From: Erysipelotrichaceae bacterium
Lineage (GTDB): Bacteria > Bacillota_I > Bacilli_A > Erysipelotrichales > Erysipelotrichaceae
Assembly (NCBI GenBank): GCA_003543215.1
Contig: DPJD01000001.1
Span: 326,188 to 390,187, forward strand
Length of the DNA stretch: 64,000 nt
Direction of reading: 5' to 3'
The notes under the pieces: model-generated
Told to the model about the DNA's origin: nothing
Database searches by the model: none
What the model saw: the letters and a program-made list of their open reading frames with translations, nothing else
Made by a program: the position numbers and the translations under genes
Shown: piece by piece, positions 1 through 64,000 of the stretch
How the letters are laid out: the number at the start of each line of letters is the position of its first letter
Numbering within the stretch: the stretch's first letter is position 1

Positions 1-333
1 TCTTATACAGAGGATGATCAAAGAGCGATTAAATTGGATCGTTTGAAGAATGCGAACATCGTTGTGTTTGATGATATCGGTGCTGAAACCTATTCATCTT
101 ACTTCAGAGATGAGGTACTTTTTCCTTTATTGAATGGACGCATGGAAGAAAAGAAGATGACCTTATTCACGTCCAATCATGATTTGGCAAACCTGGCGGT
201 CCATTTTCGCTTCAATGCCAAAGGGGATGATGAGAGCTTGAAATCACGTCGTTTGCTTGAGCGTATCGAGCGTTTGGCGAAACCTTTGTATTTGGCTGGA
301 ATGAATCGTCGAAACAATGAAAATGCGGTGTAA
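1..333 (+). CDS. dnaI: Helicase loader / primosomal protein DnaI, C-terminal fragment (5' end outside window; frame 1 open from base 1)
   Basis: Translation ...VVFDDIGAE...LFTSNHDLANL...LLERIERLAKPLYLAGMNRR resembles the Walker B region to C-terminus of Firmicute DnaI (IstB-like AAA+). Confidence 0.7.
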   Translation, partial: SYTEDDQRAIKLDRLKNANIVVFDDIGAETYSSYFRDEVLFPLLNGRMEEKKMTLFTSNHDLANLAVHFRFNAKGDDESLKSRRLLERIERLAKPLYLAGMNRRNNENAV

Positions 334-391
334 ATTTTACACAAAAGATGGTAATAATGGTAAAATTGTTCTGGATTAAGGAGGCTTATCG

Positions 392-1354
392 ATGCTAAAA
401 CGGATTGGAGTTCTCACCTCTGGGGGTGACTCACCAGGCATGAATGCAGCGATTCGTGCGGTGACACGTTCTGCCTTATCACAAGGAATCGAAGTCGTAG
501 CCATCGAAGATGGTTTTAAGGGCATGGTCGAAGGATCGATGTACTTGATGAATACGCGTTCGGTCAGTGATATTCTCTATCGAGGAGGAACCATTTTGGG
601 TTCAGCCCGACTACCAGAGTTTAAGGATATCGAAGTTCGCAAAGTCGCTGTTGCGAAATTAAAAGAATTTGGCGTCGAAGCTGTTGTGGTGATTGGTGGC
701 GATGGGACATATCGTGGGGCAATGGCACTTACGGATATGGGCATCAACTGCATCGGTCTACCAGGTACGATTGACAATGACATCGTCTCAACCGATTACA
801 CGATCGGGTTTGATACGGCATTGAATACCGTCATTCAGAATATTGATAAATTGAGGGATACCAGTTCTTCGCATCACCGCTGTTCAGTGGTGGAAGTCAT
901 GGGAAATAAATGTGGGGATCTTGCGATCTATGCAGGCATCAGTTGTGGGGCTGAAATCATTGTGACTCAAGAAACGGGTTATGATGAACAAGAAGTCTTG
1001 GCAAAACTGCGTGAATTGGATACGAATCGTAAGAAGAAGCATGCGATTGTCGTCATCAGTGAGAAGATAACGGATGTCGAGATGTTGGCAACGAAGATCA
1101 GTAAGTCGACAGGGTTTTCTGGGCGTTCTACTGTTCTAGGCCACATTCAAAGAGGTGGATCTCCCACCGCATTTGACCGTGTCTTAGCAACCCGTATGGG
1201 GGATTATGCGGTTGAATTATTAGTGAAAGGGATTGGGGGCCATTGCGTTGGAATGGTTCACAATGAGATCACTTCCTTTCCAATTGAAGAGGCTTTGGCG
1301 ATGCCAAAGGCTTCACGTAAGGGTTTATTCGCCTTACACCAACGTTTGATCTAG
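392..1354 (+). CDS. pfkA: ATP-dependent 6-phosphofructokinase
   Basis: N-terminus RIGVLTSGGDSPGMNAAIRAV and GGDGT motif; 320 aa; RBS AAGGAGG upstream. Confidence 0.95.
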   Translation: MLKRIGVLTSGGDSPGMNAAIRAVTRSALSQGIEVVAIEDGFKGMVEGSMYLMNTRSVSDILYRGGTILGSARLPEFKDIEVRKVAVAKLKEFGVEAVVVIGGDGTYRGAMALTDMGINCIGLPGTIDNDIVSTDYTIGFDTALNTVIQNIDKLRDTSSSHHRCSVVEVMGNKCGDLAIYAGISCGAEIIVTQETGYDEQEVLAKLRELDTNRKKKHAIVVISEKITDVEMLATKISKSTGFSGRSTVLGHIQRGGSPTAFDRVLATRMGDYAVELLVKGIGGHCVGMVHNEITSFPIEEALAMPKASRKGLFALHQRLI

Positions 1355-1362
1355 GAGAAACT

Positions 1363-2787
1363 ATGAAAGAAATTCGTAAAACTAAAATTGTATGTACACT
1401 GGGCCCTGCGACAGAAACCCCTGAAATGGTTCAAAAACTCGCTGAAATTGGCATGAACATCGTTCGTCTCAACTTCTCGCACGGCAACCATGAAGACCAT
1501 GGCAAGCGGATCAAGATGGTCCGTGAAGTCAGTGATGTGGCGGGATATAACTTAGCCGTCATGTTGGACACCAAAGGTCCTGAAATCCGTTGTGGAGAAA
1601 TGACGGATGGCGTTTTGCATTTCACAAAGGGTGATGTGGTAAAAGTCGTCAAGGAACCTGTTTTGGGAACCAATGAACGTTTCCATGTGGATTGCCCTGA
1701 AATGTATGCCGATGTCAAACCTGGGAATTACTTGTTGATTGATGATGGGAAAATGCGTTTGACCATCACCGATGTGGAACCTGGTGTTTTGACTTGCCGT
1801 ATTGAAAACTCAGGCATCATCAAGACACGTAAGGGTGTCAATGTCCCAAATGTTAAATTATCAATGCCATTCATTTCTGAAAAGGATGAAGGCGATCTAC
1901 GTTTTGGCTGTAAGATGGATGTGGATTTTGTCGCGGCAAGCTTTGTAAGAAGAGCTTCTGACGTCTTAGCCATTCGTAAGATTCTTTTATCGGAAGGCAA
2001 ATCCAAGATTCAAATCATTGCGAAGATTGAAAACCAAGAAGGCTATGACAACTTGGATGAAATCTTGGAAGTATCCGATGGCGTTATGGTTGCGCGTGGC
2101 GACTTGGGTGTTGAAGTCAGTACCCAATTGGTCCCAATCTACCAAAAGAAAATCATCAAGCGTGCGAATGAAGTCGGTAAACCGGTCATCACCGCTACGC
2201 ATATGTTAGAGTCCATGATGGGCAATCCGCGTCCGACGCGTGCAGAAGCCAGTGATGTGGCGAATGCGGTTTTAGATGGCAGTGATGCGATCATGTTGAG
2301 TGGTGAAACAGCTGCAGGGGAATATCCTTTGGAAGCGGTCACGACGATGGATATCATCTCACGTGCAATGGAAGAAATTCTTCCTTACCGTGAGCGTTTG
2401 GATCAAGCGATCAAATCGTCACGTAAGACGATTCAAGATGCGATTGGGATTTCAGTTGCGGATTCTGCTTTGCAATTGGATAAGGTTAAGGCGATTGTGG
2501 CCTTTACCCAAGGAGGGTCCACGGCTCGACGAATTTCGAAATTCCGTCCTCCAGTACCTATATTCGCTGTAACATTCACGAAGTCTGTTCAACGTAAGTT
2601 GGAATCACATTGGGGTGTCATCCCGATCTTGTCAGATATTCAAAATGAAATGACGAACGATGATGAATTGGCAACAATCATTGCCAAGGATCGTGGTTTG
2701 GTCCGTGGTGACTATGTGATCATTACCGCTGGGTACCCGACTGGTGAAGGTACTGCCAATATGATGAAGATTGTTGAAATCAAATAG
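1363..2787 (+). CDS. pyk: Pyruvate kinase (short form without PEP-utilizer C-terminal domain)
   Basis: KTKIVCTLGPA, NFSHG, MVARGDLGVE motifs; 474 aa; classic pfkA-pyk pairing. Confidence 0.95.
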   Translation: MKEIRKTKIVCTLGPATETPEMVQKLAEIGMNIVRLNFSHGNHEDHGKRIKMVREVSDVAGYNLAVMLDTKGPEIRCGEMTDGVLHFTKGDVVKVVKEPVLGTNERFHVDCPEMYADVKPGNYLLIDDGKMRLTITDVEPGVLTCRIENSGIIKTRKGVNVPNVKLSMPFISEKDEGDLRFGCKMDVDFVAASFVRRASDVLAIRKILLSEGKSKIQIIAKIENQEGYDNLDEILEVSDGVMVARGDLGVEVSTQLVPIYQKKIIKRANEVGKPVITATHMLESMMGNPRPTRAEASDVANAVLDGSDAIMLSGETAAGEYPLEAVTTMDIISRAMEEILPYRERLDQAIKSSRKTIQDAIGISVADSALQLDKVKAIVAFTQGGSTARRISKFRPPVPIFAVTFTKSVQRKLESHWGVIPILSDIQNEMTNDDELATIIAKDRGLVRGDYVIITAGYPTGEGTANMMKIVEIK

Positions 2788-2796
2788 GGGACAAAC

Positions 2797-3696
2797 ATGA
2801 GAACAGTAATCGGGATTGATTTGGGTGGCACGAATGCACGTGTTGCCAAAGTAACAGAAGATGGTCAAATCTTACAAGTCGTAAGCGCTCCTTCACATGC
2901 TTTGGAGGGTACTGAAAAAGTCATGGACAATCTCAAATCTTTGATCCGTCAGATCAAGGGTTTCGATGAAGTCATTGGCATTGGCATTGGTGTACCAGGT
3001 CCTGTCGATACCGTTCGTGGTGTCATGACTATGGCAACCAATCTTCCGGGTTTTGAAAACTATCCAATGGCTCAAGAAATTGAACGTGAGTTCAACAAAC
3101 CAACTTATGTCGATAATGATGCGAATGTCGCAGGTTTGGCTGAAGCTTTGGTTGGGGCTGGTAAAGGTTATAAGATCGTCTACTATATGACCCATTCTAC
3201 CGGTGTTGGTGGCGCATTGGTCGTCGATGGCAAGGTTGTATCGGGTAAAAATGGTTATGCCGGTGAAGTTGGAAACATCATCGTTACCAGTGAAGGTGAA
3301 AAAATCAATCACTTGAACGTTGGGGCAGCTGAGAATGTTTTCAGTGGTACCGCTTTGGTCAAATTGGCTCAAAAGGAATTGGATCCAAAGATCACTTCCG
3401 CTAAAGCCATCTTTGATTTAGCTCAAGAAGGCAACGAAAAAGCAATTAAGATGATCGATGACATGGCATATCACTTTGCACTCTTGTGCTCGGCGATTGG
3501 TCATGTGGTGGATCCACATGTATTCGTCATTGGTGGTGGGGTTGCGAAGTCGCATGCCTTCTACTTTGACAAAATTTTAAACAACTACAACAATTTAGTG
3601 CATGTCGGTATGCGCAATCCGCTCTTCAAACGTGCTGAGCTCACTGAGCCAGGCATCGTTGGGGCCGCAATGCTTCCGATATCGCACGGAAGATAG
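2797..3696 (+). CDS. glcK: ROK family glucokinase
   Basis: IGIDLGGTN N-terminus, ROK-type DNDANVAGLAE motif; 299 aa. Confidence 0.85.
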   Translation: MRTVIGIDLGGTNARVAKVTEDGQILQVVSAPSHALEGTEKVMDNLKSLIRQIKGFDEVIGIGIGVPGPVDTVRGVMTMATNLPGFENYPMAQEIEREFNKPTYVDNDANVAGLAEALVGAGKGYKIVYYMTHSTGVGGALVVDGKVVSGKNGYAGEVGNIIVTSEGEKINHLNVGAAENVFSGTALVKLAQKELDPKITSAKAIFDLAQEGNEKAIKMIDDMAYHFALLCSAIGHVVDPHVFVIGGGVAKSHAFYFDKILNNYNNLVHVGMRNPLFKRAELTEPGIVGAAMLPISHGR

Positions 3697-3703
3697 GAGT
3701 TTT

Positions 3704-4942
3704 ATGTTAAGAAGAAAAACATTATTAAGCAAATACGCTGAGTTGGCAGTTAAGATTGGGGCAAATGTCCAAAAGGGTCAACCTTTGATGATCAGTGCCA
3801 ACATCGAAACAAAGGATTTCATCCGTATCTTGGTTGAAGAAGGGTATAAGGCTGGGGCTTCCTATGTCTTTGTCCGCTACAACGATGAAATCGTCAATCA
3901 TCATAACTTTACCTATTGTGATTTGGATGTATTGGGTACGGTTCCAAATTATATCGTGGAACAGTTCAATTACTTCATTGAAAAAGGTTATGCCTTGATT
4001 TCCGTTCATGCGGAAACACCGGGTTTGATGGCAGATATCGATCCTATCAAGATTCAAACGGCTGCGATCGCACAAAACAAGGCGCTTAAATCTTGGCGCG
4101 AGCACACCATGGGCAATCGTACCCAATGGTGCGTCATTTCTGTCCCTACAGCAGGTTGGGCTAAGAAAGTCTTCCCAGACATCACCGAAGAAATGGCAGT
4201 TGATGCCTTGTGGGAAGCCATCTTCAATGCGGTACGTGTTCGTGAGGACAATGATCCAGTTGCAGAGTGGGAAAAACACAACGATACCTTGCATAAACAC
4301 AATAAGGCATTGAATGATTATAACTTCAAATCCTTGCATTTCAAGAACGCTTTGGGAACCGATCTTACGATCGAACTCATTCCGAATCATGTTTGGGCAG
4401 GGGGCAATGAGAAGTCGACCAAGGGTGTTGTGTTCAATCCAAACATGCCTACGGAAGAAAGCTTCACCATGCCATATAAGTACGGTGTGAATGGTAAAGT
4501 CGTTGCGACAAAACCGTTGAATTACAATGGCAATCTGATCAAGGATTTCTGGTTGGAATTCAAAGATGGTAAAGTCGTCAATTACGATGCCAAAGAGGCA
4601 AAAGATTCACTCAAGAGTTTGGTTGAGTTTGATGAAGGTTCATCCTATTTGGGTGAAGTCGCCTTGATCTCACACGATTCCCCAATCTCCAACAGCAATA
4701 TCCTCTTCTTGAACACCTTATTCGATGAAAACGCATCGTGTCACTTGGCCTTGGGTAGAGCATACCCAATGAATGTCAAAGGTGGCAACGATATGACACA
4801 AGAAGAATTGGATAAGTTGGGTTCAAACAACTCGATGGAACACGAAGACTTCATGTTTGGTAGTGCAGACATGTCCATCATCGGCTTGACGCAAGACAAT
4901 CAAGAAGTAATCGTATTCAAAGACGGTAATTTCGCATTCTAA
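3704..4942 (+). CDS. Aminopeptidase, M29 (AmpS/PepS) family
   Basis: Starts MLRRKTLLSKYAELAVKIGANVQKGQ, typical of M29 aminopeptidases. ATG 3704 follows GGAG; the longer ORF from 3602 would overlap the glcK 3' end. Confidence 0.85.
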   Translation: MLRRKTLLSKYAELAVKIGANVQKGQPLMISANIETKDFIRILVEEGYKAGASYVFVRYNDEIVNHHNFTYCDLDVLGTVPNYIVEQFNYFIEKGYALISVHAETPGLMADIDPIKIQTAAIAQNKALKSWREHTMGNRTQWCVISVPTAGWAKKVFPDITEEMAVDALWEAIFNAVRVREDNDPVAEWEKHNDTLHKHNKALNDYNFKSLHFKNALGTDLTIELIPNHVWAGGNEKSTKGVVFNPNMPTEESFTMPYKYGVNGKVVATKPLNYNGNLIKDFWLEFKDGKVVNYDAKEAKDSLKSLVEFDEGSSYLGEVALISHDSPISNSNILFLNTLFDENASCHLALGRAYPMNVKGGNDMTQEELDKLGSNNSMEHEDFMFGSADMSIIGLTQDNQEVIVFKDGNFAF

Positions 4943-4945
4943 TCA

Positions 4946-4972
4946 AGGGAACAGGCGTTCCCTTTTTCTTTT
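4946..4972 (+). terminator. Intrinsic terminator after aminopeptidase gene
   Basis: AGGGAAC-aggc-GTTCCCT followed by TTTTCTTTT. Confidence 0.7.
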
Positions 4973-4984
4973 GTTTATGTTAAT

Positions 4985-5007
4985 GTGTATATACATTGTA
5001 TATACAC
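4985..5007. promoter_or_regulatory. Perfect 11-1-11 bp palindrome (putative antitoxin operator)
   Basis: GTGTATATACA-T-TGTATATACAC ends 1 nt before the AGGAG RBS of the DinJ-like gene. Confidence 0.5.
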
Positions 5008-5017
5008 TAGGAGTCTT

Positions 5018-5281
5018 ATGAAAGATACCATCATCAACCTTAGAGTCGAAAAAGCCTTAAAAGAAGAGGTTAACTTAATCCTTGAGGAACAAGGTCTAAG
5101 CATGTCTCAGTTCATTCAACTTGTTTTAAAAGAGGTTCAACGTTCAAAACGTGTACCTCTGCAGTTGATTTTGAAGGATGAGGATCAAGAAAACAAAGAT
5201 GATCCTGTCCGTTTGAAGGGTGAATCCAATGCGACGATCAGTGAACGCTTGTATCGAAGGATGATCGCACAAAAAAAATGA
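5018..5281 (+). CDS. RelB/DinJ family type II antitoxin (orphan)
   Basis: MKDTIINLRVEKALKEEVNLILEEQGLSMSQFIQLVLKEV is a DinJ-like RHH N-terminus. No toxin ORF follows (22 nt to a convergent gene). Confidence 0.65.
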   Translation: MKDTIINLRVEKALKEEVNLILEEQGLSMSQFIQLVLKEVQRSKRVPLQLILKDEDQENKDDPVRLKGESNATISERLYRRMIAQKK

Positions 5282-5303
5282 TGAACATTATATGTCCATC
5301 ACA

Positions 5304-5720
5304 CTAAACTGTCTTCGCATCACTTTCAATTCGATCGATGACTTTTGTGATCATGTCCTTTAATAAGCCCTTGATCAAGTAGCCTGTTCCTGGAATCAAG
5401 GGTGTGAATTGTATCACCCAGGATAAATCTGTACCATCTTCTTCTTGAGACAAAGTGATCCTTCCCAGATAATCCGATTTAACTGGCGCACCTTTTAACA
5501 GCGTATATGTCATTGAAAAGGGTGGATCAGAACTCAAACACTTCTCTTGAACACTGAGGGGTCCGTTGAATATTTTTCGAATTGATCCGACACCATTTAT
5601 TGGATTACCCTCATCCAAAATGATGACACGATAAGGACCTGTTGCGGTTTTGAAATTGGAAGCTTTCCATACCTTGTCGATGGATGCGTTGATATGACGA
5701 TTTAGCTCAAGCTTTACCAT
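5304..5720 (-). CDS. SRPBCC (START/polyketide-cyclase-like) family protein
   Basis: MVKLELNRHINASIDKVW... pattern typical of SRPBCC proteins; ATG 5720 is preceded by AGGAGGG. Confidence 0.55.
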   Translation of the reverse strand: MVKLELNRHINASIDKVWKASNFKTATGPYRVIILDEGNPINGVGSIRKIFNGPLSVQEKCLSSDPPFSMTYTLLKGAPVKSDYLGRITLSQEEDGTDLSWVIQFTPLIPGTGYLIKGLLKDMITKVIDRIESDAKTV

Positions 5721-6064
5721 ATTTAGCCCTCCTAATGTCATCATAGCACTTCATTGTTTGGTTACAATGGGAATATTGAGGTATATTGCATGACTTGGAG
5801 TATTAACTTTGTAGAGCTTAATGTGTAAATTTAGCAAAGCAACCATCTATTGTGATTAATACAATAAAGACGTGCTTTTTTTGATGATTACTATCAAAAT
5901 AATTCGGATACTCTATTGAGAGTCGAACCACTTTAAAACGATATGAATTATCATTCTAAATTCGATAGAATATTTAAATCTTTGTATTGTGTCATAAAAA
6001 TATCTTGATATAATTCAAAATATATGACAACAATGATATAATTGGATTACCAGGGGAGGATATT

Positions 6065-6391
6065 ATGAGTTCTATTAGAGATAATTTTCGTCGTATCAGA
6101 GAATCTATGAATATAACGCAAGCAACCTTAGCAGAGTATCTGGGTATCGATCAATCCATGCTTAGTAAATTTGAAAAAGGTGAACGAGAGTTAAGTACAC
6201 ATCACCTTGATAAGGCGTGTTTGTTATTTGGTTGTTTCATACAAGACTTGGAGATTGAAAATTTTAGTCCAAGTTTAAAGATATTGTTTAGGGCAAAAGA
6301 ACTCGAATCTATTGACCTTGAATCGATATCAAAGATTCAGCAGATAGCCCTCAATATTATCGAAATGAAGGGGTTATTACATGAAGACTAA
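6065..6391 (+). CDS. XRE-family helix-turn-helix transcriptional regulator
   Basis: NITQATLAEYLGIDQSMLSKFEKGERELS is a canonical Cro/C1 HTH; RBS GGGGAGGA. Confidence 0.85.
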   Translation: MSSIRDNFRRIRESMNITQATLAEYLGIDQSMLSKFEKGERELSTHHLDKACLLFGCFIQDLEIENFSPSLKILFRAKELESIDLESISKIQQIALNIIEMKGLLHED

Positions 6392-7124
6392 AGACAGTTT
6401 ACAACGCTTTGCTTTTGATGTTCGCGCTCTTTTGGGAGCAGAAGTAGGTGGTCCCATCGACCTTAAAACACTTGTAGAAGCGTATGGAAAACTAACGATT
6501 GTATACTATCCTTTTGCAGATAATATTAGTGGTATGTGTTTAAAGTCAGCTGATTTGATTGCGATCAATTCGAGATCTACTTTAGGGCGACAGAATTTTT
6601 CTCTAGCGCATGAACTGTACCATTACTTTGATCATCAGAACGAAGATAATTCAGTATCCGTTGCTCAGAATTCTAAAGTTAAAGGAATTGTTTCTGAATT
6701 GGAAGCTGACCTATTCGCTAGTTATCTACTGATGCCTTCACAGTCCTTGCATTCAGATATTACAGAGCGTAAAGAGGATAGAAATAAATTAGAACTCAAA
6801 GATATTATTTTTATTGAGCAGCTTTATGGAGTGAGTCGAAAATCGTTGCTGGTGCGTCTTGTAGCAGATGGATATCTTACAGTAGATGAAAGTAAATACT
6901 TCGAAAAAGATATTCAAAGAGGAGCGCTTCGTTTGGGTTATGATTTAGCTCTATACAAAACTTGCGATAAGAATATTCATTCAACAACTGGGCGTTACCT
7001 ATCGCTCGCACATAAATTAAGAGATGCATCATTGATTTCTCAAGGTAGATTTGAATCCTATTTATTAGATGCTTTTAGAGAGGATTTAGTTTTTGATTTG
7101 GAAGTTAATGAAGTATATGACTAA
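6381..7124 (+). CDS. ImmA/IrrE family (COG2856, DUF955) zinc metallopeptidase
   Basis: HExxH motif in SLAHELYHYF; overlaps the XRE gene by 11 nt. Confidence 0.8.
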   Translation: MKTKDSLQRFAFDVRALLGAEVGGPIDLKTLVEAYGKLTIVYYPFADNISGMCLKSADLIAINSRSTLGRQNFSLAHELYHYFDHQNEDNSVSVAQNSKVKGIVSELEADLFASYLLMPSQSLHSDITERKEDRNKLELKDIIFIEQLYGVSRKSLLVRLVADGYLTVDESKYFEKDIQRGALRLGYDLALYKTCDKNIHSTTGRYLSLAHKLRDASLISQGRFESYLLDAFREDLVFDLEVNEVYD

Positions 7125-7656
7125 ATTGATTTTTTTTGACACGGATTGTTTGTCTTCTTTTTTGTGGGTTGATTCGATGAACTTGCTAATACAATGTTTT
7201 CCACAAGGATTCATACTTCCAAGACCAGTATATGAAGAATTTAAAAAAATACCACACTTTCATCAAAAAGTTGATGGTTACATTCAAAAAGGCTTTCTAG
7301 AAATCAAGGATATTGAATCAGGAACAAACGAATATCGGAACTATGTAGATCTTGTTAGTGGACGAGATGCGCGTGTTCCGCGTATTGGTAAAGGTGAAGC
7401 AGCTGCAATTGTGTTGGCACATCGATATAAAGGTATATTAGCAAGTAATAACTTATCGGATATAAGTTATTACATCCGAATTTTCGAACTTGAGTCACTT
7501 ACAAGTGCGTCAATCTTAGAGACGATGTATCGTAAGAATATCATTGATCTTCAATCCGCTGAGTCGTTTTGGAGCGGCATGTTACAAAAGCGAAGAAAAC
7601 TTCCATGTTCAACGTTTCAGGATTACCTGGATAAGCTTGAAAAGTATCCATATTGA
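7108..7656 (+). CDS. PIN-like domain protein (putative RNase/toxin component); start ambiguous (7108 or 7117)
   Basis: N-terminal LIFFDTDCLSSF acidic strand, YEEF, and GKGEAAAIVLA motif as in PIN/VapC-like folds; overlaps the ImmA stop. Confidence 0.55.
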   Translation: MKYMTKLIFFDTDCLSSFLWVDSMNLLIQCFPQGFILPRPVYEEFKKIPHFHQKVDGYIQKGFLEIKDIESGTNEYRNYVDLVSGRDARVPRIGKGEAAAIVLAHRYKGILASNNLSDISYYIRIFELESLTSASILETMYRKNIIDLQSAESFWSGMLQKRRKLPCSTFQDYLDKLEKYPY

Positions 7657-7681
7657 CATTGATTTCCTTTTGGCTTAAACT
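7653..7681 (+). promoter_or_regulatory. Putative sigma-A promoter for the thrS leader
   Basis: TTGACA (7653-58), 17-nt spacer, TAAACT (7676-81). Confidence 0.45.
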
Positions 7682-7687
7682 CTAGAC

Positions 7688-7892
7688 ATAGCCAATGCTT
7701 AAGACATGATGATTGGTGCTTTGTACAGAGAGAAAGTGTTTGGTGCAAACTTTCCTGAGCTCAATTGATTACCACTTAAGGGGTGGATTCATGAAAGAAT
7801 CCCGTTTGATCGACGTTAGCGATGAGTGCAAAGCATTTGCTTTGAATTAAGGTGGTACCGCGAGAATCTCGTCCTTTGGATGGGATTTTTTT
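7688..7892 (+). promoter_or_regulatory. T-box riboswitch leader (threonine, ACC specifier) with terminator
   Basis: AGAGA and GGTGCAA stem I elements. ACC followed by A at 7771-7774. T-box AAGGTGGTACCGCG at 7849-7862. Terminator GAGAATCTCGTCC/GGATGGGATTTTT plus U-run at 7862-7892. Confidence 0.8.
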
Positions 7893-7913
7893 ATTTAAAA
7901 GGAGGATCGTAGA

Positions 7914-9644
7914 ATGATCAATATTAAAGAGCATGCGGAATTGAATGTATTGAATCACTCCGGAGCGCATTTGATGGCGCAGGCAGTGAAGCGTTTGTAT
8001 CCACAAGCGATGTTTTGGGTAGGACCGGTCATTACGGAAGGGTTTTACTATGACATTGATTTAGGGGATGTGGTTTTGAGTGAATCCGATCTTCCGAAGA
8101 TCGAAGCTGAAATGAAGAAGATTTCTAAGGATGGTAAGCGTATCGTTCGTGAAGAAATCTCTAAGGAAGAAGCCTTGGAGCGTTTCAAGGATGATCCCTA
8201 CAAATTAGATCTCATCCACAATATGGAGGGGGTCACCATCTCGACCTACAAACAAGGTGAATTTGAAGATTTGTGTCGTGGTCCACATGTGGATACGGTC
8301 AAACAAATCAAGTTCTTCAAGCTTTTGAAGGTTTCTGGGGCTTATTGGAAGGGTGATGCCAATAACAAGATGCTTCAACGTGTCTACGGGATTGTGTTCG
8401 ACACGCAAGAAGCTTTGGATAATCATCTCTACCTCTTGGAAGAGGCGAAGAAACGTGATCATAAGAAGTTGGGTAAAGAACTCGAACTCTTTATGATGAG
8501 TGAATACGGTCCTGGTTTCCCATTCTGGTTGAACAAGGGGATGATTCTTAGAAACATCCTTGAGAACTTCTGGTATGAAGAGCACACCAAAGAAGGCTAT
8601 GAGTTCATCAAGACACCGATCATGTTGTCTCAAGAATTGTGGGAGGTATCAGGTCACTGGTTCAACTACAAAGAAAACATGTACATCAGTGATGTGGATG
8701 ATCGTCAATTTGCCATCAAACCAATGAATTGCCCAGGTGGCATGTTGGTGTATAAGAATCGTTTGTATTCCTACAAAGATTTACCACTGCGTGTGGGTGA
8801 ATTGGGCTTAGTTCATCGTCATGAGGCAAGTGGTGCGCTCAATGGTTTGTTTAGAGTGCGTACCTTTACTCAAGATGATGCGCATTTGTACATGACTCCA
8901 GATCAGGTTGAAGATGAAATCGTACGTTTGATTGCGTTCTTCGATCGTGTGTATAAGATCTTTGGTCTACAGTACTCCATTGAACTCTCAACACGCCCTG
9001 AAGAAAAATACATCGGAAGTATCGAAGTATGGGATGAGTCGGAACGTATTCTAGAATCTGCTTGTAAGAAGTCTGGACACAGTGTCAAGGTCAATCCAGG
9101 GGATGGGGCTTTCTATGGTCCTAAATTGGATTTCCACCTTCAAGACTCCCTAGGACGTGCATGGCAGTGTGGTACGATCCAATTGGATATGAACTTGCCA
9201 GAACGTTTCGATCTGACCTATGTGGACAGTGATGGTTCGAAGAAGAGACCCATCATGTTGCATCGTGTCATCTTTGGTTCCGTTGAACGTTTCATCGGCA
9301 TCTTGATTGAGCACTACGCAGGGGCGTTCCCACTGTGGTTGGCTCCGGATCAAATCCGTATCTTACCAGTCAATCCTGAAATCCATCATGACTTTGCGCA
9401 TGAATTGAAGGACCAACTTCTAGCCTTAGGTTTCCGTGTTGAAGTGGATGAGCGCAATGAAAAGTTGGGTTATCGCTTGCGTGAAGCTCAAATGAAGAAA
9501 GTACCCGTTCAATTAACCATTGGGGATAAAGAAGTTGAGAATAAAGAAGTCAATCTACGTCGTTATGGTTCACAAGCGAGTGAAACCGTTAAAGTTGAAG
9601 ATATGATCAAGAGTCTTCTCAGTGAAGTGAAGGAAAAACGCTAA
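7914..9644 (+). CDS. thrS: Threonine--tRNA ligase (576 aa, no N-terminal TGS domain)
   Basis: HSGAHLMAQA editing-domain motif near the N-terminus, class II motifs (FRVRTFTQDDAH, GAFYGPK); T-box upstream. Confidence 0.95.
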   Translation: MINIKEHAELNVLNHSGAHLMAQAVKRLYPQAMFWVGPVITEGFYYDIDLGDVVLSESDLPKIEAEMKKISKDGKRIVREEISKEEALERFKDDPYKLDLIHNMEGVTISTYKQGEFEDLCRGPHVDTVKQIKFFKLLKVSGAYWKGDANNKMLQRVYGIVFDTQEALDNHLYLLEEAKKRDHKKLGKELELFMMSEYGPGFPFWLNKGMILRNILENFWYEEHTKEGYEFIKTPIMLSQELWEVSGHWFNYKENMYISDVDDRQFAIKPMNCPGGMLVYKNRLYSYKDLPLRVGELGLVHRHEASGALNGLFRVRTFTQDDAHLYMTPDQVEDEIVRLIAFFDRVYKIFGLQYSIELSTRPEEKYIGSIEVWDESERILESACKKSGHSVKVNPGDGAFYGPKLDFHLQDSLGRAWQCGTIQLDMNLPERFDLTYVDSDGSKKRPIMLHRVIFGSVERFIGILIEHYAGAFPLWLAPDQIRILPVNPEIHHDFAHELKDQLLALGFRVEVDERNEKLGYRLREAQMKKVPVQLTIGDKEVENKEVNLRRYGSQASETVKVEDMIKSLLSEVKEKR

Positions 9645-9645
9645 A

Positions 9646-10545
9646 ATGAAGCGATTAATCAGCGTCATTCTTAGTTTATTGATTTTATTTGGATGTCAGG
9701 CTAAACCTTTGGAGTGGGAGAATCTAACGATTCTCTCGCCTAAAGGGGCACCTGCGCTCAGTTTGATTCCTTTATTGGATGAGGCTAAGGATCAGATAGA
9801 GTTTGTGGATGGGACGGATGTCATCAGTGCGGAACTCATCAAGGGTGAACAGGACATGATCATCGCTCCGGTCAACCTTGGAGCTGCCTTAAGCAAGAAG
9901 GGTGAGAACCAATATCGACTCTATGCCGTCGTGACTTGGGGTAACCTCTATCTTGTCGGTCCAAGCAATACAGACATCAGTACTGAGACCGTTGCCATCT
10001 TTGGGGAACAAGCAGTCCCAGGTCTTGTATTCAAACAAGTCTTGAATCAAAGCACTGAAGCCTTTGCGTCGGTCACCGATGTCCAAGGTCAACTCTTAGC
10101 GGGTCAATACAAGGTTGGACTTTTAGCGGAACCTTTGGTTACGGCAACCATCGCAAAGGCTAAGAGTTTGACACCAGCTTTAGAATTAAGCATCCTCAGC
10201 GACCTTCAAGAATTATGGTCCAACAAAACAGGACAGGACAACTATCCGCAAGCGGCTATCTTTGTAAAGTCAGATCTCAGTGAAGACAAACAAGCTCAAA
10301 TCGATGCCCGTTTATTAAAGATGCAAGCCTACAATGAAGCCATCAATCAAAATCCAAGTCAATTGGAAACAGACATCACTGAAGAAAGACTCACTCAATT
10401 GGGTGTGCCCAGTGGTAAGATCTTAGCGTCTGCTTGGGAGCGTATGAACATCAATGTTCAAGCGATCGCAGATGTGAAAGATGCCGTTGAAGTGTTCTTG
10501 GAGCTCTTCAAGTTGAATGGTTTAGAAAATTTCTATCAAGAATAG
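9646..10545 (+). CDS. Lipoprotein, periplasmic-binding-protein-like (NMT1/SsuA-like substrate-binding fold suspected)
   Basis: Signal peptide plus lipobox LILFGC. Alternating beta-alpha pattern resembles ABC substrate-binding proteins. Function not established. Confidence 0.45.
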   Translation: MKRLISVILSLLILFGCQAKPLEWENLTILSPKGAPALSLIPLLDEAKDQIEFVDGTDVISAELIKGEQDMIIAPVNLGAALSKKGENQYRLYAVVTWGNLYLVGPSNTDISTETVAIFGEQAVPGLVFKQVLNQSTEAFASVTDVQGQLLAGQYKVGLLAEPLVTATIAKAKSLTPALELSILSDLQELWSNKTGQDNYPQAAIFVKSDLSEDKQAQIDARLLKMQAYNEAINQNPSQLETDITEERLTQLGVPSGKILASAWERMNINVQAIADVKDAVEVFLELFKLNGLENFYQE

Positions 10546-10569
10546 CTCGGATAAACGAGCTTTTCTTTT
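10544..10569 (+). terminator. Intrinsic terminator after lipoprotein gene
   Basis: AGCTCG-gataaa-CGAGCT followed by TTTCTTTT. Confidence 0.6.
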
Positions 10570-10610
10570 GGAATGTTATTTGGTATGATACTTCCATTCT
10601 TGGAGAAGCT

Positions 10611-11165
10611 ATGAAACCACTTAAACGTATGACCATCTCCGCACTCTTAGCAGTCTTGCTTGTAGTGTCGGCATATATATCCATTCCTCTACCCATTTCG
10701 AGTGTCGCTTTTACAGCGCAATCCTTAATGGTCATGCTTATTGGCTTAAGCATGCCTGTGAACATTGCGTTCACTTCGGTTGGTTTATATTTACTTTTAG
10801 GGGCGATTGGGTTACCGGTATTCTCCAATGGGACGGCTGGTCTAACAGTACTCTTCGGCCCAACAGGGGGCTATCTCTTTGGTTTTCTGATTGGAGTCGT
10901 GGTAATGTCGATCGTAAAGGATCATGCGAAAGGTTATGGCGGACGTATGGTGGCGGCCATCTTTGGGGGCATCATCGTTGTCTATTTCTTTGGTTACCTC
11001 GTATTGAAATTGGTTCTCGGTTTGTCCTACGGCAAAGCCTTGATGATTGGTGTCATCCCATTTCTACCCCTTGATTTCCTGAAAGCTTGGATTGCGGCTT
11101 GGTTCACGAAGAAGTATCAGAAGCATTTCAATCGAATGTTGGGACAGCCTGTAACCAAGTCTTGA
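10611..11165 (+). CDS. bioY: Biotin transporter BioY (ECF S component)
   Basis: 184 aa, about 6 TM segments, GGYLFGF and PFLPLD motifs typical of BioY. Confidence 0.85.
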   Translation: MKPLKRMTISALLAVLLVVSAYISIPLPISSVAFTAQSLMVMLIGLSMPVNIAFTSVGLYLLLGAIGLPVFSNGTAGLTVLFGPTGGYLFGFLIGVVVMSIVKDHAKGYGGRMVAAIFGGIIVVYFFGYLVLKLVLGLSYGKALMIGVIPFLPLDFLKAWIAAWFTKKYQKHFNRMLGQPVTKS

Positions 11166-11218
11166 CCATTACGTGTTGTGTATTATAATAATTATGTACA
11201 TGGCCTAATAAGGTAGGG

Positions 11219-11245
11219 AAGAACCACGAAGGTGGTTTTTTTCGT
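11219..11245 (+). terminator. Intrinsic terminator after bioY
   Basis: GAACCAC-gaag-GTGGTTT followed by a T-run. Confidence 0.65.
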
Positions 11246-11359
11246 TATACGCTAAGTTTTTTGTTAAGATTTCTATACTATTCTTGTTTATTTTTATTGT
11301 GTTGTCTAATAAACTTAAAGCATAAGAATGCTCTTATATCTTACGCACTGAGGTTCACC

Positions 11360-12835
11360 ATGGGCTTTAAACTCCTTTCCTTATATCTCTTTCTCGCAAT
11401 TCTTGCACTCTCGTATCTCTTTGTGCATTCCTTTGTACGTGGTCGATCCCAACACGCCAAGCTCTTGGGAATCTTGAGTTTGACCTTGCAAGTGTATCTC
11501 TTGGGCTATCTTGTAGAGTTGAATGCGACATCCTTGGATGCGATGATCTTTTGGAATCAGATTCAGTACTTTGGGATTCCGTTCTTTCCAGCCTTGTGGT
11601 TTGCGGTCAGTGCGGTGTATACCGGACGACCACAGTGGATCCAGGGATGGCGGGGTCTGTTGGTCATCAGTGTTCCCGTTTTGACGTTTGTCATTCGTCT
11701 GACCAATGATTTTCATCACTGGTATTATGCGTCCATGACCTTGGTGTTCTTAGGTGATTATACGGCCATGTATTTAATCAAAGGACCATGGTATCTTGTT
11801 CAAATGGCCTATGTGTTGATTACCTTGGTGGCGTGTACACGTTTCTATGCCTTGCGTTATCGTAAAGCAGAGGGGAATGAGCGGATGCAGTTCAGTTTGT
11901 TGTTGTGGGCATCGATCTTACCCTATGTGGCCTTGGTTTTGGTGTTTATAAATTTTGGTGATTTGGGTATTGATTATACGGCTTTGATTCTACCGCCGTG
12001 TATTCTCTTGATCAATCATGCGCTGACGAAGTATAACTTCTTGGAAATCAAGGAAATGGCACGGGAGCGTGTATTTGAGGATAATCGGATTGGGTATTTG
12101 TTGTTAAGTAAGCAGTTGAAGGTCGTGGATATGAATCCCTTAGGGAAGCAATTGTTGAAACAATTGGAGGCTAACAATCCTTCAATCCATGAATGGATCT
12201 TGGATGATGCGAAACATCTCATTAAACTAGAGAAACACAATAAGACAGTATCGATCTCCAGTCAAGCTATTGAAAACAGTGGGTATTTGGTATCCATCGA
12301 GGATGTCAGTGAACGTGAAGCGATTTTGAATCGCTTGGAGCATTTGGCGAACATCGATGCTTTGACGCAGTTGAATAATCGTCGTTCTTTCTTTGAACAA
12401 GCCAATCAGATCTTTGAACATGCGGATCGTTACCATGAACCGCTTGCCTGTTTGATGATCGATATCGATCACTTCAAAGATGTCAATGATCACCATGGGC
12501 ATGAAGCAGGGGATACGGTATTGAAATCCTTAGCTGAAACCATGAAACAATGTTTTCGAAGCAGTGATGTGATCGCACGCATGGGTGGTGAGGAGTTTGC
12601 GGTTCTTTTACGTATGAGTGAAATGGATGCCGCACATCTGATTGCCGAACGATTACGTGTAACAGTGGAAAAGGAAAGCATCCAGCATAATGAACTCAAT
12701 CTACACATCACCATCAGTCTAGGGCTGGCTGTACGCAATGTTCATGAAGATCTTGAATCTGTACTCAGACGTGCGGATAAAGCGTTGTATGAGGCTAAAG
12801 CAGCAGGACGTAATCAAGTCCGTCGTGCTCAATAG
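11360..12835 (+). CDS. Membrane-anchored diguanylate cyclase (7TM sensor N-terminus + GGDEF domain)
   Basis: GGEEF active site in ARMGGEEFAVLL, RxxD-like region, multi-TM N-terminus. ATG 11360 preferred over the TTG at 11261. Confidence 0.85.
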   Translation: MGFKLLSLYLFLAILALSYLFVHSFVRGRSQHAKLLGILSLTLQVYLLGYLVELNATSLDAMIFWNQIQYFGIPFFPALWFAVSAVYTGRPQWIQGWRGLLVISVPVLTFVIRLTNDFHHWYYASMTLVFLGDYTAMYLIKGPWYLVQMAYVLITLVACTRFYALRYRKAEGNERMQFSLLLWASILPYVALVLVFINFGDLGIDYTALILPPCILLINHALTKYNFLEIKEMARERVFEDNRIGYLLLSKQLKVVDMNPLGKQLLKQLEANNPSIHEWILDDAKHLIKLEKHNKTVSISSQAIENSGYLVSIEDVSEREAILNRLEHLANIDALTQLNNRRSFFEQANQIFEHADRYHEPLACLMIDIDHFKDVNDHHGHEAGDTVLKSLAETMKQCFRSSDVIARMGGEEFAVLLRMSEMDAAHLIAERLRVTVEKESIQHNELNLHITISLGLAVRNVHEDLESVLRRADKALYEAKAAGRNQVRRAQ

Positions 12836-12983
12836 GTATTTGTTAACAAGTATATGTTTCTCACAAATTATTAAAATTGTTTCAATTATCAACGGTATTA
12901 TCTTCATTTATTTGTTCATTATCGTGTGCATATGCTTCACATTTACTTACCATTTGGTTACCATTAATGTATAAGGTGGCTCA

Positions 12984-14633
12984 ATGAAAACAATCCTCAG
13001 AATGGGCTTATTATTAAGCCTTTTTATTTCGCTTCACACACCAACTCATGCTTTAGAAGTCAAAGAAGTGTATACCGTTGATGATTGGTTGTCGATTGAT
13101 GTTGGGGATACTGTGTTACTTATGAATGATTTGGATTTTGGTGGTGTTGATTATAGACCGATACCACTATTCAGTGGAACATTGGATGGGCAAGGGTATA
13201 CGATAAAGAATTTGACGATCAATCTGTCAGAAGAAAGCCTAGAACCTAATGTAGGTTTATTTGGACAGCTTTCTGGTGCAAGTATTCGTAATCTAAATGT
13301 GGACAGGTTGACGATCGATGCACCTATTGAAATGGTGAGTGTTGGATCAATTGCAGGACGTGTGTTAAACAGTACACTTGAAAACATCGCAATCACAAAC
13401 GCTGAACTGAATAGTGGTTTCAATGCAGGGGGATTGATCGGAACAATCGAAGCGCTTGATCCTTGGGCTGAAGTTCTTGAGCCAAATGTAGTTCAAATCA
13501 ATCAGACTTCTTTTAATGGCATGATTAAAGGTGGATACCAAGTCGGTGGTTTGATCGGTTCCATCAATAATAGTTCATATGTTTCAATCAGTGCGTCCTA
13601 TACCAAAGGATCCTTAAGTGCAACGGATAATGCAGGTTTCATGATAGGAGAGATCTTAAGTTCAGCAGTTGAGTTTACTGATACTTATTCCAAAATGAAT
13701 TTGAATTATATAGAAAATGAGATATCTCAACGGGCTTTTGGGTGGATCGGTTATCGTATGTTTGGAGGAAGTGGAAGCCATTCGCTCAATATCAATCATG
13801 CCTATCAACAAACATCCATACAAGGATTAGAAGTTCATGAATACATGCATGCATGGGTGGGGATTGATGATGGTAACACTGTTCCAGTTCTAAGTGATGT
13901 TTATTATGATCGAGATAGATTGTTAGTGGATGATTTGGGAATGAAAACAGGTGAAGAACTCTTGAATAAAGACACCTATGCATTGTTTGATTTCGATACC
14001 ATTTGGATGATGGATTCAAGTTTAAATGATGGTCATCCCTTGTTTCAATATGAAGTTTTTGAGGTAACGATACATCCCAATAATGGGGACGAAATACAAG
14101 AAACGAATTACACTAAAAACAGTAGTATTATATTGCCTGAATTGATTTACGAAGGATTTACACACGAAGGTTGGTATCAAGATGAAGCACTGACACTTCC
14201 ATTCAATTCAACAAATACATACAGTCAAGATATGACTCTCTATGCGAAGTGGGCTGAGAATCCAGCTGATGAAGTCAGTATCGAAGAACCAGATGCAGAA
14301 GAACCTACTACTCAAGAGCCAAGTCCTGTAGTTTCAAACCCTGTTCATGAAGTCGTGACGAGTGATAAACAGTCGACTAACATAGTTGTAAATATACCGG
14401 CGTCGGTGACTCCAATCATTGATGAACCTTCAGAAACTGATGTTGAACCCGATACGCTTGAAATCGTAACGGAACCAAAAGATGAAGAAGTAGAACCGTC
14501 ATTGGATCCTATAGAAAATAAGGTATCTAAAGCTGGATCTTGGTGTTGGCTGTGGTTGTTGATAATTCTATTGCTTGTTGCATATACCATCTATCGTAAA
14601 CTTAAGAGACGGGAACTTGTGCAACACGAATAA
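12984..14633 (+). CDS. Secreted surface protein with GLUG motifs, a Listeria/Bacteroides-type repeat, an acidic Pro/Thr/Glu stalk and a C-terminal TM anchor
   Basis: Signal peptide ending THA-LE. GGLIG motifs (NAGGLIGT, VGGLIGS). Repeat-like YEGFTHEGWYQDEALTLPF...LYAKW. C-terminal WLWLLIILLLVAYTIYRKLKRR. Confidence 0.7.
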   Translation: MKTILRMGLLLSLFISLHTPTHALEVKEVYTVDDWLSIDVGDTVLLMNDLDFGGVDYRPIPLFSGTLDGQGYTIKNLTINLSEESLEPNVGLFGQLSGASIRNLNVDRLTIDAPIEMVSVGSIAGRVLNSTLENIAITNAELNSGFNAGGLIGTIEALDPWAEVLEPNVVQINQTSFNGMIKGGYQVGGLIGSINNSSYVSISASYTKGSLSATDNAGFMIGEILSSAVEFTDTYSKMNLNYIENEISQRAFGWIGYRMFGGSGSHSLNINHAYQQTSIQGLEVHEYMHAWVGIDDGNTVPVLSDVYYDRDRLLVDDLGMKTGEELLNKDTYALFDFDTIWMMDSSLNDGHPLFQYEVFEVTIHPNNGDEIQETNYTKNSSIILPELIYEGFTHEGWYQDEALTLPFNSTNTYSQDMTLYAKWAENPADEVSIEEPDAEEPTTQEPSPVVSNPVHEVVTSDKQSTNIVVNIPASVTPIIDEPSETDVEPDTLEIVTEPKDEEVEPSLDPIENKVSKAGSWCWLWLLIILLLVAYTIYRKLKRRELVQHE

Positions 14634-14664
14634 TGCCGTTAGAATAGGAACATGGAGGATGTTT

Positions 14665-15258
14665 ATGAAGAAAATAGGATTATTAATCTTTGTGTTTCTA
14701 CTAACAGCGTGTGCGGTTAAGCCGGATGCGGTGTTGAGTGAATACTTCAATATGATTAAATCAAATGACAATGCGATTTATGATGCGGAGTTACATGCAA
14801 GTTACTTTGATCGTGATCCAGGGTTGAATACTGAAGATACAGAAGAATTATTAAACAATCAAACAGAAGCGGGTAAAGAACTCTCTACCGCGTATCTTGA
14901 TTTGGTACAAGAATTTGAGTACACCATCAACAGTACGACCATTACGGATGATGAGGCTGTAGTGAATGTGACGATCAAAGCGTATCCTTTGATGGATATG
15001 ACTTTGGATCTGATGAACCGTTTGATGTCAGCTTTGTTTAGCTTAACCTTTACGACGGAAGAAGAGACAACAGCGTATATGTTGGAGCAATTCAATCTCT
15101 TAAAAGTAGATTATACGAAATCGTTTGAAGGCACTGTTGATGTGTATTTGGTTAAGGTGGAGAAGGATTGGAAGATTGTGGGTGGTGATAAGAATCTACC
15201 ACTGTTCAATTCATTGACTGGGAATTTGATGAATATACAGGATGAGTTAGAGTACTAA
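14665..15258 (+). CDS. Lipoprotein of unknown function
   Basis: MKKIGLLIFVFLLTAC lipobox; GGAGGA RBS at 14654-59. The longer ORF from 14575 overlaps the upstream gene. Confidence 0.6.
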   Translation: MKKIGLLIFVFLLTACAVKPDAVLSEYFNMIKSNDNAIYDAELHASYFDRDPGLNTEDTEELLNNQTEAGKELSTAYLDLVQEFEYTINSTTITDDEAVVNVTIKAYPLMDMTLDLMNRLMSALFSLTFTTEEETTAYMLEQFNLLKVDYTKSFEGTVDVYLVKVEKDWKIVGGDKNLPLFNSLTGNLMNIQDELEY

Positions 15259-15279
15259 AGGGCAGAGGCCCTTTTTTTG
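15258..15279 (+). terminator. Intrinsic terminator (left edge of defence island)
   Basis: AAGGGC-agag-GCCCTT followed by TTTTT. Confidence 0.7.
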
Positions 15280-15519
15280 TTCAGTTGTTTGTATAGCATT
15301 GACATTTCAACTATGGTTTAGTTGGGAGGATCACTTTAATAAAAGATTTGGTGGGATATTTTCGATATTATTTTTGCTTTTTTTCATATTGCTTTTGATT
15401 ATTGCGGAATTGGTTAAGCAACAAAGGCCAAGAAGACGAAATTATTGATGAATCACTTGTAATTACAATGGTATAATGGCTTCAATGATGTCTTGTAGTG
15501 AGAGTGGGGAATAATAATA

Positions 15520-15834
15520 ATGAAAAACACAATTGAGAAGATACTTAAGTTTACGCATGATCGTGATTGGGATCAATTCCATAGCCCAGAAAATTTAGCG
15601 AAATCAATCTCTATAGAATCTGGAGAGCTATTGGAATGTTTTCAATGGAACAGTAAATTTGATCATGATAAAGTCGTCGATGAATTAGCGGACATTGTTA
15701 ACTACTGTATTTTGATGGCAGATAAATTGGATGTCGATTTAGAGACTATTGTTCTAAATAAACTTATAAAGAATGAACAGAAGTATCCGGTTGATAAGTC
15801 TAAGGGAAAGAGTGATAAGTACAACAATCTATAG
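15520..15834 (+). CDS. MazG-like all-alpha nucleotide pyrophosphohydrolase (dCTPase/DCTPP1-like)
   Basis: RDWDQFHSPENLAKSISIESGELLECFQW ... DELADIVNY gives the EExxE/D metal-binding motifs of the MazG NTP-PPase family; 104 aa. Confidence 0.8.
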   Translation: MKNTIEKILKFTHDRDWDQFHSPENLAKSISIESGELLECFQWNSKFDHDKVVDELADIVNYCILMADKLDVDLETIVLNKLIKNEQKYPVDKSKGKSDKYNNL

Positions 15835-15842
15835 GTGGGGAA

Positions 15843-17714
15843 ATGATCGTTTATTCGGATACAAAGTATAATTTTATGGAAGTTGTCTTGGATGGCCGAA
15901 TTGCAAATATTGTAGAAAAAAGCCTTCAGGATAAACTGAAAATTAGAGTTAGTCCAGCCGAGTTCAGTGCTTTTCAAAACTCGCTTGTTTTTGTGCGAAT
16001 GATGCTAAGTGAAACGAAATTGCATAATGATACGACTGTATCAATAGAATATCGTATTCCAAACACTTCAAAACGAATCGATTTTATAATCAGCGGCAAG
16101 AATGTAGAAGATAAACCTGCAGCAGTAATATTAGAACTAAAACAATGGTCACATGTTGAATCGATTTCAGGCTCAGATGGTTTGGTGCGGACATTCGTAG
16201 GTGGTAGTAAAAATGTTGTAACGCATCCTTCATATCAAGCATGGTCATATCAAAGTATGATCAGTGATTATAATGAAAATGTATATAAAATCCCGATTGA
16301 ATTATCATCATGTGTTTTTATGCATAACTATGCGCGTGAAGAAGGTAAAGGGATTTTTTCTTATGACTATGACAATTATCTTAGACAATCACCTGTATTT
16401 TCGAAAAATGATATTCGAAAATTGAGCCATTATATTGATGAAAGAATCATCGGACCAGATTACTTAAAAACAATCGAATTAATAGAACACGGTAAGATAA
16501 AACCTTCTAAATCACTGCAAGATTCACTGACTAAGATGCTAGACGGTAATCCTGAATTCATCTTGATTGATGAACAGAAAATTGTCTATGAGCAAGCAAT
16601 TGCGTTAGCTACAAAATCGATGAAAGACCGGAAGAAACGGGTAATGATCATCGAAGGTGGACCAGGTACGGGTAAATCTGTGGTTGCCATTAATCTACTT
16701 GTGCAATTCACCAAGAAATTAGAAATGCATTGCCGATATGTGACAAAGAATTCGGCACCTCGTTCGGTCTATAAGTTTTATCTCAAAAAACACGGAATGA
16801 AAGGGAAGAATATTGATTATCTTTTTACAGGTTCGGGTAGTTTTACAGATGTACCAACTGACTACTATTCATCTTTGATTGTGGATGAAGCTCACAGGTT
16901 GAATGCGAAATCTGGAATGTTTCAAAATTTAGGTGAAAACCAGATAAAAGAGATTATCAATTCAGCCCTCTTATCCGTATTCTTCATCGATCATGATCAA
17001 AAGATTCACATCAATGATATTGGTAGTGTTGATGAAATCAAGAAATGGGCAAAGTACTTAAATGCTGAAGTGTTTGAAAACAAACTTGTTTCGCAATTTA
17101 GGTGCAATGGATCTGAAGGGTACTTGAATTGGTTGGATGACGTACTTGATATAAGAGAAACTGCAAATACAGTTTTTGAATTTGATTATGAGTTCAAGAT
17201 TTTCGATAGTGTACAAGAAATGCGAAAAGCTATCGAAGAGAAGAATCAAGGTAGGAACAAGTCACGTATGTTAGCGGGATATTGTTGGGACTGGATTTCG
17301 AAAAGTAATAGTCAACTCTTCGACATAGAATTCAAGGAAGAGAATTTTAAAATGAGATGGAATCTCAACAGTGAAATTTATGCGATATCGGATTCTTCAA
17401 TTAATGAGATTGGATGCATACATACTTCTCAAGGCCTCGAGTTTGATTATGTCGGTGTCATTATTGGTGAAGACTTAACATTTAGTAATGATTGTGTTGT
17501 TACAGATTTTACAAAGAGAGCAAGCACAGATCAATCACTTAAAGGTATCATTACCTTGAACAAAAAAGATCCAGATAAAGCAGCTGAGATAGCCGATGAA
17601 ATTATAAAGAATACATATCGAACACTGATGACTCGAGGAATGAAAGGTTGTTTTGTGTACTGTGTTGATGAAACACTGAGTGAGTACTTAAAACAGCGAA
17701 TTAAATGGTCATAA
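15843..17714 (+). CDS. DUF2075 / Schlafen-type ATPase: N-terminal PD-(D/E)xK-like nuclease module + SF1 helicase-like P-loop domain
   Basis: RIDFIISG...VILELKQW (D...ExK), Walker A GGPGTGKS, Walker B IVDEAHRL, GYCWDW and HTSQGLEFDYVGVIIG signatures of DUF2075. Starts 9 nt after the MazG stop. Confidence 0.8.
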   Translation: MIVYSDTKYNFMEVVLDGRIANIVEKSLQDKLKIRVSPAEFSAFQNSLVFVRMMLSETKLHNDTTVSIEYRIPNTSKRIDFIISGKNVEDKPAAVILELKQWSHVESISGSDGLVRTFVGGSKNVVTHPSYQAWSYQSMISDYNENVYKIPIELSSCVFMHNYAREEGKGIFSYDYDNYLRQSPVFSKNDIRKLSHYIDERIIGPDYLKTIELIEHGKIKPSKSLQDSLTKMLDGNPEFILIDEQKIVYEQAIALATKSMKDRKKRVMIIEGGPGTGKSVVAINLLVQFTKKLEMHCRYVTKNSAPRSVYKFYLKKHGMKGKNIDYLFTGSGSFTDVPTDYYSSLIVDEAHRLNAKSGMFQNLGENQIKEIINSALLSVFFIDHDQKIHINDIGSVDEIKKWAKYLNAEVFENKLVSQFRCNGSEGYLNWLDDVLDIRETANTVFEFDYEFKIFDSVQEMRKAIEEKNQGRNKSRMLAGYCWDWISKSNSQLFDIEFKEENFKMRWNLNSEIYAISDSSINEIGCIHTSQGLEFDYVGVIIGEDLTFSNDCVVTDFTKRASTDQSLKGIITLNKKDPDKAAEIADEIIKNTYRTLMTRGMKGCFVYCVDETLSEYLKQRIKWS

Positions 17715-17824
17715 AGATAAGTTTAAGAAGAATTACAATAATTATTAATCTAATCTAAATTGCATGTATGGCTTAAAACACTAGACCAATTGAGAAATTA
17801 AAGAGAAAAATAAAAAGGAGTAAC

Positions 17825-19996
17825 ATGGAAAACAATAAGCAATTTGATTGGGTAGATTTCTATAATGGATTCGCAAGAAAACTACTTTTGTACAAGGACA
17901 ATCGATCTGAATTAATTAGATTAATTAAGCTGGTTTTCAGTGACATTAATATGAGTTTACCAACTCTGGAACTAAAAAATGACATCGTTGATATTGATCC
18001 ATTCACTGTTTTTGGATTATTCAATAAGAGCCAATCCATTGATAGTCGGCTTAAATTAATAAAATCTATTACAAACCATTTTGATTTATCAGCCAAAACT
18101 CCTACAAGTTTCGATAGTATCCCCGTTCTAAATAATATGAATGCAACATTCTATTGTTTCATTGATGCAAGATCTGAGCATGATATAGACAACTTATGGC
18201 ATTTTTTTGAAGCAGCCCTTGAATATTCGGATAATCAGAGCTTTGAGAATAACGTAAGATTCTCAAAGTATTTTGATATCGTAGTTAATTTAAAAGGGAA
18301 TGGTAATAGCAAAATTACAATGGGACTCTATTGGATAGCTCCACACATCTATCTTAACTTAGACAGTAGAAATGAATGGTACATTTATAAATCAGGAAAA
18401 ATTCCTCTAAGGGTGGTGAATGATTTACCACAAATTAAACCAAAAATCATGTCATCAACTTATCTTGAAATTGTAGATAAGTTAGCCAACTTTATAAAAA
18501 GTGGTAATACTCAATTTAATGATTTTAGAGATCTTTCTTTTGAAGCTTGGCGATATTCTGAAGAGGTTAATCATGCCGCTAAACAAAATACTGTTAAAAC
18601 ACAACGAGATAAAAAAGGTGAAGCATTAGCTGATGCAGATGTTGATACGATTCATTACTGGATCTATTCTCCTGGAAATGAAGCAGTCAATTGGGATGAG
18701 TATTATTCTAAAGGCATAATGGCAATTGGATGGGGCGAACTCGGAGACTTAAGCCTATTTTCAAACAAAGACGAAATGAAGATTAGAATGAAAGAGGTAA
18801 TAGATAATACCAAAGGCTACAAAAATGCAGCTCATGCGACCTGGCAATTTGCAAATGAGATGAAAATCGGTGATGTAGTTTTCGTTAAGAAAGGGATGTA
18901 CAAATTAGTTGGAAGAGGAGTAGTAAGCTCAGAATATCAGTATGATGATTCCTTTGATGAAGAGTATCGGAATATTCGAAGTGTAAATTGGACAGATAAG
19001 GGAGAGTGGGATCATCCTGGTCTAGCTGTTATGAAGACACTTACGGATATCACTGCATACACTGATTATGTCGAAAAGCTGAATGCTCTTTTCGAGGGCT
19101 CAGGATATGAAGAACTCGAAATTGAAGATATCGTCTATCCACCATACACTAAACAGAAGTTCCTTGATGAAGTATATATTGAAGAAAGCAGTTATGATAA
19201 TTTGGTTCAACTGATTAAAAAGAAGAAAAATGTTGTTTTACAGGGAGCACCAGGTGTTGGAAAGACATACGCTGCAAAGCGCTTAGCCTACTCTATGATG
19301 GGTGTAAAAGACCAAGAACGGATTATGATGGTTCAGTTTCACCAGAGTTATACCTATGAAGATTTTATAGAAGGATTCAGACCATCTGGTACAGGCATGA
19401 ATTTTGAGATAAAGAAAGGTTCCTTTTATAATTTTTGTAAAAAAGCTGCAGAAAATATTGAAGAAGACTATTACTTTATCATTGATGAAATTAATCGTGG
19501 CAATTTGAGTAAGATCTTTGGCGAGCTTTTTGTGCTTATAGAAAATGATAAACGAGGTAATGCACTTCAACTATTATATTCTGATGAGAAGTTCTTTGTT
19601 CCAGACAACGTTTATATCATTGGGATGATGAATACTGCTGACAGAAGTCTTGCAATGCTTGATTATGCACTTAGAAGACGCTTTGCATTCTTTGATATGA
19701 GTCCAAGTTTCAATTCAGAAGGATTCAAGAGATATCAGAAATCAGTAAACAACGAGAAATTTGATCGTCTTATTGAAAGAGTAATAAAGCTAAACGAAGC
19801 TATCGAAACAGATGATTCGCTTGGATTGGGATTCAAAATTGGTCATAGTTATTTCTGTGATTTAACGAATGTAGATCACCAAGTCTTATCGAATATTGTT
19901 GAATTTGAACTTATCCCTCTATTGAATGAATACTGGTATGATGAACCGCAGAAATTGAAAGATTGGAGCAGTCATTTGAGGAGTGCTATTAAGTGA
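17825..19996 (+). CDS. mcrB: McrB-family AAA+ GTPase with a roughly 450-aa N-terminal extension
   Basis: Walker A LQGAPGVGKTY, McrB signature FIIDEINRGNLSKIFGELF and MMNTADRSLAMLDYALRRRF. The middle region IMAIGWGELGDL...IGDVVFVKKG...GRGVV looks like an EVE/PUA-type fold. Confidence 0.85.
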   Translation: MENNKQFDWVDFYNGFARKLLLYKDNRSELIRLIKLVFSDINMSLPTLELKNDIVDIDPFTVFGLFNKSQSIDSRLKLIKSITNHFDLSAKTPTSFDSIPVLNNMNATFYCFIDARSEHDIDNLWHFFEAALEYSDNQSFENNVRFSKYFDIVVNLKGNGNSKITMGLYWIAPHIYLNLDSRNEWYIYKSGKIPLRVVNDLPQIKPKIMSSTYLEIVDKLANFIKSGNTQFNDFRDLSFEAWRYSEEVNHAAKQNTVKTQRDKKGEALADADVDTIHYWIYSPGNEAVNWDEYYSKGIMAIGWGELGDLSLFSNKDEMKIRMKEVIDNTKGYKNAAHATWQFANEMKIGDVVFVKKGMYKLVGRGVVSSEYQYDDSFDEEYRNIRSVNWTDKGEWDHPGLAVMKTLTDITAYTDYVEKLNALFEGSGYEELEIEDIVYPPYTKQKFLDEVYIEESSYDNLVQLIKKKKNVVLQGAPGVGKTYAAKRLAYSMMGVKDQERIMMVQFHQSYTYEDFIEGFRPSGTGMNFEIKKGSFYNFCKKAAENIEEDYYFIIDEINRGNLSKIFGELFVLIENDKRGNALQLLYSDEKFFVPDNVYIIGMMNTADRSLAMLDYALRRRFAFFDMSPSFNSEGFKRYQKSVNNEKFDRLIERVIKLNEAIETDDSLGLGFKIGHSYFCDLTNVDHQVLSNIVEFELIPLLNEYWYDEPQKLKDWSSHLRSAIK

Positions 19997-21033
19997 TTCC
20001 TGTTAAGAATATTTACTACATGTTGTCTTATGCTTTTCGCGCATTAAATAGCCAAGGGTATAAAGACATTTCTACTGAACAATTTAATAATGTGGCTGAA
20101 CTCTGTTCTAAGATTTTAACCATTGGGGTCAGTAGTCAGATAAAACAAGGTCTTGGCCGCAAGTACATCTCTGAGACCGAGGCTTTAACATCTCTAAAGG
20201 GGAGGATAAATATAACAGATTCAATCAAGAGTCAGACATTAATAAGAAGACAATTGGTTTGTACATTTGATGACTTCTCTGTAAATATACATGAGAACCA
20301 AATTATTAAAGCAACGATTGAATTATTACTAAAATCCAATATCTCAAAAGAACGTAAAATTGAATTAAGAAAGTTGTTAGTTTTTCTTAGTGATGTAGAA
20401 TCTATTGATATTCATTCAATTAATTGGAAATTACAGTATAATCGAACGAACCAAAACTATAGAATGATAGTTTCAATCTGCTACCTCATTTTGAAAGGCC
20501 TTTTACATACAAATAGTGATGGATCAACAAGATTAATGGATTTTTTGGATGAACAGCGAATGTCTAGGTTGTATGAGAAATTCATTCTTGAGTATTATAA
20601 AAAAGAGTTCCCTCAGCTTTCAGTGAGATCCTCTCAAATACAATGGATGTTAGATGATGAGAACAGTTTAATGTTGCCAGTGATGCAATCAGATATCATA
20701 TTGTCAAATAAAGATAATTATTTGATAATCGATGCCAAATATTATTCAAGTGTTACTCAATTGAGATTCGATACACAAACACTACATTCGGCGAACCTCT
20801 ATCAAATATTTACATATGTGAAAAATAAAGAGGTAGAATTACAAAGCAAACCGCATAAAGTTTCTGGTTTGTTGTTGTATGCGAAAACTGATGAAGGTAT
20901 TTCGCTAAATAATTCCTACATGATGAGCGGCAATAGAATAAGTGTCCAGACTCTGGATTTGGATTGCAGCTTTGAACAGATTACTGCGCAACTTGATGCT
21001 ATTGCATTTGATAGTTTTAGAGATCTTACCTAA
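19993..21033 (+). CDS. mcrC: McrC-family endonuclease subunit
   Basis: GTG start overlaps the mcrB TGA (GTGA). PD-(D/E)xK motif DIILSN...LIIDAKYY. 346 aa, typical of McrC. Confidence 0.8.
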   Translation: MIPVKNIYYMLSYAFRALNSQGYKDISTEQFNNVAELCSKILTIGVSSQIKQGLGRKYISETEALTSLKGRINITDSIKSQTLIRRQLVCTFDDFSVNIHENQIIKATIELLLKSNISKERKIELRKLLVFLSDVESIDIHSINWKLQYNRTNQNYRMIVSICYLILKGLLHTNSDGSTRLMDFLDEQRMSRLYEKFILEYYKKEFPQLSVRSSQIQWMLDDENSLMLPVMQSDIILSNKDNYLIIDAKYYSSVTQLRFDTQTLHSANLYQIFTYVKNKEVELQSKPHKVSGLLLYAKTDEGISLNNSYMMSGNRISVQTLDLDCSFEQITAQLDAIAFDSFRDLT

Positions 21034-21094
21034 ATTCTTTCTGCCTGATGAAGAAGAAATGTAAATCGGGATGAAATTGAGGAGGTGGCTTAAT

Positions 21095-21772
21095 ATGATG
21101 ATTAGCCCAGAAAGTTATTATGAAGAATATCTCAGTGGAAGAACTAAAGAACAGATTATGAGCGCTATTCGTGGTCTTAAGCAAGAAATTGGGCGTCTTA
21201 AAAATTCAATGGAAAACCCAAACTTTAGCCAAGTAGAAGTTATGCATCCTAGTGAATATACACGCCTTGACTTGACACGAGAGTATTTGAAAAGAGCCAA
21301 ACAAGCATATGCTGAAGCTGGAGGAACGTATGCTTTATCAAAATCAGAAAAAAGATCTGCTGATTTTAATTCAAATATAGATTTCATATGTAAGATCAAT
21401 TTCAGCATTGGTGGATTCTTTGGTGGTTACCGTAAATATACTATAGAACTAACAGATGAGTTAAAAGTTCATGCAAAAATATGGGATCTTGAAGAACCAC
21501 TATACTTGTTCGATGAAGAAGGTGAATTTATAACAAAGGAAAATTTTATTGCTTTACTGTCTACCATCCATTTAGAGGAATGGCGAAGAAATTATACGAC
21601 TCAACGTTTCGGATATGAGGTATTCGATGGTACCCAATGGGAACTGGAAGTTAAGTACAATAATGGTCGTAAACCAGTTAGGTTTTCTGGTAGTAACGCA
21701 TATCCGTATAATTTCGAGAGATTTAAAGCATTATTGGAGATTGAAGATGCAATAGATGCCGAAAATGCATAG
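21095..21772 (+). CDS. Hypothetical protein (226 aa), no recognisable motifs
   Basis: ATG 21095 preceded by GAGGAGG. Coding-like composition, same strand, 61 nt after mcrC. Confidence 0.5.
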   Translation: MMISPESYYEEYLSGRTKEQIMSAIRGLKQEIGRLKNSMENPNFSQVEVMHPSEYTRLDLTREYLKRAKQAYAEAGGTYALSKSEKRSADFNSNIDFICKINFSIGGFFGGYRKYTIELTDELKVHAKIWDLEEPLYLFDEEGEFITKENFIALLSTIHLEEWRRNYTTQRFGYEVFDGTQWELEVKYNNGRKPVRFSGSNAYPYNFERFKALLEIEDAIDAENA

Positions 21773-21964
21773 ATTTAGAAGATTTGATTTTTAATTTTCT
21801 CGATAGCACTTATTTCAATGGAGTAAACGATTGCTTTTATCCATCAGTGTATTGGTAAAATATCCACGAATTTTCTGATCAGAAATTCTACTGAAATCTG
21901 TTCATTTACATTTAGATAGCTTTTAAACTGTATGCTAATTAACCAAAACATAGAGAGGACTTTC

Positions 21965-22930
21965 ATGCCCCTAGCCATCATTCGTCAAGATATCACCACA
22001 ATGCATGTCGATGTCATCGTCAATGCCGCAAATACACAACTTAGAAAAGGTGGTGGAGTTTGTGGTGCGATCTTCAATGCGGCAGGTGCAGAGAACCTAC
22101 AAACCGCATGTGATGTCTATGCGCCAATAAAAGTTGGAGGTGCTGTTTTAACTTCTGGCTTCAAACTTCCAGCACGATATATTATTCATACAGTTGGACC
22201 TGTCTACAAAGATGGGAAATCGAATGAAGAAAAATTGCTGTCGAATGCTTACTGGAATAGTTTAGAGCTTGCGATAAAACATGAATGTACCAGCATCGCA
22301 TTTCCACTAATCTCAAGTGGTATCTATGGGTATCCTAAAGATGAAGCACTTCATGTTGCGATGTCGACAATCCGGAGCTTCCTTGAATCGCATGAACTGA
22401 TGGTCTATCTCGTCTTGTTTGACAAAGCAAGCTTCAAGATCAGTCAAGAACGTTTAGGTGATATTCAAAGCTATATTGATGAAAACTATGTAGAGACCCA
22501 TACTTTTGGTAGAGGTCGCTTCAATGAACCCGATCTTGTTCAGTATAAACAAGCATCCGTCAAAGACATCCAAGACTGGGTTAAACTGGTCGACCAATCC
22601 TTTTCCGAAACACTCTTGTATTGGATCGATGTCAAAGGGATGAAGGATGTGGAAGTCTATAAACGTGCCAACATGGATCGTAAATTATTCTCAAAGATAC
22701 GATCCAACAAAGATTATATTCCCAATAAACGAAATGTTTTGGCTTTGTGCATCGCAATGAGACTAGACATTAAAGAAACAGAAGCCTTATTAGAGTGTGC
22801 AGGTTATGCACTTTCTTCCAGTCAACTCTTTGATGTGATCATACGCTATTACATTGAAAACAAGATCTATGACATTGATGAGATCAATACGGTGTTATTC
22901 CAGTATGATCTGGCATTGTTGGGTGTTTAA
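21965..22930 (+). CDS. Macro domain (ADP-ribose/O-acetyl-ADP-ribose hydrolase, MacroD-like) fused to a roughly 150-aa C-terminal helical, possibly HTH, domain
   Basis: VDVIVNAANTQLRKGGGVCGAIFNAAG ... IIHTVGPVY ... IAFPLISSGIYGYP are canonical MacroD motifs. The C-terminal half is unrelated to macro. Confidence 0.85.
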   Translation: MPLAIIRQDITTMHVDVIVNAANTQLRKGGGVCGAIFNAAGAENLQTACDVYAPIKVGGAVLTSGFKLPARYIIHTVGPVYKDGKSNEEKLLSNAYWNSLELAIKHECTSIAFPLISSGIYGYPKDEALHVAMSTIRSFLESHELMVYLVLFDKASFKISQERLGDIQSYIDENYVETHTFGRGRFNEPDLVQYKQASVKDIQDWVKLVDQSFSETLLYWIDVKGMKDVEVYKRANMDRKLFSKIRSNKDYIPNKRNVLALCIAMRLDIKETEALLECAGYALSSSQLFDVIIRYYIENKIYDIDEINTVLFQYDLALLGV

Positions 22931-22950
22931 CACTTTATATCGTCAAATGA

Positions 22951-22975
22951 AAAGGGGTCTTGTGAGATCCCTTTT
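22951..22975. terminator. Bidirectional intrinsic terminator (right edge of island)
   Basis: AAAGGGGTCT-tgtg-AGATCCCCTTT with A-run and T-run on the two sides, between convergent genes. Confidence 0.7.
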
Positions 22976-22978
22976 ACT

Positions 22979-23974
22979 TTAGATTACGTTTTCTTCTAAA
23001 ATTAGTTCTTGCTTATCTGAATCTAATGTAGCCAATACCCCAATCGGTAATGTAAGCATCGGATGCGTATGTGCACAATCAAACTCTGCGAGAATTGGAA
23101 TTTTTGGCTCACCAATGACTTCCAATAACAACTCATAGGGTCTACGACCTGTACCCATGTCTTTGAAGAGTTCATGCTTACCTAAGATCAATCCTCCAAT
23201 ACGATCAAACACGTTATTGACCTTGAGATGTGCAAAGTTGCGTTCCAATGTTGCGATATCTTTTAAGGAATCTTCAATGAGTAGGATATCACCTTGCTTG
23301 ATTTCAGGCATGTATTCAGAACCCCAGATACCACCCATGGTATTGAGATTACCACCGATGAGACGACCGGTATGACGACCTGGATGTACGGTGATCAATT
23401 GATTTGTTTGAGGGTGTTTGCTTCTGTCTTGGAGCGACCAATCGATGTATTCCTCTGTCCACTCTTTTGGGGTAGGAAGAAGATAAGGATATTTCATTTG
23501 ACCGGATACTATCGCTTCAAAGCTTGCGAAAGTCTCGTCCACATACGGAGGCAACTCTCCGAATGATGCGACCAAGGCAGGACCATAATAGGTCACTAAA
23601 CCTGTTTTCGCATAGATCCCTAAGAGGAGTGCCGTCACATCTGAATACCCTACAAAGATCTTCGGATCTTTTTTGATGGCTTCATAATCCAAATAGGGAA
23701 GCAATGAATTCGAGTTCATTCCTCCGATCATCGACATGATGCATCGTACTTCAGGATCACGAATCAATGCATTCAACTCATCCACACGCTCTTGAATGGA
23801 ACCAGAGCGATAGAAATCACGGTGTCCCGTTAGGGAGCCTTCCTTGATGATATAACCCTTGTCTGATAAATAAGCCTTTGCTCGCTCAAAACGTATTTTG
23901 GCAAAAGCGCTAGCGGGTGAAGAAGGGGAGTAAACAGCGATGATATCGCCTTTACGTAAAGGTTTTGCGAACAT
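22979..23974 (-). CDS. LD-carboxypeptidase, S66 family (MccF-like)
   Basis: GDIIAVYSPSSP N-terminus and GYSDVTALL Ser-nucleophile motif; 331 aa. Confidence 0.85.
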   Translation of the reverse strand: MFAKPLRKGDIIAVYSPSSPASAFAKIRFERAKAYLSDKGYIIKEGSLTGHRDFYRSGSIQERVDELNALIRDPEVRCIMSMIGGMNSNSLLPYLDYEAIKKDPKIFVGYSDVTALLLGIYAKTGLVTYYGPALVASFGELPPYVDETFASFEAIVSGQMKYPYLLPTPKEWTEEYIDWSLQDRSKHPQTNQLITVHPGRHTGRLIGGNLNTMGGIWGSEYMPEIKQGDILLIEDSLKDIATLERNFAHLKVNNVFDRIGGLILGKHELFKDMGTGRRPYELLLEVIGEPKIPILAEFDCAHTHPMLTLPIGVLATLDSDKQELILEENVI

Positions 23975-24094
23975 AGAAGTCTCCTGATCTATCTTCCATT
24001 ATACAAGAAAAGCGACTTTATTAAATGTCGCTTCACAAGCGACCTCTCAATTGTTCCCAGCGCTTAAACTAAGGGCATAAAGGAGCAATACATT

Positions 24095-24739
24095 ATGAAA
24101 AACAACGCAACAGAATTGGTCTACATCTTAGATCGCAGTGGATCCATGGCAGGTTTGGAAAAAGATACGATTGGTGGTTTTAACGCCATGCTTAAGAAAC
24201 AAAAAGAAGTCGAAGGCGAATGCCGTATCACCACCGTCCTCTTTGACAATCAAATGAACATCCTCCATGATCGTTTAGACATCCAAGCCATTGGAAGTTT
24301 AACTGAAAAAGATTACCATGTCGGAGGTTCTACCGCACTCTTGGATGCGATCGGTTCTACCATAAACAAAATCGGCAATGTCCAAAAGCACAGCGCTTAT
24401 GACCACCGTGCCTCCAAAGTCCTCTTTGTCATCATCACCGATGGTGAAGAGAACTCCAGTCGTGAATTCTCATCTGGACGTGTCAAGAAGATGATTGAGC
24501 ATCAGATGAACAAGTATGGCTGGGAATTCATCTTCCTTGGCGCAAACATCGATGCGGTAGAAACCTCAAAGATGTATGGTATACGGCCTGATCGTACCCA
24601 GAACTATCATGCGGACGCAAAGGGAGTCAACTTGAACTTCGATGTCATGAGCAAGACCGTCGCAAACTTCCGTATGAATGCCAGTATTGATAAGGATTGG
24701 AAGGATCAGATCGAGAAGGATTTTGAAGAACGTAAGTAA
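24095..24739 (+). CDS. Stand-alone cytoplasmic von Willebrand factor A (vWA) domain protein
   Basis: MIDAS residues DRSGSM, GGST, ITDGEEN; no signal peptide. Confidence 0.8.
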   Translation: MKNNATELVYILDRSGSMAGLEKDTIGGFNAMLKKQKEVEGECRITTVLFDNQMNILHDRLDIQAIGSLTEKDYHVGGSTALLDAIGSTINKIGNVQKHSAYDHRASKVLFVIITDGEENSSREFSSGRVKKMIEHQMNKYGWEFIFLGANIDAVETSKMYGIRPDRTQNYHADAKGVNLNFDVMSKTVANFRMNASIDKDWKDQIEKDFEERK

Positions 24740-24743
24740 GAGG

Positions 24744-24776
24744 GTGTGTCCGATAAAACGGACACACATCTTTTAT
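24744..24776 (+). terminator. Intrinsic terminator after vWA gene
   Basis: GTGTGTCC-gataaaac-GGACACAC followed by ATCTTTTAT. Confidence 0.65.
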
Positions 24777-24818
24777 GTTTTGCATATGAGACTAAACTAT
24801 GTTTAAGGGGGAAGTGTT

Positions 24819-25034
24819 ATGCCGATCATCTTATGGTTAGCTTATATGGTGGCCTTGTTCTCTGGCGGACTAATCTATGTCTCCATTTTTGGTGGCGTAT
24901 TCAGAGCAGACAGCTTGATCATCGGACTCCTGTTTTTCTCGGGATCATCCTATGTGATCCATCTTATGAATAAACAGATACCAGGTGGTCAAGATATTGA
25001 AGATTTGATCGATCGAACAGTGCCAAGAGAATAA
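24819..25034 (+). CDS. Small two-TM membrane protein (71 aa)
   Basis: Strong RBS AAGGGGGAAG, two hydrophobic helices, own terminator at 25045-25075. Confidence 0.45.
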   Translation: MPIILWLAYMVALFSGGLIYVSIFGGVFRADSLIIGLLFFSGSSYVIHLMNKQIPGGQDIEDLIDRTVPRE

Positions 25035-25044
25035 GTTTAATGAG

Positions 25045-25075
25045 AGACTGTGACGTTATGTTACAGTCTTTTCTT
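25045..25075 (+). terminator. Intrinsic terminator
   Basis: AGACTGTGAC...GTTACAGTCT followed by TTTCTT. Confidence 0.6.
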
Positions 25076-25110
25076 AGGAAGTTGAGTACATTTTACATAT
25101 ATATATATTA

Positions 25111-25389
25111 TTGATATCGTATGTGATATTATGGAGGTGTAAGATTAGTTCTAAAGAGAAAAGAATAAAGCGATTACTTTCAGAACCTTATCGAAAAGAC
25201 ATTCGTTTTGATGAATTAGTTCTGGTGATGCATGATTTTGGCTATCGTTTGGATCGTATTAGAGGTAGCCATGCTTATTTCATTCATTCAAAGTACCCAA
25301 ATATCTGTGTACCTAAACATGAACCCATTAAAGTTGCCTATATTAAGTCAATTATTCAAGTGCTGAAAGCACAGGAGGAAACACGATGA
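25111..25389 (+). CDS. hicA: HicA family type II toxin (mRNA interferase); start codon uncertain (TTG 25111, GTG 25123, or ATT 25144 six nt after GGAGG)
   Basis: ...FDELVLVMHDFGYRLDRIRGSHAYFIH... matches the HicA/YcfA dsRBD-like fold with its GSH motif. Confidence 0.7.
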   Translation: MISYVILWRCKISSKEKRIKRLLSEPYRKDIRFDELVLVMHDFGYRLDRIRGSHAYFIHSKYPNICVPKHEPIKVAYIKSIIQVLKAQEETR

Positions 25390-25724
25390 ATTATCCAATG
25401 CGCTTATACACTGTTGAAACCGTAGAAGGACCAGAATGGATTGCTGAGTTTGTGGATATCTTTGGTTGTGTTGGTGGAGGGAATACTGCAAAAGGAGCTT
25501 TGGAAGATGCCTTGATTAACTTGGAGTATTATTTGGGGTTTGTAAAAGAAAGGGGTGAGGATATTCCTCAGCCCTCTGATTATAATGAATGCAACGGTAA
25601 GATTGCTTTACGTTTACCAAAATCGATGCATCGTCGTTTATTGAAATTATCAGAAGATGAAGGGAAAAGTTTAAATCAATTGATTCTCGATTCATTTGAA
25701 AGAAAGATGGGTGGGAATGAATGA
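25386..25724 (+). CDS. hicB: HicB family antitoxin, copy 1 (N-terminal HicB fold + C-terminal RHH)
   Basis: ATGA overlap with hicA. EGPEWIAEFVDIFGCVGGGNT...EAL HicB core. KIALRLPKSMHRRL RHH strand. Confidence 0.8.
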   Translation: MNYPMRLYTVETVEGPEWIAEFVDIFGCVGGGNTAKGALEDALINLEYYLGFVKERGEDIPQPSDYNECNGKIALRLPKSMHRRLLKLSEDEGKSLNQLILDSFERKMGGNE

Positions 25725-26055
25725 ATTATCCAATGCGCTTATACACTGTTGAATCCGTAGAAGGACCAGAATGGATTGCAGAATTTGTAGATATTTTCGG
25801 TTGTGTTGGTGGAGGGAATACTGCACAAGAGGCTTTAGAAGATGCCTTGATTAACTTAGAGTATTATTTAGAGTTCGCAAAAGAAAGGGGTGAGGATATT
25901 CCTCAACCCTCAGATTATAATGAATGCAATGGAAAGATTGCTTTACGGTTACCAAAGTCGATGCATCGTCGTTTGGTGATGAAAGCGGATGAGGAAGGTG
26001 TAAGTTTAAATCAACTCTTGGTTTCTTATCTTGCGGAAATGTTGGGAGCAAAAGG
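25386..26055 (+). repeat. Tandem direct duplication (2 x 335 bp) covering the two hicB genes
   Basis: Both units start ATGAATTATCCAATGCGCTTATACACTGTTGAA. DNA is near-identical for about 265 nt and then diverges. Confidence 0.85.
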
Positions 26056-26065
26056 TAAAATTTAA
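25721..26065 (+). CDS. hicB: HicB family antitoxin, copy 2 (tandem paralogue)
   Basis: 80/85 identical to copy 1 over the N-terminal 85 aa, divergent after HRRL; ATGA overlap with copy 1. Confidence 0.8.
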   Translation: MNYPMRLYTVESVEGPEWIAEFVDIFGCVGGGNTAQEALEDALINLEYYLEFAKERGEDIPQPSDYNECNGKIALRLPKSMHRRLVMKADEEGVSLNQLLVSYLAEMLGAKGKI

Positions 26066-26162
26066 TTGATTGTTGTAATAGACTAATGATTGCCACAATA
26101 TTTGAATAATTCTGGTCTAGATGATCAGATTTTTTCGTTGTAGACTATAGGCGAAGGTTAAA

Positions 26163-28118
26163 ATGATCAAAATTACAAAACGTCAGAAGGATATACTACA
26201 TTTTCTGTTGGAAAACGATGTTTTCATAACGGTCAAAAACCTATCAGAACGATTTGATGTAAGTTCAAGAACACTTAGATATGATTTAGATTTAATTGAG
26301 TATTACTTAAAAGAACAAGACATAAGTCTTGAACGAAAACCGCATTATGGGGTTCGTATTCAGTTCAATGAAAGTGAATATAAATCAATCATCGGAATTT
26401 TGAATCGAAATGATGATTATCAGCTTCCACAAGAAGAACGAAGAAGACTCGTATTGTTCTATTTACTTTGTGAATCACTACTCACTATTGAACATCTCGC
26501 AGAATTATTAGAAGTAAGTAAACAAACCATTCAAACTGATTTAGAGGAACTTGATAAAGAGTTAGATCAAACAAGTCTCAAAATAGTTCGAAAAGTCCGA
26601 CTTGGCTGTTATGTAGAAGGAGATGAAATTGATATAAGACGATATTTTTCCAACTTGTACACACGGATGAGTGAATCAGAACGTTCTGTTATTGATAAAT
26701 ATGTCAAAGACAAATGTATCAAAATTACAGAGAAAGCTAGTCGTATCGTACGAAATATGGAAAACTTCCAAAAGTTTAACTTTGCACATCCTGATGAACT
26801 CCGGAGTATTATTGCTTTCAATCTATATCGAAGCAGTAACGGTATGGTTTTACCTAACAATTACACGCATCAATTTGAAGCAGGACGTCTTTCATTAGTT
26901 GAAAAGCTTACAAACAACTTTGAGATGAATATCAATGAGAATGATGCGATGTTCATTCTTGAGCACATGTTGGATGCAAAAGTTGATTCAACACCTCAAA
27001 CTTGGATTGAACAAGATGAAGATGGAATCATTGCAAATGAACTCGCAGACTTTTTATTGAATGGATTAAATGAAGTCCCAAAACTTAGTGATGAAGAAAG
27101 TACCAGTTTCATTGAGAACTTACAGCTTCATCTCAAAATAACCCTCTTTAGAATTCGAAATAAGTTGAATGTTGAGAATCAAATTCTCGATCGTGTCAAA
27201 GTTAGTATTCCTTTGATTTATGAGTATACAAAGTCTCGACTGATTGAATACGAAGCCAAAAAAGGACTATATTTCAACGAAGAAGAAATTGCTTATATTG
27301 CCATGCATGTTGGTGCAATCGTTGAGAAAAGAGCTTTGTATGCGCCAGGTTTAAATGTGTTGGTTGCATGTCACTTTGGCATTGCTACATCTAAAATCAT
27401 GGTTTCACGATTAGCAGCCATGATTCCTGAAATCAACATCATTGGACCGGTAACGCTTGATGAAGTTCCAAAGTATATTACAGGTCAAACCATTGATTTG
27501 ATTATTACGACTCTTAAGTTTGACTCTAGTATCGATACTGTCCAAGTTAGTCCACTTTTATCGGATGAAGATGTGTATCGAATCAAGTCGAAAGTATATA
27601 AGAGCACCTATCTTAAACAGTGTAATAACTTTATCAAGAATTTCAACTATGGGAGTACTGAAAGTTACAAACTATCTGATTGTTTAGTGGATAAATATAT
27701 CCAAATCTATGATGAGCTACCTGATTGGAGAACTGCAATTCGATTAGCGGCGCGACCACTTGTGGATGATCGATTGATCGAAAAACGTTATGTCGATCGG
27801 ATGATCAGAGCTGTGGAAGAATTTGGAAATTACATGGTGATTCTCCCAGAAACAGCATTTGTTCATGCAGGCATTGATGATGGTGTAAACGAACCTTGTG
27901 TAAGTTTACTCGTCCTGAAGACACCGACTGTATTTGGAAATCAGAACCAAGAGTTGATCCGAAATATCGTTGTAATCGCAGTAAAGAAAAGGGAGGATGA
28001 TATCATCTTGAAACTGGCAAAGATTTTAGAGAATCCAGATAATCGTAAACAATTGAATCAAGATCATATTACAGTCAACCAGATTTTAGAGCTAAAACAC
28101 GAGGTTAAATTATGTTAG
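26163..28118 (+). CDS. PRD-domain transcriptional activator of the MtlR/LicR class (HTH-PRD-PRD-EIIB-like-EIIA-like)
   Basis: N-terminal KRQKDILHFLL...VKNLSERFDVSSRTLRYDL HTH, 651 aa, C-terminal EIIA(Mtl/Fru)-like region. Overlaps the downstream EIIA gene by 7 nt. Confidence 0.8.
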   Translation: MIKITKRQKDILHFLLENDVFITVKNLSERFDVSSRTLRYDLDLIEYYLKEQDISLERKPHYGVRIQFNESEYKSIIGILNRNDDYQLPQEERRRLVLFYLLCESLLTIEHLAELLEVSKQTIQTDLEELDKELDQTSLKIVRKVRLGCYVEGDEIDIRRYFSNLYTRMSESERSVIDKYVKDKCIKITEKASRIVRNMENFQKFNFAHPDELRSIIAFNLYRSSNGMVLPNNYTHQFEAGRLSLVEKLTNNFEMNINENDAMFILEHMLDAKVDSTPQTWIEQDEDGIIANELADFLLNGLNEVPKLSDEESTSFIENLQLHLKITLFRIRNKLNVENQILDRVKVSIPLIYEYTKSRLIEYEAKKGLYFNEEEIAYIAMHVGAIVEKRALYAPGLNVLVACHFGIATSKIMVSRLAAMIPEINIIGPVTLDEVPKYITGQTIDLIITTLKFDSSIDTVQVSPLLSDEDVYRIKSKVYKSTYLKQCNNFIKNFNYGSTESYKLSDCLVDKYIQIYDELPDWRTAIRLAARPLVDDRLIEKRYVDRMIRAVEEFGNYMVILPETAFVHAGIDDGVNEPCVSLLVLKTPTVFGNQNQELIRNIVVIAVKKREDDIILKLAKILENPDNRKQLNQDHITVNQILELKHEVKLC

Positions 28119-28588
28119 AAATCGTAAGAATCGAGAACATCTTAGTAAATCAAGAACCCAATAACTGGGAAGAATCCATCTCAATTGTCGGTCAACTACT
28201 CGAAAATGCAGGTAGTATCAATGCAAAATATACAGAGGCAATGATCGAAGCAGTCAAGCAACTTGGCCCGTACATCGTTATTGGTAAACACATTGCTATT
28301 GCACATGCTGCGCCTGAAGTACATGTTCATAAAAACGACATGTCAGTAGCAATCTTATCAAAACCAGTTGCTTTCGGGTCGCAAAACGATCCTGTTAAAG
28401 TGTTGTTTGCTTTAGCTAGTGTCGATGGAAAGTCACATCTTGAGAAGTTGATGGAATTGGCACGAATCATCGGTGAAGATGATGAAGTTGTAGATCTCTT
28501 AAGTAAATGTACGACGAAAGAAGAAGTATATGAAATTATCAATGGTGTAAACAATGGTCGCGTTCCATTGTCACATAGAAAGGGGTAA
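28112..28588 (+). CDS. PTS EIIA component, ascorbate/mannitol (UlaC/SgaA) family
   Basis: GKHIAIAHAAPE phosphorylatable-His motif; about 158 aa. Confidence 0.85.
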   Translation: MLEIVRIENILVNQEPNNWEESISIVGQLLENAGSINAKYTEAMIEAVKQLGPYIVIGKHIAIAHAAPEVHVHKNDMSVAILSKPVAFGSQNDPVKVLFALASVDGKSHLEKLMELARIIGEDDEVVDLLSKCTTKEEVYEIINGVNNGRVPLSHRKG

Positions 28589-28589
28589 T

Positions 28590-28886
28590 GTGTTGGGAAA
28601 GAGGCTAAAAATTCAGACTGTATGTGGGTTTGGTGTGGGGACATCGATGTTTTTGAAAATGAAAGTCGATGAAGTTGTAAAAAGTAATAATTTGAATATT
28701 GATGTGTATTGTGGGGATGTCACGACTTGTACTTCAAGTGAATGTGATGCGATCTTTACGTCTGCAGAGCTCGCTGAAACAATTGGTCGAAGTGCAAAAG
28801 TTCCAGTAATTGTAATTAATAGCTTTATTAATTCGAAGGAAATCACTGAGAAAACTTTAAAGTTTGTCAGTGAAGTAACACAATGA
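28590..28886 (+). CDS. PTS EIIB component, ascorbate (UlaB/SgaB) family
   Basis: KIQTVCGFGVGTSMFLKMKV active-site Cys motif. GTG 28590 lies just after the EIIA stop and AAAGGGG. Confidence 0.8.
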   Translation: MLGKRLKIQTVCGFGVGTSMFLKMKVDEVVKSNNLNIDVYCGDVTTCTSSECDAIFTSAELAETIGRSAKVPVIVINSFINSKEITEKTLKFVSEVTQ

Positions 28887-28896
28887 AAGGGAAAAA

Positions 28897-30183
28897 ATGG
28901 AATTCTTAAATTTTATAGTTTCAGATATATTTGGTAATGCTTCTATTTTCTTGGCTTTGATTGCTGCAGTAGGTTTGATTGTTCAACGTAAGACAATTGT
29001 TGAAGTATTACAAGGTTCTGCAAAAACTGCTATTGGTGTCGTAGTTCTGACACAAGGAAATGGCATCATCATTTCTGCCATTCTTGGTTTATCAGCAGCC
29101 TTCAGTGCTTTGAATCCTACGACTGCAAGTGCAGTTACTGAAATAGGCTCAGATGCATTTGGAGCAATGTTCGGTACTCAAATCGGTATCGTCATGATCG
29201 TTGCATTTGCGCTCAACATTTTAGTAGCTCGATTCACAAAATGGAAAACAATCTTCTTAACAGGTCATATGTTATATTGGTTCCCATTTGTCTTCTTGGC
29301 AGCGGGTTATGATGCTGGGTTAAGAGATACAAAACTCTTGATCTTAGCAACCGTATTTACAGCTTTATATATGATCATCATGCCGAACTTGCTACAACCG
29401 TTTGTTCGTAAAGTTACTGGTGATGATTCATTTGCAATCGGACATCCAACAGCCGGTTTGTCGATCATCAGTGGTTTCTTAGGCCAAATGTTTGGGGATA
29501 AATCAAAATCGACAGAATCGTTAAACTTCCCTAAAGGCTTGGCTTTCTTAAAGGAAATTTCAATTACTGGTGGAATTGTTGTTGCTTTGACTTATGTCGT
29601 TATGACTGTATTGATGTACATGAATGGTATTGATGGGGCAGCTGTGTTTGGTTTAGCATCTGCATCAAAATTATTCTCACATATCTTATTGATGGCCTTT
29701 ACATTTGGAGCTGGTTTAACGGTTCTATTGTTAGGGGTCCGTATGGTTATTGCTGAAATCGTTCCAGCATTCAAAGGCTTCTCAGACAAAATCGTACCAG
29801 GTGCCATTCCTGCGCTCGATTGTCCGATGCTATTTGCTTATGCACCGAATGCTTTGGTTATCGGTTTCATTACAGCAATGATTACCTCAGTTATTACAAT
29901 CATTCTTACAAGCTCAATGGGCATCTTCCAAACGGTTGTGTTACCACTTACAATCACTTGTTTCTTTGAACTTGGAACAGCCGCAATCATTGGTAATGCA
30001 ACAGGTGGTGTAAGAGGAGCGATTTTAGGTTCGGCAGTTGGTGGTGTTATTATGGTCTTCTTAGTTGGTTTTGGGGCACCATTCTTCATGAATACAATCA
30101 ACCAATGGTTGCTCGTGTTTGGTGGTCAAGATTTCTCGATTTGGGGTATCATAGCCGGCTTATTTGCTCGACTCTTTGCGTAA
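28897..30183 (+). CDS. PTS EIIC permease, ascorbate (UlaA/SgaT) family
   Basis: 428 aa polytopic membrane protein; N-terminus MEFLNFIVSDIFGNASIFLALIA is typical of UlaA-type EIIC. Confidence 0.85.
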   Translation: MEFLNFIVSDIFGNASIFLALIAAVGLIVQRKTIVEVLQGSAKTAIGVVVLTQGNGIIISAILGLSAAFSALNPTTASAVTEIGSDAFGAMFGTQIGIVMIVAFALNILVARFTKWKTIFLTGHMLYWFPFVFLAAGYDAGLRDTKLLILATVFTALYMIIMPNLLQPFVRKVTGDDSFAIGHPTAGLSIISGFLGQMFGDKSKSTESLNFPKGLAFLKEISITGGIVVALTYVVMTVLMYMNGIDGAAVFGLASASKLFSHILLMAFTFGAGLTVLLLGVRMVIAEIVPAFKGFSDKIVPGAIPALDCPMLFAYAPNALVIGFITAMITSVITIILTSSMGIFQTVVLPLTITCFFELGTAAIIGNATGGVRGAILGSAVGGVIMVFLVGFGAPFFMNTINQWLLVFGGQDFSIWGIIAGLFARLFA

Positions 30184-30927
30184 ATGGTTAGCCAAAGTTT
30201 ACAGTATGTACAACACATCAAAGATATAATGGATCGTGTCGTAGATACTCAATACAAACAGATTGATGAAGCTTCAAACATAATCGTTGAAGCAATTAAA
30301 AATAATAAATGTATTTATGTTTTTGGTGCTTCGCATGCGGGTATCATAGCTCAAGAAGTCTTCTATCGTACGGGTGGATTGGTGCCTATCAATCCAATTC
30401 TTCCAGCATCGTTGATGCTGAATGTCCGTCCAGTTTCGCATACCAGTGCAATGGAACGCTTAGAGGGTTATGGTTCAGAAGTTCTTAAGACTACTAAAAT
30501 AGAAGCAGGAGATGTGTTGTTGATTCATTCTGTTTCTGGTCGTAATGCAGTCGCAATCGATATGGCACTTGATGCTCGGCAAAAAGGTGTCTATGTCATT
30601 GCTCTTACAAATATTAGCTACTCTTCCCAGGTTACGGCTCGACATAGCTCTGGTAGACGTCTGTATGAATGTGCAGATCTCGTCATTGATAATTGTGGTG
30701 ACTTTGAAGATTCGTGTATGGCAATCGAACATTTTGATCAAAAAGTTGCACCATCATCTACTGTCATTGGAGCTATGATTGTCAACATGATGGTTGTACA
30801 GATCACAGAAAAGTTAATAGCGTTAGGAATCAAACCACCTATCTATCATAGCGCGAATGTAGATGGTGGAGATGCTTTTAACAAGCAGATGTTTGAAAAG
30901 TATAAAGATCAAATTCATTATCTATAA
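30184..30927 (+). CDS. SIS (sugar isomerase/phosphosugar-binding) domain protein, UPF0309-like
   Basis: CIYVFGASHAGIIAQE and HSVSGRNAVAID SIS motifs; start abuts the EIIC stop. Confidence 0.75.
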   Translation: MVSQSLQYVQHIKDIMDRVVDTQYKQIDEASNIIVEAIKNNKCIYVFGASHAGIIAQEVFYRTGGLVPINPILPASLMLNVRPVSHTSAMERLEGYGSEVLKTTKIEAGDVLLIHSVSGRNAVAIDMALDARQKGVYVIALTNISYSSQVTARHSSGRRLYECADLVIDNCGDFEDSCMAIEHFDQKVAPSSTVIGAMIVNMMVVQITEKLIALGIKPPIYHSANVDGGDAFNKQMFEKYKDQIHYL

Positions 30928-30930
30928 GTC

Positions 30931-30959
30931 AAGCACCGTTTACACGGTGCTTGCTTTTT
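30931..30959 (+). terminator. Intrinsic terminator of the PTS operon
   Basis: AAGCACCG-tttaca-CGGTGCTT followed by GCTTTTTG. Confidence 0.75.
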
Positions 30960-31184
30960 GTTATTTCAAACGCTAATTTAAAATCATTATTCTTGACTTC
31001 TACTCAATTTAATGTAAATAAAGTACTGTATAAGCACTCTAACGATCTAAATGCAAGCATGTAATATTTATTTGCACATTTAGTGAATAAGTGATTGTAA
31101 AAAAAGAGGTTACGTTAATATTTAGATACGTACTCTTTCATGTTGTTCCTATTGTTGTGAATTAAGATATCGAATAAACATTCT

Positions 31185-31679
31185 CTAAAAATAAGAATTG
31201 ATGACTTTCTTCATCCATACGATGTCACGCCATTGATTGAATTTATATCCAAGCTTCTCAAAATGGGCCACATGTTCAAAGCCCATTTTTTTATGGAATT
31301 CAATACTTAAGTCATTGGGATAGGTGATGCAAGCCAACATGGTCACGATGCCTTGTGTACGTAAGGCTTCTTCTAAGACCGTATAGAGCTGTTTACCATA
31401 ACCCCGAGCTTGGACATCTTGACAGATATAAACACTCGTCTCAACCGTCCAATCGTAGGCAGAACGCTCTTTATACTTCGTCGCATAGGCATAACCAATA
31501 ATTTCATTATCCACTTCAAGAACGAGGTAGGGAAAACGTTGTTGGATGGATTTGATACGTTGTGTGAAATCACTTAACGTCGGAACTTCTGTTTCAAAGG
31601 TGATTGTGGTATTCAAGACATAAGGGGTATAAATATCCAAAAGGGCTTGTGCATCACCCAAAGTAGCTGTCCGTATCAT
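31185..31679 (-). CDS. GNAT N-acetyltransferase (phosphinothricin acetyltransferase-like)
   Basis: MIRTATLGDAQALLDIYTPYVLNTTITFE... and QARGYGKQLY acetyl-CoA motif. Confidence 0.85.
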   Translation of the reverse strand: MIRTATLGDAQALLDIYTPYVLNTTITFETEVPTLSDFTQRIKSIQQRFPYLVLEVDNEIIGYAYATKYKERSAYDWTVETSVYICQDVQARGYGKQLYTVLEEALRTQGIVTMLACITYPNDLSIEFHKKMGFEHVAHFEKLGYKFNQWRDIVWMKKVINSYF

Positions 31680-31780
31680 AATGACCTCATTTCAATGCTT
31701 CTATTATAAAACCAATTTTGAAACTTGGATGAATAATCTTACGATTCGCTGTAGAATGTGGGTATAAGGAGGAAATGTTT

Positions 31781-32302
31781 ATGACACAGATCATTCGTTC
31801 CATTCCCGCCTATTCCGCTGAAGATAATGTGACAGGCTGTTGCCCCGTCTTTCATCCCGAACACTACGATAATAAGCTCTTTGATTTCAGTGATCTACAT
31901 TTCATTCAAACTTCAACCAAGAGTTTGATGTACGTGCCAACAAACATGGACAAAGTCTTTACCAAGACCCAAGCCGACATCGAAGCCAGTGGTCAAGGTA
32001 TTCATGATCGTTATTTGATCCTCTCACAGGATGTCAGTCCATTTAAATGCAATCACTACTTCATGACCCAAGGACCTGTAACGGATTATCCAAATATTGA
32101 AATCAAAGGCAACTATCTTGCCAAGGTCTACGATGGTGATTTCAAAGACATGGGGAAGTGGGTTAAAGACTTTTCAAAGGTGCTGAAAGACCAAGGAAAT
32201 CCAAAGCCATCAATCTATACGTTTTACACCACCTGCCCGAATTGCGCCAAAGTCTACGGTCATAATTATGTCGTCTTGTTTGGCGAACAAGTGAACGCAT
32301 GA
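31781..32302 (+). CDS. Conserved hypothetical protein with Cys pairs (CC...CPNC)
   Basis: ATG 31781 lies 9 nt after AGGAGG. NVTGCCPVFHPE and TTCPNCAK motifs. Function unknown. Confidence 0.5.
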   Translation: MTQIIRSIPAYSAEDNVTGCCPVFHPEHYDNKLFDFSDLHFIQTSTKSLMYVPTNMDKVFTKTQADIEASGQGIHDRYLILSQDVSPFKCNHYFMTQGPVTDYPNIEIKGNYLAKVYDGDFKDMGKWVKDFSKVLKDQGNPKPSIYTFYTTCPNCAKVYGHNYVVLFGEQVNA

Positions 32303-32919
32303 AGCCAATCTTAATCTTCGACATCGATGGGACACTTCTCGATACCCTACGATTGAACATGGTCACGCTCTTGGAATTGGTTCATGAACTGGGCTTCAAG
32401 AACGAAGACGGTCATAGCATACTTCGCTATGCATCTCATCCCGGCATGCAAGTCATGCATGAATTTGGGCTTGAGAAGCCTGAAGAAGCCTATGCCCGTT
32501 GGGTTCAAAAAGTACGTGCTTTTCCTGAGCAAGCACAGCCTTATCCAGGGGTTGTGGAGATGATTAAATCACTCCATACCTCAGGCTATCGTCTCGCCAT
32601 CGTCAGTTCAAAGAGACGCCAACAATACGAGATCGAATTCATTCGTTTGGCACTGATCGATTATTTTGATGTGGCTGTGTTAGCGGATGACTGCGATAAA
32701 CAGAAACCCGATCCTGCTCCTTTGCTTCGGTGTTGCGAGCTGTTGGGTGTTGATGTCAAGGATGCAGTCTATCTCGGGGATTCCATCCTCGATCGCTTAG
32801 CCGCAGAAGCTTGTGGTATGCCATTCATTGCTTGTGTCTGGAAAGGATTTGTGGAAGAAGGCTTGGAAGCATCGAAACAGATCGACTCACCCCAAACCAT
32901 CCTCGATATGTTCAAATAA
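32299..32919 (+). CDS. HAD-superfamily hydrolase (phosphoglycolate phosphatase-like)
   Basis: ILIFDIDGTLLDT motif I, SSK motif II, GDSILD motif III; ATGA overlap with the upstream gene. Confidence 0.85.
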   Translation: MKPILIFDIDGTLLDTLRLNMVTLLELVHELGFKNEDGHSILRYASHPGMQVMHEFGLEKPEEAYARWVQKVRAFPEQAQPYPGVVEMIKSLHTSGYRLAIVSSKRRQQYEIEFIRLALIDYFDVAVLADDCDKQKPDPAPLLRCCELLGVDVKDAVYLGDSILDRLAAEACGMPFIACVWKGFVEEGLEASKQIDSPQTILDMFK

Positions 32920-32942
32920 AAAGGATTCATGGAATCCTTTTA
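32918..32942. terminator. Bidirectional intrinsic terminator
   Basis: AAAAGGATTC-atg-GAATCCTTTT between convergent genes. Confidence 0.65.
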
Positions 32943-33239
32943 AGCGTATTTCGTTAATCGATCTTTAATGAACGGTAGGACATTCAACACGATCGTCCCA
33001 ATGATCAGAATCCTCGATGCGAACACCACCGCATCATTCGTATCCAACAAAGCAATGGTATCGTTGATTTGAATCAGATGATTCGTATACAGAATCTGAG
33101 CATACAAAGCGATCATACAAGCTGTAAGGCTCAAACTACTGTATAAACTTCTTTTTACATTGCGTATTAGCAGGATGCTGATCGGCAATCCCCATGCCAA
33201 CAAACCCATGATAAGACTTAGGATATTCAAGTAAGCCAT
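32940..33239 (-). CDS. Small three-TM membrane protein
   Basis: 99 aa, hydrophobic throughout; RBS GGGGGAAA upstream on the minus strand. Confidence 0.45.
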   Translation of the reverse strand: MAYLNILSLIMGLLAWGLPISILLIRNVKRSLYSSLSLTACMIALYAQILYTNHLIQINDTIALLDTNDAVVFASRILIIGTIVLNVLPFIKDRLTKYA

Positions 33240-33293
33240 TGTGTTTCCCCCTTGATATGCATTTATTTTAACATCTTCGGAAAAAAATCAAAC

Positions 33294-34124
33294 TTACGCA
33301 TGCTTTATGAACGTGCCTCTACGTAATTCTTCAAAAGCGTGTTCCAGTTCACCCCGTGTGTTCATGACGATCGGACCACCAAAGGCCACCGGTTCACGTA
33401 AAGGTTCGCCTTCAAACCACATGAAACGCGCATCATCCAAAGCCGTGATGGTGACTTTGGTACCTTCATCAAAAAGGACCGCAGATTTTTGTGGTAAGAC
33501 TTTATCCATATGCTTGAGTTGACTGTTGAAGGTATAAATGAACAAGGTATCATTCATGTTCATGGTAAGGGTCAAAGATTGATCCTTTTTTAAACTGATA
33601 TCCAAGATTCGCGCTTGAACATATTTTGGTTGAATCTTTGGTACCACCCCATCCACTTCACCGGAGATGACGCGTATCGTATAACCATCTTTCACAATCG
33701 GCTCCACATGATCCGCTTGAATGTCCCAATAAGCTGGTTCACACATCTTGGCTTTCTTCGGTAGATTGATCCAAAGCTGCAGACCCAACATGTGTTGTGT
33801 TGGTTTTGGCATCTCTTGATGGATGATGCCAGAACCTGCTGTCATCCATTGCGCTTCACCACTGTGAATGACACCCTTATTACCCAAGCTGTCTTGATGC
33901 TCAATCATCCCTTCAATCAAATAAGTGAAGGTCTCGATGCCACGATGCGGATGAAAGGGGAAGCCCGCCACATAATCACTGGGATTATTGGAATCAAAGG
34001 CATCCAGCATTAAGAAAGGATCCACATCATAGACATTCTGAGCCCCGATGACCCGTGTGAGTTTGACACCCGCCCCATCCTGAGTGGGATGTCCCTGTAT
34101 GACTTTCTTTACATTGCGTTCCAT
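33294..34124 (-). CDS. Pirin family protein (bicupin)
   Basis: HPHRGIETFTYLIEG and ...MTAGSGIIHQE cupin metal-binding motifs. MERNVKK start preferred (GGAG RBS). Confidence 0.85.
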   Translation of the reverse strand: MERNVKKVIQGHPTQDGAGVKLTRVIGAQNVYDVDPFLMLDAFDSNNPSDYVAGFPFHPHRGIETFTYLIEGMIEHQDSLGNKGVIHSGEAQWMTAGSGIIHQEMPKPTQHMLGLQLWINLPKKAKMCEPAYWDIQADHVEPIVKDGYTIRVISGEVDGVVPKIQPKYVQARILDISLKKDQSLTLTMNMNDTLFIYTFNSQLKHMDKVLPQKSAVLFDEGTKVTITALDDARFMWFEGEPLREPVAFGGPIVMNTRGELEHAFEELRRGTFIKHA

Positions 34125-34125
34125 C

Positions 34126-34458
34126 TTATTTCTCCATTCGATCGATGATCTTGAGTTCATACAAATCATTCAAACTGACCAGACCTGCCGCATAGAAATG
34201 TTTGACCTTGATGATTTCTTCATCGGATACAAAGAAAATCTGATCACTTTTCAAGCAGTTGAAATAGTACTGATAATTCGCATCCGTATCCAAGTATTCA
34301 ATGGCTTCCGCACAAGCAAGCTGATTTTGCTCAATCAAATCATAGATTGCATAGTCGCCATAAATCGCTTTCGGCTCAAGTTTATCAAAACGTGCAAAAG
34401 GATCCGTTCGGTGACAGGATGCTAAGAAAAGAAGTGAAAGTAGAATTATTTTACGCAT
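34126..34458 (-). CDS. Small lipoprotein of unknown function
   Basis: MRKIILLSLLFLASC lipobox; stop abuts the pirin start. Confidence 0.5.
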   Translation of the reverse strand: MRKIILLSLLFLASCHRTDPFARFDKLEPKAIYGDYAIYDLIEQNQLACAEAIEYLDTDANYQYYFNCLKSDQIFFVSDEEIIKVKHFYAAGLVSLNDLYELKIIDRMEK

Positions 34459-34574
34459 GGCTCTTTTTGTCATTATAGCACTTATGCGATGAACGTGGAA
34501 AGGAAGAGGAAGCTTCTAGCTCAGGATTAGAGCTCATGTGCAACACAAAGCAGAGGAGTGTTATAATAAGTCTA

Positions 34575-35291
34575 ATGATCAAGAAACTCAGCATCTACAG
34601 CCTTTATTTCGCTCTGTGGCAAGGGATCGCCATGATGGTAAACAGACCCGTGATTCTTCCAAGCTTTGTGGATGTTTTTTTACGCATATTCAATCTCTTG
34701 CTTACCAGTGATTTTTATCTCCATGTGTCCATGACGCTTATCCGTGTCATCCAAGGTACAGCTTTAGCCTTTATTTTGGCTTTGATTGTGGCCCTCATGA
34801 CCCATGAATCCAAGCTCCTTAAAGATCTTCTAAGTCCACTTATCCTCATCACAAAAACCATCCCCAACATCACTTACATTCTCTTGGTTCTCATTTGGTT
34901 CGCTCGTGAATTATCAGTGATTGCGGTTAGTTTCTTAATCCTATTTCCCGTTCTCTACAGTCAATTCAAGACAGGCTTGGATCAGATCAATCCAGAATTG
35001 ATCGAACTCTTCAAACTTTATCCTGAAGGTTTGATACATAAGGTGAGTAAAGTCTTGGTTCCACTCATCAAACCTTATCTCTTTGCAGGCTTAAAGAATG
35101 GTCTTTCCTTAGGGTTCAAAGTCGGTGTCATGGCTGAGATTCTCGGCCAAGTTCAACCCGGTCTAGGCTATTTGATGCACATCGCACGCATGAATTTCGA
35201 AACGACCGATCTCTTCGCCTATACCGCCATTATGATTCTTGTGGTGGTGATCATTGAGAAGGGAATCGACCTCTTTTTAATCAAAAAATAG
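34575..35291 (+). CDS. ABC transporter permease (NitT/TauT/SsuC-type binding-protein-dependent family), orphan
   Basis: About 6 TM segments and EAA-like loop ...GLKNGLSLGFKVGVMAE... No ATPase or binding-protein gene adjacent. Confidence 0.65.
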   Translation: MIKKLSIYSLYFALWQGIAMMVNRPVILPSFVDVFLRIFNLLLTSDFYLHVSMTLIRVIQGTALAFILALIVALMTHESKLLKDLLSPLILITKTIPNITYILLVLIWFARELSVIAVSFLILFPVLYSQFKTGLDQINPELIELFKLYPEGLIHKVSKVLVPLIKPYLFAGLKNGLSLGFKVGVMAEILGQVQPGLGYLMHIARMNFETTDLFAYTAIMILVVVIIEKGIDLFLIKK

Positions 35292-35292
35292 C

Positions 35293-35315
35293 TTAAGTGC
35301 AAAAAAGTGGCAAAA
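35293..35315 (+). repeat. 23-bp direct repeat, copy 1
   Basis: TTAAGTGCAAAAAAGTGGCAAAA, 2 nt after the permease stop. Confidence 0.8.
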
Positions 35316-35440
35316 CCACAATTTTACACAAAGTTAAATATTCAAGTTTGTTGAAGATATGATGTGTTGATTAATTAACATGTATAAAAACATGCTTATA
35401 ATGTTTTTGTCGTGTATAATAATTTAAAGGAGCCTATAAT

Positions 35441-35686
35441 ATGCCAAATATAAAACCGATCTCTGATTTAAGAAACTATACTGAAGTTTTAAGTGAAGTA
35501 CATGAAGACAGTCCGGTATATCTAACGCGTAATGGACGAGGTGAGTATGTCATCATTAAACTTCAAGAATTGGACAAATTGAAAGCAAGAATCCAACTTT
35601 TAGAAAAACTTGCGGAAGGTGAAGCTTCTGTTCAAGATAAAGCTTGGATCAGTGTAGATGATGTCAATAAAATGCTTGGGTTGTAA
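35441..35686 (+). CDS. Phd/YefM family type II antitoxin
   Basis: IKPISDLRNYTEVLSEVHEDSPVYLTRNGRGEYVII is the canonical Phd/YefM N-terminus; RBS AAGGAG. Confidence 0.75.
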   Translation: MPNIKPISDLRNYTEVLSEVHEDSPVYLTRNGRGEYVIIKLQELDKLKARIQLLEKLAEGEASVQDKAWISVDDVNKMLGL

Positions 35687-35689
35687 AGC

Positions 35690-35991
35690 ATGTATATAAT
35701 TGATTTCTCGATATCAGCTTTAGAGGACTTAAGAAACATAAAATTTTATCTTGAAGAGAACTATGGAGAAAGTGTAGCTTTGGGGAAAATACGAGAAATA
35801 TCAATAAGAGTTCGTAGACTCGAACAATTCCCTTTAGCCGGGTTTCTTTATCGAACTTGGTGAAATCTAGTCTAAATTATCGGTATTTGGTTGTAGAAAA
35901 GAATTATGTCTTTTATCGAATCGATAATAATCGAATAAAAATTATTAGAATGCTAAATGAACGTCAGGACTTCATTAAGCTGTTATTCTAG
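35690..35991 (+). pseudogene. ParE/RelE family toxin, inactivated by a 1-nt frameshift near 35846-35852
   Basis: Frame A reads MYIIDFSISALEDLRNIKFYLEENYGE...RLEQFPLAG, then a stop at 35870. Frame B reads RVSLSNLVKSSLNYRYLVVEKNYVFYRIDNNRIKIIRMLNERQDF. Joined, they give a full ParE-like toxin. Confidence 0.7.
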
Positions 35992-36157
35992 TTTAGATAA
36001 GAGACTTTATCATCAATACGATATTTATGAATGTGTAAGTAAAAGGACATACCCTCAGTTATGCCCACTCGGGCATGCCCTCATTCTAGTGAATAATTAA
36101 TAATTGCTCTTCTTAGAGAAACGCTTAACCTATTAGTTTAAATTGATTAGAAATTGA

Positions 36158-36180
36158 TTAAGTGCAGAAAAGTGGCAAAA
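36158..36180 (+). repeat. 23-bp direct repeat, copy 2
   Basis: TTAAGTGCAGAAAAGTGGCAAAA matches copy 1 at 22/23. Confidence 0.8.
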
Positions 36181-36191
36181 ACATCAAAATA

Positions 36192-36211
36192 TAAGTGCAG
36201 AAAAGTGGCAA
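36192..36211 (+). repeat. Direct repeat, copy 3 (20 bp core) overlapping the -35 region of the next gene
   Basis: TAAGTGCAGAAAAGTGGCAA. Confidence 0.8.
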
Positions 36212-36213
36212 TA

Positions 36214-36222
36214 TGATATAAT
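36214..36222 (+). promoter_or_regulatory. Extended -10 promoter element TGATATAAT, 7 nt upstream of the ATG (leaderless transcript predicted)
   Basis: TG-n-TATAAT at 36214-36222; ATG at 36229; no Shine-Dalgarno between them. Confidence 0.5.
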
Positions 36223-36228
36223 AATGCC

Positions 36229-37536
36229 ATGAAACGTCACTTAAGCTCTGAACTCTTAAAATGGAAGCATCGTTCGAATCGTAGACCCTTGATTTTGCAA
36301 GGCGCTCGTCAGGTTGGCAAGACGTACTTGTTGAATGAATTTGGAAGAGAACATTATCAGAATGTCGCTTATTTCAATTTCGAGAGTCAATCGAGTCTAG
36401 TTGATATTTTTAAGTTTGATTTCAATCCTGAACGGATTATTAAAGCTTTATCTTTTAGTTCAAGAGTGAGCATCGTGCCAGAATCGACATTGATCATTTT
36501 TGATGAAGTACAAGCCTGTGAAGAAGCTTTAACAAGTTTGAAGTACTTCGCAGAAGATGCTCCTGATTATCATATAATCGCTTCAGGTAGTCTTTTGGGT
36601 ATCGCGGTTAATCGAAAAAAGTTTGCTTTTCCAGTGGGTAAAGTGGATTTAATGACATTGTATCCCTTAAGCTTTGAAGAGTTTCTTTGGGCTATGCAGG
36701 AATTTGAACTGATTGAGAGAATTCAAGCATCCTATAAAACTATGTCGGAAATGGCTGTACCTTATCATCAAATCGCTAATGAGAAGTTATTAGAGTATTG
36801 GGTGGTTGGAGGGATGCCGGCAGTTGTGAAAACATATCTAGAAACTCAAGATATGAATTTGGTTCGTAACGAACAGAACGTTATTTTGAACACATATCTT
36901 ATGGATATGTCCAAATACAGTTCACCGAGCGAAGTTCGTAAAACCAAAATGATCTATCAACAAATCAGTTCACAATTGACGAAAGCAAACAAGAAATTTA
37001 AGTACAGCTCATTAAAAACCGGTGGTCGACAACGAGAATTCGAAGGATCAATCGAATGGTTAACAAGTACAGGGATCATGAGTCAAGTGTTTAGAATTGA
37101 CCAAATCAAGCATCCGTTAAGTATTTATCAAAATGTGGAAAGCTTTAAGGCTTTTGCCTCTGATACAGGCCTATTATGCGCCATTGCTCAGGTGCATCCT
37201 GAATTGATTCTGTTTCAAGACCAGAGCATTTCAGACTTCAAGGGTGGTTTGGTTGAAAACTATGTAGCGAATCAATTCACAAATATGGCGATAAACCATT
37301 TCTATTGGACTTCAGAGGGTAGGGCTGAAGTTGATTTCATTATTGAGTATAAAAATAGGATCATTCCAGTCGAAGTGAAGTCATCTGAAAACGTTCGATC
37401 ACGAAGTCTATCCATATATAAAGAACGATTCGAACCAAACCAACTGATTCGATTATCGCTTCGTAATTTTGGCCTAGAAGGCAATTTGAAAAGCATCCCG
37501 CTTTATGCTGTATTTTGCCTAAAAAAGAGCGATTAA
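36229..37536 (+). CDS. AAA+ ATPase with DUF4143 C-terminal domain (COG1373)
   Basis: Walker A LQGARQVGKTYL, Walker B IIFDEVQ; 435 aa architecture typical of the family. Confidence 0.8.
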   Translation: MKRHLSSELLKWKHRSNRRPLILQGARQVGKTYLLNEFGREHYQNVAYFNFESQSSLVDIFKFDFNPERIIKALSFSSRVSIVPESTLIIFDEVQACEEALTSLKYFAEDAPDYHIIASGSLLGIAVNRKKFAFPVGKVDLMTLYPLSFEEFLWAMQEFELIERIQASYKTMSEMAVPYHQIANEKLLEYWVVGGMPAVVKTYLETQDMNLVRNEQNVILNTYLMDMSKYSSPSEVRKTKMIYQQISSQLTKANKKFKYSSLKTGGRQREFEGSIEWLTSTGIMSQVFRIDQIKHPLSIYQNVESFKAFASDTGLLCAIAQVHPELILFQDQSISDFKGGLVENYVANQFTNMAINHFYWTSEGRAEVDFIIEYKNRIIPVEVKSSENVRSRSLSIYKERFEPNQLIRLSLRNFGLEGNLKSIPLYAVFCLKKSD

Positions 37537-37542
37537 ACCATT

Positions 37543-37566
37543 AAAAAAGAACCGAAGTTCTTTCTT
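37543..37566. terminator. Bidirectional intrinsic terminator
   Basis: AAAAAAGAAC-cgaa-GTTCTTTCTT between convergent genes. Confidence 0.65.
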
Positions 37567-39277
37567 AATCATTGAGTTTAGAATTCACAAAATCCAAGAC
37601 TTCATCGATGTTCACCAGTTGAACATCTTTTTCATTGCGTAACTTGACTTCAACTTGTCCGTTCTCAATCGTTTTACCTACCGTGATTCGTACAGGTACA
37701 CCAATCAAGTCCATATCATTGAATTTAACCCCAGCACGCTCGTCTCGATCATCCAAGATGACATCGACTTTTGCTTTTTGAAGTTGTGTATAAAGACTGT
37801 TTGCTAAATCGTTCTGAGCTTCTACCTTGGTGTTGATCACAACGATCGCCACTTGGTAAGGCGCAACTTCCTTTGGCCATACGATGCCAAAATCATCATG
37901 GTGTTGTTCGACGATGGCAGCCATGCATCGACCAGGACCAATACCATAAGATCCCATAATGACCGGATTGAGTTGATTGTTTTTATCCAAGTAGTTTAAG
38001 CCCAAAGCTTTTGCATACTTGTCGCCAAGTTTGAAGATATTGCCGATTTCAATCCCTTTTGAGAATGTGATGCGTCCTTCGTTACACTTCGGACAGACAT
38101 CGCCTTCCTTGATATTGCGAATATCAGCGAAGGTGTGAACTTTGAAATCGGAGAGGTTGACGTTTTTGAGGTGATAGTCGGATTTGTTGGCCCCAACCAA
38201 GAAATTGGACATCGATTTGATGCGTAGATCGGCGATGACTTTGAGCGTTGTGTTCACAGGACCTGCGAATCCTACTTTGGCATTGGTCAAACGAACCACA
38301 TCATCATTCTCTGCCAAGACAACCGTTTGTGCATTGAAGAGCTTTTGGAGTTTGACTTCATTGATCTCATCATCACTACGAACCATGATCAGATAGAATT
38401 CATCATCGATCTTGTAGATCATGGATTTGGTCATCTTCTCGAGGGGAATGTTGTAGTTATCGACCAAGTCTTTGATTTTACCAACATTTGGGGTATAGAG
38501 TTCTTCCAGTGTCATTGGAACTTCAAGTTCCAATGGCACTTCTACACACTCCGCAACTTCCAAATTGGATGCATAATCACAGTGATCACACAAAACCAAA
38601 GTATCTTCACCGATATCGGTTACGGCTTGGAACTCTTCAGAGAGAAGACCCCCCATGACACCGGTATCCGCACGTACGACTTTATAATCCAAGCCCATAC
38701 GATCGAAGGAATTGCGATACGCTTTATCCATCTTGCGATAGGAGACTTCCAAACCATCCAAATCCGCATCAAAGGAATACGCATCCTTCATGATGAATTC
38801 ACGCACACGGATCAAACCGAAACGAGGACGCGGTTCATCTCTGAACTTGGTTTGAAATTGGTAGATATTGAAAGGGAGATCCTTATAGGACTTCACATTG
38901 CTTTGTGCTGCCATCAAGAATAATTCTTCATGGGTAGGACCTAAGACGAAAGGTTTACCAAAACGATCCTTTAAAGAAAACATACTGGAGCCGATCAAAG
39001 CACGACGTCCACTTTGCTCATAAATTTCTTCTGGAATCAAAGCAGGCATCAAGACTTCTTGTGCGCCACTGTTGTCCATTTCCTCACGGATGATCTTCTC
39101 GATCTTCTTAAGCACACGATAGCCTAAAGGAAGATACATATAGATACCGGAAGAATTCTTTTTGATCATCCCACTGCGAACAAGGAGATTGCCACTCAAG
39201 GAATCTTCATCTTTAACGTTCTCACGTAGGGTATAAAAATAGCTGTTTTTAAGTTTCATATCAGACCTCTGAATCAT
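37565..39277 (-). CDS. proS: Proline--tRNA ligase (bacterial type with INS editing domain)
   Basis: 570 aa. Class II motifs (FRDEPRPRFGLIRVREF, GSYGIGPGR). Insertion domain between motifs 2 and 3. Confidence 0.95.
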   Translation of the reverse strand: MIQRSDMKLKNSYFYTLRENVKDEDSLSGNLLVRSGMIKKNSSGIYMYLPLGYRVLKKIEKIIREEMDNSGAQEVLMPALIPEEIYEQSGRRALIGSSMFSLKDRFGKPFVLGPTHEELFLMAAQSNVKSYKDLPFNIYQFQTKFRDEPRPRFGLIRVREFIMKDAYSFDADLDGLEVSYRKMDKAYRNSFDRMGLDYKVVRADTGVMGGLLSEEFQAVTDIGEDTLVLCDHCDYASNLEVAECVEVPLELEVPMTLEELYTPNVGKIKDLVDNYNIPLEKMTKSMIYKIDDEFYLIMVRSDDEINEVKLQKLFNAQTVVLAENDDVVRLTNAKVGFAGPVNTTLKVIADLRIKSMSNFLVGANKSDYHLKNVNLSDFKVHTFADIRNIKEGDVCPKCNEGRITFSKGIEIGNIFKLGDKYAKALGLNYLDKNNQLNPVIMGSYGIGPGRCMAAIVEQHHDDFGIVWPKEVAPYQVAIVVINTKVEAQNDLANSLYTQLQKAKVDVILDDRDERAGVKFNDMDLIGVPVRITVGKTIENGQVEVKLRNEKDVQLVNIDEVLDFVNSKLND

Positions 39278-39453
39278 TTGGTATTATAGCATATTCACAA
39301 GACTGTGAAAGGGTGTATTGCTTGTTAGACAAAACGAAAATGACATGAAAATAGCATATTTTCATTGAATCGGACTGTTAATCCATTGTTTTTGGTGTAA
39401 AATGAGATTAAAGAATTGTTATCACAATAATGACAACAGAAAGAGGCACAAAC

Positions 39454-40263
39454 ATGTTTGAAGAGCTTATGCATGCATCCTTTGATGGGACCCTTTTACG
39501 TCTGCGAAAAGACAAGGTAGACAACCCAAAAGCTATCGTCGTCATCGCCCATGGCCTATGTGAACACTTGAACCGCTATGACTATGTCACAGAACAACTC
39601 AATGCGAATGGTTTCAGTGTGTATCGCTACGATCAACGTGGACATGGCAAGTCGGAAGGTGCGAAGGTATTCTTCAGTGACTATAAAGAAATGGCAGAGG
39701 ACTGCAACAGTGTGTTCAATTTGGCAGCGCTTGAGAATCCAAGCTCAAAGATTTTCATCTTAGGACACAGCATGGGAGGTGAAACCGTAAGTTTATTTGG
39801 AACACTCTTTCCAAAGCATGCGGATGGTTTCATCCTATCGGGTGCTTTGACTCGCTATAACAACCCTCTGATGGGCAAAGATTTCCCCATTCCAGCACCT
39901 GTTGATCAGTATGTAGAAAACGGTTTGAGTGATGGCGTCTGCAGCGATCCTGCGGTTGTGGAAGCGTATGTGAAGGATCCCTTGGTTGAGAAGAAGATCT
40001 CCATTGGTCTAATCAATGAAATCTATAAAGCTGTGCAGTTTCTAAAAGAACACCCACAGGACTTTGTGGATCCTGTGCTTATCTTGCATGGGGCAAATGA
40101 TGGTTTGGTTTCCTATAAAGATTCTTTGACTTTCTTTGATGAAATCGCATCCGAAGATAAAGGTCTTCAGATTTATCCAAAACTCTTTCATGAAATCTTG
40201 AACGAACCGACGAAAGACGAAGTCATCGCCGATATCGTGTTGTGGCTCAATAAACATCTATAG
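39454..40263 (+). CDS. Alpha/beta hydrolase (lysophospholipase / monoacylglycerol lipase-like)
   Basis: GHSMGG nucleophile elbow, HG oxyanion motif, C-terminal LFHEILNE His motif. Confidence 0.8.
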   Translation: MFEELMHASFDGTLLRLRKDKVDNPKAIVVIAHGLCEHLNRYDYVTEQLNANGFSVYRYDQRGHGKSEGAKVFFSDYKEMAEDCNSVFNLAALENPSSKIFILGHSMGGETVSLFGTLFPKHADGFILSGALTRYNNPLMGKDFPIPAPVDQYVENGLSDGVCSDPAVVEAYVKDPLVEKKISIGLINEIYKAVQFLKEHPQDFVDPVLILHGANDGLVSYKDSLTFFDEIASEDKGLQIYPKLFHEILNEPTKDEVIADIVLWLNKHL

Positions 40264-40523
40264 TTTTAAATAAAAATGGGAATAATGGATTATATCGACA
40301 AACTACACAACGCCAGCATCTAATCCATTAAAACAATACGCTTAGAACCTAATGTTTAAAAACCGAATTAAGCAGAGTCTTACTTAGGTATAAGGCGAAT
40401 ATCGTCTCACTCGTTCCACTTATGTTTAATGATAATGATATCAGTGGCTGTTGTATCTTCAGAAGTAGCTCATTTGCGTGGGTTGAAAGTACATTGAAAT
40501 TGAACTTTATCTCAAGTGATGAA

Positions 40524-40552
40524 TTGACTGATAAACCCGACTAGGGTATTAT
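40524..40552 (+). promoter_or_regulatory. Near-consensus sigma-A promoter driving the repeat RNA and toxin
   Basis: TTGACT (40524-29), exactly 17 nt, TATTAT (40547-52). Confidence 0.6.
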
Positions 40553-40565
40553 ACTAGTACAAGAA

Positions 40566-40665
40566 TTCAAATGGTTGTCGCTCCCTGATATGCGACTTAT
40601 AAATGGTCAGGTTCAAATGTCTGTCGCTTCTCGATATGCGACTCAAAAGAGATCGAGTTCTAATT
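40566..40665 (+). ncRNA. Putative type III antitoxin RNA (ToxI/CptI-like): 2 full 46-nt direct repeats plus the start of a third
   Basis: Repeat 1 is 40566-40611 and repeat 2 is 40612-40657. They match at 34/46 overall and 27/32 over the first 32 nt. Each starts TTCAAATG and carries a GTCGC-10nt-GCGAC hairpin. TTCTAAT at 40658 begins a third unit. Confidence 0.6.
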
Positions 40666-40668
40666 TTT

Positions 40669-40705
40669 AGGCTCTAGCCATCATAAGCTAGAGCCTTATC
40701 TTTAT
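40669..40705 (+). terminator. Intrinsic terminator between repeat RNA and toxin ORF
   Basis: AGGCTCTAGC-8 nt-GCTAGAGCCT (10-bp stem) followed by TATCTTTATT. Confidence 0.65.
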
Positions 40706-40715
40706 TGAGGGAAAC

Positions 40716-41207
40716 ATGGACATTGGTAAATTCTATTTTTTGAGTAATGCATATTTAGAAGCGTTTAATGATTTGTTTTTAATGAAAAATAGCGAAGAGA
40801 TAAACGGAGATGAGCATAATCGTCCTTGTTTCTTTGCATTTCAAGACTTCAATACACACCTTTATTGGGTGATTCCCATCTCTTCAAAAACAAAGAAATT
40901 CCAAAAGATTTATGATGATAAAGTAATGCGGAATGGTTATTGCGACACCATTGTTTTTGGCGAAGTACTTGGACATAGGAAAGTATTCTTAATTCAAAAC
41001 ATGTGCCCAATATTACCAATGTACTTTGAAAACGAATATCTAGATCCACTTTCACATCAACCCGTTCGATTGAATGGCGTTACAGAACGTGAGATCATCT
41101 CCAAAGCAAAGAAAGTTCTCGCTTTGCATAGAAAAGGAATAAAGCTAATTTTCCCAGATGTCCTCTCGATTGAGAAGCAAATACTTTATTCAGTTCGTTC
41201 CGATTAA
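40716..41207 (+). CDS. Type III toxin-antitoxin system toxin, ToxN/AbiQ/CptN-like endoribonuclease
   Basis: KFYFLSNAYLEAF, NRPCFFAF, YWVIPISSKTKKF and FLIQNMCPI fit the ToxN/AbiQ pattern (FY..s..Yi.yL, RPy.g, aPLSS.K, iN.nnMIPv). 163 aa, RBS GAGGG. Confidence 0.7.
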   Translation: MDIGKFYFLSNAYLEAFNDLFLMKNSEEINGDEHNRPCFFAFQDFNTHLYWVIPISSKTKKFQKIYDDKVMRNGYCDTIVFGEVLGHRKVFLIQNMCPILPMYFENEYLDPLSHQPVRLNGVTEREIISKAKKVLALHRKGIKLIFPDVLSIEKQILYSVRSD

Positions 41208-41290
41208 GAATCATTTGACAACAATAAGTTTTAATGATTAAATGAACAAGTTGATATCGGTATTTATCGATGAGCGTCATCGCACTGCGT

Positions 41291-41319
41291 TTGACACACA
41301 TAGATAACTATGCTATATT
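41291..41319 (+). promoter_or_regulatory. Strong sigma-A promoter of the infC-rpmI-rplT operon
   Basis: TTGACA (41291-96), 17 nt ending in TGc, TATATT (41314-19). Confidence 0.65.
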
Positions 41320-41325
41320 AAACAA

Positions 41326-41454
41326 GCAATAAACGTGGAAAGAAGAAGTTCCTGCTTCTCACCCGATGGCTTAAGTCATGGGTATCGTGCTACAAATGGT
41401 TATTTTCTATGAACCAAGTACATTTAGCGGGACCTTTGTGCCCGCTTTTATATT
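41326..41454 (+). promoter_or_regulatory. Ribosomal protein L20 leader (transcription attenuator) upstream of infC
   Basis: A leader of about 105 nt ends in the hairpin AGCGGG...CCCGCT plus TTTATATT (41426-41454), immediately before the infC RBS. The position matches the Firmicute L20 leader. The aptamer itself was not verified. Confidence 0.45.
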
Positions 41455-41470
41455 GTAAGGAGGTATATTT

Positions 41471-42004
41471 ATAACTAATAAGAAACCCAATAAGTCAGAC
41501 GAACTCGTAAATGAAAACATCCGTTTCAAAGAAGTGCTTGTCATTGGTCCCAATGGTGAACAACTGGGCGTAAAAATGCGCCGTGAAGCCTTGGAAATCG
41601 CCTATGAGTATGAAATGGATCTCTTCTGTGTGGCTCCTCAAGGAAACCCGCCTGTCTGCAAGATTCTTGATTACGGAAAGTACCGTTTTGAACTGCAGAA
41701 GAAGACAAAAGAAGCGAAGAAGAACCAACATGTTACTGAAGTTAAGCCACTTCGTCTCTCACCGGTCATTGATAAACATGATTTCGACACCAAGTTGAAA
41801 CATGCTCGTGAATGGTTGGAAGATGGAATGAAGGTTAAACTCGACATGCGTTTTAGAGGTCGTATGATGACAAGAATCGAAGTTGGTCAGAAGATCATGA
41901 ACGATTTCATTCAAGAAGTGTCCGACCTTGCGGCGGTTGACAAACCTGCCATTATGGAAGGTAGAACCCTAAGTTTGGTTCTCAATCCAAAGAAGACTAA
42001 GTAA
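41471..42004 (+). CDS. infC: Translation initiation factor IF-3, with non-canonical ATA start
   Basis: In-frame stop at 41456-58. AAGGAGG at 41457-63, then 7 nt to ATA at 41471. The product ...ELVNENIRFKEVLVIGPNGEQLGV is the conserved IF-3 N-terminus lying upstream of the first GTG/ATG. Confidence 0.85.
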   Translation: MTNKKPNKSDELVNENIRFKEVLVIGPNGEQLGVKMRREALEIAYEYEMDLFCVAPQGNPPVCKILDYGKYRFELQKKTKEAKKNQHVTEVKPLRLSPVIDKHDFDTKLKHAREWLEDGMKVKLDMRFRGRMMTRIEVGQKIMNDFIQEVSDLAAVDKPAIMEGRTLSLVLNPKKTK

Positions 42005-42016
42005 GAGGAGAGCATC

Positions 42017-42211
42017 ATGCCAAAAATGAAGACAAAAAAGGCTTTGGCAAAACGTGTCAAAGTAACGGGTAGTGGTAAACTGAAACGCTCACATGCGTAT
42101 GTATCCCACTTTGCGGCCAACAAATCGCATAAACAAAAAAGAAATTTACGCAAATCAACATTGGTTCACGGTACGGATTACAAACGTATCAAGTTGATGT
42201 TACAGAAGTAG
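42017..42211 (+). CDS. rpmI: 50S ribosomal protein L35
   Basis: [24 protein letters not shown]; 64 aa. Confidence 0.95.
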
Positions 42212-42221
42212 GAGAATTGAA

Positions 42222-42587
42222 ATGCCAAGAGTAAAAAATTCGGTCGCGACACGTGCACGTCGTAAGGCCATCTTAAAACTTGCAAAGGGTTACTTTGGAA
42301 GTAAGCACACGATTTACAAAACAGCGCATGAACAAGTCATGCACTCCCTCAAATACGCTTACAGAGATCGTCGTCAACTAAAGCGCGAAATGCGCAAATT
42401 GTGGATCGCTCGTGTCAATGCGGCAGCTCGCATGAATGACATCAGCTATTCCAAATTGATGCATGGTTTGAAGTTGGCTGATATCCAAGTCAACCGTAAG
42501 ATGTTATCTGAAATGGCGATTCATGATCCTAAAGGATTTGTGACAATCGTTGAAAAAGCTAAAAAAGCTTTGGACAAAGCAGAATAA
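42222..42587 (+). CDS. rplT: 50S ribosomal protein L20
   Basis: [26 protein letters not shown]; 121 aa. Confidence 0.95.
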
Positions 42588-42609
42588 GAAAGCCTTCGGG
42601 CTTTTTTTA
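42588..42609 (+). terminator. Intrinsic terminator after rplT
   Basis: AAAGCC-ttcg-GGCTTT followed by TTTTAT. Confidence 0.75.
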
Positions 42610-42624
42610 TTATATGATGATGGT

Positions 42625-43617
42625 ATGAACACCTATTTAAGCTGTATTGAAATCGCCCATCGCATCAGTAAACTGAAACCTTGGTTACAGTTTCATGATC
42701 TCGATTTCTTTGAAATCAAAGCCTATGGTCAAGATAGCATCTATGTATCTGTCATGGGTCATGCGAAGAATACTTACGGTCTTTGTTTTTACTTTGGAAA
42801 CAAAGCTTTTAATGAACTCTTATATTTAGTCGAGAACCCAGAGCTTCCCAATCTTCAAAAAGCACGTTACCAAGATGCCTTAGTTGTTTATTTTAATAAA
42901 AAAGAAGAGCTTGGGGATGAAGATCTTGCCTTGATTGATGCTTCGAATATAAAGCTGACACGGACACAACGTTATCCCGTCTTGCGCAACGTGCACAAGA
43001 ACTATCCTGGTTTACTCACTGAAGTTGAAGCTGAACAGCTTCATGAAGCCTTGATGAACTTTGAGAAAGCCTTGCTTAGATACAACATCAAAAAACCTGT
43101 GGTGGACTTTGAATTCGATGAATTCCTATCTTTTCGTGAAAGTAAGAATGGCGTCTGGAGCTTACGTGTCCGTGAAGTGGACTACGATGATTTCGATTTT
43201 CCTGAACCCAAGTTTGATTTCTTTGAAGTTAGAAACATCAATCCAAGACGCTTTGGCCAACAAATCGAAATCGACACACCTCTGCTTAATGCATTGATGC
43301 GTGAAGATACCAAACAGCCTTATTTGATTCGAGCCCTTGTGATCATTGGGGTTGATGATGCACATGTTTATAAATACCAAATCTTAGATAAGCATGCGGA
43401 CATCACACAAGTTTATGTGGAAGCACTTATTGAATTTGTGGAAGAATTTGGTCGACCTGAAGCCATCATCGTTCGTGATATCGAAGCCGCTAATGCCATG
43501 GATCAAATTGCCGCCATGATTCAAACACCTCTAGCTGTCTTCAGTGAACTCGTCAGTATCGATGATTTCAATGATGGGCTTAAAGAATTCAAGCAGTCCA
43601 ATACACGATTCAACTAA
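42625..43617 (+). CDS. Hypothetical protein (330 aa)
   Basis: MNTYLSCIEIAHR start lies downstream of the rplT terminator. The longer ORF from 42550 runs through rplT and the terminator. No motif recognised. Confidence 0.5.
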   Translation: MNTYLSCIEIAHRISKLKPWLQFHDLDFFEIKAYGQDSIYVSVMGHAKNTYGLCFYFGNKAFNELLYLVENPELPNLQKARYQDALVVYFNKKEELGDEDLALIDASNIKLTRTQRYPVLRNVHKNYPGLLTEVEAEQLHEALMNFEKALLRYNIKKPVVDFEFDEFLSFRESKNGVWSLRVREVDYDDFDFPEPKFDFFEVRNINPRRFGQQIEIDTPLLNALMREDTKQPYLIRALVIIGVDDAHVYKYQILDKHADITQVYVEALIEFVEEFGRPEAIIVRDIEAANAMDQIAAMIQTPLAVFSELVSIDDFNDGLKEFKQSNTRFN

Positions 43618-43640
43618 AAAGAAGCATCGCTTCTTTTTAT
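43616..43640. terminator. Bidirectional intrinsic terminator
   Basis: AAAAAGAAGC-atc-GCTTCTTTTT between convergent genes. Confidence 0.7.
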
Positions 43641-44455
43641 TTTATGGCTGTATATTTTTGTTTAGCGATGTCTAAGTAGACTTCATCTTTACGTGCTTCA
43701 TGCATCATGCATGCCCAGGTGCACCATAAGAGATTATGGAACTGTTGGTAATTGAAGAGGTCCTGTTTTTCCTCATCGCTAGGGATTCTTCCAAAATAAG
43801 CATGGATGAAGCGATCGATTTCATCCTGAGTCAAATCATTCTCCGTCACAAATGACATCACATCAAAGAAGGGGTCGTTATCACCCGCATACTCATAATC
43901 AATCAAATAATCTTGTTTGTCTGTAAAACAGATGTTTCCAGGAACCCAATCGTTATGGCATAAGGTAATCGGTCGTTTATGCTGTGTAATGCCAGATAGG
44001 ATGTTCATTGCTTTTTCATCACTGATCATGGGGTTTTTGACTTGTTTGCGATACATTTTATAACGTTGGATGGGGTCAAAGTTTTCACCAATGCACTGCT
44101 GGATGCCATGAAGTTTGCTCATCAAAGAAGCCGTCCGCTCAATTTTATCATCCCCATGATATTCCGTGAACGTTAAGAGATCTTCCACTGTATCCGTGAT
44201 TTTAAGCCCTGTCATTTCATCAAAGTATCGTGTGGGTAAGTTGATACCCGCATCTTCCACAAGCTTCATGGCTAAGCCTTCATGTTCACGATGCACGATT
44301 TGTTGGTTATTGGGGTAAGGAATGCGAACGATCACATCATGATTTTTTGTTTTGACACGATAATTGCGATTGGTCAAACCTTTCTTGGTGTCAATGATTT
44401 CAAGGATGGGTTCATTTAAGATCAAGGTTATACGAATTTGCCAGTGCTTTTCCAT
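43637..44455 (-). CDS. Phosphotransferase of the choline/ethanolamine kinase-APH family
   Basis: Brenner motif LCHNDWVPGNICF and DYEYAGDNDPFFD. Confidence 0.7.
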   Translation of the reverse strand: MEKHWQIRITLILNEPILEIIDTKKGLTNRNYRVKTKNHDVIVRIPYPNNQQIVHREHEGLAMKLVEDAGINLPTRYFDEMTGLKITDTVEDLLTFTEYHGDDKIERTASLMSKLHGIQQCIGENFDPIQRYKMYRKQVKNPMISDEKAMNILSGITQHKRPITLCHNDWVPGNICFTDKQDYLIDYEYAGDNDPFFDVMSFVTENDLTQDEIDRFIHAYFGRIPSDEEKQDLFNYQQFHNLLWCTWACMMHEARKDEVYLDIAKQKYTAIK

Positions 44456-44502
44456 AGACCTATTTTAGCATAGTGCACTGTTTATGCTAAAATAAGTGCG
44501 AT

Positions 44503-46113
44503 ATGAACATTGCCCTTGTCAGCTTGAATGTCAGCTATATCCATAAGAATCTTGCCCTAAGATGGTTGTATGTCACGAAACCAGCACATCTTGACGCAAA
44601 GATTTATGAATACACCACCAAACAGGTGGATCTTTGTGCTGCGAAGTTGATCGAGGACAAGCCGGATGTGCTTGGACTGAGTACCTATATTTTCAATGTG
44701 GAAGCGACTAAAGAATTGATCACTAAAGTTAAAGCAGGTTTACCAAATCTACGTATTTATCTGGGCGGTCCTGAAGTAACAGCCAATCCAGATCCCTTAT
44801 GGGACTATCCCATTGATGGCATCTTGATGGGTGAAGGCGAGTTCAGTTTCTGGAAAGCCGTGGAAGGGCAATACACGCCCGGTCTACAAACATTTAAAGG
44901 TGCATCTTCATCCGTTCTTCGCACGGACTTGTTAGAATTGGAACGCTTGGAAAGTCCTTACTTCTTATCTTTTGATCAAGAAGATATGGACAAGCGTTAT
45001 TTATATGCGGAGACATCACGGGGCTGTCCCTATGGTTGCGCTTATTGCATGGCATCCTTGGATCGTAACGTGCGTTTGTTTTCAGAGTCCTACATGGATT
45101 CATTCTTTGATCAACTCAAAGATACACAGGTGAAACAAGTCAAATTCTTGGATCGAACCTTCAATGTGGATCCCAAACGTGCCTTACGTTTAGGCAAGCA
45201 ATGTCTAAGCATGCCTGAACTGATGCAATTTCATGTGGAATTGGTAGGGGACACCTTGCATCCAAGCTTGATTGAATTCTTTAAAACAGAAGCGGTAAAA
45301 CGATTTCGAATGGAAATTGGTGTCCAATCCTTCCAAAAGAAAACCTTGGAAGCTGTTGGAAGACCTTGTGATCTCGCTAAACTCAGTACGGTCATTCGTG
45401 ATTTTGCGCTTGTTGGTTCACACCAACATACGGATTTGATTGCAGGACTTCCATTTGAGACTTTGGATCTCTTCAAGGAATCCTATCGTAAGTTGATTCA
45501 TCTTGAACCCTTTGAAATTCAAGTGGGGATATTAAAACTCTTACATGGGACCATTCTTCATGGTTTAAGAGAAATTTATGGTTATCAGGCAGAAGCCATC
45601 GCGCCTTATCAAATCACGCAATCCAAATGGATGAACAAGGTTGATATTGAAGCTGTCGAGGCTGTGGCCTTGGCTACAGAGAAGTGTTACAACTCAGGTC
45701 GTTTAAAGAAAGAATTGGATCTGTGGTTCAAAAGCAATGTGGAACCCTTTGATGTTCTATTCGTGATTGGGAAAGCACTGATGAAATTGGGGCATCCCTA
45801 TCAAATCAAAGAATTCTACTTAAACATCTATGATGCGATAAAAAATATCCATCCAAACCCTAGATCTTTTGTGGAAGAAGCCTATTATCGACAGAATCGA
45901 ACACGCCCCAGTCAATTGTTTGAAATGGAAGTGGACTTAGAAGTTTGTAAACGTTTGAGTCAAAGTGATGAACGAATCCATCATGCCATCTTGATGAAAC
46001 AGAATAATAGCATCAAGGCTGTCTTATATGTGCACCACGCGCAAATATGGTTTGATTGTACGGAAGAAGGAGAAATCATAAATGAAGTTACTCTTAGCTA
46101 CACAAAATCCTAA
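44503..46113 (+). CDS. B12-binding-domain radical SAM protein (DUF4080 C-terminal region)
   Basis: SRGCPYGCAYC CxxxCxxC cluster; N-terminal Rossmann-like B12-binding region; 536 aa. Confidence 0.8.
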   Translation: MNIALVSLNVSYIHKNLALRWLYVTKPAHLDAKIYEYTTKQVDLCAAKLIEDKPDVLGLSTYIFNVEATKELITKVKAGLPNLRIYLGGPEVTANPDPLWDYPIDGILMGEGEFSFWKAVEGQYTPGLQTFKGASSSVLRTDLLELERLESPYFLSFDQEDMDKRYLYAETSRGCPYGCAYCMASLDRNVRLFSESYMDSFFDQLKDTQVKQVKFLDRTFNVDPKRALRLGKQCLSMPELMQFHVELVGDTLHPSLIEFFKTEAVKRFRMEIGVQSFQKKTLEAVGRPCDLAKLSTVIRDFALVGSHQHTDLIAGLPFETLDLFKESYRKLIHLEPFEIQVGILKLLHGTILHGLREIYGYQAEAIAPYQITQSKWMNKVDIEAVEAVALATEKCYNSGRLKKELDLWFKSNVEPFDVLFVIGKALMKLGHPYQIKEFYLNIYDAIKNIHPNPRSFVEEAYYRQNRTRPSQLFEMEVDLEVCKRLSQSDERIHHAILMKQNNSIKAVLYVHHAQIWFDCTEEGEIINEVTLSYTKS

Positions 46114-46675
46114 TAAAGTCATTGAACTCAATCGCTTGAGTCACAATCAATTGGATGTCGTGAGTCTACACGATTTGAATATCGTAGAGGATGTGGAAGA
46201 AACAGGGAAGAGTTTTGAGGAGAATGCGCGCTTGAAAGCGTTGTGGGCGTATCAAAAAACGGGCATCCCTTGCATCGCGGATGATTCAGGTTTGGAAATC
46301 ACAGCATTGAACCATGAACCGGGTGTCTATTCGGCCCGCTATTTGGGTGTGGATACCCCATATGCAATCAAGAATCAAATCATTTTGGAACGTATGCAAA
46401 ATCAATTGGATCGCAGTGCACGCTTCATCTCCGTTGTTTGTTTGGTTCTTAATGAAAGGGATGTGCATTGTTTCGAAGGTGTCATGTCAGGTTCGATTGC
46501 CTTTGAAGCCAAAGGATCCAATGGCTTTGGGTATGATCCCATCTTTCTTCCAGAAAACCATGCGTTGACCTATGCGGAAATGGATATAAACACTAAGAAT
46601 ACATTGAGTCATCGTGGTCAAGCATTTCGTAAAGTCATCGCTTATTTAGAAAGTCGAGCGGAATATGAAAAATAG
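46082..46675 (+). CDS. rdgB: Non-canonical purine NTP pyrophosphatase (RdgB/HAM1)
   Basis: MKLLLATQNPNKVIEL, ADDSGLEI, FGYDPIF, SHRG motifs. Confidence 0.85.
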   Translation: MKLLLATQNPNKVIELNRLSHNQLDVVSLHDLNIVEDVEETGKSFEENARLKALWAYQKTGIPCIADDSGLEITALNHEPGVYSARYLGVDTPYAIKNQIILERMQNQLDRSARFISVVCLVLNERDVHCFEGVMSGSIAFEAKGSNGFGYDPIFLPENHALTYAEMDINTKNTLSHRGQAFRKVIAYLESRAEYEK

Positions 46676-48041
46676 AAGTTTAGCCCTGATCTTTGGTTTA
46701 AGTATTTGGATTGTGATCATCTTGGGTGTCATCCATGTCAGTTCACTGGATAAAGCGTTTTATCGTGAACAATATCAAAAAAATGAAGTCGCAGAAAACA
46801 TTGGAATCAATGAAGTTGAATTGGTCAAAGCCACTTCAGTACTTTTAGAATATCTTGAAGGTAAACGGGATGATTTGACAGTGTTTGCCACCATTGACGG
46901 TGTATATCAAGAGGTCTTCAACACCAAAGAAAAAGACCATATGATCGATGTCCAAGTCTTGTTTGTTAAAACGATTTGGATTCGCAACATTGCTTTAGGC
47001 TTATTGCTTGGTGTGGGGGTATATTTAGGTTTCACAAAGAAGCGCGATTCAATTGAGATCTTATCCAAAGGCTTCAAAGAAGCTTCAATGGTTTTGGGTG
47101 TCGTCTTTACCTTCATTGTGATTTATGCGGTTCTGGACTTTCAGAATTTCTGGATTCTTTTTCATAAATTATTGTTTTCGAATGAGTTATGGTTGCTTAA
47201 TCCTTATACGGATAATCTAATCTTAATGGTTCCACTGCCATTCTTCTTTAGTTTGGTGAGTTTGATCCTCTTTCGATCCTTAATGGCTTTAGGTTTTGTG
47301 TTCACTTTGGATTGGGGCTTAACGCATCAAGGTTATGATCATCGTTTCCTTAAATGGTTTGCCTTGATCACCATGACCATCGACCATGTCGGACATTTCT
47401 TATTTCCAGAATATATCGAATTAAGGGTGATTGGTCGTTTAGCCTTTCCCATTTTTGCCTATCTCTTCGCTCTGACCTATCGCTACACATCGAATCGCAA
47501 ACGTCTGCTTATTCAGATGAGCATCGCGGCAGTACTCACACAAGGCTTGCTTTATCTGACGAATGTCAATGAATTGGTCAATATCTTCTTCCTCTTCATG
47601 TTGGGGTGGTTGGCTTTTGATGCCTTGGATAAAGGGCGCATTTGGTTGATCATCGTCGTCGGTGGATTAGCGGATATCTTGGGTGTGGATTATGGTATGT
47701 ATGGGATTGCGGTATTGACGATGTTTTATTTCTATCATGAACAACGCAATAAACAGATGTTGGCTTATGTGATCATCACCTTGATGTTTGTTTTATTACC
47801 GTTCTTATCAGCGGACACATGGCCATTGATTCCACGTATCATCAGTGATTTCTTTGGCTTCTATTGGCGTTATTTCATTCAGGCTTTATCAATAATGGCA
47901 TTGAGTTTGTTGTTTTTCTATAACAGTAAAAAGCCAGTGGCTTATTCCAACAAACAATTGGCCTTTGTGGAGAAGTATTTCTTCTATGTCTATTATGCCG
48001 TTCATCTTGCCTTATTGGGCTTCTTAAGGGGTATCCTATGA
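46665..48041 (+). CDS. Fusion membrane protein: TIGR01906/DUF1461 N-terminal half + TraX family C-terminal half
   Basis: DUF1461-like FHKLLFSNELWLLNPYTDNLILMVPLPFF. TraX-like FLKWFALITMTIDHVGHFLFP and GRLAFPIFAYLF. Confidence 0.65.
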   Translation: MKNRSLALIFGLSIWIVIILGVIHVSSLDKAFYREQYQKNEVAENIGINEVELVKATSVLLEYLEGKRDDLTVFATIDGVYQEVFNTKEKDHMIDVQVLFVKTIWIRNIALGLLLGVGVYLGFTKKRDSIEILSKGFKEASMVLGVVFTFIVIYAVLDFQNFWILFHKLLFSNELWLLNPYTDNLILMVPLPFFFSLVSLILFRSLMALGFVFTLDWGLTHQGYDHRFLKWFALITMTIDHVGHFLFPEYIELRVIGRLAFPIFAYLFALTYRYTSNRKRLLIQMSIAAVLTQGLLYLTNVNELVNIFFLFMLGWLAFDALDKGRIWLIIVVGGLADILGVDYGMYGIAVLTMFYFYHEQRNKQMLAYVIITLMFVLLPFLSADTWPLIPRIISDFFGFYWRYFIQALSIMALSLLFFYNSKKPVAYSNKQLAFVEKYFFYVYYAVHLALLGFLRGIL

Positions 48042-48547
48042 TCCATATTGTTTTATTTCAACCCGAAATTCCTCAAAACACCGGCAACATCATGCGTACC
48101 TGTGCGGCGACCAACACCCGTCTTCATTTGATCAAACCCTTGGGTTTCAAATTGGATGAGAAGAGTGTTCGACGCAGTGGCATGGATTATCGCGACATGG
48201 TCGAGGCTGAAGTGTATGAAGATTTTGAGGATTTCAGTGCTAAGAACAAGGGTCGTTACTTCTTTATCACACGTTATGGACAAAAAGCACCTTCGGATGT
48301 CAAATTCCAAGCAGTCAATGAAGATATATATTTGATTTTTGGTCGTGAAAGTACAGGCATACCCAAAGCGATTCTTAGACCGCATATCGAAGATTGTCTA
48401 CGCTTACCAATGGTTGCGGATGCGCGGAGCTTGAATCTAAGCAATACCGTTGCGATTGTCGTGTATGAAGTCTTGCGTCAATTGGATTATCCAGGTTTAT
48501 CCCCGGTTGAGGTTTTGAAAGGGGAAGATTGGCTGAGTCATGACTAG
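48038..48547 (+). CDS. trmL: tRNA (cytidine/uridine-2'-O)-methyltransferase TrmL (SpoU/TrmH family)
   Basis: IVLFQPEIPQNTGNIMRTCAAT and LIFGRESTGIP, SLNLSNTVAIVVYE motifs. Confidence 0.85.
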   Translation: MIHIVLFQPEIPQNTGNIMRTCAATNTRLHLIKPLGFKLDEKSVRRSGMDYRDMVEAEVYEDFEDFSAKNKGRYFFITRYGQKAPSDVKFQAVNEDIYLIFGRESTGIPKAILRPHIEDCLRLPMVADARSLNLSNTVAIVVYEVLRQLDYPGLSPVEVLKGEDWLSHD

Positions 48548-49088
48548 TTTCAACCGATGGTTGAATCATCCCAATCATCGTCTGTTTGTCTTTGTTTTGG
48601 TTCTGTTTGTCAGTTCCTGGTTTGTGGTATTGCCACAAGTTCGCTTAGGCTTGTTTCTACTCGACATCAAAGGCATTCCACAAGTGGCCAATCTCAGTCA
48701 AATCAAAGATCTGACCTGGGCAACACGTCTGGTCGCGAATGCTTTGGATACGGGTCTTAACTTTAAACTGTTCACCGCAAGCATTCGTGGCATCGATTTG
48801 GTTTTTTGGACGTTCTTGATTTTGTTCGCTGTGTCGAGGTCAGGATGCTTGACTTGGATCTATCAAAGCACACTTGTTTTGCAAGTTTTTATTAATCTAC
48901 TGTTTATGATTCGTTTCTGGCAATTGAGTGCCGCAAGCAATCCGACAGCGGCATTGGCATGGCTCACACAGTTGGGTTATCTCCATCTGATTCTTGGATC
49001 CATCAGTCTTTTCCTGATGGCTGGAGGCTTTATTTGGATGCTCATCAAGTTGGATGCGAATGCATTGCACGAAGATGAAGAAGTCTAG
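48540..49088 (+). CDS. Polytopic membrane protein of unknown function
   Basis: 182 aa, about 5 hydrophobic segments; overlaps the trmL stop by 8 nt. Confidence 0.45.
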   Translation: MTSFNRWLNHPNHRLFVFVLVLFVSSWFVVLPQVRLGLFLLDIKGIPQVANLSQIKDLTWATRLVANALDTGLNFKLFTASIRGIDLVFWTFLILFAVSRSGCLTWIYQSTLVLQVFINLLFMIRFWQLSAASNPTAALAWLTQLGYLHLILGSISLFLMAGGFIWMLIKLDANALHEDEEV

Positions 49089-49112
49089 TATAATGAAACG
49101 CGAGGTAAGATC

Positions 49113-49259
49113 ATGTTGGAGAGCGTAAGCGATTATATTGCGACAGGGGTACTCATTGTTCTGTTGATTGGGACTTTGGCTTTTGTCTTACGCATGTTCC
49201 TCCATCATCGAACCAAACGATTGATTGAAGAAGAAATAGAATACTATCAAGAATGGTAA
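49113..49259 (+). CDS. Small single-TM protein (48 aa), not in the ORF track
   Basis: ATG 49113 preceded by GAGGTAAGA. MLESVSDYIATGVLIVLLIGTLAFVLRMFLHHRTKRLIEEEIEYYQEW. Confidence 0.3.
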   Translation: MLESVSDYIATGVLIVLLIGTLAFVLRMFLHHRTKRLIEEEIEYYQEW

Positions 49260-49272
49260 AAGGAGGACATTG

Positions 49273-49812
49273 ATGTTTACCAAAGCGATTCATTCGAATA
49301 ATGCCCCGAAGGCGATCGGACCTTATTCACCAGCCGTAAAACTCGGCGATTTTGTATATTTATCGGGACAACTTCCTGTTGACCCAGAAACAGGTTCCAT
49401 CGTTGAAGGTGGCGTACAGGAACAAGCGTATCAAGTACTCAAGAACATGGAAGCACTTTTGGCTGAAATGAACTTGGAAATGCGTCATATCGTGAAGACA
49501 ACGGTCTTCATGACGGATTTATCCGGATTTGAACTCATGAATGAGATCTATTCCACGTACTTTGCGGATCCATATCCTGCACGTAGCACCGTTGAAGTCA
49601 AAGCTCTACCAAAGGGTGCTTTGGTTGAAATCGAAGCGATCGTCATTGATACACTCCTTTATGAACAACAATTTGCGCAACAACACAATCATGGTGATAG
49701 CTGCGGTTGTGGTAGTGAAGATGGCTGTGGATGTGGAGATGAAGGTTGTGGCGATAGCTGCGGCTGTGGTAGTGAAGAAGAATCATGCACCGATGGTACA
49801 TGTTGCGGCTAA
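49273..49812 (+). CDS. ridA: RidA/YjgF family reactive-intermediate deaminase with a 44-aa Cys/Gly/acidic C-terminal tail
   Basis: APKAIGPYSPAV...ARSTVEVKALPKGALVEIEAIV is the RidA core. The tail QQHNHGDSCGCGSEDGCGCGDEGCGDSCGCGSEEESCTDGTCCG contains 10 Cys. Confidence 0.8.
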   Translation: MFTKAIHSNNAPKAIGPYSPAVKLGDFVYLSGQLPVDPETGSIVEGGVQEQAYQVLKNMEALLAEMNLEMRHIVKTTVFMTDLSGFELMNEIYSTYFADPYPARSTVEVKALPKGALVEIEAIVIDTLLYEQQFAQQHNHGDSCGCGSEDGCGCGDEGCGDSCGCGSEEESCTDGTCCG

Positions 49813-49828
49813 ATGCCGCTTTTTTCTT
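49805..49828 (+). terminator. Intrinsic terminator after ridA
   Basis: GCGGC-taaat-GCCGC followed by TTTTTTC; overlaps the stop codon. Confidence 0.7.
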
Positions 49829-49864
49829 TTTAGGAAACATTTCAATATTTACATACAATAGGGT

Positions 49865-50350
49865 ATGCTTCATACCATTAAAGTCATCAAATACAACCCG
49901 AAAACAAAGTGCAGCGAACTGTGGGGCGACACTTGGTTTCAAATTAAAAAGAAACCTCTTACTTTAATCGAAGATTATTGCAGCAATTATGGTTTGAGTG
50001 TATCCGGAAGCCAGTGTGCCATTCGCAAACATCTCAATATCTTACATAAGGTTCCAATTCTGGTTCATCCTTTATTGCAGTGTTACTTTTTACCCACAAT
50101 GGCCCCACAACACAGCGAATGCATCTTTTTGAATGCCAAACGTATTCTAAGCTATCAAGCGCTCAAGTGTGATACTTTGATTGTTTTTGATGATCAAACA
50201 ACGATGGTCATCCCTTTGGGTTATCGATCCATCAAGAAACAGATCGAACGTGCAAGATCCATGGCCAATCATATCCAAATTCAGTACCAACTGGACCACT
50301 TAAGTCTTGAATCTTCAATGAACACAGGTATAATGAGAATATTAAGTTAA
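49865..50350 (+). CDS. comK: ComK family competence transcription factor-like protein
   Basis: KKKPLTLIEDYCSNYG...HKVPILVHPLLQCYFLPTMAPQHSECIFLN parallels B. subtilis ComK KPLQIVDRSC...HKPPIMVDPSNQIFLFPTLS...C.W. Confidence 0.6.
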   Translation: MLHTIKVIKYNPKTKCSELWGDTWFQIKKKPLTLIEDYCSNYGLSVSGSQCAIRKHLNILHKVPILVHPLLQCYFLPTMAPQHSECIFLNAKRILSYQALKCDTLIVFDDQTTMVIPLGYRSIKKQIERARSMANHIQIQYQLDHLSLESSMNTGIMRILS

Positions 50351-50355
50351 ACAAA

Positions 50356-51216
50356 ATGAAAAATCCACTCTACAAACACATCAAAACAACCCTCGTCATC
50401 ACGATCTCTGCACTCATTGCAGCCATAAACATCAATGTTTTTGTTTACTCAGGTAATTTCTTCCCAGGGGGTTTCTCTGGGATATCGGTTTTAATCAATC
50501 GTTTGGGACTCCAATATTGGAATATCGATATTCCTTATGGCATCCTTTACATCCTTTTGAACATCTTTCCAACCATCTTGGTCTTTAAGTACATCGGGAA
50601 ACGTTTCACGCTTTACTCCATTCTTCATTTCACATTGGTCAGTATTTTCACATTGATCTTGCCAATGGTTAGATTGGAATACGATATCATCTTGATCACC
50701 ATCTTTGGTGGGATTTTCGCAGGAATCAGTGTCGTCTTGGCTCTGATGCAAAATGCTTCTGGAGGGGGGACGGATTTCATTGCCATCTACGCTTCCAATC
50801 GGTATCGCAAACCCATTTTCAACTACATCATGTATGGGAATATGGTCATTCTTTCAGTTGCAGGGATCTTGTTTGGTTGGGAAGAAGCCCTGTATTCGAT
50901 CATTTATCAATTTGTTGTGACACAGGTCATTGAATCCCGGTATGAACGGTATAAGTACATGGCTCTCAACATGATCACGGAACATCCCAATGAAGTCAGT
51001 GCCGCAATCTTTAAAGCAACACGCCATGGCATCACCAAATTATGGGGTGAAGGTGGATATAGTCAAAAGCCGAAATGCATGCTTTATATGGTGGTTAATG
51101 CGTTTGAAGTCAATGATGTCGTACAAGCGGCTAAAAGTGCAGATCCCAAGATTTTCATCACGATATCGAAGGCTGAGAAGATTATTGGTAATTATTTCTT
51201 AAAACCAATCGAATAA
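50356..51216 (+). CDS. YitT family membrane protein (DUF2179 C-terminal domain)
   Basis: FFPGGFSGISVL and GGGTDFIAIY motifs; soluble C-terminal domain of about 80 aa. Confidence 0.8.
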   Translation: MKNPLYKHIKTTLVITISALIAAININVFVYSGNFFPGGFSGISVLINRLGLQYWNIDIPYGILYILLNIFPTILVFKYIGKRFTLYSILHFTLVSIFTLILPMVRLEYDIILITIFGGIFAGISVVLALMQNASGGGTDFIAIYASNRYRKPIFNYIMYGNMVILSVAGILFGWEEALYSIIYQFVVTQVIESRYERYKYMALNMITEHPNEVSAAIFKATRHGITKLWGEGGYSQKPKCMLYMVVNAFEVNDVVQAAKSADPKIFITISKAEKIIGNYFLKPIE

Positions 51217-51256
51217 TTCTTGCATACAAATAAAAAATATGTTTTAATTTTGAAGA

Positions 51257-51393
51257 CTTATCAAGAGCTGGGGTAGAGAATTAGCTCAACAACCCCACAC
51301 CAACCTACAGCGATGCAAGGTGGTACTGCTAATCCACGATAAGGGATCCAACATTTCAATGTGAAGCCCTGTCGTGTGCAGGGCTTTTGTTTA
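51257..51393 (+). promoter_or_regulatory. SAM-I (S-box) riboswitch with terminator, divergent in the P2 region
   Basis: P1 CTTATC (51257-62) pairs with GATAAG (51338-43). AAGAG junction, GGGGT/ACCCC P2, ACCAACC and GCTAATCC conserved boxes. Terminator AAGCCCTG...CAGGGCTT plus T-run at 51364-51393. metK lies downstream. Confidence 0.65.
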
Positions 51394-51409
51394 TGTAAGG
51401 AGGAAACAC

Positions 51410-52525
51410 ATGAGCCGTAAGTATTATTTTTCATCCGAGAGTGTCACTGATGGACATCCGGACAAAGTTTGTGATCAGATTGCCGATGCGATCCTAGACG
51501 AAGCATTGAAATTGAATCCGCATGCGAAGATGGCGGTTGAGGCAACCATTAAAGATGGTGTCGTGCTTGTCTATGGTGAACAGAACTTAGGACCTGATCT
51601 TAAAGATGTGAAGTTGAATTATTCAAGAATTGCGAAAGACGTCTTGTCCGACATCGGTTTGGATGAAGATCAATACAATGTGATCACCTTGGTTGGCGAT
51701 CAATCAGCGGATATCTTCAATAAAGTCGTGCTTGGCAATGAAGTCGCAGCAGGGGATCAAGGAATCATGTTTGGTTATGCGTCGAATGAGACGGCCAACT
51801 ACATGCCTTTGGCCATAGATACCGCACATAAGCTATCTAAACGTTTATCTGATTTGAAACGTGAAAATAAACACATCCGTCCAGATGGTAAGACGCAAGT
51901 CACTGTCTTGTATGAAGATGAAAAACCAGTTGCCATCACTAAAGTCGTGGTTTCGACACAACACTCCGAAGCCATCAATCTTCAGGATTTGAAGGACTTG
52001 ATCTTGACTGAAGTCATCAATAAAGTCATTGATCCAAAATGGTTGACCCCTGAGACTGAATATATCGTCAATCCAGGTGGCCGCTTCGTCATCGGTGGAT
52101 CCTTTGGTGACAGTGGCACCACAGGCCGTAAGATCGTCGTCGATACCTACGGTGGTATGGGACGCATCGGAGGCGGTTGTTTCAGCTCCAAAGATCCTTC
52201 CAAAGTTGACCGTAGTGCGGCGTACTACTGCCGCTATGTCGCAAAGAACATCGTTGCGAATGGCTTAGCCGATCGTTGTGAAATCCAAGTTGCGTATGCG
52301 ATTGGTCTAACGAAACCACTCTCTGTATATATCAACACCTTTGGGACAGAAAAAATCGACATCGATGCTTTGTATGCGATTGTTGAGAAGAATTTTGATT
52401 TTTCGGTATCCAACATCATCCAAGAGTTGAATCTCTTGAATCCAATCTATCGTAAGACGGCTAACTTTGGTCACTTCGGTCGTGATGGTTTCACTTGGGA
52501 AGTTGTAAAAGAATTAGTTAAGTAA
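51410..52525 (+). CDS. metK: S-adenosylmethionine synthase
   Basis: FSSESVTDGHPDKVCDQIADAILD, GDQGIMFGYA, GGGCFSSKDPSKVDRSAAY motifs. ATG 51410 follows AAGGAGGA. Confidence 0.95.
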   Translation: MSRKYYFSSESVTDGHPDKVCDQIADAILDEALKLNPHAKMAVEATIKDGVVLVYGEQNLGPDLKDVKLNYSRIAKDVLSDIGLDEDQYNVITLVGDQSADIFNKVVLGNEVAAGDQGIMFGYASNETANYMPLAIDTAHKLSKRLSDLKRENKHIRPDGKTQVTVLYEDEKPVAITKVVVSTQHSEAINLQDLKDLILTEVINKVIDPKWLTPETEYIVNPGGRFVIGGSFGDSGTTGRKIVVDTYGGMGRIGGGCFSSKDPSKVDRSAAYYCRYVAKNIVANGLADRCEIQVAYAIGLTKPLSVYINTFGTEKIDIDALYAIVEKNFDFSVSNIIQELNLLNPIYRKTANFGHFGRDGFTWEVVKELVK

Positions 52526-52533
52526 TATCGATT

Positions 52534-52562
52534 AACACCTCTGTGAATGAGGTGTTTTTTTA
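52534..52562 (+). terminator. Intrinsic terminator after metK
   Basis: AACACCTC-tgtgaat-GAGGTGTT followed by TTTTTT. Confidence 0.75.
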
Positions 52563-52572
52563 TCTGTAATAC

Positions 52573-52598
52573 ACAAAAAAAGGAAGTTGATCTTCCTT
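52573..52598 (-). terminator. Intrinsic terminator of the MacAB-like operon (minus strand)
   Basis: Minus-strand AAGGAAG-atcaa-CTTCCTT followed by TTTTTTTGTGT. Confidence 0.65.
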
Positions 52599-53761
52599 TA
52601 TTCGAAACGAAGTGCTTCGACGGGTTCTAATTTACTGGCGGTATACGCAGGATAGAGACCGAACACAACCCCAATCGTCAAAGAGAAGACAAGGGAGAGT
52701 AAGACGGCATCCAAGCCCAAGATGACATTGAAATCAGTGATATAGGTGATAAGCAGTGTCCCTAAGTAACTGATGGCTAATCCAAGAACGCCACCCAAAC
52801 TGGTGATGATCACGGCTTCAATTAAGAACTGTGCCAAGATCTGGGATTGACGTGCACCTAAGGCTTTGCGGATCCCAATCTCTTTGGTTCGCTCACGCAC
52901 CGTAACCAACATGATGTTCATGATGCCAATGCCACCAACAATCAAGGAGATCGATGCGATACCCGATAAGAGGGTCGTAAGCAAGGCCATCAAGGTATCC
53001 AGGACCCCTAAGATTTGTGTTTGTGAGAAAGCACGATAGCTGTTCTCTGACGGCATGATCGTCTCAAGATAGGTGAGGACGCGACTCAAGGTCAAGTCCA
53101 CCGTATCCTCGGATTCCGCTTCGATGTAGAAGGTTTTATTACGTGTATTGAAGCCACTCATGCGACTTGCGAAACGCATGGGGACATAGACCATCATGTC
53201 ATTGTCACCACTGAAATTGGTTCCACGTTCTTCCGCAACCCCAACGACGGTGAAGGGCATCCCTTTTATCATCAAGGTTGAACCAATGACTTCTTTGTTC
53301 GGGAGGAGTAGACCAGGAATCTTTGAACCCAAGACAACCACAGGTGAATCATAGACTAAATCATAAGTGTTCAAGAAACGACCGGTTGTCATGTCCAGAC
53401 TGTTGATCGAAGCGTACTTATCGTTCACACCACTGATGGACACATCCACACTTTGGCCTTCTATCGTATAACTGACTTGTGAAGAGACCAATTGTGAATA
53501 ATTCTTGATAAGTGCGGCTTCCTGGATGTTGTCGATCCAATCATTGGGTAGACTGCCTTCGCGGTCGGTGATGTTCACAAAGATCAGATTGGACCCGATA
53601 CCACGGATTTGGTTTGCCGCTTCTTCACGGGCGCTGTTTCCCAAAGACATGAGTAAGATAACCGAAGATACCCCAATGATGACCCCTAAGGTCGTCAAGA
53701 GGGCACGAATCTTATGCGCCAATACGGAACGTATGGCAATCGCGAAGTACTCTTTAAGCAT
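52598..53761 (-). CDS. ABC transporter permease, FtsX/MacB family
   Basis: N-terminal TM, large extracytoplasmic domain, C-terminal FtsX 3-TM bundle (KEIGIRKALGA). ATG overlaps the ATPase stop (ATGCTTAA). Confidence 0.85.
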   Translation of the reverse strand: MLKEYFAIAIRSVLAHKIRALLTTLGVIIGVSSVILLMSLGNSAREEAANQIRGIGSNLIFVNITDREGSLPNDWIDNIQEAALIKNYSQLVSSQVSYTIEGQSVDVSISGVNDKYASINSLDMTTGRFLNTYDLVYDSPVVVLGSKIPGLLLPNKEVIGSTLMIKGMPFTVVGVAEERGTNFSGDNDMMVYVPMRFASRMSGFNTRNKTFYIEAESEDTVDLTLSRVLTYLETIMPSENSYRAFSQTQILGVLDTLMALLTTLLSGIASISLIVGGIGIMNIMLVTVRERTKEIGIRKALGARQSQILAQFLIEAVIITSLGGVLGLAISYLGTLLITYITDFNVILGLDAVLLSLVFSLTIGVVFGLYPAYTASKLEPVEALRFE

Positions 53762-54437
53762 GGTTCTGCACCTCGTCTTGAATGACTTTGCCATCCCTTA
53801 GGGTGATGATGCGATTGGTGTTCTTCGCTACTTCCAAATCATGGGTGATGATGATGACGGTCTTACCACTTTGATTCAACTTCTTCAATTGATTCAAAAC
53901 TTCGTGACCCGTTGCTGTATCCAAGGCACCCGTGGGTTCATCCGCTAAGATGATGGCGGGATTGTTTGCCAGTGCACGTGCGATGGAGACACGTTGTTGT
54001 TGACCTCCGGAGAGTTCAGTCGGTTTGTGATCCATGCGATCCCCTAAACCAACAAGATTCAAGAGTTCTTCTGCCTTTTCCTCACGTTTTTGTTTCGGTA
54101 ATTTGGCATAGGTCATCGGCATCATCACATTTTCAATCGCTGTGAAATTGTTTAAAAGATTGAACTGTTGGAAAACGAAACCAATCTGTTGGTTGCGTAT
54201 GTCTGCGAGCTCATCTTGATCGTAATCTTTAATCGAAATCTTATTCAATTCATACAAGCCATCCGTGACCACATCGAGACAACCAATGATGTTCATAAGT
54301 GTGGATTTGCCGCTGCCAGAGGGTCCGACAATCGCAACCATTTCACCTTCATTGATGTTGATGTCGATGCCATCCAAGGCTTTGACGACGTTATCGCCCA
54401 TGAGATAACGTTTCGTTACGTTTTCTAGACGGATCAT
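53754..54437 (-). CDS. ABC transporter ATP-binding protein (MacB/LolD-like)
   Basis: Walker A GPSGSGKST, signature LSGGQQQRV, Walker B ILADEPTGALD. Confidence 0.9.
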   Translation of the reverse strand: MIRLENVTKRYLMGDNVVKALDGIDININEGEMVAIVGPSGSGKSTLMNIIGCLDVVTDGLYELNKISIKDYDQDELADIRNQQIGFVFQQFNLLNNFTAIENVMMPMTYAKLPKQKREEKAEELLNLVGLGDRMDHKPTELSGGQQQRVSIARALANNPAIILADEPTGALDTATGHEVLNQLKKLNQSGKTVIIITHDLEVAKNTNRIITLRDGKVIQDEVQNHA

Positions 54438-55777
54438 TGGTTGGCTATGATTGGGAAGAGGGAAGTCTTTTCAATGATGAGGACTTCTTGTCCTTCCAAA
54501 TCGGCTCCGATCACTTCAACGAAAAATGCATCGGCTAAACCAGTTTCAACGGGCAAATAATATTCTGATTGAGGACGACGACTGTTTTCAAGCCATTCTG
54601 CGGATACGAGATAGCGCTGTGTGCCTTCGGTTACGATGGCTTCAAATGGTACGATTAAGATATTTTCTTTGGTGTTGGTCACAATGGAAGCACTGCCGCT
54701 CATGCCTAAGAAGACACTTGCATCGGCCTCATCGAATTCAAGAGTTACAGGATAGGTAGTATAGTCAAGATTTGTGTTGCCGACATAGGCGATCTTATCG
54801 ATTGATCCTTCGAAATGACGATCGATGGCTTCGATATAGATATCAGCGGATTGACCAAGGGAAAGTTTATGGATATCGGTTTCCGTGATATCGACGGTCA
54901 ATTCCAATGCGTCTGGATCCGCAATGACGAAACCTGTACTCAAACCACTCGGGATGGAAGTGACGATACCATCTCGTGTTGCGACGACTTTCACATTGGT
55001 TTTTAAGCTGGATTGGTATTCACCCAGTTTTTGATTCTTATTTACGGTATCACCGATTTTAACGTCAAGTTTAGTTAAACTGCCATCGATGGTGACACGT
55101 GTTTCTTGAGCAGCTTCCAATTTGCCATGGACATAATAATCACCATAGCCTTCTAACTGCATCTTGCTAACGGCACTCATACCAACACGAACCTTTGTTG
55201 TATCACCATCAAAGCTAAGTGTCACACCAAAGGTACTTTGAGGACCCATGATTGTTGCGACTTGATTGATCTTGGTTACAGATCCGTAAAAGGTCTGATC
55301 GGTTGCGGACACATAGACTTCAGCATATTGACCCAGTGAGACACGTTTAAGTTCGGTTTCGGGGACTTGAATGACCATTTTATACTGATTTGAACCAGCA
55401 ATCGTCAAGGTTGAACCCAAAGCGCTTGGCACTTCAGTCACGACGCCACTGACAGGGGCATACAAGCTGTTGGTGCTGGATTGGCGTGTGTATTCACCCA
55501 AGATATCCCCTTTAGCTACGACATCGCCTAACGCGACAAGCGTGTCTGTGACACTGCCATTGAGTTTGATGCGATCTTCATTGGAAGAGGTGAGTTTACC
55601 AGTTGCCAAGGCTAAGAGTTCGATCTTTCCCTTTTCAATGGTATAGGTTTTTACATCAGTGGGGGCTTGATTTCTGAAGCTTGTAAAGATAACGACAAGC
55701 ACTAAAATTAAGACAGCTATTGCAATCCAAATGGACTTGCGACTTTTTTTATTCTTTTTCATGTTCTGTTCCTTCAT
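54434..55777 (-). CDS. Efflux adaptor / HlyD-MacA family membrane fusion protein (start 55777 or 55762)
   Basis: N-terminal TM anchor IWIAIAVLILVLVVIF and repeated beta-barrel/lipoyl-like segments. Sits between the MarR and ABC genes. Confidence 0.7.
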   Translation of the reverse strand: MKEQNMKKNKKSRKSIWIAIAVLILVLVVIFTSFRNQAPTDVKTYTIEKGKIELLALATGKLTSSNEDRIKLNGSVTDTLVALGDVVAKGDILGEYTRQSSTNSLYAPVSGVVTEVPSALGSTLTIAGSNQYKMVIQVPETELKRVSLGQYAEVYVSATDQTFYGSVTKINQVATIMGPQSTFGVTLSFDGDTTKVRVGMSAVSKMQLEGYGDYYVHGKLEAAQETRVTIDGSLTKLDVKIGDTVNKNQKLGEYQSSLKTNVKVVATRDGIVTSIPSGLSTGFVIADPDALELTVDITETDIHKLSLGQSADIYIEAIDRHFEGSIDKIAYVGNTNLDYTTYPVTLEFDEADASVFLGMSGSASIVTNTKENILIVPFEAIVTEGTQRYLVSAEWLENSRRPQSEYYLPVETGLADAFFVEVIGADLEGQEVLIIEKTSLFPIIANQ

Positions 55778-56219
55778 CTAGACTTAGATGGCAATAAGCT
55801 ACGATACGATCCAAAATGCGATTGAAAAGCTCACTGTCCTCTGGACCCAAATAATCTGCCATTTCCTTAAGTCCCACCTCAAAGGCTTTTGAGCCTTGTT
55901 TTAGAATATCTTTTCCACGTTCGGAAAGTTGAATCAAGCTTGAACGCTTGTCATTGGGATCTTTGATCCGTTCAATGAGTTCATTCTTTTCTAAGGCATT
56001 GATCAATTGCGTTGTGGCAGGTGCACTCACATGATAGCTTTCTTTGATCCGACTGATGGCAACCGGACCATCCTTTGTGATCTGTTGAATCATGACCAGA
56101 TGTTGGAAATGTGCACTCTGTGCTTTCATGGCTTTATGCATCAATAAGCTATCCAATTGGCGTAAATGACGTAAGTTATAAATCAATTTTTCAATGTTTT
56201 GCATGGTATTTTTGTTCAT
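55749..56219 (-). CDS. MarR family transcriptional regulator
   Basis: Winged HTH ...VSAPATTQLINALEKNELIERIKDPNDKRSSLIQLSERG. Confidence 0.85.
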   Translation of the reverse strand: MNKNTMQNIEKLIYNLRHLRQLDSLLMHKAMKAQSAHFQHLVMIQQITKDGPVAISRIKESYHVSAPATTQLINALEKNELIERIKDPNDKRSSLIQLSERGKDILKQGSKAFEVGLKEMADYLGPEDSELFNRILDRIVAYCHLSLDEGTEHEKE

Positions 56220-56300
56220 ATGCTTAAGTTTATCACTTCACGCATCATTTGCATCAAAGATGCACTAAATTCCTTAAAAAAACCAAGTGTTTTCACTTGG

Positions 56301-57950
56301 TTAGACTTCTAATTCATGCAATTTAGTGATGCTCATCCGTGTTGTCAGGCGTATCAACATCCAATTCACAAAACTGAAGAGGACAAAGATGGTGACCACC
56401 GTAAACCAATTATTCGGTAGATACTTCATCAAAAGAAAAGGTAGAAAACTTAAAGCAAAGGCTGGAATCATCGTGAACGCCGCATTGAGATTCTGCTTAA
56501 CCGCCGCCGCTTCTTGTTCCCAAACAAGCTTAGGACGAATCAGATCCACGATCATACCCAGGTAGTTCATAAAAATCATCCCTTGAATCGACATCACCAA
56601 GATTAAAATAATAACGATGGGATGCATTCTGAGAATGACCACAGCCGCAATGAGTGAGAACAAGATACCGAAGAAACTCACCACAAGACCACTCAAAATC
56701 TTGGCTTGGATTTGTTTGACATAGGACATCGGAATGTATTTCATGAAGAAGATATTTGAACCTTCACGTGAGAGTGCTGTGGGAGTGATCAAATTCAACG
56801 TGCTCATCATCAAACCCAAAGCAAGACCCGCAAAACTAACCATCAACAGTAGGTCGGGATTGGTCCAATCAATGCTTTTAATGAATGTGGATAGTTCTTC
56901 TTCACCACCGACATTACCACCAATTGAAACCAAAAAGATGATGGGGAGGATGAATGCCGTCGCAATATTGTTTAACAAGTAAATCGGTGTCCGAATCATC
57001 AAACGCATCTCTTTTAAGAAATAACTCATGAGCGCACCTTTGGTGCTCGTTTCTTTCTGGTAGGCTTTGAGGTTGAGTTGTTTACGTCCAGCAGCGGTTT
57101 CATTGACACCAATGATACCGATGAAGTACACGATTTTGCTGATGTAAAGGAAAACTAAGACAACAAGTGCCGTAATGACAAGGAAGAGAATGAAACTTAA
57201 CCATGAACCATCCACCAAGCTTTGAATCGCAAAGGGAAGGTTTGGAAACATGAACCTAAAGATGGCAAGGAGCGAATTATTTCCTTCCGTCAACATCTGT
57301 AACAATTTTTCTTGTGACAATGAAGCGGTGCCACCTACGACAACGTTGATGCCGATCGCAAAGGCCAATGCAAGAAAACCACTGGCATAATTGAAGAGAT
57401 CACGATTCTTGAAGAAAGGTACAAAGGCCATGATCACCATGATGATGATTGCCCCGAAAGCGAGGGGTACAACCGGACTTAACAATAAGATGATCAATAC
57501 CTTCACATAGAAGAAGACATCGGGATTCATGACTTGGACATAAGCAACCAAAACGGGTATCGCCAACAAAAAGGTGGTCAGATACTCATAGACAACCGAT
57601 AAGCAAAATTTGCTTAGTACGATTTCTTCAGGTTTTAAGGGGAGTGCCAATAAGGTTTCACTGTCTTTACTGAAGTAATAAACCGCAGGAACCAAGAAAA
57701 TGGACATGAAGAAAGTGACACTGCTCAACGCTATGAACAACAGACTTAGAACCAAACCCTCTTGTTGGATTGGAAGCAACATAAACAGACCTTCCTTAGC
57801 CAACATGTAAAGTGAAAACAAGGTAGGCATAAAAGCCACAACCAGAAACAAGCCCATGAACTTATTCAACTTACTGCGTTTAGTACGACCATCCAGTAGA
57901 TTGAAGGTATTCTTGAGCATGACGATAAACAAGGCTTTAAACTTACGCAT
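56301..57950 (-). CDS. ABC-2/putative ABC-exporter family permease (about 12 TM)
   Basis: 549 aa, highly hydrophobic; overlaps the upstream ATPase gene by 8 nt. Confidence 0.6.
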   Translation of the reverse strand: MRKFKALFIVMLKNTFNLLDGRTKRSKLNKFMGLFLVVAFMPTLFSLYMLAKEGLFMLLPIQQEGLVLSLLFIALSSVTFFMSIFLVPAVYYFSKDSETLLALPLKPEEIVLSKFCLSVVYEYLTTFLLAIPVLVAYVQVMNPDVFFYVKVLIILLLSPVVPLAFGAIIIMVIMAFVPFFKNRDLFNYASGFLALAFAIGINVVVGGTASLSQEKLLQMLTEGNNSLLAIFRFMFPNLPFAIQSLVDGSWLSFILFLVITALVVLVFLYISKIVYFIGIIGVNETAAGRKQLNLKAYQKETSTKGALMSYFLKEMRLMIRTPIYLLNNIATAFILPIIFLVSIGGNVGGEEELSTFIKSIDWTNPDLLLMVSFAGLALGLMMSTLNLITPTALSREGSNIFFMKYIPMSYVKQIQAKILSGLVVSFFGILFSLIAAVVILRMHPIVIILILVMSIQGMIFMNYLGMIVDLIRPKLVWEQEAAAVKQNLNAAFTMIPAFALSFLPFLLMKYLPNNWFTVVTIFVLFSFVNWMLIRLTTRMSITKLHELEV

Positions 57951-58665
57951 TTTGGGTGACTTTCAAGAAAATGTCTTCCAAGGAAGCATTGGGATGGTCA
58001 AGTTTCAATTGTTCCAAGGAACCAAAATAGAGGAGCGCACCTTTATTGATGATCGCAACCTTGCTGCACAGTTTCTCTGCGACTTCCAAGACATGGGTAG
58101 AGAAGAAAACGGTTTTACCCAAGGATACATGTTCACGCATCATTTCTTTGAGGGCAAAAGCAGATTGTGGATCCAAACCCGTCAAAGGTTCATCCAAAAT
58201 CCAGATTGAAGGGGAATGAATCAAGACACCCATCACCACGATCTTTTGACGCATCCCATGGGAATACGACAAGATCTTATCGTTCAAAGCGCTGGTCATT
58301 TGAAAGGCTTCCGCATATTTATGGATGCGCTCACGACGGGTATTCTCATCCACATCGTAGATATCCGCCATGAAGTTGAGATACTCAATCCCTTTTAATC
58401 GTAGAAAGATGTCTGGTGTATCCGGTACGAAACCGAATTGTTGTTTGGCTTTGAGAGGACTCGATTGAATGTTGATGCCATTGAGGAGGATTTCACCTTC
58501 ATCTGGATTCAAGATCCCCGTCATCATTTTCAATGTCGTGGTTTTACCTGCTCCATTGGGCCCAATGAAGCCAATGATTTCACCGGCTTCGACGGTAAGT
58601 GAGAGTTGGTTGACAGCTTTGACCTGTCCAGAGTAGGTTTTTGAGATGTTTTTGATTTCAATCAT
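57943..58665 (-). CDS. ABC transporter ATP-binding protein (ABC-2 type)
   Basis: Walker A GPNGAGKTT, signature YSHGMRQK, Walker B WILDEPLTGLD. Confidence 0.9.
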   Translation of the reverse strand: MIEIKNISKTYSGQVKAVNQLSLTVEAGEIIGFIGPNGAGKTTTLKMMTGILNPDEGEILLNGINIQSSPLKAKQQFGFVPDTPDIFLRLKGIEYLNFMADIYDVDENTRRERIHKYAEAFQMTSALNDKILSYSHGMRQKIVVMGVLIHSPSIWILDEPLTGLDPQSAFALKEMMREHVSLGKTVFFSTHVLEVAEKLCSKVAIINKGALLYFGSLEQLKLDHPNASLEDIFLKVTQNA

Positions 58666-58674
58666 AAGGGCTCC

Positions 58675-58983
58675 TTAAATGAACATCGAAATGCTAAGCA
58701 TGATAATCGAGAAAACAGCGAGACCAAAACTTAAGAACATTTGACTATCCAGCAAGCGATCTTTAGAACGAACAATGTTGGATACGTTCACAAGGGCGTT
58801 GATGCCAAACATGGATAGAAGTGCCAACCACTTCGGTGCCGTTCGATTCACCGATCCACTTAAAGAGAATTGCATGGGAATGACATCGGGTAATAGCGGG
58901 TAGAGAATAGCTAAAGCAAGGGCTAAACCAAGCATAAGAAACATCAAAATACGGATTTGTTGACTTCGATTTAGATTTTTCAT
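58675..58983 (-). CDS. Small membrane protein, DUF1648-like
   Basis: PDVIPMQFSLSGSVNRTAPKW after the first TM resembles DUF1648; three TM segments. Confidence 0.45.
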   Translation of the reverse strand: MKNLNRSQQIRILMFLMLGLALALAILYPLLPDVIPMQFSLSGSVNRTAPKWLALLSMFGINALVNVSNIVRSKDRLLDSQMFLSFGLAVFSIIMLSISMFI

Positions 58984-58987
58984 AATT

Positions 58988-61162
58988 TCAGTCTAGCACT
59001 TCAATACTTTGATTTAAATACTCAATTAAACAGGTTGCGCGCGCTTCATCCCGATCCAAAAGGGTTGTTTGTGTGAATCGATCGGGATCACCGATCAGAA
59101 TCAACGATTTACTGGCACGTGTGATGGCCGTGTATAACAGACGTTTGCTATGCATGAAACGATGTTCAGGGACGATGGGTAAGATGACGATGGGATACTC
59201 ACTGCCTTGGGCTTTATGCACAGATACGCAATACGCCAAGGTGATGTTCATGAAGTTTTCAGAAGTATATTCCACGATGCGTCCATCGAAGTCCACAATG
59301 ATGCGGTTTTGTTTCAAGTGGTCTTCACTGGCATAGACGACTTCCACAAGAATACCGATATCGCCATTATAGACATCGTCATTGGGTTGGTTCTTGAGCT
59401 GTAAGATCTTGTCTTCTTCACGGAAGGTGGTTGTTCCAACCTTTAATTCACGTTTTGTGAAATCGCTTGGATTGACGACTTTTTGAATCGCATGATTCAG
59501 ATTATCAATTCCGGCCAAACCACTGTACATAGGAGCCAAGACTTGGATGTCCTGGATGCCATAGCCTTTCGCAAGGGCTTGTTGGACAAGATTGATGATG
59601 ATGTTTTTGACTTCAACTGCTGGAGCCTTGAACCATTTGATGTCATTGGTCAATTGCTTAAAGTCTAATTCTTTTATCCGCATCTGATGTGCAAGTTGGA
59701 TGACATCCGAACCTTCTTTCTGACGATAAATGTGTTGCAAAGTAATGACTGGGAAACGTTTGGAAGCAATCAGATCCCGTAAGACTTGACCCGGTGCGAC
59801 ACTCGGCAATTGGTCTTGGTCACCGACAAGGATGATTTTCTTGACTTGAGCAGACGCATCCAACAAATGACTGAACAACCAAGTATCAACCATGGAGAAT
59901 TCATCGATGATCAAACAATCGATGGCCAAGGGTTGTTTCTCATTCATGCCAAAAGTATTGGATTCCAAATCCCATTTCAGTAAAGAATGGATGGTATAGG
60001 ACTCGACCCCATTGAGTTCAAACAAACGTTTGCTGGCACGTCCCGTTGGAGCTGCACAGGCCAATGAGTGGCTGGGATAGAGTTGTCGAAAGAGTTGGAT
60101 CATCGCTCCGATGACGGTTGATTTACCGGTACCCGGACCCCCGGTCATGATGGTGAAAGGACTTTTGAAGAAAGTATGGATGGCTTCCTTTTGACTTAGA
60201 TCATATTGAATACCGATGGCCTGTTCGTGCATGTCAATTCGATCGTTTAAGACCATTTCATCAATAGGACTGAGATCTTGAAACGGGAATTGACTTAAAA
60301 GATGAGCGATGCCTTGTTCGGCTTTATATTGAGAGGGATGATAGACTTTATCATCCAAGAGGATGAGTTTGTTTTCTCTAACACAGGTAAATAGAATGGC
60401 TTCAAAGTCACTCTGAAAGTTCTTCTCGAAAAGTTGATTTAAATGATCATACAAAACGTAACTATCACCACGACGCATGCATTCTTCCATGGTCATGGCG
60501 ATCAGTGCTGCACTTAAGCGCCGTGGATCATCCAAATCAAAACCAATGGATAAAGCGAGCTTATCGGCTGTCTTAAAGCCGATGCCATCGACTTCTTCAA
60601 TCAAACGATAGGGATTGGCTTTGACCAAAGCATAAGCTTCCTTACCATAAACCCGATCCAAACGCATGATATTGCGAATGCCCAAACCATGAGTGGTGAA
60701 AAAGCGAATCGCTTCTTCATCTTCACCATAATTCAAAAGACCTGCTTTGATACTTTCTTCTTTCTTAGGGGTATAACCTTTAACATCTTTCAAAAGACTA
60801 CTGTCTTCCTTTAACAACTTTAGACAGTCCGGACCGAGATGTTCCACGACACTTTCCGCAAACTTCTTGCCAATGCCTGGAAAAAGAGGGGAAGAGAGAA
60901 AGGTGATGATGGATTCAGGCTCATCAGGCAAGACTCGATGAAAAGTTTCAATTTTAAACTGCATGCCAAAACGTGGGTGTTCGACATAACTGCCCTTGAG
61001 ATTCAAAAGAATATCGTGTGGCATTTCAGGAAGATAACCGGTGATGGTCACCAGTTTCTCATTAAGATCATACAAACGAAAACGCGCTACCGTGTAGCGA
61101 CTTTGTTCGTCTTGATAGATGACATGGCTGATTTTACCTTGTATTTCAATGGGATCCATCAT
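58988..61162 (-). CDS. recD2: ATP-dependent RecD-like DNA helicase RecD2 (SF1B)
   Basis: Walker A TGGPGTGKST, IIDEFSMVD, GDQDQLPSV, SVHKAQGSEY motifs. 724 aa. Firmicute mnmA...recD2 neighbourhood. Confidence 0.9.
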   Translation of the reverse strand: MMDPIEIQGKISHVIYQDEQSRYTVARFRLYDLNEKLVTITGYLPEMPHDILLNLKGSYVEHPRFGMQFKIETFHRVLPDEPESIITFLSSPLFPGIGKKFAESVVEHLGPDCLKLLKEDSSLLKDVKGYTPKKEESIKAGLLNYGEDEEAIRFFTTHGLGIRNIMRLDRVYGKEAYALVKANPYRLIEEVDGIGFKTADKLALSIGFDLDDPRRLSAALIAMTMEECMRRGDSYVLYDHLNQLFEKNFQSDFEAILFTCVRENKLILLDDKVYHPSQYKAEQGIAHLLSQFPFQDLSPIDEMVLNDRIDMHEQAIGIQYDLSQKEAIHTFFKSPFTIMTGGPGTGKSTVIGAMIQLFRQLYPSHSLACAAPTGRASKRLFELNGVESYTIHSLLKWDLESNTFGMNEKQPLAIDCLIIDEFSMVDTWLFSHLLDASAQVKKIILVGDQDQLPSVAPGQVLRDLIASKRFPVITLQHIYRQKEGSDVIQLAHQMRIKELDFKQLTNDIKWFKAPAVEVKNIIINLVQQALAKGYGIQDIQVLAPMYSGLAGIDNLNHAIQKVVNPSDFTKRELKVGTTTFREEDKILQLKNQPNDDVYNGDIGILVEVVYASEDHLKQNRIIVDFDGRIVEYTSENFMNITLAYCVSVHKAQGSEYPIVILPIVPEHRFMHSKRLLYTAITRASKSLILIGDPDRFTQTTLLDRDEARATCLIEYLNQSIEVLD

Positions 61163-61893
61163 AGAATACTCGAAAGGTAGATGGCGAAGACACCGATGGC
61201 GTTATTGATAAAATGAATGATGACAGGTGCATAGAGACTCTTGCTTTTGATATACGCACGATTCAACCAGAATCCCAACATGAAATAGGTAGGTAGAAAA
61301 ACAAGATCCATGTAGTGTCCATCAAAGAGTGAAGGGTAGATATGTGCCATGCCAAAGAAGAAAGAACTAAATAGGACGGCAAACAGTTGTGAGCGCTTTT
61401 GAAGCATGCCAAAGAGTAGACCACGATACATAAGTTCTTCGATGAGTGGTGCGAAAATCAAGGCTTGAAATACCAATAAAAGGGGGAAATCCCCAAAGAT
61501 TTTGATGAGTTCATTCTGATTCTGTGAACCATCCAAGCCAGTAAGTGTTGTGATCGCATAATTTAAAACCATGGATGTTCCCAACATCAAGGGAAGTGTG
61601 ATAAAAACTGTTTTGATGTTCATCATGGGTTCTTGTTTGAAGCGTCGCCCCATTTCAATCCAAAAGTCTTTTGTTAGATAGATGCTCAAAATGAGAAGTA
61701 AAACAGAATAAACCAAATCAACACGTGGATCCCCCAATAGTTCCATTCGATTCGACCTTGCCAATATCGCGACGATAAGCATGGGGTATAAAGCATAAGT
61801 TCCCATTGTAAAATGAAAAAGGAGAAAGAAAATCTTCTTTTTTGAATAGGGCAGATCAAAATTACGCATGTGAGATTCCTGCGATGGCTTCAC
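61159..61893 (-). CDS. CPBP family intramembrane glutamic endopeptidase (CAAX protease/Abi family)
   Basis: APLIEELMYRG, FFFGMAHIY and HFINNA motifs. Confidence 0.8.
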   Translation of the reverse strand: MKPSQESHMRNFDLPYSKKKIFFLLFHFTMGTYALYPMLIVAILARSNRMELLGDPRVDLVYSVLLLILSIYLTKDFWIEMGRRFKQEPMMNIKTVFITLPLMLGTSMVLNYAITTLTGLDGSQNQNELIKIFGDFPLLLVFQALIFAPLIEELMYRGLLFGMLQKRSQLFAVLFSSFFFGMAHIYPSLFDGHYMDLVFLPTYFMLGFWLNRAYIKSKSLYAPVIIHFINNAIGVFAIYLSSIL

Positions 61894-63004
61894 TCAAAGA
61901 GCGTTCATTTGAATAGATCTCATCGATGACACCACCACCTAAACAAATATGATCAAGGTAAAAGACCGCTTCTTGACCCGGTGTAACAGCAGAAATGCCT
62001 TGTGGATAATGGACCCGTACAGAGCCATCCTCTAAGCATTCCAGTTGGACATCTTGGTCCTTTTGACGATATCTAAATTTCGCTTTACAGGCGAATTTAC
62101 TTTCTTTTAAAGGATTGAACCAATTCAAATCCTTAACCAAACACGAAGTGGATTTCAACCAAGGATTATCTTCGTTACGAGCCACATAAAGCTTATTGGT
62201 CTGAACATCCTTGCCCACTACAAACCAAGGACCTTCAAAGGCATTGATGTCCAAGCCTTTTCGTTGGCCTAAGGTGTAATACAACACACCGATGTGTGAC
62301 CCAATGATTTTGCCCGTTTCGATATCGACGATCTGACCACTCTTAGCCGGTAAGTAATTACGCAAGAACTCTCTGAATTTACGTTCACCGATGAAGCAAA
62401 TACCGGTGGAGTCTTTCTTTTTGGCCACATTCAATTCCAGCTTAAGCGCAATCGCTCGTACTTCAGGTTTCTCAAGTTCACCTAAAGGGAAAAAAGTTTT
62501 CTGAAGCGCCTCTTGATTAACTTGGCAAAGAAAGTAACTTTGATCTTTATTGGTGTCGACGGCTTTCAACATTTCGGAATGATCGGAATAATGTTTGACA
62601 CGGGCATAGTGACCTGTCGCCACATAGTCAAAACCACGCTCTTGGGCGAATTTAAAGAAAGCATCAAATTTGATGTATTTATTGCATAGAATATCGGGAT
62701 TGGGTGTACGTCCCCGTGCATATTCTTTAAGAAAGGTTTGAAAGACATCATCCCAGTATTCCGTGATGAAATCAATACGATGCAGAGGTAGACCAAGCTT
62801 CTTGGCGACTTCAACCGCATCGTTATAGTCTTGTTCCTGCGTACAAACAGCCTCATCCAAGGTTGGATTACCCAAGATGTCATTATTGGTCAAAGAATCC
62901 CAATTGCGCATGAAAGCACACTCAACTTCGTGACCTTGTTCTTTTAAGAGATAAGCAGCGACGGCGGAGTCCACACCACCGGAAAGTCCAACTAAAATTT
63001 TCAT
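61862..63004 (-). CDS. mnmA: tRNA 2-thiouridine(34) synthase MnmA
   Basis: KILVGLSGGVDSAVAAYLL PP-loop, TPNPDILCN, DQSYFL motifs. Confidence 0.95.
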   Translation of the reverse strand: MKILVGLSGGVDSAVAAYLLKEQGHEVECAFMRNWDSLTNNDILGNPTLDEAVCTQEQDYNDAVEVAKKLGLPLHRIDFITEYWDDVFQTFLKEYARGRTPNPDILCNKYIKFDAFFKFAQERGFDYVATGHYARVKHYSDHSEMLKAVDTNKDQSYFLCQVNQEALQKTFFPLGELEKPEVRAIALKLELNVAKKKDSTGICFIGERKFREFLRNYLPAKSGQIVDIETGKIIGSHIGVLYYTLGQRKGLDINAFEGPWFVVGKDVQTNKLYVARNEDNPWLKSTSCLVKDLNWFNPLKESKFACKAKFRYRQKDQDVQLECLEDGSVRVHYPQGISAVTPGQEAVFYLDHICLGGGVIDEIYSNERSLSEAIAGISHA

Positions 63005-63023
63005 AGAATGATTATACCATATT

Positions 63024-63051
63024 AAAAAAAGCTGTTCTTCTAAACAGCTTT
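63024..63051 (-). terminator. Intrinsic terminator after the spx-like gene (minus strand)
   Basis: Minus-strand AAAGCTGTT-tagaag-AACAGCTTT followed by TTTTTT; the stop codon lies in the loop. Confidence 0.7.
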
Positions 63052-63504
63052 AAGACGAGGTTGATTTGCTTGATCTAGACTATCACGCGTTTGACCACAG
63101 TGTCCATAACTTGGACAATCGGGAGTACATGCATCACAAGCGACACGGCGTAATTCCTGAGGTACAAAGGCACCAATTTCTTCTTCATCATAACCCACTA
63201 AGAAGTTGCGTTCATTGATGATGATGGGGCGTTTGAGAATCGAAGGATTCTGTTGAACGAAACGCACAAGATCTTTAACCGACATTTCTTCTACATCGAT
63301 TTGTTTTTCTTGAATGATTTTCGAACGTTTCGAGATGATATCTTCGGTTCCATTCTCACTGCGCATCAACAAGTGACGGATTTCATTTTCATTGAGTAAC
63401 GTTGAAAAGATATTCTTTTCAATGTATTTTAAATTACGATCTTTTAGCCATTGTTTTACCTTACGGCAACTGGCACAACCTGGGGAAGTGTATACAACAA
63501 TCAT
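63040..63504 (-). CDS. spx: Spx/ArsC-family redox-sensing regulator with a Cys-rich C-terminal extension
   Basis: MIVVYTSPGCASCRKVKQWLKDRNLKYIEKNIF... aligns with B. subtilis Spx through ...GYDEEEIGAFVP. It ends in VACDACTPDCPSYGHCGQ... ATG 63504 follows GGAGG. Confidence 0.8.
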   Translation of the reverse strand: MIVVYTSPGCASCRKVKQWLKDRNLKYIEKNIFSTLLNENEIRHLLMRSENGTEDIISKRSKIIQEKQIDVEEMSVKDLVRFVQQNPSILKRPIIINERNFLVGYDEEEIGAFVPQELRRVACDACTPDCPSYGHCGQTRDSLDQANQPRLKAV

Positions 63505-63781
63505 GGTATGTCCTCCATATTTCATAATTATACACAGACTTCTTACTTTTTAAAAGAGAAATTTATAAAAAGTGAAGAATGTCACATTATGTTCACATTT
63601 AGCCACGGATATAAACGTTCAAGCAAAGCGCTTTTTTCCAGTATACGCAAATTAATTCAATATAGATAAGAAGATGTAACATAAATATATTAACTTTCTG
63701 AAAGTTTCAATAATATTGCAAATTTCAATTGACGCAAGGGTATGGCTTCTGTACACTTTAGCTATCTTTTAAGGGGTTCAT

Positions 63782-64000
63782 ATGGAAAACACAACACAAC
63801 GTAAGTTTGGCTTAATCACAACCATCGCGATGATTGTCGGCATCGTCATCGGTTCAGGCATCTTTTTTAAGACTGATAATATTTTAGCAGCCGTCAATGG
63901 CTCGGTATTCCTCGGTGTACTCGCCTGGGCACTTGGTGGTTTTGGCATCATCTTTGGTGGCTTGAGCATCGCGGTTTTGGCGCGTTGTGATGAACATGTC
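63782..64000 (+). CDS. Amino acid permease (APC superfamily), N-terminal fragment running off the window
   Basis: MENTTQRKFGLITTIAMIVGIVIGSGIFFK is a typical APC TM1 motif. RBS AAGGGG. The frame is open to base 64000. Confidence 0.6.
   Translation, partial: MENTTQRKFGLITTIAMIVGIVIGSGIFFKTDNILAAVNGSVFLGVLAWALGGFGIIFGGLSIAVLARCDEHV

Follow-up and report, generated by a model that had tools for sequence, protein, structure and literature searches.

Introduction

The S. epidermidis protein Nhi (SERP2475) is defensive by experiment and attacks phage DNA or replication intermediates, onto which it loads and which it degrades (Bari et al., bioRxiv 10.1101/776245). The "Nhi-like" architecture has also been found experimentally to be defensive (Millman et al., bioRxiv 10.1101/2022.05.11.491447). 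Both were described as single-gene systems (bioRxiv 10.1101/776245; bioRxiv 10.1101/2022.05.11.491447). In the window studied here, the whole 64,000-nucleotide stretch of Erysipelotrichaceae DNA that was analyzed, a gene for a protein of similar architecture lies beside a MazG-like gene in an AT-rich block, which also holds mcrB, mcrC, and an orphan gene (Table 1).

Table 1. Features of the block and its borders (positions in the window).
Feature	Position	Strand	Details
Intrinsic-terminator-like hairpin and T-run	15257-15279 (hairpin 15257-15274)	+	Ends lipoprotein gene
Variable block (cargo)	15280-21948	+	Between conserved lipoprotein gene and conserved macro-domain gene
Extended -10-like motif TGGTATAAT	15469-15477	+	43 bp 5' of first gene
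MazG-like all-alpha NTP pyrophosphatase, 104 aa	15520-15834	+	PF12643, E = 7.5e-20
DUF2075/Schlafen-group-3-type (SLFN-g3) protein, 623 aa	15843-17714	+	PF09848, E = 4e-99
Swap segment (mcrB, mcrC, 225-aa gene)	17666-21948	+	blastn breakpoints against relative L140 and its gene content
McrB-type AAA+ GTPase, 723 aa	17825-19996	+	AAA_5; NF008457 over motor domain
McrC nuclease subunit, 346 aa	19993-21033	+	NF007277, PF10117; 4-bp overlap with mcrB
Orphan 225-aa protein, no family	21095-21772	+	True start MMISPE...
MacroD-type macro-domain protein, 321 aa	21965-22930	+	PF01661; from ATG 21965
Terminator-like hairpin, 11 pairs	22950-22975	.	Between convergent macro and LD-carboxypeptidase genes

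Results and discussion

Borders and composition of the block

A sequence-only reading had described a seven-gene, single-strand island between two strong terminators, ending at 22975. Every ORF between 15520 and 22930 indeed lies on the + strand, but they number six, the sole seventh candidate being an unsupported 49-aa TTG ORF at 15299-15448. The intergenic gaps along the six genes are 8, 110, -4, 61, and 192 bp. The shared orientation is nothing special, as nearly all genes from 392 to 22930 are on the + strand and the cumulative GC skew climbs throughout. Both terminators were recovered as the two best terminator-like matches within 14.5-24.2 kb, a stretch with 10 such matches compared with 4.0 ± 1.9 in shuffled sequence, and no strong terminator was found between 15280 and 22950. 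The left hairpin delimits the variable region on that side. The extended -10 reported ahead of the first gene is present as a candidate element; no good -35 hexamer lies 16-18 bp away, and a two-hexamer promoter scan does not list the site.

The AT-richness claimed relative to the flanks was borne out by both sliding GC and GC3. The GC content of 15280-21931 is 0.338 versus 0.408 for the remaining window, and 15301-21952 is the lowest-GC 6.65-kb stretch in the whole window, ~2.6 sd under the mean. GC3 is 0.31 for the five island genes versus 0.43 ± 0.07 for other genes (Mann-Whitney p = 6e-4). Of two G+C counts made by hand, that for the pfkA start (32/60) was reproduced, whereas the mcrB start was recounted as 18/60, not 19/60. 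The macro gene, previously counted as part of the island, is intermediate in composition (GC 0.40, GC3 0.39) and is kept in relatives beside other cargo (92% amino acid identity in L004, 69% in L024, also present in L140). It is therefore a conserved right flank and not cargo, and the island ends at ~21948. Domain profile searches detected no integrase or transposase domain in the block, in agreement with the earlier claim, and no integrase, tRNA, flanking repeats, or att-like sites were found at its borders to explain the exchange of cargo.

Gene content

Profile searches upheld the family calls made from the letters alone (MazG-like, DUF2075, McrB, McrC, one protein without a family, and Macro) except for the HTH assigned to the macro protein, for which Pfam, PDB sequences, and hhalign gave no support. 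This protein matches YmdB and MacroD1 in the PDB and has a conserved 150-aa C-terminal domain.

The MazG-like protein carries the motifs E33xxE36 and E55xxD58. Its nearest solved relatives are dCTP pyrophosphatase 1 (DCTPP1/RS21-C6; E = 8e-17 over 95 residues, PDB sequences), at about 40% identity, from which its predicted substrate is guessed. DCTPP1 prefers dCTP and 5-modified dCTPs. The DUF2075 gene starts 8 bp further on, and its product combines an N-terminal RecB-like PD-(D/E)xK nuclease domain (D80, E98-x-K100, Q132xxxY136) with an SF1B helicase core making up the remainder (Walker A G272-K278, DEAH 348-351). The motif residues of both domains are invariant in a 30-sequence alignment. 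The AF2 model (pLDDT 84.6) gave Foldseek matches to RecD2, Dda, DSH9, SLFN11, Dna2, and Upf1, and the PADLOC models PDC-S41, AbiO, and Nhi match parts of the protein only, and weakly. By its domains, the protein is Nhi-like in architecture.

McrB contains the motifs GAPGVGKT (474), DEINR (554), and NTADRS (603). Its N-terminal extension of ~440 aa holds DUF8425/DUF8426 and a ~110-aa segment matching PADLOC PDC-S02, with no PDB or Pfam match in these 440 residues. McrC scores 412 bits against NF007277, over the equivalog cut-off of 338, and has its PD-(D/E)xK motif (IIDAKYY) at residue 247. By these motifs and profiles, mcrB and mcrC are predicted to encode an ordinary McrBC type IV restriction enzyme. 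The 225-aa protein is tightly conserved among >904 homologues, has no Pfam family, and matches phrog_24571 with its C-terminal half; its AF2 model (pLDDT 79) had no PDB fold match.

The same slot in related genomes

In related Erysipelotrichaceae, the left flank is conserved from ThrRS to the lipoprotein gene (ThrRS-u299-BioY-GGDEF-Flg_new-lipoprotein), after which synteny stops, and the right flank consists of the macro and LD-carboxypeptidase genes. Two relatives, L136 and L138, keep the left flank and then carry SNF2-DUF4391-N6 methylase or BrxA/B/C (BREX). The right flank is common to L004, L024, and L005. Upstream of it, L004 has a type III REase (PADLOC E = 2e-292), PDC-S14, and an HNH type-IV-like protein, as well as an FRG protein (PDC-S15) and NERD/HRDC; a type III Res homologue and a neighboring ~310-aa ORF are shared by L024 and L004. 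Only in L140, a relative ~89% identical, were both flanks found on one contig, and no relative with an empty slot was recovered. L140 keeps the MazG-like and DUF2075 genes between these flanks and has GmrSD and NERD/HRDC in place of mcrB, mcrC, and the 225-aa gene. The earlier proposal of a chromosomal defence hot spot is thus supported, since relatives with the same flanks hold other defence genes at the same place: the low-GC block, with cargo that differs between relatives, appears to be an accessory hot spot without its own recombinase. Even GC together with a block kept in every relative, named beforehand as what would disprove the proposal, is not what was observed.

The MazG-like and DUF2075 genes as a pair

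A MazG-like gene is present at 69 of 80 metagenomic loci with DUF2075 homologues (44-77% identity) and missing from the other 11. It lies directly 5' of the DUF2075 gene in about 56 of the 80, with gaps of -4 to 75 bp. Beyond these loci, the pair was found on a plasmid of a haloarchaeon and in a Microcystis phage record; it is mainly cellular, as a search of 2.9 million viral contigs gave just a single partial match. Its immediate neighbors often match defence models (HNH, HEC-01A, mad3, AriA/Old, REases, and PDC candidates). A literature search found no paper describing the combination. By their distribution, these two genes constitute an independent two-gene module, a widespread and apparently undescribed gene pair, for which architecture and neighborhood suggest an anti-phage role.

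Alternative explanations and proposed mechanism

We give next to no credence to the view that all six genes act together as a single, co-functional system of nucleic-acid conflict, expressed from a promoter at 15469. Their common strand, short gaps, and freedom from strong internal terminators would fit such a unit, as would their coherent theme, with a nuclease-helicase and an enzyme for modified DNA next to a homologue of dCTP pyrophosphatase. However, a single strand is the rule over 22 kb of the window, and McrB, McrC, and the 225-aa gene were found at none of the 80 other (metagenomic) loci of the pair. The replacement in L140 and the conservation of the macro gene beside quite different cargo point the same way, so that the block as a possible unit, as once suggested, is largely refuted by distribution. 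It is also quite improbable that the pair serves housekeeping, in nucleotide-pool maintenance or DNA repair, and that McrBC alone is defensive. In favor of this reading, enzymes of the DCTPP1 type do house-cleaning, nuclease-helicases like Dna2 and RecD2 work in repair, and elsewhere many ordinary genes (MFS, Wzy, EamA) surround the pair, with NUDIX and HIT nucleotide hydrolases recurring nearby. Against this, the pair has a patchy distribution and has spread horizontally among bacteria, archaea, and plasmids (45-55% identity). It lies here in low-GC accessory DNA, has OLD, GmrSD, PUA-HNH, and RM genes beside it at several loci, and shares its domain architecture with the experimentally defensive Nhi and Nhi-like proteins.

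The 225-aa gene raises another alternative, namely that the block, or at least the swap segment, is a decayed integrative element (a large-serine-recombinase prophage or ICE) with defence cargo. Elsewhere, members of this family come after large serine recombinases in tandem and an XRE-type HTH gene of 74 aa. Ten of 13 viral contigs and three cellular genomes show this cassette (recombinase-recombinase-74-aa HTH-226-aa gene); in Peptostreptococcus russellii, McrB-McrC-GmrSD come directly after the cassette. The low GC of the block would also agree with such an origin. Yet neither a recombinase, the HTH partner, nor flanking repeats were found in the window, the order differs (here the 225-aa gene is 3' of mcrC), and the McrBC proteins of the window and P. 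russellii are only distantly related (24-41% identity, partial alignments). We consider this alternative unlikely, and in any case compatible with a hot spot, not exclusive of it. The statement that no mobile element is recognizable holds for the recombinase, but a trace remains in this gene of a serine-recombinase cassette family.

Most probably, 15280-21948 is the cargo of a hot spot that took up low-GC genes piece by piece through horizontal transfer, and this cargo has three independent parts. One part is the two-gene operon, in which a MazG pyrophosphatase resembling DCTPP1 is coupled to a nuclease-helicase of the Nhi-like type (RecB-type PD-(D/E)xK domain with an SF1B motor). By analogy with Nhi, the nuclease-helicase may load onto phage DNA or replication intermediates and degrade them, while the pyrophosphatase would hydrolyze dCTP or phage-made modified dCTP, so that phage DNA synthesis would be starved while phage DNA is under attack. 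In the McrBC part, McrB, with its non-E. coli N-terminal reader region, would bind modified DNA and translocate by GTP hydrolysis, after which McrC would cut. The 225-aa gene is probably the remnant of a serine-recombinase mobile element.

Comparison with known systems

The MazG-like protein retains the EXXE...EXXD metal-binding motifs of DCTPP1/RS21-C6, but it is minimal (104 aa) and stands in an operon with a nuclease-helicase. The removal of a phage-needed dNTP that we propose for it would resemble nucleotide-depletion defences (dCTP deaminase, dGTPase), but the enzyme family differs and the enzyme is here coupled to a nuclease-helicase. Like Nhi and Nhi-like proteins, the DUF2075 protein has an N-terminal PD-(D/E)xK nuclease of ~230 aa and, after it, an SF1B helicase of the DUF2075 type. 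It shares the structural neighbors of Nhi (Dda, Upf1, Dna2), and its fold matches to RecD2, Dda, Dna2, and SLFN11 are those that were reported for Nhi. It differs in that the PADLOC Nhi model matches it weakly (residues 243-423, E = 1.7e-9) and in that its clade goes with a MazG-like gene in 69/80 loci, whereas Nhi and Nhi-like are single-gene systems. As in EcoKMcrBC of E. coli K-12, the McrB motor has the motifs GxxGxGKT, DExNR, and NTADRS, and McrC comes next, here with a 4-bp overlap and without a methyltransferase partner. The first ~440 aa of McrB, in contrast, have no relationship to the DNA-binding domain of the E. coli protein, and the NCBIfam match is limited to residues 441-718 (290 bits versus a cut-off of 637). 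The locus resembles defence islands and integration hot spots in its conserved flanks, low GC, and changing defence cargo in relatives (BREX, type III RM, GmrSD, NERD, PDC candidates). It differs from them in that its borders showed no integrase, tRNA, or repeats, and in that exchange is sub-modular, with only the right half swapped between the window and L140.

Gene layout and base composition of the block

Six ORFs were listed between 15520 and 22930 (see the table), one fewer than the seven genes counted in the sequence-only reading. A 49-aa ORF with a TTG start (15299-15448) was considered as the seventh and set aside as unsupported; it has a strongly hydrophobic core and lies within the 261-bp leader 5' of the MazG-like gene. 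As had been read, all the listed ORFs are on the + strand. This is the rule for almost all genes from 392 to 22930, along which the cumulative GC skew climbs steadily in the manner of a leading strand, and the shared strand of the block is not distinctive.

Open reading frames of the block, in order along the window
Feature	Position	Strand	Product	Distance to next ORF	Remark
MazG-like ORF	15520-15834	+	104 aa	8 bp	
DUF2075 ORF	15843-17714	+	623 aa	110 bp	
mcrB	17825-19996	+	723 aa	-4 bp (overlap with mcrC)	
mcrC	19993-21033	+	346 aa	61 bp	
225-aa ORF	21095-21772	+	225 aa	192 bp	gene-caller start confirmed
Macro ORF	21965-22930	+	321 aa		last of six

The two hairpins proposed as bounding terminators turned out to be the two best terminator-like sites in the 14.5-24.2 kb region, which holds 10 such sites vs 4.0 +/- 1.9 in shuffled sequences. 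The extended -10 motif TGGTATAAT was located at 15469-15477 as described; no -35 hexamer was present at canonical spacing, and we treat the motif as a putative promoter element. An Rfam search (E <= 1) returned a single match, to RAGATH-19 inside mcrB, which was dismissed as being below threshold.

The claimed AT-richness of the block was confirmed, with a GC content of 0.338 in 15280-21931 vs 0.408 in the rest of the window. When all 6.65-kb stretches of the window were scanned (mean GC 0.398, sd 0.023), the lowest value was found at 15301-21952, and the next-lowest non-overlapping stretch reached 0.369. Across the five genes between 15520 and 21772, GC3 averaged 0.31, vs 0.43 +/- 0.07 in 52 other ORFs (Mann-Whitney p = 6e-4), and the macro gene was intermediate (GC 0.40, GC3 0.39). 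The hand counts behind the original claim were essentially right, with 32/60 G+C at the pfkA start as stated and 18/60 instead of 19/60 at the mcrB start. The block thus deviates in composition from the rest, as a hot spot would.

Conserved flanks enclose different content in relatives

Related loci were found in Erysipelotrichaceae MAGs through the downstream LD-carboxypeptidase, which shares 94% aa identity with its counterpart in one contig (L004) and 80% with those in two others (L005 and L024). Exact matches of this protein came only from contigs with the gene organisation of the window and gave no information on polymorphism. On the right flank, blastn homology to the three contigs covered 21959-24738, comprising the macro, LD-carboxypeptidase and VWA-like genes, and ended at 21959. 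The region 5' of the macro gene in L004 encodes a NERD/HRDC protein, an FRG protein (PDC-S15) and a type-IV-like HNH protein, and further a GIY-YIG/DUF4357 protein (PDC-S14, E = 1e-106), an unknown protein and a type III restriction enzyme (E = 2e-292). A homologue of this last enzyme and an adjacent ORF of ~310 aa are shared by L024 and L004, as judged by sequence similarity.

The left flank is syntenic in two further contigs, L136 and L138, where the order ThrRS (97-98% aa identity), 299-aa protein (88%), BioY (83%), GGDEF protein (71%), Flg_new surface protein (43%) and lipoprotein (40%) is kept. On the 3' side of the lipoprotein gene, L138 carries BrxA-BrxB-BrxC, and L136 carries DUF4230 and DUF4352 genes and then an SNF2-type helicase/DUF4391/N6 methylase set. 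Both flanks occur on one contig in L140, with DNA about 89-94% identical to the window. Its order is Flg_new, lipoprotein, MazG-like, DUF2075 (94% aa identity), GmrSD (848 aa), NERD/HRDC, macro and LD-carboxypeptidase, with the macro gene beginning 12 bp after the NERD gene and breakpoints against the window at 17665 and 21949.

The proposal of a chromosomal defence hot spot was therefore upheld: orthologous flanks in relatives enclose different, defence-enriched content, and the slot between the lipoprotein and macro genes is a genuine hot spot with sub-modular exchange. Neither uniform composition nor conservation in all relatives was observed, and the block is accessory. The macro gene, counted in the sequence-only reading as a member of the island, belongs by comparison with these relatives to the conserved flank.

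As had been noted, domain searches found no integrase, transposase or recombinase in the block. No tRNA was found at its borders, and searches for flanking repeats or att sites gave only chance-sized repeats (27 nt or less, 70-86% identity). The recombinase and terminal repeats or att sites that define an integrative element were thus not found; the sole trace of one is an orphan gene from a serine-recombinase cassette family.

Several other differences from the relatives were recorded along the window. A mini hot spot lies between the macro and LD-carboxypeptidase genes (window 22931-22978; L004 11158-11607; L024 4221-5228); its content is a PemK/MazF-like toxin in L004 and AbiD/Abi_2 in L024 and L005, whereas in the window it consists of nothing but the terminator. 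At junction 24739-24744 (L004 7659-9034), L004, L024 and L005 carry an extra pair of 98-aa and ~350-aa genes, toxin-like plus HTH/ImmA-like, which is not in the window. Downstream, 25111-26065 contains a HicA toxin gene and, behind it, a tandem of two almost identical HicB antitoxin genes (112 and 114 aa). L004, although ~90% identical, lacks the AT-rich PTS operon at 26059-31184 (Mga/PRD regulator, EIIA, EIIC-GAT, SIS protein), and a homologous operon stands beside another MazG-like/DUF2075 island in the contig L141.

On the left side, the 7TM-GGDEF diguanylate cyclase gene (11141-12909) is missing in L140, where about 0.7 kb of other sequence takes its place. The interval between the 299-aa and BioY genes (window 10545-10611) holds in contigs L136-L139 a ~3.5-kb insert not found in the window, with a 197-aa ORF, a PRiA4_ORF3/DUF6933 protein, a 175-aa ORF and a Gp49/HTH_37 toxin-antitoxin pair. 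A further AT-rich patch at 5000-8000 (GC ~0.36) encodes an ImmA/IrrE M78 peptidase (6381-7124) together with an unknown protein of 187 aa; in L140, the M78 gene is also immediately preceded by an HTH gene. For the LD-carboxypeptidase (22979-23974), the best matches beyond Erysipelotrichaceae were from Aeromonas species (64-69% aa identity), which outranked most Firmicutes and so hint at a cross-phylum transfer.

McrBC, the 225-aa protein and the macro protein

McrB was identified by PF07728 (E = 1.6e-21) and by the motifs GAPGVGKT at 474, DEINR at 554 and NTADRS at 603. It matched NF008457 with E = 2.4e-86 at 290 bits, short of the 637-bit cut-off since the alignment is confined to the motor domain (residues 441-718). 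For residues 1-440 there was neither an alignment with the E. coli-type model nor a Pfam or PDB match, even in relaxed searches; precomputed annotation places DUF8425/DUF8426 in this region, and a PADLOC search found a PDC-S02-like segment there. E. coli McrB has an N-terminal domain that reads modified cytosine, whereas the window protein lacks that domain and probably carries a different reader in its place. McrC reached 412 bits against NF007277 (equivalog cut-off 338), matched PF10117 and has the IIDAKYY motif of the PD-(D/E)xK nuclease subunit. Judged by these features, McrBC appears to be an ordinary type IV enzyme whose reader region is unusual. Following established knowledge of McrBC, the N-terminal region would bind a modified base, GTP would drive translocation, and McrC would be recruited to cut.

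The 225-aa protein had no family in Pfam, NCBIfam or PADLOC, and PDB-profile searches were empty; its C-terminal half matched the uncharacterised family phrog_24571. Foldseek matches of its AF2 model (pLDDT 79) did not improve on E = 7.6e-3, with TM < 0.4. More than 904 homologues of 224-227 aa with 62-73% identity were found in Firmicutes and Bacteroidota, and in the family alignment the copy from the window diverges most; DNA similarity to other copies is limited to 21080-21723. In Peptostreptococcus russellii, Dehalobacter and Tindallia, a gene for a 74-aa XRE-type HTH protein (HTH74) lies 16 bp upstream of the family gene, and large serine recombinases adjoin it in two of the three genomes. 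The cargo that follows varies by genome, and is McrB(DUF8426)-McrC-GmrSD in P. russellii. The order recombinase, recombinase, HTH74, 226-aa gene recurs in 10 of 13 IMG/VR contigs. No homologue of HTH74 is present in the window. We read the 225-aa gene as a putative orphan left by, or captured from, a serine-recombinase element. It points to a highly conserved, uncharacterised component of large-serine-recombinase elements.

More broadly, the cassette was seen in prophage-like contigs of several families (L128-L135, L142-L154), with two or three tandem large serine recombinases, HTH74 and the 226-aa gene, whose product has no known fold match; variable cargo follows it in the cellular genomes examined (L128-L135).

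The product of the macro gene had been described as a macro-HTH protein. The macro part stood (PF01661, E = 6e-40; best PDB matches YmdB and MacroD1), and its NAAN, GGG and GxYG motifs, with Cys in place of the catalytic Asp after GGGV, predict a MacroD-type domain. The HTH part had no support from Pfam, PDB or hhalign, where the C-terminal 150 aa reached a probability of 0.3% against an XRE HTH family in alignments too shallow to speak against an HTH, and the only match of this part was the uncharacterised family phrog_4031. The gene is the conserved last member of the co-directional run, with no tie to defence in the data.

The MazG-like and DUF2075 genes form a widespread pair

The MazG-like protein matched PF12643 (71 bits, cut-off 27) and contains the metal-binding motifs E33xxE36 and E55xxD58 of the EXXE(12-28)EXXD pattern. 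Its best PDB match was dCTP pyrophosphatase 1 (DCTPP1/RS21-C6; E = 8e-17).

The DUF2075 protein matched PF09848 (E = 4e-99). In a 30-sequence alignment, D80, E98-L-K100 and Q132/Y136 were invariant, as were a Walker A motif (G272-K278) and a DEAH box (348-351). Relaxed Pfam and PDB sequence searches with the N-terminus were empty; D80, E98-x-K100 and Q132xxxY136 are predicted to constitute a RecB/Cas4/Dna2-type PD-(D/E)xK set with QxxxY. In the AF2 model (pLDDT 84.6, pTM 0.84), D80 opens a strand, E98 and K100 close the next, and a helix (129-147) comes after, a modelled beta-beta-beta-alpha arrangement that corresponds to the canonical nuclease core. Foldseek matched the model to the SF1B helicases DSH9, RecD2 and Dda, and also to SLFN11, Dna2, Upf1 and nsp13. 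PADLOC matches were weak and partial: Nhi (E = 1.7e-9, residues 243-423 only), AbiO (4e-10) and PDC-S41 (1.8e-15 over the C-terminal part).

The DUF2075 family comprises at least 8000 clusters at E <= 1e-10. A metagenome scan yielded 80 full-length homologues (44-77% identity), and a MazG-like gene was present in 69 of these loci: immediately upstream on the same strand in ~56 (gaps of -4 to 75 bp), upstream with a 0.25-2.6-kb insert in nine, and immediately downstream in four. The two genes are thus coupled as an operon well beyond the window. The pair also occurs on a Halalkalicoccus jeotgali plasmid, with a 'nucleotide pyrophosphohydrolase' gene 5 bp upstream. Two tandem DUF2075 paralogues, 47% and 30% identical to the protein of the window, were seen on a Hymenobacter canadensis plasmid (L126, 6001-9987), where a restriction-modification set and a DUF4747 gene directly precede them.

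Could the pair be a phage gene set? A record named Microcystis phage Mwe-JY31 contains it, with an upstream protein 46% identical to the MazG-like protein, and four phage records were among the matches. The pair is nearly absent from the 2.9 million viral contigs of IMG/VR, with one partial match. These counts speak for a mostly cellular pair, and the phage reading was rejected. Equally, the block had been entertained as a possible unit. McrB, McrC and the 225-aa gene were found in none of the 80 DUF2075 loci, so a linkage of McrBC to the pair was rejected, and L140 keeps the pair with McrBC swapped for GmrSD. The modules are independent, and the block is a mosaic, not one system.

Among 148 immediate neighbours of the pair, the recurring defence-type matches were HNH (seven), HEC-01A, mad3, PDC-S07, AriA and REase_II (three each) and Old (two); ordinary genes were numerous as well. 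A PUA-like + HNH gene stood directly beside the DUF2075 gene in four loci (L052, L074, L088 and L095), and tblastn revealed a fifth homologue in L106. This echoes the observation by Lutz et al. (PMC6765204) of DUF2075 NTPases adjoining modification-dependent nucleases.

A possible function of the pair and its relation to known systems

The locus is ordinary as a defence island. Its value lies in a well-delimited hot spot of an uncultured Erysipelotrichaceae lineage, where McrBC and GmrSD are exchanged and the neighbouring module is kept. The part worth pursuing is the conserved MazG-like + Nhi-like pair. DCTPP1 prefers dCTP and 5-modified dCTP; given this preference and about 40% identity, the MazG-like partner would hydrolyse dCTP or modified dCTP. 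The DUF2075 protein, by analogy, may act on phage replication intermediates as Nhi does (Bari et al.). We offer as a speculative and rather unlikely proposal that the pair is an undescribed, widespread two-component anti-phage system of bacteria and archaea, in which the pyrophosphatase would destroy dCTP or a phage's modified dCTP (e.g. 5-hydroxymethyl-dCTP) and the Nhi-like enzyme would degrade phage replication intermediates; its recurrent position next to modification-dependent nucleases (McrBC in the window, GmrSD in L140, PUA-HNH in 5/80 loci) would then reflect a joint attack on modified-cytosine phages. In the literature searched, the coverage of which was incomplete, we found no description of the pair.

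The more useful product of this analysis is a dCTP-pyrophosphatase-like enzyme coupled to a Nhi-like, Schlafen-type nuclease-helicase in thousands of genomes. If defensive, the pair would join nucleotide-pool sanitising or depletion with nucleic-acid degradation in one operon, and would make proteins with the DUF2075/Schlafen helicase domain tractable in a bacterial model. The structural neighbours of Nhi are the same as the Foldseek set of the DUF2075 protein (Bari et al., 10.1101/776245), and a single-gene 'Nhi-like' protein of the same architecture was tested by Millman et al. (10.1101/2022.05.11.491447). Like Nhi and Nhi-like proteins, the DUF2075 protein combines a PD-(D/E)xK nuclease, here predicted, with a C-terminal DUF2075 SF1 helicase in one polypeptide; Nhi-like is a single-gene system, whereas the DUF2075 gene is coupled to a MazG-like gene.

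Follow-up and report, generated by a model that had tools for sequence, protein, structure and literature searches.

A MazG-like pyrophosphohydrolase gene paired with a nuclease-helicase gene: a candidate mobile defence cassette in an Erysipelotrichaceae-like genome

In a stretch of 64,000 nucleotides from an Erysipelotrichaceae-like genome (the window), a small MazG-like gene directly precedes the gene for a large protein with a predicted nuclease domain and a DUF2075 helicase core. The MazG-like gene is the sole conserved neighbour of this helicase family among 80 species-representative loci, and the strength of the pairing justifies treating it as a functional link. The best explanation, which we hold with moderate confidence, is that the pair forms a mobile defence cassette in which a Nhi-like nuclease-translocase acts as effector and a dCTP-type pyrophosphohydrolase as accessory enzyme.

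The MazG-like gene (104 aa) occupies positions 15520..15834 and the DUF2075 gene (623 aa) positions 15843..17714, both on the + strand, as established by ORF translation and by the PF12643 and PF09848 profiles, respectively. A translation check recovered both reading frames at the coordinates given in the first-pass annotation, together with all the motifs listed there (ESGELLE, DELAD, RIDFIISG, ILELKQW, GGPGTGKS, IVDEAH, GYCWDW and HTSQGLEFDYVGVIIG). The gap between the genes, claimed to be 9 nt, is actually 8 nt (GTGGGGAA), with the TAG of the MazG-like gene ending at 15834 and the ATG of the helicase gene at 15843. The proposed ribosome binding site of the DUF2075 gene is present, as a Shine-Dalgarno-like GGTGGGG (15834..15840, + strand) that extends from the final base of the MazG stop codon into this spacer. 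The GTGGGGAA string also occurs 5' of the MazG-like start codon (15504-15511). The upstream limit of the transcription unit is marked by a terminator-like hairpin (15257..15274, + strand) with a 7-pair stem containing 4 G-C pairs, followed by a T-run (TTTTTGTT tail). This hairpin is located immediately 3' of an upstream lipoprotein-like gene. No terminator-like sites were found on the + strand in the gap between the MazG-like and helicase genes or in that between the helicase gene and mcrB, and the two-gene cassette is probably co-transcribed. Tentatively, TGGTATAAT (15469..15477, + strand), 43 nt 5' of the MazG-like start codon, may be an extended -10 promoter element; a consensus promoter scan did not report it because a good -35 hexamer is absent.

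That the two genes form a tightly coupled module is borne out by their conservation across phyla. More than 8,000 homologues were scored for each of the two proteins. The MazG-like gene adjoins the helicase gene on the same strand in 48 of the 80 species-representative loci, or 48 of the 69 with usable flanks, and the paired loci come from bacterial phyla and from archaea. In the reverse test, the helicase was found at 48 of 80 metagenomic MazG-like loci (48 of the 59 with flanks of at least 1 kb). The co-occurrence survey proposed in the first-pass annotation gives a result far beyond chance, with a reciprocal co-occurrence of about 70% from the side of the helicase and about 80% from that of the MazG-like gene. 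The spacing in relatives is mostly -4 to +30 nt, with often a 4-nt overlap; the stop codon of one gene frequently overlaps the start codon of the next, and both gene orders occur. The pair is kept on a haloarchaeal plasmid, in a divergent DUF2075 subfamily (SG193, see below) and in three of the four rare homologues on viral contigs. A Mantel (mirror-tree) test of identities gave r=0.34, a value reached by 0 of 2000 permutations, and this modest correlation supports co-inheritance, not tight co-evolution. The pairing is frequent but not obligatory, as about 30% of the helicase loci with usable flanks lack MazG. No recurring substitute partner was found at these MazG-less loci, and MazG is therefore not essential to the core activity. 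Their neighbours include a BREX-associated DUF6079 protein and NERD, HTH and DUF3160 proteins. The helicase family is patchily distributed, through horizontal transfer, and has no conserved chromosomal context; the cassette is horizontally mobile.

Directly downstream of the pair, and outside the module, lie the genes for a type IV modification-dependent McrBC, as had been noted earlier. They cover positions 17825..21033 on the + strand, with McrB (723 aa, long N-terminal extension) at 17825-19996 and McrC at 19993-21033, and match the NCBIfam models for McrB (2.4e-86) and McrC (1.5e-123). In the 94%-identical relative L085 the pair is kept and GmrSD plus a NERD/HRDC protein fill the position of McrBC, which is an occupant of a variable slot beside the pair. 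The island that holds the pair is a defence hot spot of low GC content in an Erysipelotrichaceae-like genome, with a GC content of 0.33-0.35 versus 0.39-0.45 in the flanks. Across the loci, neighbours other than MazG vary and are rich in McrBC, GmrSD, PLD-helicase-DUF3427 with NUDIX, Gabija, Abi and Fic, with RM and BREX as further neighbours. Among them the top PADLOC family is that of the type IV enzymes, and in one locus (L168) Gabija and Abi_2 stand on either side of the pair. The location beside modification-dependent restriction, pointed out for the window, is recurrent.

Several of these neighbours often come together with the pair in a recurring block of four genes encoding PLD-helicase-DUF3427, NUDIX, MazG and DUF2075 proteins. 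The PLD-helicase-DUF3427 plus NUDIX combination resembles the present pair in placing a nuclease-helicase beside a small NTP pyrophosphohydrolase, although the folds (PLD nuclease, SF2 helicase and NUDIX) are unrelated. Recognition of modified cytosine by DUF3427 enzymes is experimentally supported, DUF3427 binding 5mC/5hmC, and McaZI enzymes are known to co-localise with DUF2075. MazG-like genes without the helicase still adjoin GmrSD or DUF3427 enzymes. In three loci (L088, L096 and L098) a MazG-like gene of the same subfamily directly follows a Y-family polymerase gene and a YolD-like gene. A phage origin of the family was considered and rejected, with homologues in only 4 of 50,697 phage records and at 4 loci in IMG/VR.

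The call of an all-alpha MazG/DCTPP1-type pyrophosphohydrolase for the small protein agrees with the profile and structure searches. The 104-aa protein matches the Pfam MazG-like profile PF12643 with an E-value of 7.5e-20 (71.4 bits, cut-off 27), and its closest solved relatives are structures of DCTPP1/RS21-C6 (7.9e-17), the all-alpha dCTP pyrophosphatase 1 of mammals. The ExxE...ExxD metal-binding motif is present, with E33, E36, E55 and D58 as metal/catalytic residues that are invariant in 32 partner MazG-like proteins. Residues W47, E63, E66, W73, E95, D98 and Y102 of DCTPP1 correspond to W17, E33, E36, W43, E55, D58 and Y62, so that 7 of the 8 DCTPP1 pocket residues are kept, including the ligands of the metal and both tryptophans in contact with 5-methylcytosine; His38 is the exception. 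The window protein further differs from DCTPP1 in lacking, besides the N-terminal His38, a 10-residue insertion and the C-terminal tail, and DCTPP1 has no helicase partner. DCTPP1 is known to remove 5-modified dCTPs from the nucleotide pool. Judged by its conserved residues, the catalytic site of the small protein is intact and of DCTPP1 type, with the cytosine/5-methylcytosine pocket kept, and a pyrophosphohydrolase activity of this kind is predicted for it. Homology and context suggest that it may act on modified cytosine nucleotides.

The helicase core of the large protein (residues 265-609; 16635..17669, + strand) matches PF09848 SLFN-g3_helicase, formerly DUF2075, over the full profile (positions 1-354 of 354; 3.8e-99, 332.7 bits). 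Both the DUF2075 assignment and the link to the Schlafen group III helicases are thereby upheld. The SF1B-type motifs comprise Walker A GGPGTGKS, Walker B VDEAH, SQFRCNGS, GYCWDW, HTSQGLEF and the arginine-finger region YRTLMTRG. Walker A and B and the SF1 motifs V and VI are intact, and the helicase motifs are invariant in A1. In Foldseek searches the helicase domain found SLFN11 as the best match (2.3e-8), followed by RecD2 (7.9e-8), and also Dda, Dna2 and Upf1. With the Schlafen group III proteins SLFN11 and SLFN14 it shares the Pfam family of the helicase domain, but the TM-scores are low (about 0.33) and the N-terminal nuclease domain of Schlafens is a tRNA-cleaving Slfn/AlbA_2 domain, not PD-(D/E)xK. 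Dna2, RecD2 and Dda share the SF1B fold, and in Dna2 a PD-(D/E)xK/RecB-type nuclease is likewise positioned N-terminal to the helicase; however, a sequence-level relationship was not detected, and the roles of all three, in replication and repair, are chromosomal and conserved.

A self-cleaving S24 domain like that of LexA/UmuD is fused to this helicase in Proteobacteria and Verrucomicrobia; Pfam detects it at the C-terminus of proteobacterial homologues (3e-9 and 1e-6). Such a domain is present in 13 long homologues of 790-824 aa, and the Ala-Gly cleavage site, the Ser and the Lys are kept in all 13. The window protein has no S24 domain and ends at residue 623. The fusion suggests that the activity of the S24-bearing variants could be gated by RecA-ssDNA filaments. 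At 45-55% identity across phyla, the family is more strongly conserved in sequence than is usual for defence genes.

The N-terminal domain (residues 1-238; 15843..16556, + strand) is predicted to be a RecB-like PD-(D/E)xK nuclease on the basis of motifs, topology and hhalign. Its signature consists of E69, D80, E98-x-K100 and Q132-xxx-Y136, the latter a RecB-type QxxxY motif, and none of E69, D80, E98, K100, Q132 and Y136 varies among 37 diverse homologues with identities of 27-46%. In the AlphaFold model (pLDDT 83) the domain has an alpha-beta-beta-beta-alpha-beta core, and the order of strands and helices agrees with the PD-(D/E)xK core. The PD-(D/E)xK-like signature pointed out earlier is thus supported by both invariance and topology. 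The AlphaFold and Foldseek check that had been suggested for this domain succeeded in part: the model is confident, but Foldseek returned nothing significant, the best matches being Can2 and EndoMS at E 0.07-0.08. Can2 and EndoMS are nucleases with a PD-(D/E)xK fold. Residues 1-251 of the large protein had no Pfam match, the full protein sequence had no match among PDB chains, and the N-terminal profile had none among PDB sequences with the E-value limit raised to 10. What supports the nuclease assignment is therefore its motifs, its topology and the homology to the N-terminal domain of the Nhi-like protein, with which hhalign gives a probability of 96.9% (E 1.6e-10, 170 columns). The latter domain is itself only a predicted nuclease. 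Motifs and homology together make the large protein a putative nuclease. The domain alone comprises about 2,500 clusters at 50% identity.

The resemblance to Nhi suggested in the first-pass annotation holds for the architecture and for the N-terminal domain homologous to that of Nhi-like, whereas the relation to the Nhi family proper is confined to the P-loop region. Nhi (SERP2475) from Staphylococcus epidermidis acts on phage DNA and its activities were measured (Bari et al.); loading on single-stranded or forked DNA has been shown. It combines a PD-(D/E)xK nuclease and an SF1 helicase overlapping DUF2075 in one polypeptide, like the window protein, for which the corresponding activities are inferred, but it has no MazG partner. 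The PADLOC Nhi model covers window residues 243-423 only (model positions 185-332 of 470, 1.7e-9). The validated Nhi-like protein of Bacillus cereus FSL H8-0482 (Millman et al. 2022) also begins with a PD-(D/E)xK-type domain and continues with DUF2075, with PF09848 in the C-terminal part of both proteins. It differs in being a single-gene system without a MazG partner and in aligning by BLASTP through the P-loop region only (E 0.005), and identity with this protein was rejected on that ground. The PADLOC PDC-S41 model covers only residues 414-606 of the window protein, and membership in Nhi, AbiO and PDC-S41 was rejected because the matches to these models are partial. A true PDC-S41 member (6.3e-242) is encoded in a neighbouring gene, and Nhi-like/PDC-S41 members (c13) adjoin the present family in L014 and L044. 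The large protein is distantly related to the Nhi-like proteins, whose role in defence has been validated.

The earlier statement that experimental work on a MazG and DUF2075 pair was lacking needs correction. Table S2 of Millman et al. 2022 (Sorek lab) lists the pair as candidate system 'Pyrophosphatase', one of 45 candidates chosen for their defence-island signal, with SG192 from Bacillus firmus LK28 and SG193 from B. thuringiensis Lr3/2. SG192 was cloned, with toxicity unreported, and gave no defence against 26 phages, including T2 and T6, in E. coli and B. subtilis; cloning of SG193 failed. For these reasons the family received no name, no description in the text and no characterisation. 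Both SG192 proteins are orthologous to the window pair and in the same order, with MazG upstream of DUF2075. The DUF2075 proteins are 49% identical over the 399 available residues (E 5e-135) and the pyrophosphatase is 45% identical to the window MazG-like protein (5e-28), while the host is a member of the Bacillaceae and not an Erysipelotrichaceae-like organism. Literature searches on DUF2075/PF09848, PF12643, MazG-Schlafen, DCTPP1-phage defence and S24-helicase found no characterisation of the pair. The MazG systems of DefensePredictor were rejected as a match since they have another architecture, MazG plus a MazG-C kinase.

A mechanism for a defence cassette would assign the role of effector to the large protein, in which a RecB-type PD-(D/E)xK nuclease is fused to an SF1B ATP-driven translocase. 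Like Nhi, it could load on the DNA of an incoming phage or mobile element where this is single-stranded or forked, and degrade it. The MazG-like protein would be an accessory enzyme that hydrolyses dCTP-type nucleotides, 5-modified ones especially, and this may serve two different purposes. It could take away the precursors from which some phages make modified-cytosine DNA. Alternatively, it could destroy modified nucleotides that are recycled from degraded foreign DNA and so keep host DNA free of them; with modified nucleotides in its own DNA, the host would become a target of the type IV restriction enzymes encoded nearby. Against this explanation speak the helicase loci that lack MazG, the fold search with the N-terminal domain that gave nothing significant, the non-conserved His38, the S24 and Y-family polymerase links, the negative result of SG192 against 26 phages (T2 and T6 among them, T-even phages being known for modified cytosine) and the high conservation.

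The last two observations would also fit an SOS-linked role in DNA repair or damage tolerance, in which the helicase-nuclease handles stalled forks or damaged DNA and the MazG-like enzyme cleans up damaged or non-canonical dNTPs, as house-cleaning MazG and DCTPP1 enzymes do. We regard this as possible but improbable. The nuclease plus SF1B helicase architecture is Dna2-like by fold, and the S24 domain with its intact self-cleavage residues and the Y-family polymerase links also fit a DNA-damage function. A damage-sensing S24 switch, however, is equally compatible with sensing phage replication. A repair role also sits badly with the patchy, transfer-driven distribution, with the location in a low-GC variable island beside type IV restriction cassettes that are swapped, with Gabija, Abi, RM, BREX and Fic as neighbours, and with an N-terminal domain homologous to that of a validated defence protein. 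Less probable again is that the large protein is a single-gene defence enzyme of the Nhi-like kind and the MazG-like gene a dispensable passenger or regulator that adds nothing to the mechanism. The MazG-less loci agree with this, as do Nhi and Nhi-like, which work as single proteins and have the same domain organisation and homologous N-terminal domains. A passenger would not be expected to show reciprocal co-occurrence in both gene orders, across phyla, domains of life and divergent DUF2075 subfamilies, nor frequent overlap of stop and start codons, nor strongly constrained catalytic residues.

An abortive-infection or toxin-antitoxin-like pair, in which a host-toxic nuclease-helicase is restrained by the MazG-like protein, for example via a nucleotide ligand, until infection occurs, seems to us distinctly unlikely. 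The failed cloning of SG193 could reflect toxicity, the Sorek lab and PADLOC both place PF09848 proteins among the Abi proteins (AbiO), and the Nhi paper discusses host DNA damage. Yet the occurrence of the helicase alone at about 30% of the loci does not allow a strict toxin-antitoxin relationship, SG192 could be cloned, and the MazG-like protein has a full catalytic site, unlike a binding-only antitoxin. Chance adjacency of genes with unrelated functions deserves hardly any credence: small MazG-like genes are common, but this one is the sole conserved neighbour, in both test directions and from Firmicutes to haloarchaea, and the co-occurrence data refute it. A more far-reaching form of the defence explanation is nucleotide-aware immunity, in which a DNA-degrading motor works with an enzyme that sanitises or depletes modified-cytosine nucleotides, and in Proteobacteria the motor is freed by RecA-stimulated, LexA-like self-cleavage. 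We consider this no better than a speculative option, about as improbable as the repair role. If true, the MazG-like enzyme would either destroy modified dCTPs specific to phages or spare cells that carry type IV enzymes (McrBC, GmrSD, DUF3427) from self-restriction, and prokaryotes would have paired the ancestors of the Schlafen helicase and of DCTPP1, two human factors of genome guarding and antiviral defence.

With about 2,500 N-terminal clusters and more than 8,000 homologues, the family is among the more widespread nuclease-helicase families of bacteria and archaea whose function is undemonstrated. The parallel pairing of NUDIX with the DUF3427 helicase suggests a principle by which DNA-degrading defence motors travel with cleaners of the nucleotide pool. 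As an activation switch, the self-cleaving fusion of LexA type lends itself to direct tests. If a function were demonstrated, it would account for the published negative result, would add to prokaryotic immunity an activity, carried by a new fold, that sanitises or depletes nucleotides, and would provide a bacterial model for the human Schlafen helicase domain and DCTPP1.

The MazG-like gene (15520–15834, 104 aa) and the DUF2075 helicase gene (15843–17714, 623 aa) both lie on the plus strand, and every peptide motif quoted in the first-pass annotation was found in their translations. The spacer, there given as 9 nt, measures 8 nt (GTGGGGAA); the GGTGGGG Shine-Dalgarno-like string assigned to the helicase gene is present and overlaps the MazG-like stop codon. 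A terminator-like hairpin at 15257–15274 closes the gene upstream of the pair, and no terminator-like site was detected between the two genes or between the helicase gene and mcrB.

The association of DUF2075 with MazG holds when approached from either side. Scanning a single genome from each species gave 80 helicase-family loci (32–56% identity) distributed over Firmicutes, Proteobacteria, Bacteroidota, Verrucomicrobiota, Planctomycetota, Chloroflexota, Saccharibacteria, methanogens and other archaea. A same-strand MazG-like ORF adjoins the helicase gene in 48 of the 80, or 48 of the 69 with usable flanks (21 lack MazG, 11 are uninformative). It mostly lies upstream, overlapping the helicase gene by 4 nt or ending at most 30 nt before it, and is downstream in Lachnospiraceae, Halomonas and some others. 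Clustering of all ORFs neighbouring these loci left MazG as the sole conserved neighbour of the helicase family. Conversely, among the 80 metagenomic loci best matching the MazG-like protein, 48 carry an adjacent same-strand DUF2075 gene, which becomes 48 of 59 if loci without it are counted only where at least 1 kb is available on both sides (11 loci). Single look-ups of three MazG homologues found the helicase immediately downstream each time, and on a Halalkalicoccus plasmid RefSeq annotates a 'nucleotide pyrophosphohydrolase' and a 'DUF2075 domain-containing protein' 5 nt apart. Viral contigs hold four distant homologues, three of which also keep the pair, as does a Microcystis 'phage' record. 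The forward and reverse co-occurrence, with these further examples, excludes chance adjacency of the two genes. Pairwise identities of the two proteins are modestly correlated (Mantel r=0.34; 0 of 2000 permutations). The helicase family is found on some plasmids and megaplasmids and is nearly absent from phage genomes. The pair is a conserved, mobile two-gene cassette.

In the large protein, residues 265–609 match the PF09848 profile over its full length (3.8e-99); scoring covered more than 8,000 homologues, of which those listed are about 620 aa long and 52–94% identical. Walker A (GGPGTGK), Walker B (VDEAHRL), SQFRCNGS, GYCW, H-T-x-QGLEF (SF1 motif V type) and the YRTL-x-x-RG arginine region are invariant in an 18-sequence alignment. 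The AlphaFold model (pLDDT 72) matches SLFN11 (2.3e-8), RecD2, Dda, Dna2, Upf1 and the coronavirus nsp13 helicase, all SF1B-type helicases.

The N-terminal 238 residues have no match in Pfam or among PDB sequences. Across 37 homologues (27–46% identical) E69, D80, E98, K100, W102, H128, P129, Q132 and Y136 are invariant, a predicted PD-(D/E)xK signature followed by a QxxxY motif, which is known from RecB-family nucleases. In a model predicted with confidence (pLDDT 83), these residues sit on an alpha-beta-beta-beta-alpha-beta core. Foldseek with the domain alone returned nothing significant; the best matches (E 0.07–0.08) were Can2 and EndoMS, both nucleases of the PD-(D/E)xK fold. Profile-profile comparison significantly related the domain at superfamily level to that of Nhi-like, a validated Bacillus cereus defence protein described as a nuclease joined to DUF2075 (Millman et al. 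2022), and two relatives (96.9%, E 1.6e-10, 170 columns), bringing the E, D, ExK and QxxxY residues into register. The domain comprises 2,525 clusters at 50% identity and, in full-length proteins, is always N-terminal, the proteins being about 620–650 or 790–810 aa long.

Thirteen homologues of 790–824 aa from Proteobacteria and Verrucomicrobiota carry, in their C-terminal ~170 aa, a Peptidase_S24 domain that Pfam detects above threshold (3e-9 and 1e-6; homologous loci L025, L026, L028, L034–L036, L038, L039, L042, L046, L048, L053 and L069), and MazG is adjacent in 11 of them. In alignment with E. coli LexA and UmuD, none of the 13 has lost the AAG stretch at the LexA Ala-Gly cleavage site, the GESM serine or the T-V/I-K lysine. 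An Ala-Gly site with Ser and Lys is the hallmark of RecA-stimulated self-cleavage, and the conservation suggests that ssDNA-RecA filaments switch the helicase motor in these lineages. An S24 domain is absent from the window protein, and no literature on an S24-helicase fusion was found.

The small protein matches the PF12643 MazG-like profile (7.5e-20), and the closest solved structures by sequence are those of dCTP pyrophosphatase 1 (DCTPP1)/RS21-C6 (7.9e-17). Across 32 partner proteins, F11, R15, W17, H21, E33, E36, F41, E55, D58, K81, Y89 and P90 do not vary. The published DCTPP1 substrate pocket consists of His38, Trp47, Glu63, Glu66, Trp73, Glu95, Asp98 and Tyr102, the two tryptophans touching the 5-methyl group; seven of these residues align to W17, E33, E36, W43, E55, D58 and Y62, and His38 falls outside the aligned region. 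The small protein is thus very probably active, and a cytosine-type, 5-substituted dNTP is a plausible substrate. At L113 (3974–5341) a 455-aa protein begins with the MazG-like domain, and its other ~350 residues have no Pfam match.

As first described, McrB and McrC genes directly follow the pair. GC content is 0.33–0.35 across 15–22 kb of the window, against 0.39–0.45 on either side. An exact protein match also occurs on a 92-kb sediment-metagenome contig with identical gene order. In a 94%-identical relative (L085) the flanking thrS, BioY, Flg_new and Macro genes and the pair are all as in the window; the slot 3' of the pair holds McrBC and a 233-aa ORF in the window (17825–21772) and a GmrSD type IV enzyme with a NERD/HRDC protein in L085 (11911–15661). 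This swap beside a retained pair places the pair at one edge of a slot of variable content that looks like a hot spot for exchange of defence cassettes. The McrB homologue (17825–19996, 723 aa) has a 440-residue N-terminal extension matching DUF8425/DUF8426 and, at residues 286–391, the PADLOC candidate PDC-S02, so its DNA-recognition module is not of the E. coli McrB type. Searches of Pfam, PADLOC and NCBIfam gave no match to the 233-aa ORF (21071–21772). Next comes the gene for a 332-aa Macro-domain (ADP-ribose hydrolase-like) protein (21932–22930) with no assigned domain in its C-terminal half (~residues 180–332); this gene borders the slot in both window and L085. Some 2 kb outside the island (~25123–26065) are a HicA toxin gene and two HicB antitoxin genes, and an HTH_3 and Peptidase_M78 (ImmA/IrrE-type) pair is encoded upstream of thrS (~6065–7124), both placed from L084 coordinates (offset 5842). 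Both sets of genes are frequent companions of mobile elements.

Of the PADLOC families represented among 148 flanking proteins from the homologous loci, the largest were type IV methyl-directed restriction enzymes, PDC-S04, PbeA, HNH and type I REases, with one BrxC; Pfam families included HTH_3, ResIII, Fic, HNH_2, DUF3427, AAA_5, PLDc_2, integrases and NUDIX. A targeted search of the 80 loci found McrBC in three and PLD-helicase-DUF3427 enzymes in five to seven, often with a NUDIX hydrolase. DUF3427 enzymes bind 5mC/5hmC DNA and restrict T4gt, and co-localisation of the McaZI group with DUF2075 NTPases was noted previously. Faecalicoccus, L002 and L032 share a same-strand block of PLD-helicase-DUF3427 (type IV-like), NUDIX, MazG and DUF2075 genes; L168 has the pair between Abi_2 and Gabija. 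The block, two nuclease-helicases each adjoining a small NTP pyrophosphohydrolase, is recurrent; the loci listed for it are L169–L171 (3701–9177), L002, L032 and L007, and in L169 and L170 it is beside conjugative-element genes. Helicase-less MazG-like genes stand beside GmrSD and Abi_2 (L164), a DUF3427 helicase (L150) or a Dam-type methyltransferase (L129). A Hymenobacter canadensis plasmid (NZ_CP114769; L082, 6001–9987) has two tandem DUF2075 paralogues without MazG, directly 3' of a BPTD_3080-family restriction endonuclease, a DNA methyltransferase and a DUF4747 protein. In Methanobrevibacter and Saccharibacteria genomes (L014, 4270–6405; L044, 2854–4995) a 712-aa DUF2075 protein of the Nhi-like/PDC-S41 type lies beside the present family, so that two distinct nuclease-DUF2075 subfamilies are adjacent.

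The first-pass annotation knew of no experimental characterisation of a MazG-DUF2075 pair, but the pair had already been taken up in an experimental study. Table S2 of Millman et al. (2022), with columns 'construct, system name, observed defense ...', contains a system named 'Pyrophosphatase', represented by constructs SG192 and SG193. SG192 (Bacillus firmus LK28; pyrophosphatase 98 aa, DUF2075 643 aa) was phage-tested and is marked 'x', no defence being seen; its helicase and pyrophosphatase are 49% and 45% identical to those of the window. SG193 (B. thuringiensis Lr3/2; DUF2075 619 aa, pyrophosphatase 108 aa), whose helicase belongs to a divergent, 26%-identical subfamily likewise paired with MazG, is marked 'Cloning failed'. 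Candidates in that study were selected by defence-island signal and assayed in E. coli and B. subtilis under native promoters with 26 phages, and the authors caution that unverified candidates may yet defend under other conditions. No later characterisation was found in the literature.

Both proteins have intact catalytic motifs, the large one shares superfamily-level homology with a validated defence protein, and the pair sits in a defence-island hot spot with recurrent type IV restriction neighbours. In a defence role, to which we give about an even chance, the large protein would degrade invading DNA in an Nhi-like fashion. The small protein would act on cytosine-type, probably 5-modified dNTPs, either starving phages that use them or keeping recycled modified nucleotides out of host DNA, and the S24 domain, where present, may gate activity. 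Against defence stand the negative SG192 assay and the ~30% of loci in which the helicase lacks MazG, where no substitute partner was found.

The S24 domain and the association with Y-family polymerases have a DNA-damage flavour that counts against defence and leaves room for a role in repair or tolerance. In L088, L096 and L098 (~1000–5000) MazG-like genes 64–65% identical to that of the window follow a Y-family DNA polymerase (IMS) and a YolD-like gene, with no DUF2075 gene present; 4 nt 3' of the MazG-like gene these loci encode a conserved 220-aa protein without Pfam match. A damage-response module seems unlikely to us, and it is quite improbable that the large protein is an Nhi-like enzyme with MazG as an irrelevant passenger.

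The architecture is of a known kind, that of the Nhi-like nuclease-DUF2075 proteins, and the pairing was already listed, undiscussed, as an unverified candidate. What this analysis newly adds is a quantification of the reciprocal co-occurrence that spans bacteria and archaea, the relationship by homology between the N-terminal domain and that of Nhi-like, the repeated association with modification-dependent restriction and with a NUDIX-helicase pair of parallel make-up, and the putative LexA-type self-cleaving fusion.

Follow-up and report, generated by a model that had tools for sequence, protein, structure and literature searches.

The closest described counterparts of the locus analyzed here are the cptIN systems, type III toxin-antitoxin loci for which a 2012 survey gave repeats of 40-48 nt in 1.9-3.4 copies and listed a locus of Veillonella atypica, and whose CptI RNAs that survey could not align (PMC3401426). 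In CptIN of Eubacterium rectale (CptIN_Er; PDB 4RMO), a single 45-nt RNA unit (CptI_Er) neutralizes the toxin in trans and the crystal structure shows it bound to the toxin, the complex has a stoichiometry of 2:2, and A45 of the crystallized unit carries a 2',3'-cyclic phosphate (PMC4627078). In type III systems, the terminator has an established role (PMC3401426, PMC5086642); for CptIN systems, abortive infection is not an established activity in any case (PMC3401426, PMC4627078, PMC5086642).

Our analyses covered 64,000 nt of an Erysipelotrichaceae genome (contig DPJD01000001.1, positions 326,188 to 390,187; hereafter "the window," in which all coordinates are given). With a probability that we put at about 0.88, the locus at 40524-41207 is a CptIN type III toxin-antitoxin cassette that is complete and maintained by selection. 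The preliminary description had named a type III locus closest to CptIN, and this placement was borne out by the NCBIfam model NF047359 (E=7.8e-56), the sequence of 4RMO (E=8.4e-19), structural superposition (TM 0.80/0.84), and the presence of all four features used as locus criteria by Blower et al. in 2012: toxin homologue, terminator, tandem repeats, and promoter (PMC3401426). The cassette is an ordinary further member of the known CptIN family, with nothing new in kind.

Layout of the cptI-cptN locus

The order at the locus is promoter, two 46-nt direct repeats, terminator, ribosome-binding site, and 163-aa ORF, all on the forward strand. The near-consensus sigma-70-type promoter proposed earlier, TTGACT-17-TATTAT, is present at 40524-40552 (-35 element at 40524-40529, 17-nt spacer, -10 element at 40547-40552), agrees with the consensus at 10/12 positions, and is predicted from its sequence to drive a cptI-cptN transcript. 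Of 79 related loci, 77 have a promoter scoring at least 9/12 in the corresponding position, usually TTGACA-17-TATACT or TATAAT, and the promoter in the window showed no difference from that of L001, a syntenic locus of an Erysipelotrichaceae relative. Transcription would start near 40559, giving a short 5' leader (40559-40569) that ends at the first predicted processing site, UUCA^AAUG, with the cut after 40569.

A gap-free repeat finder placed the direct repeats at 40566-40611 and 40612-40657 with an identity of 34/46, and our re-count over the first 32 nt gave 27/32; both values agree with those first given. Together with the start of a third unit, the array (40566-40664) amounts to ~2.2 copies, and repeat length, copy number, and toxin size all fall inside the published cptIN ranges. 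Among tandem pairs with a period of 40-50 and at least 74% identity, the cptI pair was the sole case in the 64-kb window, and 100 windows simulated with a first-order Markov model contained no comparable pair. Tandem Repeats Finder (TRF; default-like scoring, score of at least 30) reported no tandem repeat at the locus because the units are only 74% identical. A search of the rest of the window for another copy of the CptI RNA or the toxin returned none. An Rfam scan of 39000-43000 at E<=10 placed no family on the repeats, and the check for a ToxI-type family that had been recommended with the preliminary description likewise gave no match on 40559-40706. One Rfam match, to SpF41 and antisense inside cptN, was dismissed as chance (29 bits; gathering score, 52).

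Downstream of the array lies an intrinsic terminator (40669-40706), in which a hairpin at 40669-40696 (10-bp stem including 6 G-C pairs, 8-nt loop) is followed by the interrupted T tract TATCTTTATT. A hairpin of at least 7 bp with a T-rich tract was found at the equivalent position in 66/79 loci by a strict, explicit stem search and is visible in nearly all; this search replaced a test based on whole-tail minimum free energy (MFE) and T count, which was too crude (31/79). By analogy with other type III systems, the terminator is probably leaky and would thereby determine how far antitoxin RNA outnumbers toxin mRNA. The Shine-Dalgarno sequence GAGGG (40707-40711) stands 4 nt 5' of the ATG of cptN, and a motif of this kind occurred within 18 nt of the start codon in 73/79 loci. 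The cptN ORF itself occupies 40716-41207, stop codon included; terminator stem, GAGGG, and ORF all agree with the preliminary description.

Predicted pseudoknots and processing sites of CptI

Each repeat had been described as a GUCGC/GCGAC stem around a 10-nt loop. That stem (stem 1) occurs in both repeats, but a second stem had been overlooked: in repeat 1, 40584-40589 (CCUGAU) pairs with 40606-40611 (GUCAGG), and in repeat 2, 40630-40635 (CUCGAU) pairs with 40652-40657 (AUCGAG). With stem 2 included, the structure is a pseudoknot and not a simple hairpin, and the CptI units are predicted to fold as H-type pseudoknots with two stems of 5-6 bp and a 9-nt A-rich loop 2. In the predicted processed register, unit 1 is a 46-nt RNA at 40570-40615 with stem 1 at 40577-40581/40592-40596, loop 2 (UUAUAAAUG) at 40597-40605, and the 3' tail UUCA; unit 2, likewise of 46 nt, lies at 40616-40661 with stem 1 at 40623-40627/40638-40642, loop 2 (UCAAAAGAG) at 40643-40651, and the 3' tail UUCU.

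At the sequence level, both stems are backed by covariation. In an alignment of 120 distinct units, drawn from 79 related loci, pairing held for 98.8% of stem cells, compared with 20-37% in slid-partner controls; 8 of 11 pairs showed double compensatory changes, in 98 cells, and none of 500 shuffles reached the observed pairing and covariation values. The same pattern separates the two units in the window: two stem-2 pairs of unit 1 have both partners exchanged in unit 2 (C-G becoming U-A, U-A becoming C-G), and a third, U-G in unit 1, is U-A in unit 2. The five differences within the first 32 nt of the repeats do lie outside stem 1, two upstream and three in its loop, as had been observed before, but two of those in the loop are compensated stem-2 partners. 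A nested-only MFE fold of the unprocessed precursor returned an inter-unit helix of the identical stem-1 arms and no pseudoknots; we took this helix to reflect a limitation of the method, and possibly some pressure toward misfolding, not the native fold.

By homology with CptI_Er, the cut is predicted at UUCA^AAUG, where the 3' tail aligns gap-free with GUUGA^AAG of the E. rectale RNA; the ToxN-style AA^AU site suggested earlier gives way to this position, which lies one base 5' of it. Most loci have the boundary motif YUCA^AAU before their first unit. The TTCTAAT after unit 2, previously read as the start of a truncated third unit, is present, yet it corresponds not to a decayed repeat but to UUCAAAUG, which 76/79 loci conserve as the site where the 3' end of the last unit is processed. 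In the window, this last boundary reads UUCU^AAU instead of UUCA^AAU, with U where those 76 of 79 loci have the scissile A, so that release of the 3' end of unit 2 is uncertain. Unit 2, UUCU included, is 100% identical in L001 despite saturated synonymous sites in cptN (dS 1.13).

Non-identity of the two units is widespread: they differ by compensated stem changes in 67/79 loci, and in 61/79 one stem-1 pair is U-A in unit 1 and C-G in unit 2, whereas the window differs in stem 2 instead. That the subclade keeps two antitoxin units deliberately different, either for an obligate hetero-assembly with one copy of each RNA or for distinct jobs, is an unlikely explanation. A more modest one is that non-identity could serve only to prevent inter-unit misfolding or recombinational collapse of the array. 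On the same unlikely reading, since the last unit lacks the scissile A and this change is conserved in L001, unit 2 in these two loci may stay fused to the terminator or the cptN leader, acting in cis.

The toxin, its relatives, and candidate roles

The preliminary description had read the ORF as a ToxN/AbiQ-type endoribonuclease, an assignment replaced here by the CptN family. The profile check against CptN models suggested at that stage was positive: the CptIN equivalog NF047359 matched at 188.1 bits against a cutoff of 90, over ORF residues 4-155 and profile positions 1-149 of 150, and was the only NCBIfam model matched at E<=10. The CptN chain 4RMO_A, matched by sequence as above, was also ranked first by Foldseek (E=4e-11) with an AF2 model of the ORF (mean pLDDT 85.7, pTM 0.81), followed by MazF/MoxT and AbiQ. 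As modeled, the protein has the CptN fold, a MazF/Kid-like twisted beta-sheet core with surrounding helices. Scans at E<=10 matched the ORF to no Pfam family, ToxN_toxin (PF13958) included, and to no PADLOC model. The missing ToxN_toxin match rules out ToxN/AbiQ membership by sequence, leaving AbiQ as a relative at the level of fold; with respect to the CptN assignment, these missing matches reflect gaps in the libraries and are not counter-evidence.

The active site of CptN_Er comprises a Ser-Ser-Arg triad, Tyr104, and the adenine-reading Asp81 and Ser85. In sequence alignments, S56, S57, R36, and Y108 align with S51, S52, R30, and Y104 of CptN_Er, and K58 stands at the position of its R53. 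Ser57, Arg36, and Tyr108 do not vary in an alignment of 22 subclade sequences, where the conservation of Ser56 is at least 90%, and the intact cptN ORF retains all residues invariant across that alignment. Leu85 and Lys89 align with Asp81 and Ser85 of CptN_Er, which read the scissile adenine; with these two replaced, site recognition may differ in detail.

The term "unannotated," applied to the locus earlier, fits the RNA, which has no Rfam family, but not the toxin, which the NCBI model NF047359 can name. The RNA half of CptIN is invisible to current annotation pipelines and the toxin lacks a Pfam or PADLOC model, so that an annotation will show such a locus as a hypothetical protein or, at most, as an isolated "CptIN family toxin." From the alignment of 120 units comes a consensus pseudoknot, supported by covariation, for the largest subclade of CptI; the alignment could seed an Rfam family.

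A total of 775 cptN homologues were found. The full layout (promoter, two units, UCAAAUG, terminator, Shine-Dalgarno sequence, toxin) was shared by 79 of the 80 best genome loci and many viral contigs, and conservation of the repeats upstream of orthologues, a check proposed with the preliminary description, is thereby confirmed. Relative to L001, cptN has a dN/dS of 0.074 at dS 1.13, and the promoter-to-RBS region is identical at 174/192 positions (91%) while synonymous sites are saturated; on these sequence comparisons, purifying selection acts on both toxin and RNA. The cassette is chromosomal, flanked by a hydrolase gene and the infC-rpmI-rplT operon. A Pfam census of 116 flanking proteins from the 80 loci revealed no conserved partner gene, with none of the 176 families seen occurring in more than 4.

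Drawing on the CptIN family for cleavage position and chemistry, complex stoichiometry, terminator leakiness, toxicity, and neutralization, we infer a mechanism of the following kind. One promoter would produce a precursor with two 46-nt CptI units; the hairpin terminator would stop most transcripts, a minority reading through into cptN. CptN, a MazF/Kid-fold endoribonuclease, would cut the precursor at the UUCA^AAU boundaries, and the freed units would fold as H-type pseudoknots (two 5-6-bp stems, A-rich loop 2) whose single-stranded tails fill the active-site groove of CptN, yielding a closed protein-RNA ring in which the toxin is inhibited. Should transcription stop or the RNA be degraded, free CptN would cleave cellular RNA at A-rich sites and growth would arrest.

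What such a cassette does for, or to, its host can be read in two main ways. It may be a selfish addiction or stabilization module without host benefit, the loss of which frees a longer-lived toxin. This possible but uncertain reading is consistent with the plasmid retention of 100% to which CptIN_Er led in E. coli (PMC4627078, PMC5086642), with a self-contained unit of ~700 bp that occurs in very different contexts, on 7 plasmids, and in taxa as distant as Bacillota, Veillonella, and Oceanotoga, and with retention of the cassette at one site in two species separated by a dS of about 0.4-1.1; however, a host-beneficial function would equally be expected to place a chromosomal toxin under purifying selection as strong as that seen here (dN/dS 0.074). 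Phage defense by abortive infection, in which shut-off of host transcription by a phage depletes CptI and the freed CptN kills the infected cell, is nearly as likely, though again uncertain. It draws on ToxIN, AbiQ, and TenpIN, which show this architecture and fold and abort phage infection (PMC3401426, PMC5086642), on cptN relatives on 59 IMG/VR viral or prophage contigs, and on the few genome loci that adjoin McrBC, Fic, integrase, or terminase genes. Yet the locus, beside its hydrolase gene and infC-rpmI-rplT operon, is not in a defense island, neighbors are heterogeneous over the 80 loci, PADLOC gave no match, and an INPHARED search of 50,697 sequenced phage genomes returned none. Moreover, in E. 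coli neither of the two CptIN systems tested protected against any of six coliphages, although one stabilized plasmids (PMC3401426, PMC4627078), so the "abortive infection" label originally attached to the locus goes beyond what is established for any CptIN. Defense versus addiction is a question for the whole family, to which the window contributes one more chromosomal cassette from an Erysipelotrichaceae genome.

Two further readings would deny the cassette its toxin-antitoxin function. Units that differ at 12/46 positions and a last boundary of UUCU^AAU might suggest a decaying or inactive relic, with repeats diverged to 74% identity, a mutated last cut site, and a disarmed toxin, but this is very improbable given an intact ORF with every invariant residue and a dN/dS of 0.074; the stem differences between the units are compensated, which is the rule in the family (67/79 loci), and unit 2 has remained unchanged in L001, UUCU included, against a background of saturated synonymous sites. 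It is harder still to credit that the repeats have a purely cis-acting function on the downstream ORF, whether as leader, attenuator, or operator, and are no trans-acting antitoxin: their position in the 5' leader directly ahead of a terminator is like that of many riboregulators and no Rfam family covers them, but they are clearly homologous in sequence and pseudoknot to CptI_Er, of which one unit suffices for neutralization in trans. A maintained CptIN cassette remains our preferred reading.

Comparison with known toxin-antitoxin systems

The locus shares with ToxIN of Pectobacterium atrosepticum and Bacillus thuringiensis and with AbiQ the type III logic by which a toxin-processed repeat RNA yields inhibitory pseudoknots and a terminator sets the ratio of RNA to toxin. 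With AbiQ (4GLK), it also shares a MazF/Kid-like fold (Foldseek E=1.4e-3, TM 0.61), a fold-level relationship without sequence-profile similarity to the ToxIN/AbiQ family. ToxI repeats span about 34-36 nt and occur in 2.8-5.6 copies, and the ToxIN/AbiQ class as a whole has repeats of about 31-46 nt (mean, 38) in typically 3-5.5 copies; the two 46-nt copies here fall outside this description. Unlike CptIN, ToxI forms triplex pseudoknots in a 3:3 triangular complex with cleavage at AA^AU, and it is ToxIN and AbiQ, not CptIN, for which abortive infection has been demonstrated. TenpIN of Photorhabdus luminescens has the type III architecture and, as here, few long repeats (39-57 nt, about 2 copies), but its toxin family differs. 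The type II toxins MazF, Kid, and CcdB share the core fold (MazF/MoxT, Foldseek E about 1e-3, TMq 0.44-0.46), and MazF and Kid share the endoribonuclease activity predicted for CptN; in contrast to CptIN, they are smaller proteins with a protein antitoxin and no repeat RNA.

The closest agreement is with CptIN_Er, likewise chromosomal in a Bacillota genome (PMC4627078), and with the cptIN family at large (PMC3401426): the gene order of promoter, about two repeats of 45-46 nt, terminator, and toxin is common to all. Unit 1 is identical to CptI_Er (sequence from PMC4627078) at 32/46 positions with one 1-nt indel, and stem differences are compensated; the H-type pseudoknot with a 9-nt A-rich loop 2 is common to both (UUAUAAAUG here and AUAUAAAUG in E. 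rectale, 8/9 positions), as is the GUUNA^AA boundary. Differences are of detail: the unit is 46 nt here and 45 nt in E. rectale, stem 2 here can be 6 bp, L and K take the place of the adenine-reading D81 and S85, the two units are non-identical with compensated stem-2 changes, and the last cut site carries U, not A. The toxins are only about 29-35% identical. The locus belongs to a large sister subclade to CptN_Er, in which its toxin shares 55-64% identity with hundreds of proteins and in which eleven of the 80 best genome loci are from Veillonella, the genus of the V. atypica cptIN locus listed in 2012.

Cassette layout and toxin family

All elements that the preliminary description had listed for 40524-41207 were found on the forward strand: a promoter (TTGACT-17-TATTAT, 40524-40552; 10/12 consensus positions in a promoter scan), two adjoining 46-nt direct repeats (40566-40611 and 40612-40657; 74% identity by repeat finder), a terminator comprising a 10-bp stem (40669-40696) followed by TATCTTTATT, which was the sole site in 1.5 kb in a terminator scan, a GAGGG ribosome-binding site 4 nt 5' of the ATG, and a 163-amino-acid ORF, cptN (40716-41207). 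Its finer counts were reproduced when the sequence was re-counted (27/32 identity; two of the differences fall 5' of the stem, the other three within the loop). Tandem Repeats Finder did not detect the repeat pair, because its divergence is too great; by direct count, no other tandem pair with a period of 40-50 reached 74% identity anywhere in the 64-kb window, and comparable pairs appeared in 0/100 windows of a Markov simulation.

The ORF belongs firmly to the CptN family. It matched the NCBIfam equivalog NF047359 (“type III toxin-antitoxin system CptIN family toxin”) end to end (188 bits versus a cutoff of 90, E=7.8e-56), and the sole significant match in a PDB sequence search was 4RMO, CptN of Eubacterium rectale (CptN_Er; E=8.4e-19). 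The fit to ToxN/AbiQ-type enzymes seen in the preliminary description did not hold: the ORF had zero matches to Pfam and PADLOC even at E<=10, and membership in the ToxN/AbiQ family by sequence was therefore ruled out. For the AlphaFold2 model (pLDDT 85.7), the nearest structural neighbor by Foldseek was 4RMO_A (TM 0.80/0.84), followed at far lower scores by MazF/MoxT and AbiQ. Residues S56, S57, R36, and Y108 aligned with S51, S52, R30, and Y104 of CptN_Er; S57, R36, and Y108 were invariant across the CptN subclade, and S56 was at least 90% conserved. A large protein collection held 775 homologues, several of them named CptIN family toxin by NCBI, and the identical protein was present with the same neighbor genes in several Logan metagenome assemblies.

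A predicted pseudoknot in the antitoxin RNA

In the crystal, the CptI_Er unit has the sequence AAGUUUACCACUGACCGAUAUGUGGUAUAUAAAUGGUCGGGUUGA (given as primer CptI-WT in PMC4627078), and unit 1 of the window (40570-40615) in the same register is AAUGGUUGUCGCUCCCUGAUAUGCGACUUAUAAAUGGUCAGGUUCA. The two were identical at 32/46 positions with a single 1-nt indel: stem 1 was compensated (ACCAC/GUGGU in Er, GUCGC/GCGAC in the window), a GAUAU motif was common to both, the 9-nt loop 2 was nearly alike (Er AUAUAAAUG, window UUAUAAAUG), and the 3' tails aligned without gaps (Er GUUGA^AAG, window GUUCA^AAU, where ^ marks the cut, predicted in the window). Of the hairpin previously drawn for each repeat, stem 1 was present, but the simple loop was not, as a second stem had been overlooked: CCUGAU (40584-89) pairs with GUCAGG (40606-11) in unit 1, and CUCGAU (40630-35) with AUCGAG (40652-57) in unit 2. 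Two of the three “loop” differences were halves of pairs changed on both sides.

When 120 distinct units from 79 related loci were aligned by MAFFT, blind to structure, and the pseudoknot pairs then counted, standard pairs occupied 98.8% of 1320 stem cells, compared with only 20-37% in a control in which the 3' partners were slid by 1-3 columns. Both-side changes occurred in 8/11 pairs (98 cells), and not one of 500 shuffles matched the real data in pairing, covariation score, or number of compensated pairs. Covariation in a structure-blind alignment gives strong support to a predicted H-type pseudoknot equivalent to that of CptI_Er. The nested minimum-free-energy fold of the precursor (40577-40642) paired GCGAC, the 3' stem-1 arm of unit 1, with GUCGC, the 5' stem-1 arm of unit 2, a possible misfold that identical stems would permit.

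Conservation, selection, and divergence between units

A one-genome-per-species scan revealed 341 loci encoding CptN relatives. The best 80 of these were examined. Two tandem 45-47-nt units lay 5' of the toxin gene in 79 loci; the two exceptions were L071, whose contig is too short for the upstream region, and L049, with a three-copy 47-nt array missed by the consensus-scan scoring. A promoter of at least 9/12 at near-fixed distance was shared by 77/79 loci and an SD-like motif by 73/79, and 66/79 passed a strict hairpin-plus-T test between repeats and gene. The best 80 included eleven from Veillonella, and the 2012 list of cptIN loci has one from Veillonella atypica (PMC3401426). Two IMG/VR contigs (L126 and L130) apparently held one CptI unit between two UUCAAAU sites, upstream of the match at 1501.

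The nearest genome locus among the best 80 of 341, L001 from an uncultured Erysipelotrichaceae MAG, was syntenic with the window; in both, proS is followed by the hydrolase gene and that in turn by cptIN. Between the two, dN/dS was 0.074 for cptN at a dS of 1.13, 0.051 for the hydrolase, and 0.039 for proS, while the noncoding promoter-to-RBS stretch was identical at 174/192 positions and unit 2 at 46/46. The low cptN ratio and the conserved RNA stretch therefore point to purifying selection on both toxin and RNA, which argues against a relic. The 238-nt spacer from hydrolase stop to cptI promoter (40284-40521), which carries short inverted repeats (40283-40295 / 40318-40330), showed no similarity by blastn to its 464-nt counterpart at the same position in L001; both flanks aligned at 86-90%.

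At the 3' end of the last unit, the predicted processing site (40658-40664; 2942-2948 in L001) was UUCU^AAU, as opposed to the family norm UUCA^AAU. The scissile A was present at this boundary in 76/79 loci, and U only in the window and L001. Since the two share it at saturated cptN dS, the U is no fresh mutation and is therefore tolerated or selected; the 3' end of unit 2 may stay unreleased, joined to the terminator. In 67/79 loci the units themselves were set apart by one or more compensated stem changes, with 118 compensated stem events versus 24 lost pairs between units of a locus. The third stem-1 pair was U-A in unit 1 and C-G in unit 2 in 61/79 loci, the window being a minority case with its inter-unit difference in stem 2. 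Such a pattern implies that the divergence is position-specific and long maintained. The pairing of identical stem-1 arms from neighboring units in the nested fold suggests that differences between units may restrict misfolding; that they serve a hetero-RNA complex is more speculative.

Genomic setting, role, and comparison with known CptIN systems

A hydrolase gene precedes the cassette, and the infC-rpmI-rplT operon follows it. No terminator was detected from the cptN stop (41207) to a strong TG-extended promoter ahead of the operon (TTGACA-17-TATATT, 11/12; 41291-41459 region), where a ribosomal protein L20 leader (41334-41459) scored 50 bits, under the Rfam gathering score of 58.7. Overlapping the end of rplT, 3' of it, an ORF (42550-43617) encodes DUF7309 plus DUF6930; the gene call on an identical Logan contig starts later (330 versus 355 amino acids). 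Elsewhere in the window, Rfam gathering thresholds were exceeded by a T-box leader at 7686-7879, with 104.6 bits, and by a SAM-I/IV riboswitch aptamer at 51253-51365, with 43.2 bits.

Across the 80 loci, neighbors were heterogeneous (176 Pfam families in 116 proteins, none in more than 4), and terminase, integrase, McrBC, and Fic genes were only occasional. In IMG/VR, 59 contigs encoded CptN relatives within full cassettes; sequenced phage genomes had none. Seven PLSDB plasmids (H1-H7; e.g., NZ_CP075965.1, 9107-9586) encoded relatives, all 7 annotated “hypothetical protein,” in hosts including Clostridium perfringens, Megamonas, and Planococcus; the 2012 survey listed no plasmid-borne cptIN (PMC3401426). 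This is the behavior of a small, self-contained module spread by horizontal transfer. Phage defense is a possible role, and the locus had been labeled an abortive-infection system, but two CptIN loci tested against six coliphages failed to protect (PMC3401426, PMC4627078); addiction is likewise possible, and CptIN_Er stabilized a plasmid (PMC4627078).

The protein family and fold, the structure of the RNA, the cassette layout, and selection are demonstrated for this locus. The best-supported mechanism, by analogy, is that modeled on CptIN_Er (PMC4627078, PMC5086642). A single promoter would yield a two-unit CptI precursor; because a leaky terminator would stop most transcripts, the RNA would exceed toxin mRNA. 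CptN would cut at unit boundaries, and each 46-nt pseudoknot would span two toxin molecules, filling the active site of each and closing the complex into a ring. Loss of RNA supply would free a toxic endoribonuclease.

The earlier observation is confirmed and its interpretation supported, with these corrections. Rfam has no model of CptI, and neither Pfam nor PADLOC has one of CptN; the practical value lies in annotation; the covariation-supported CptI consensus structure is also of use. In toxin homology, fold, repeat array, terminator, promoter, and pseudoknot the locus agrees with cptIN, and it is a further member of this known family, for which chromosomal loci with repeats of 40-48 nt in 1.9-3.4 copies have been published (PMC3401426), ranges that include it. 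It differs from CptN_Er in that the residues reading the scissile adenine there, D81 and S85 (PMC4627078), align with L85 and K89 (40968-40982), invariant in the subclade, and in its cut-site context, predicted UUCA^AAUG rather than UUGA^AAGU.
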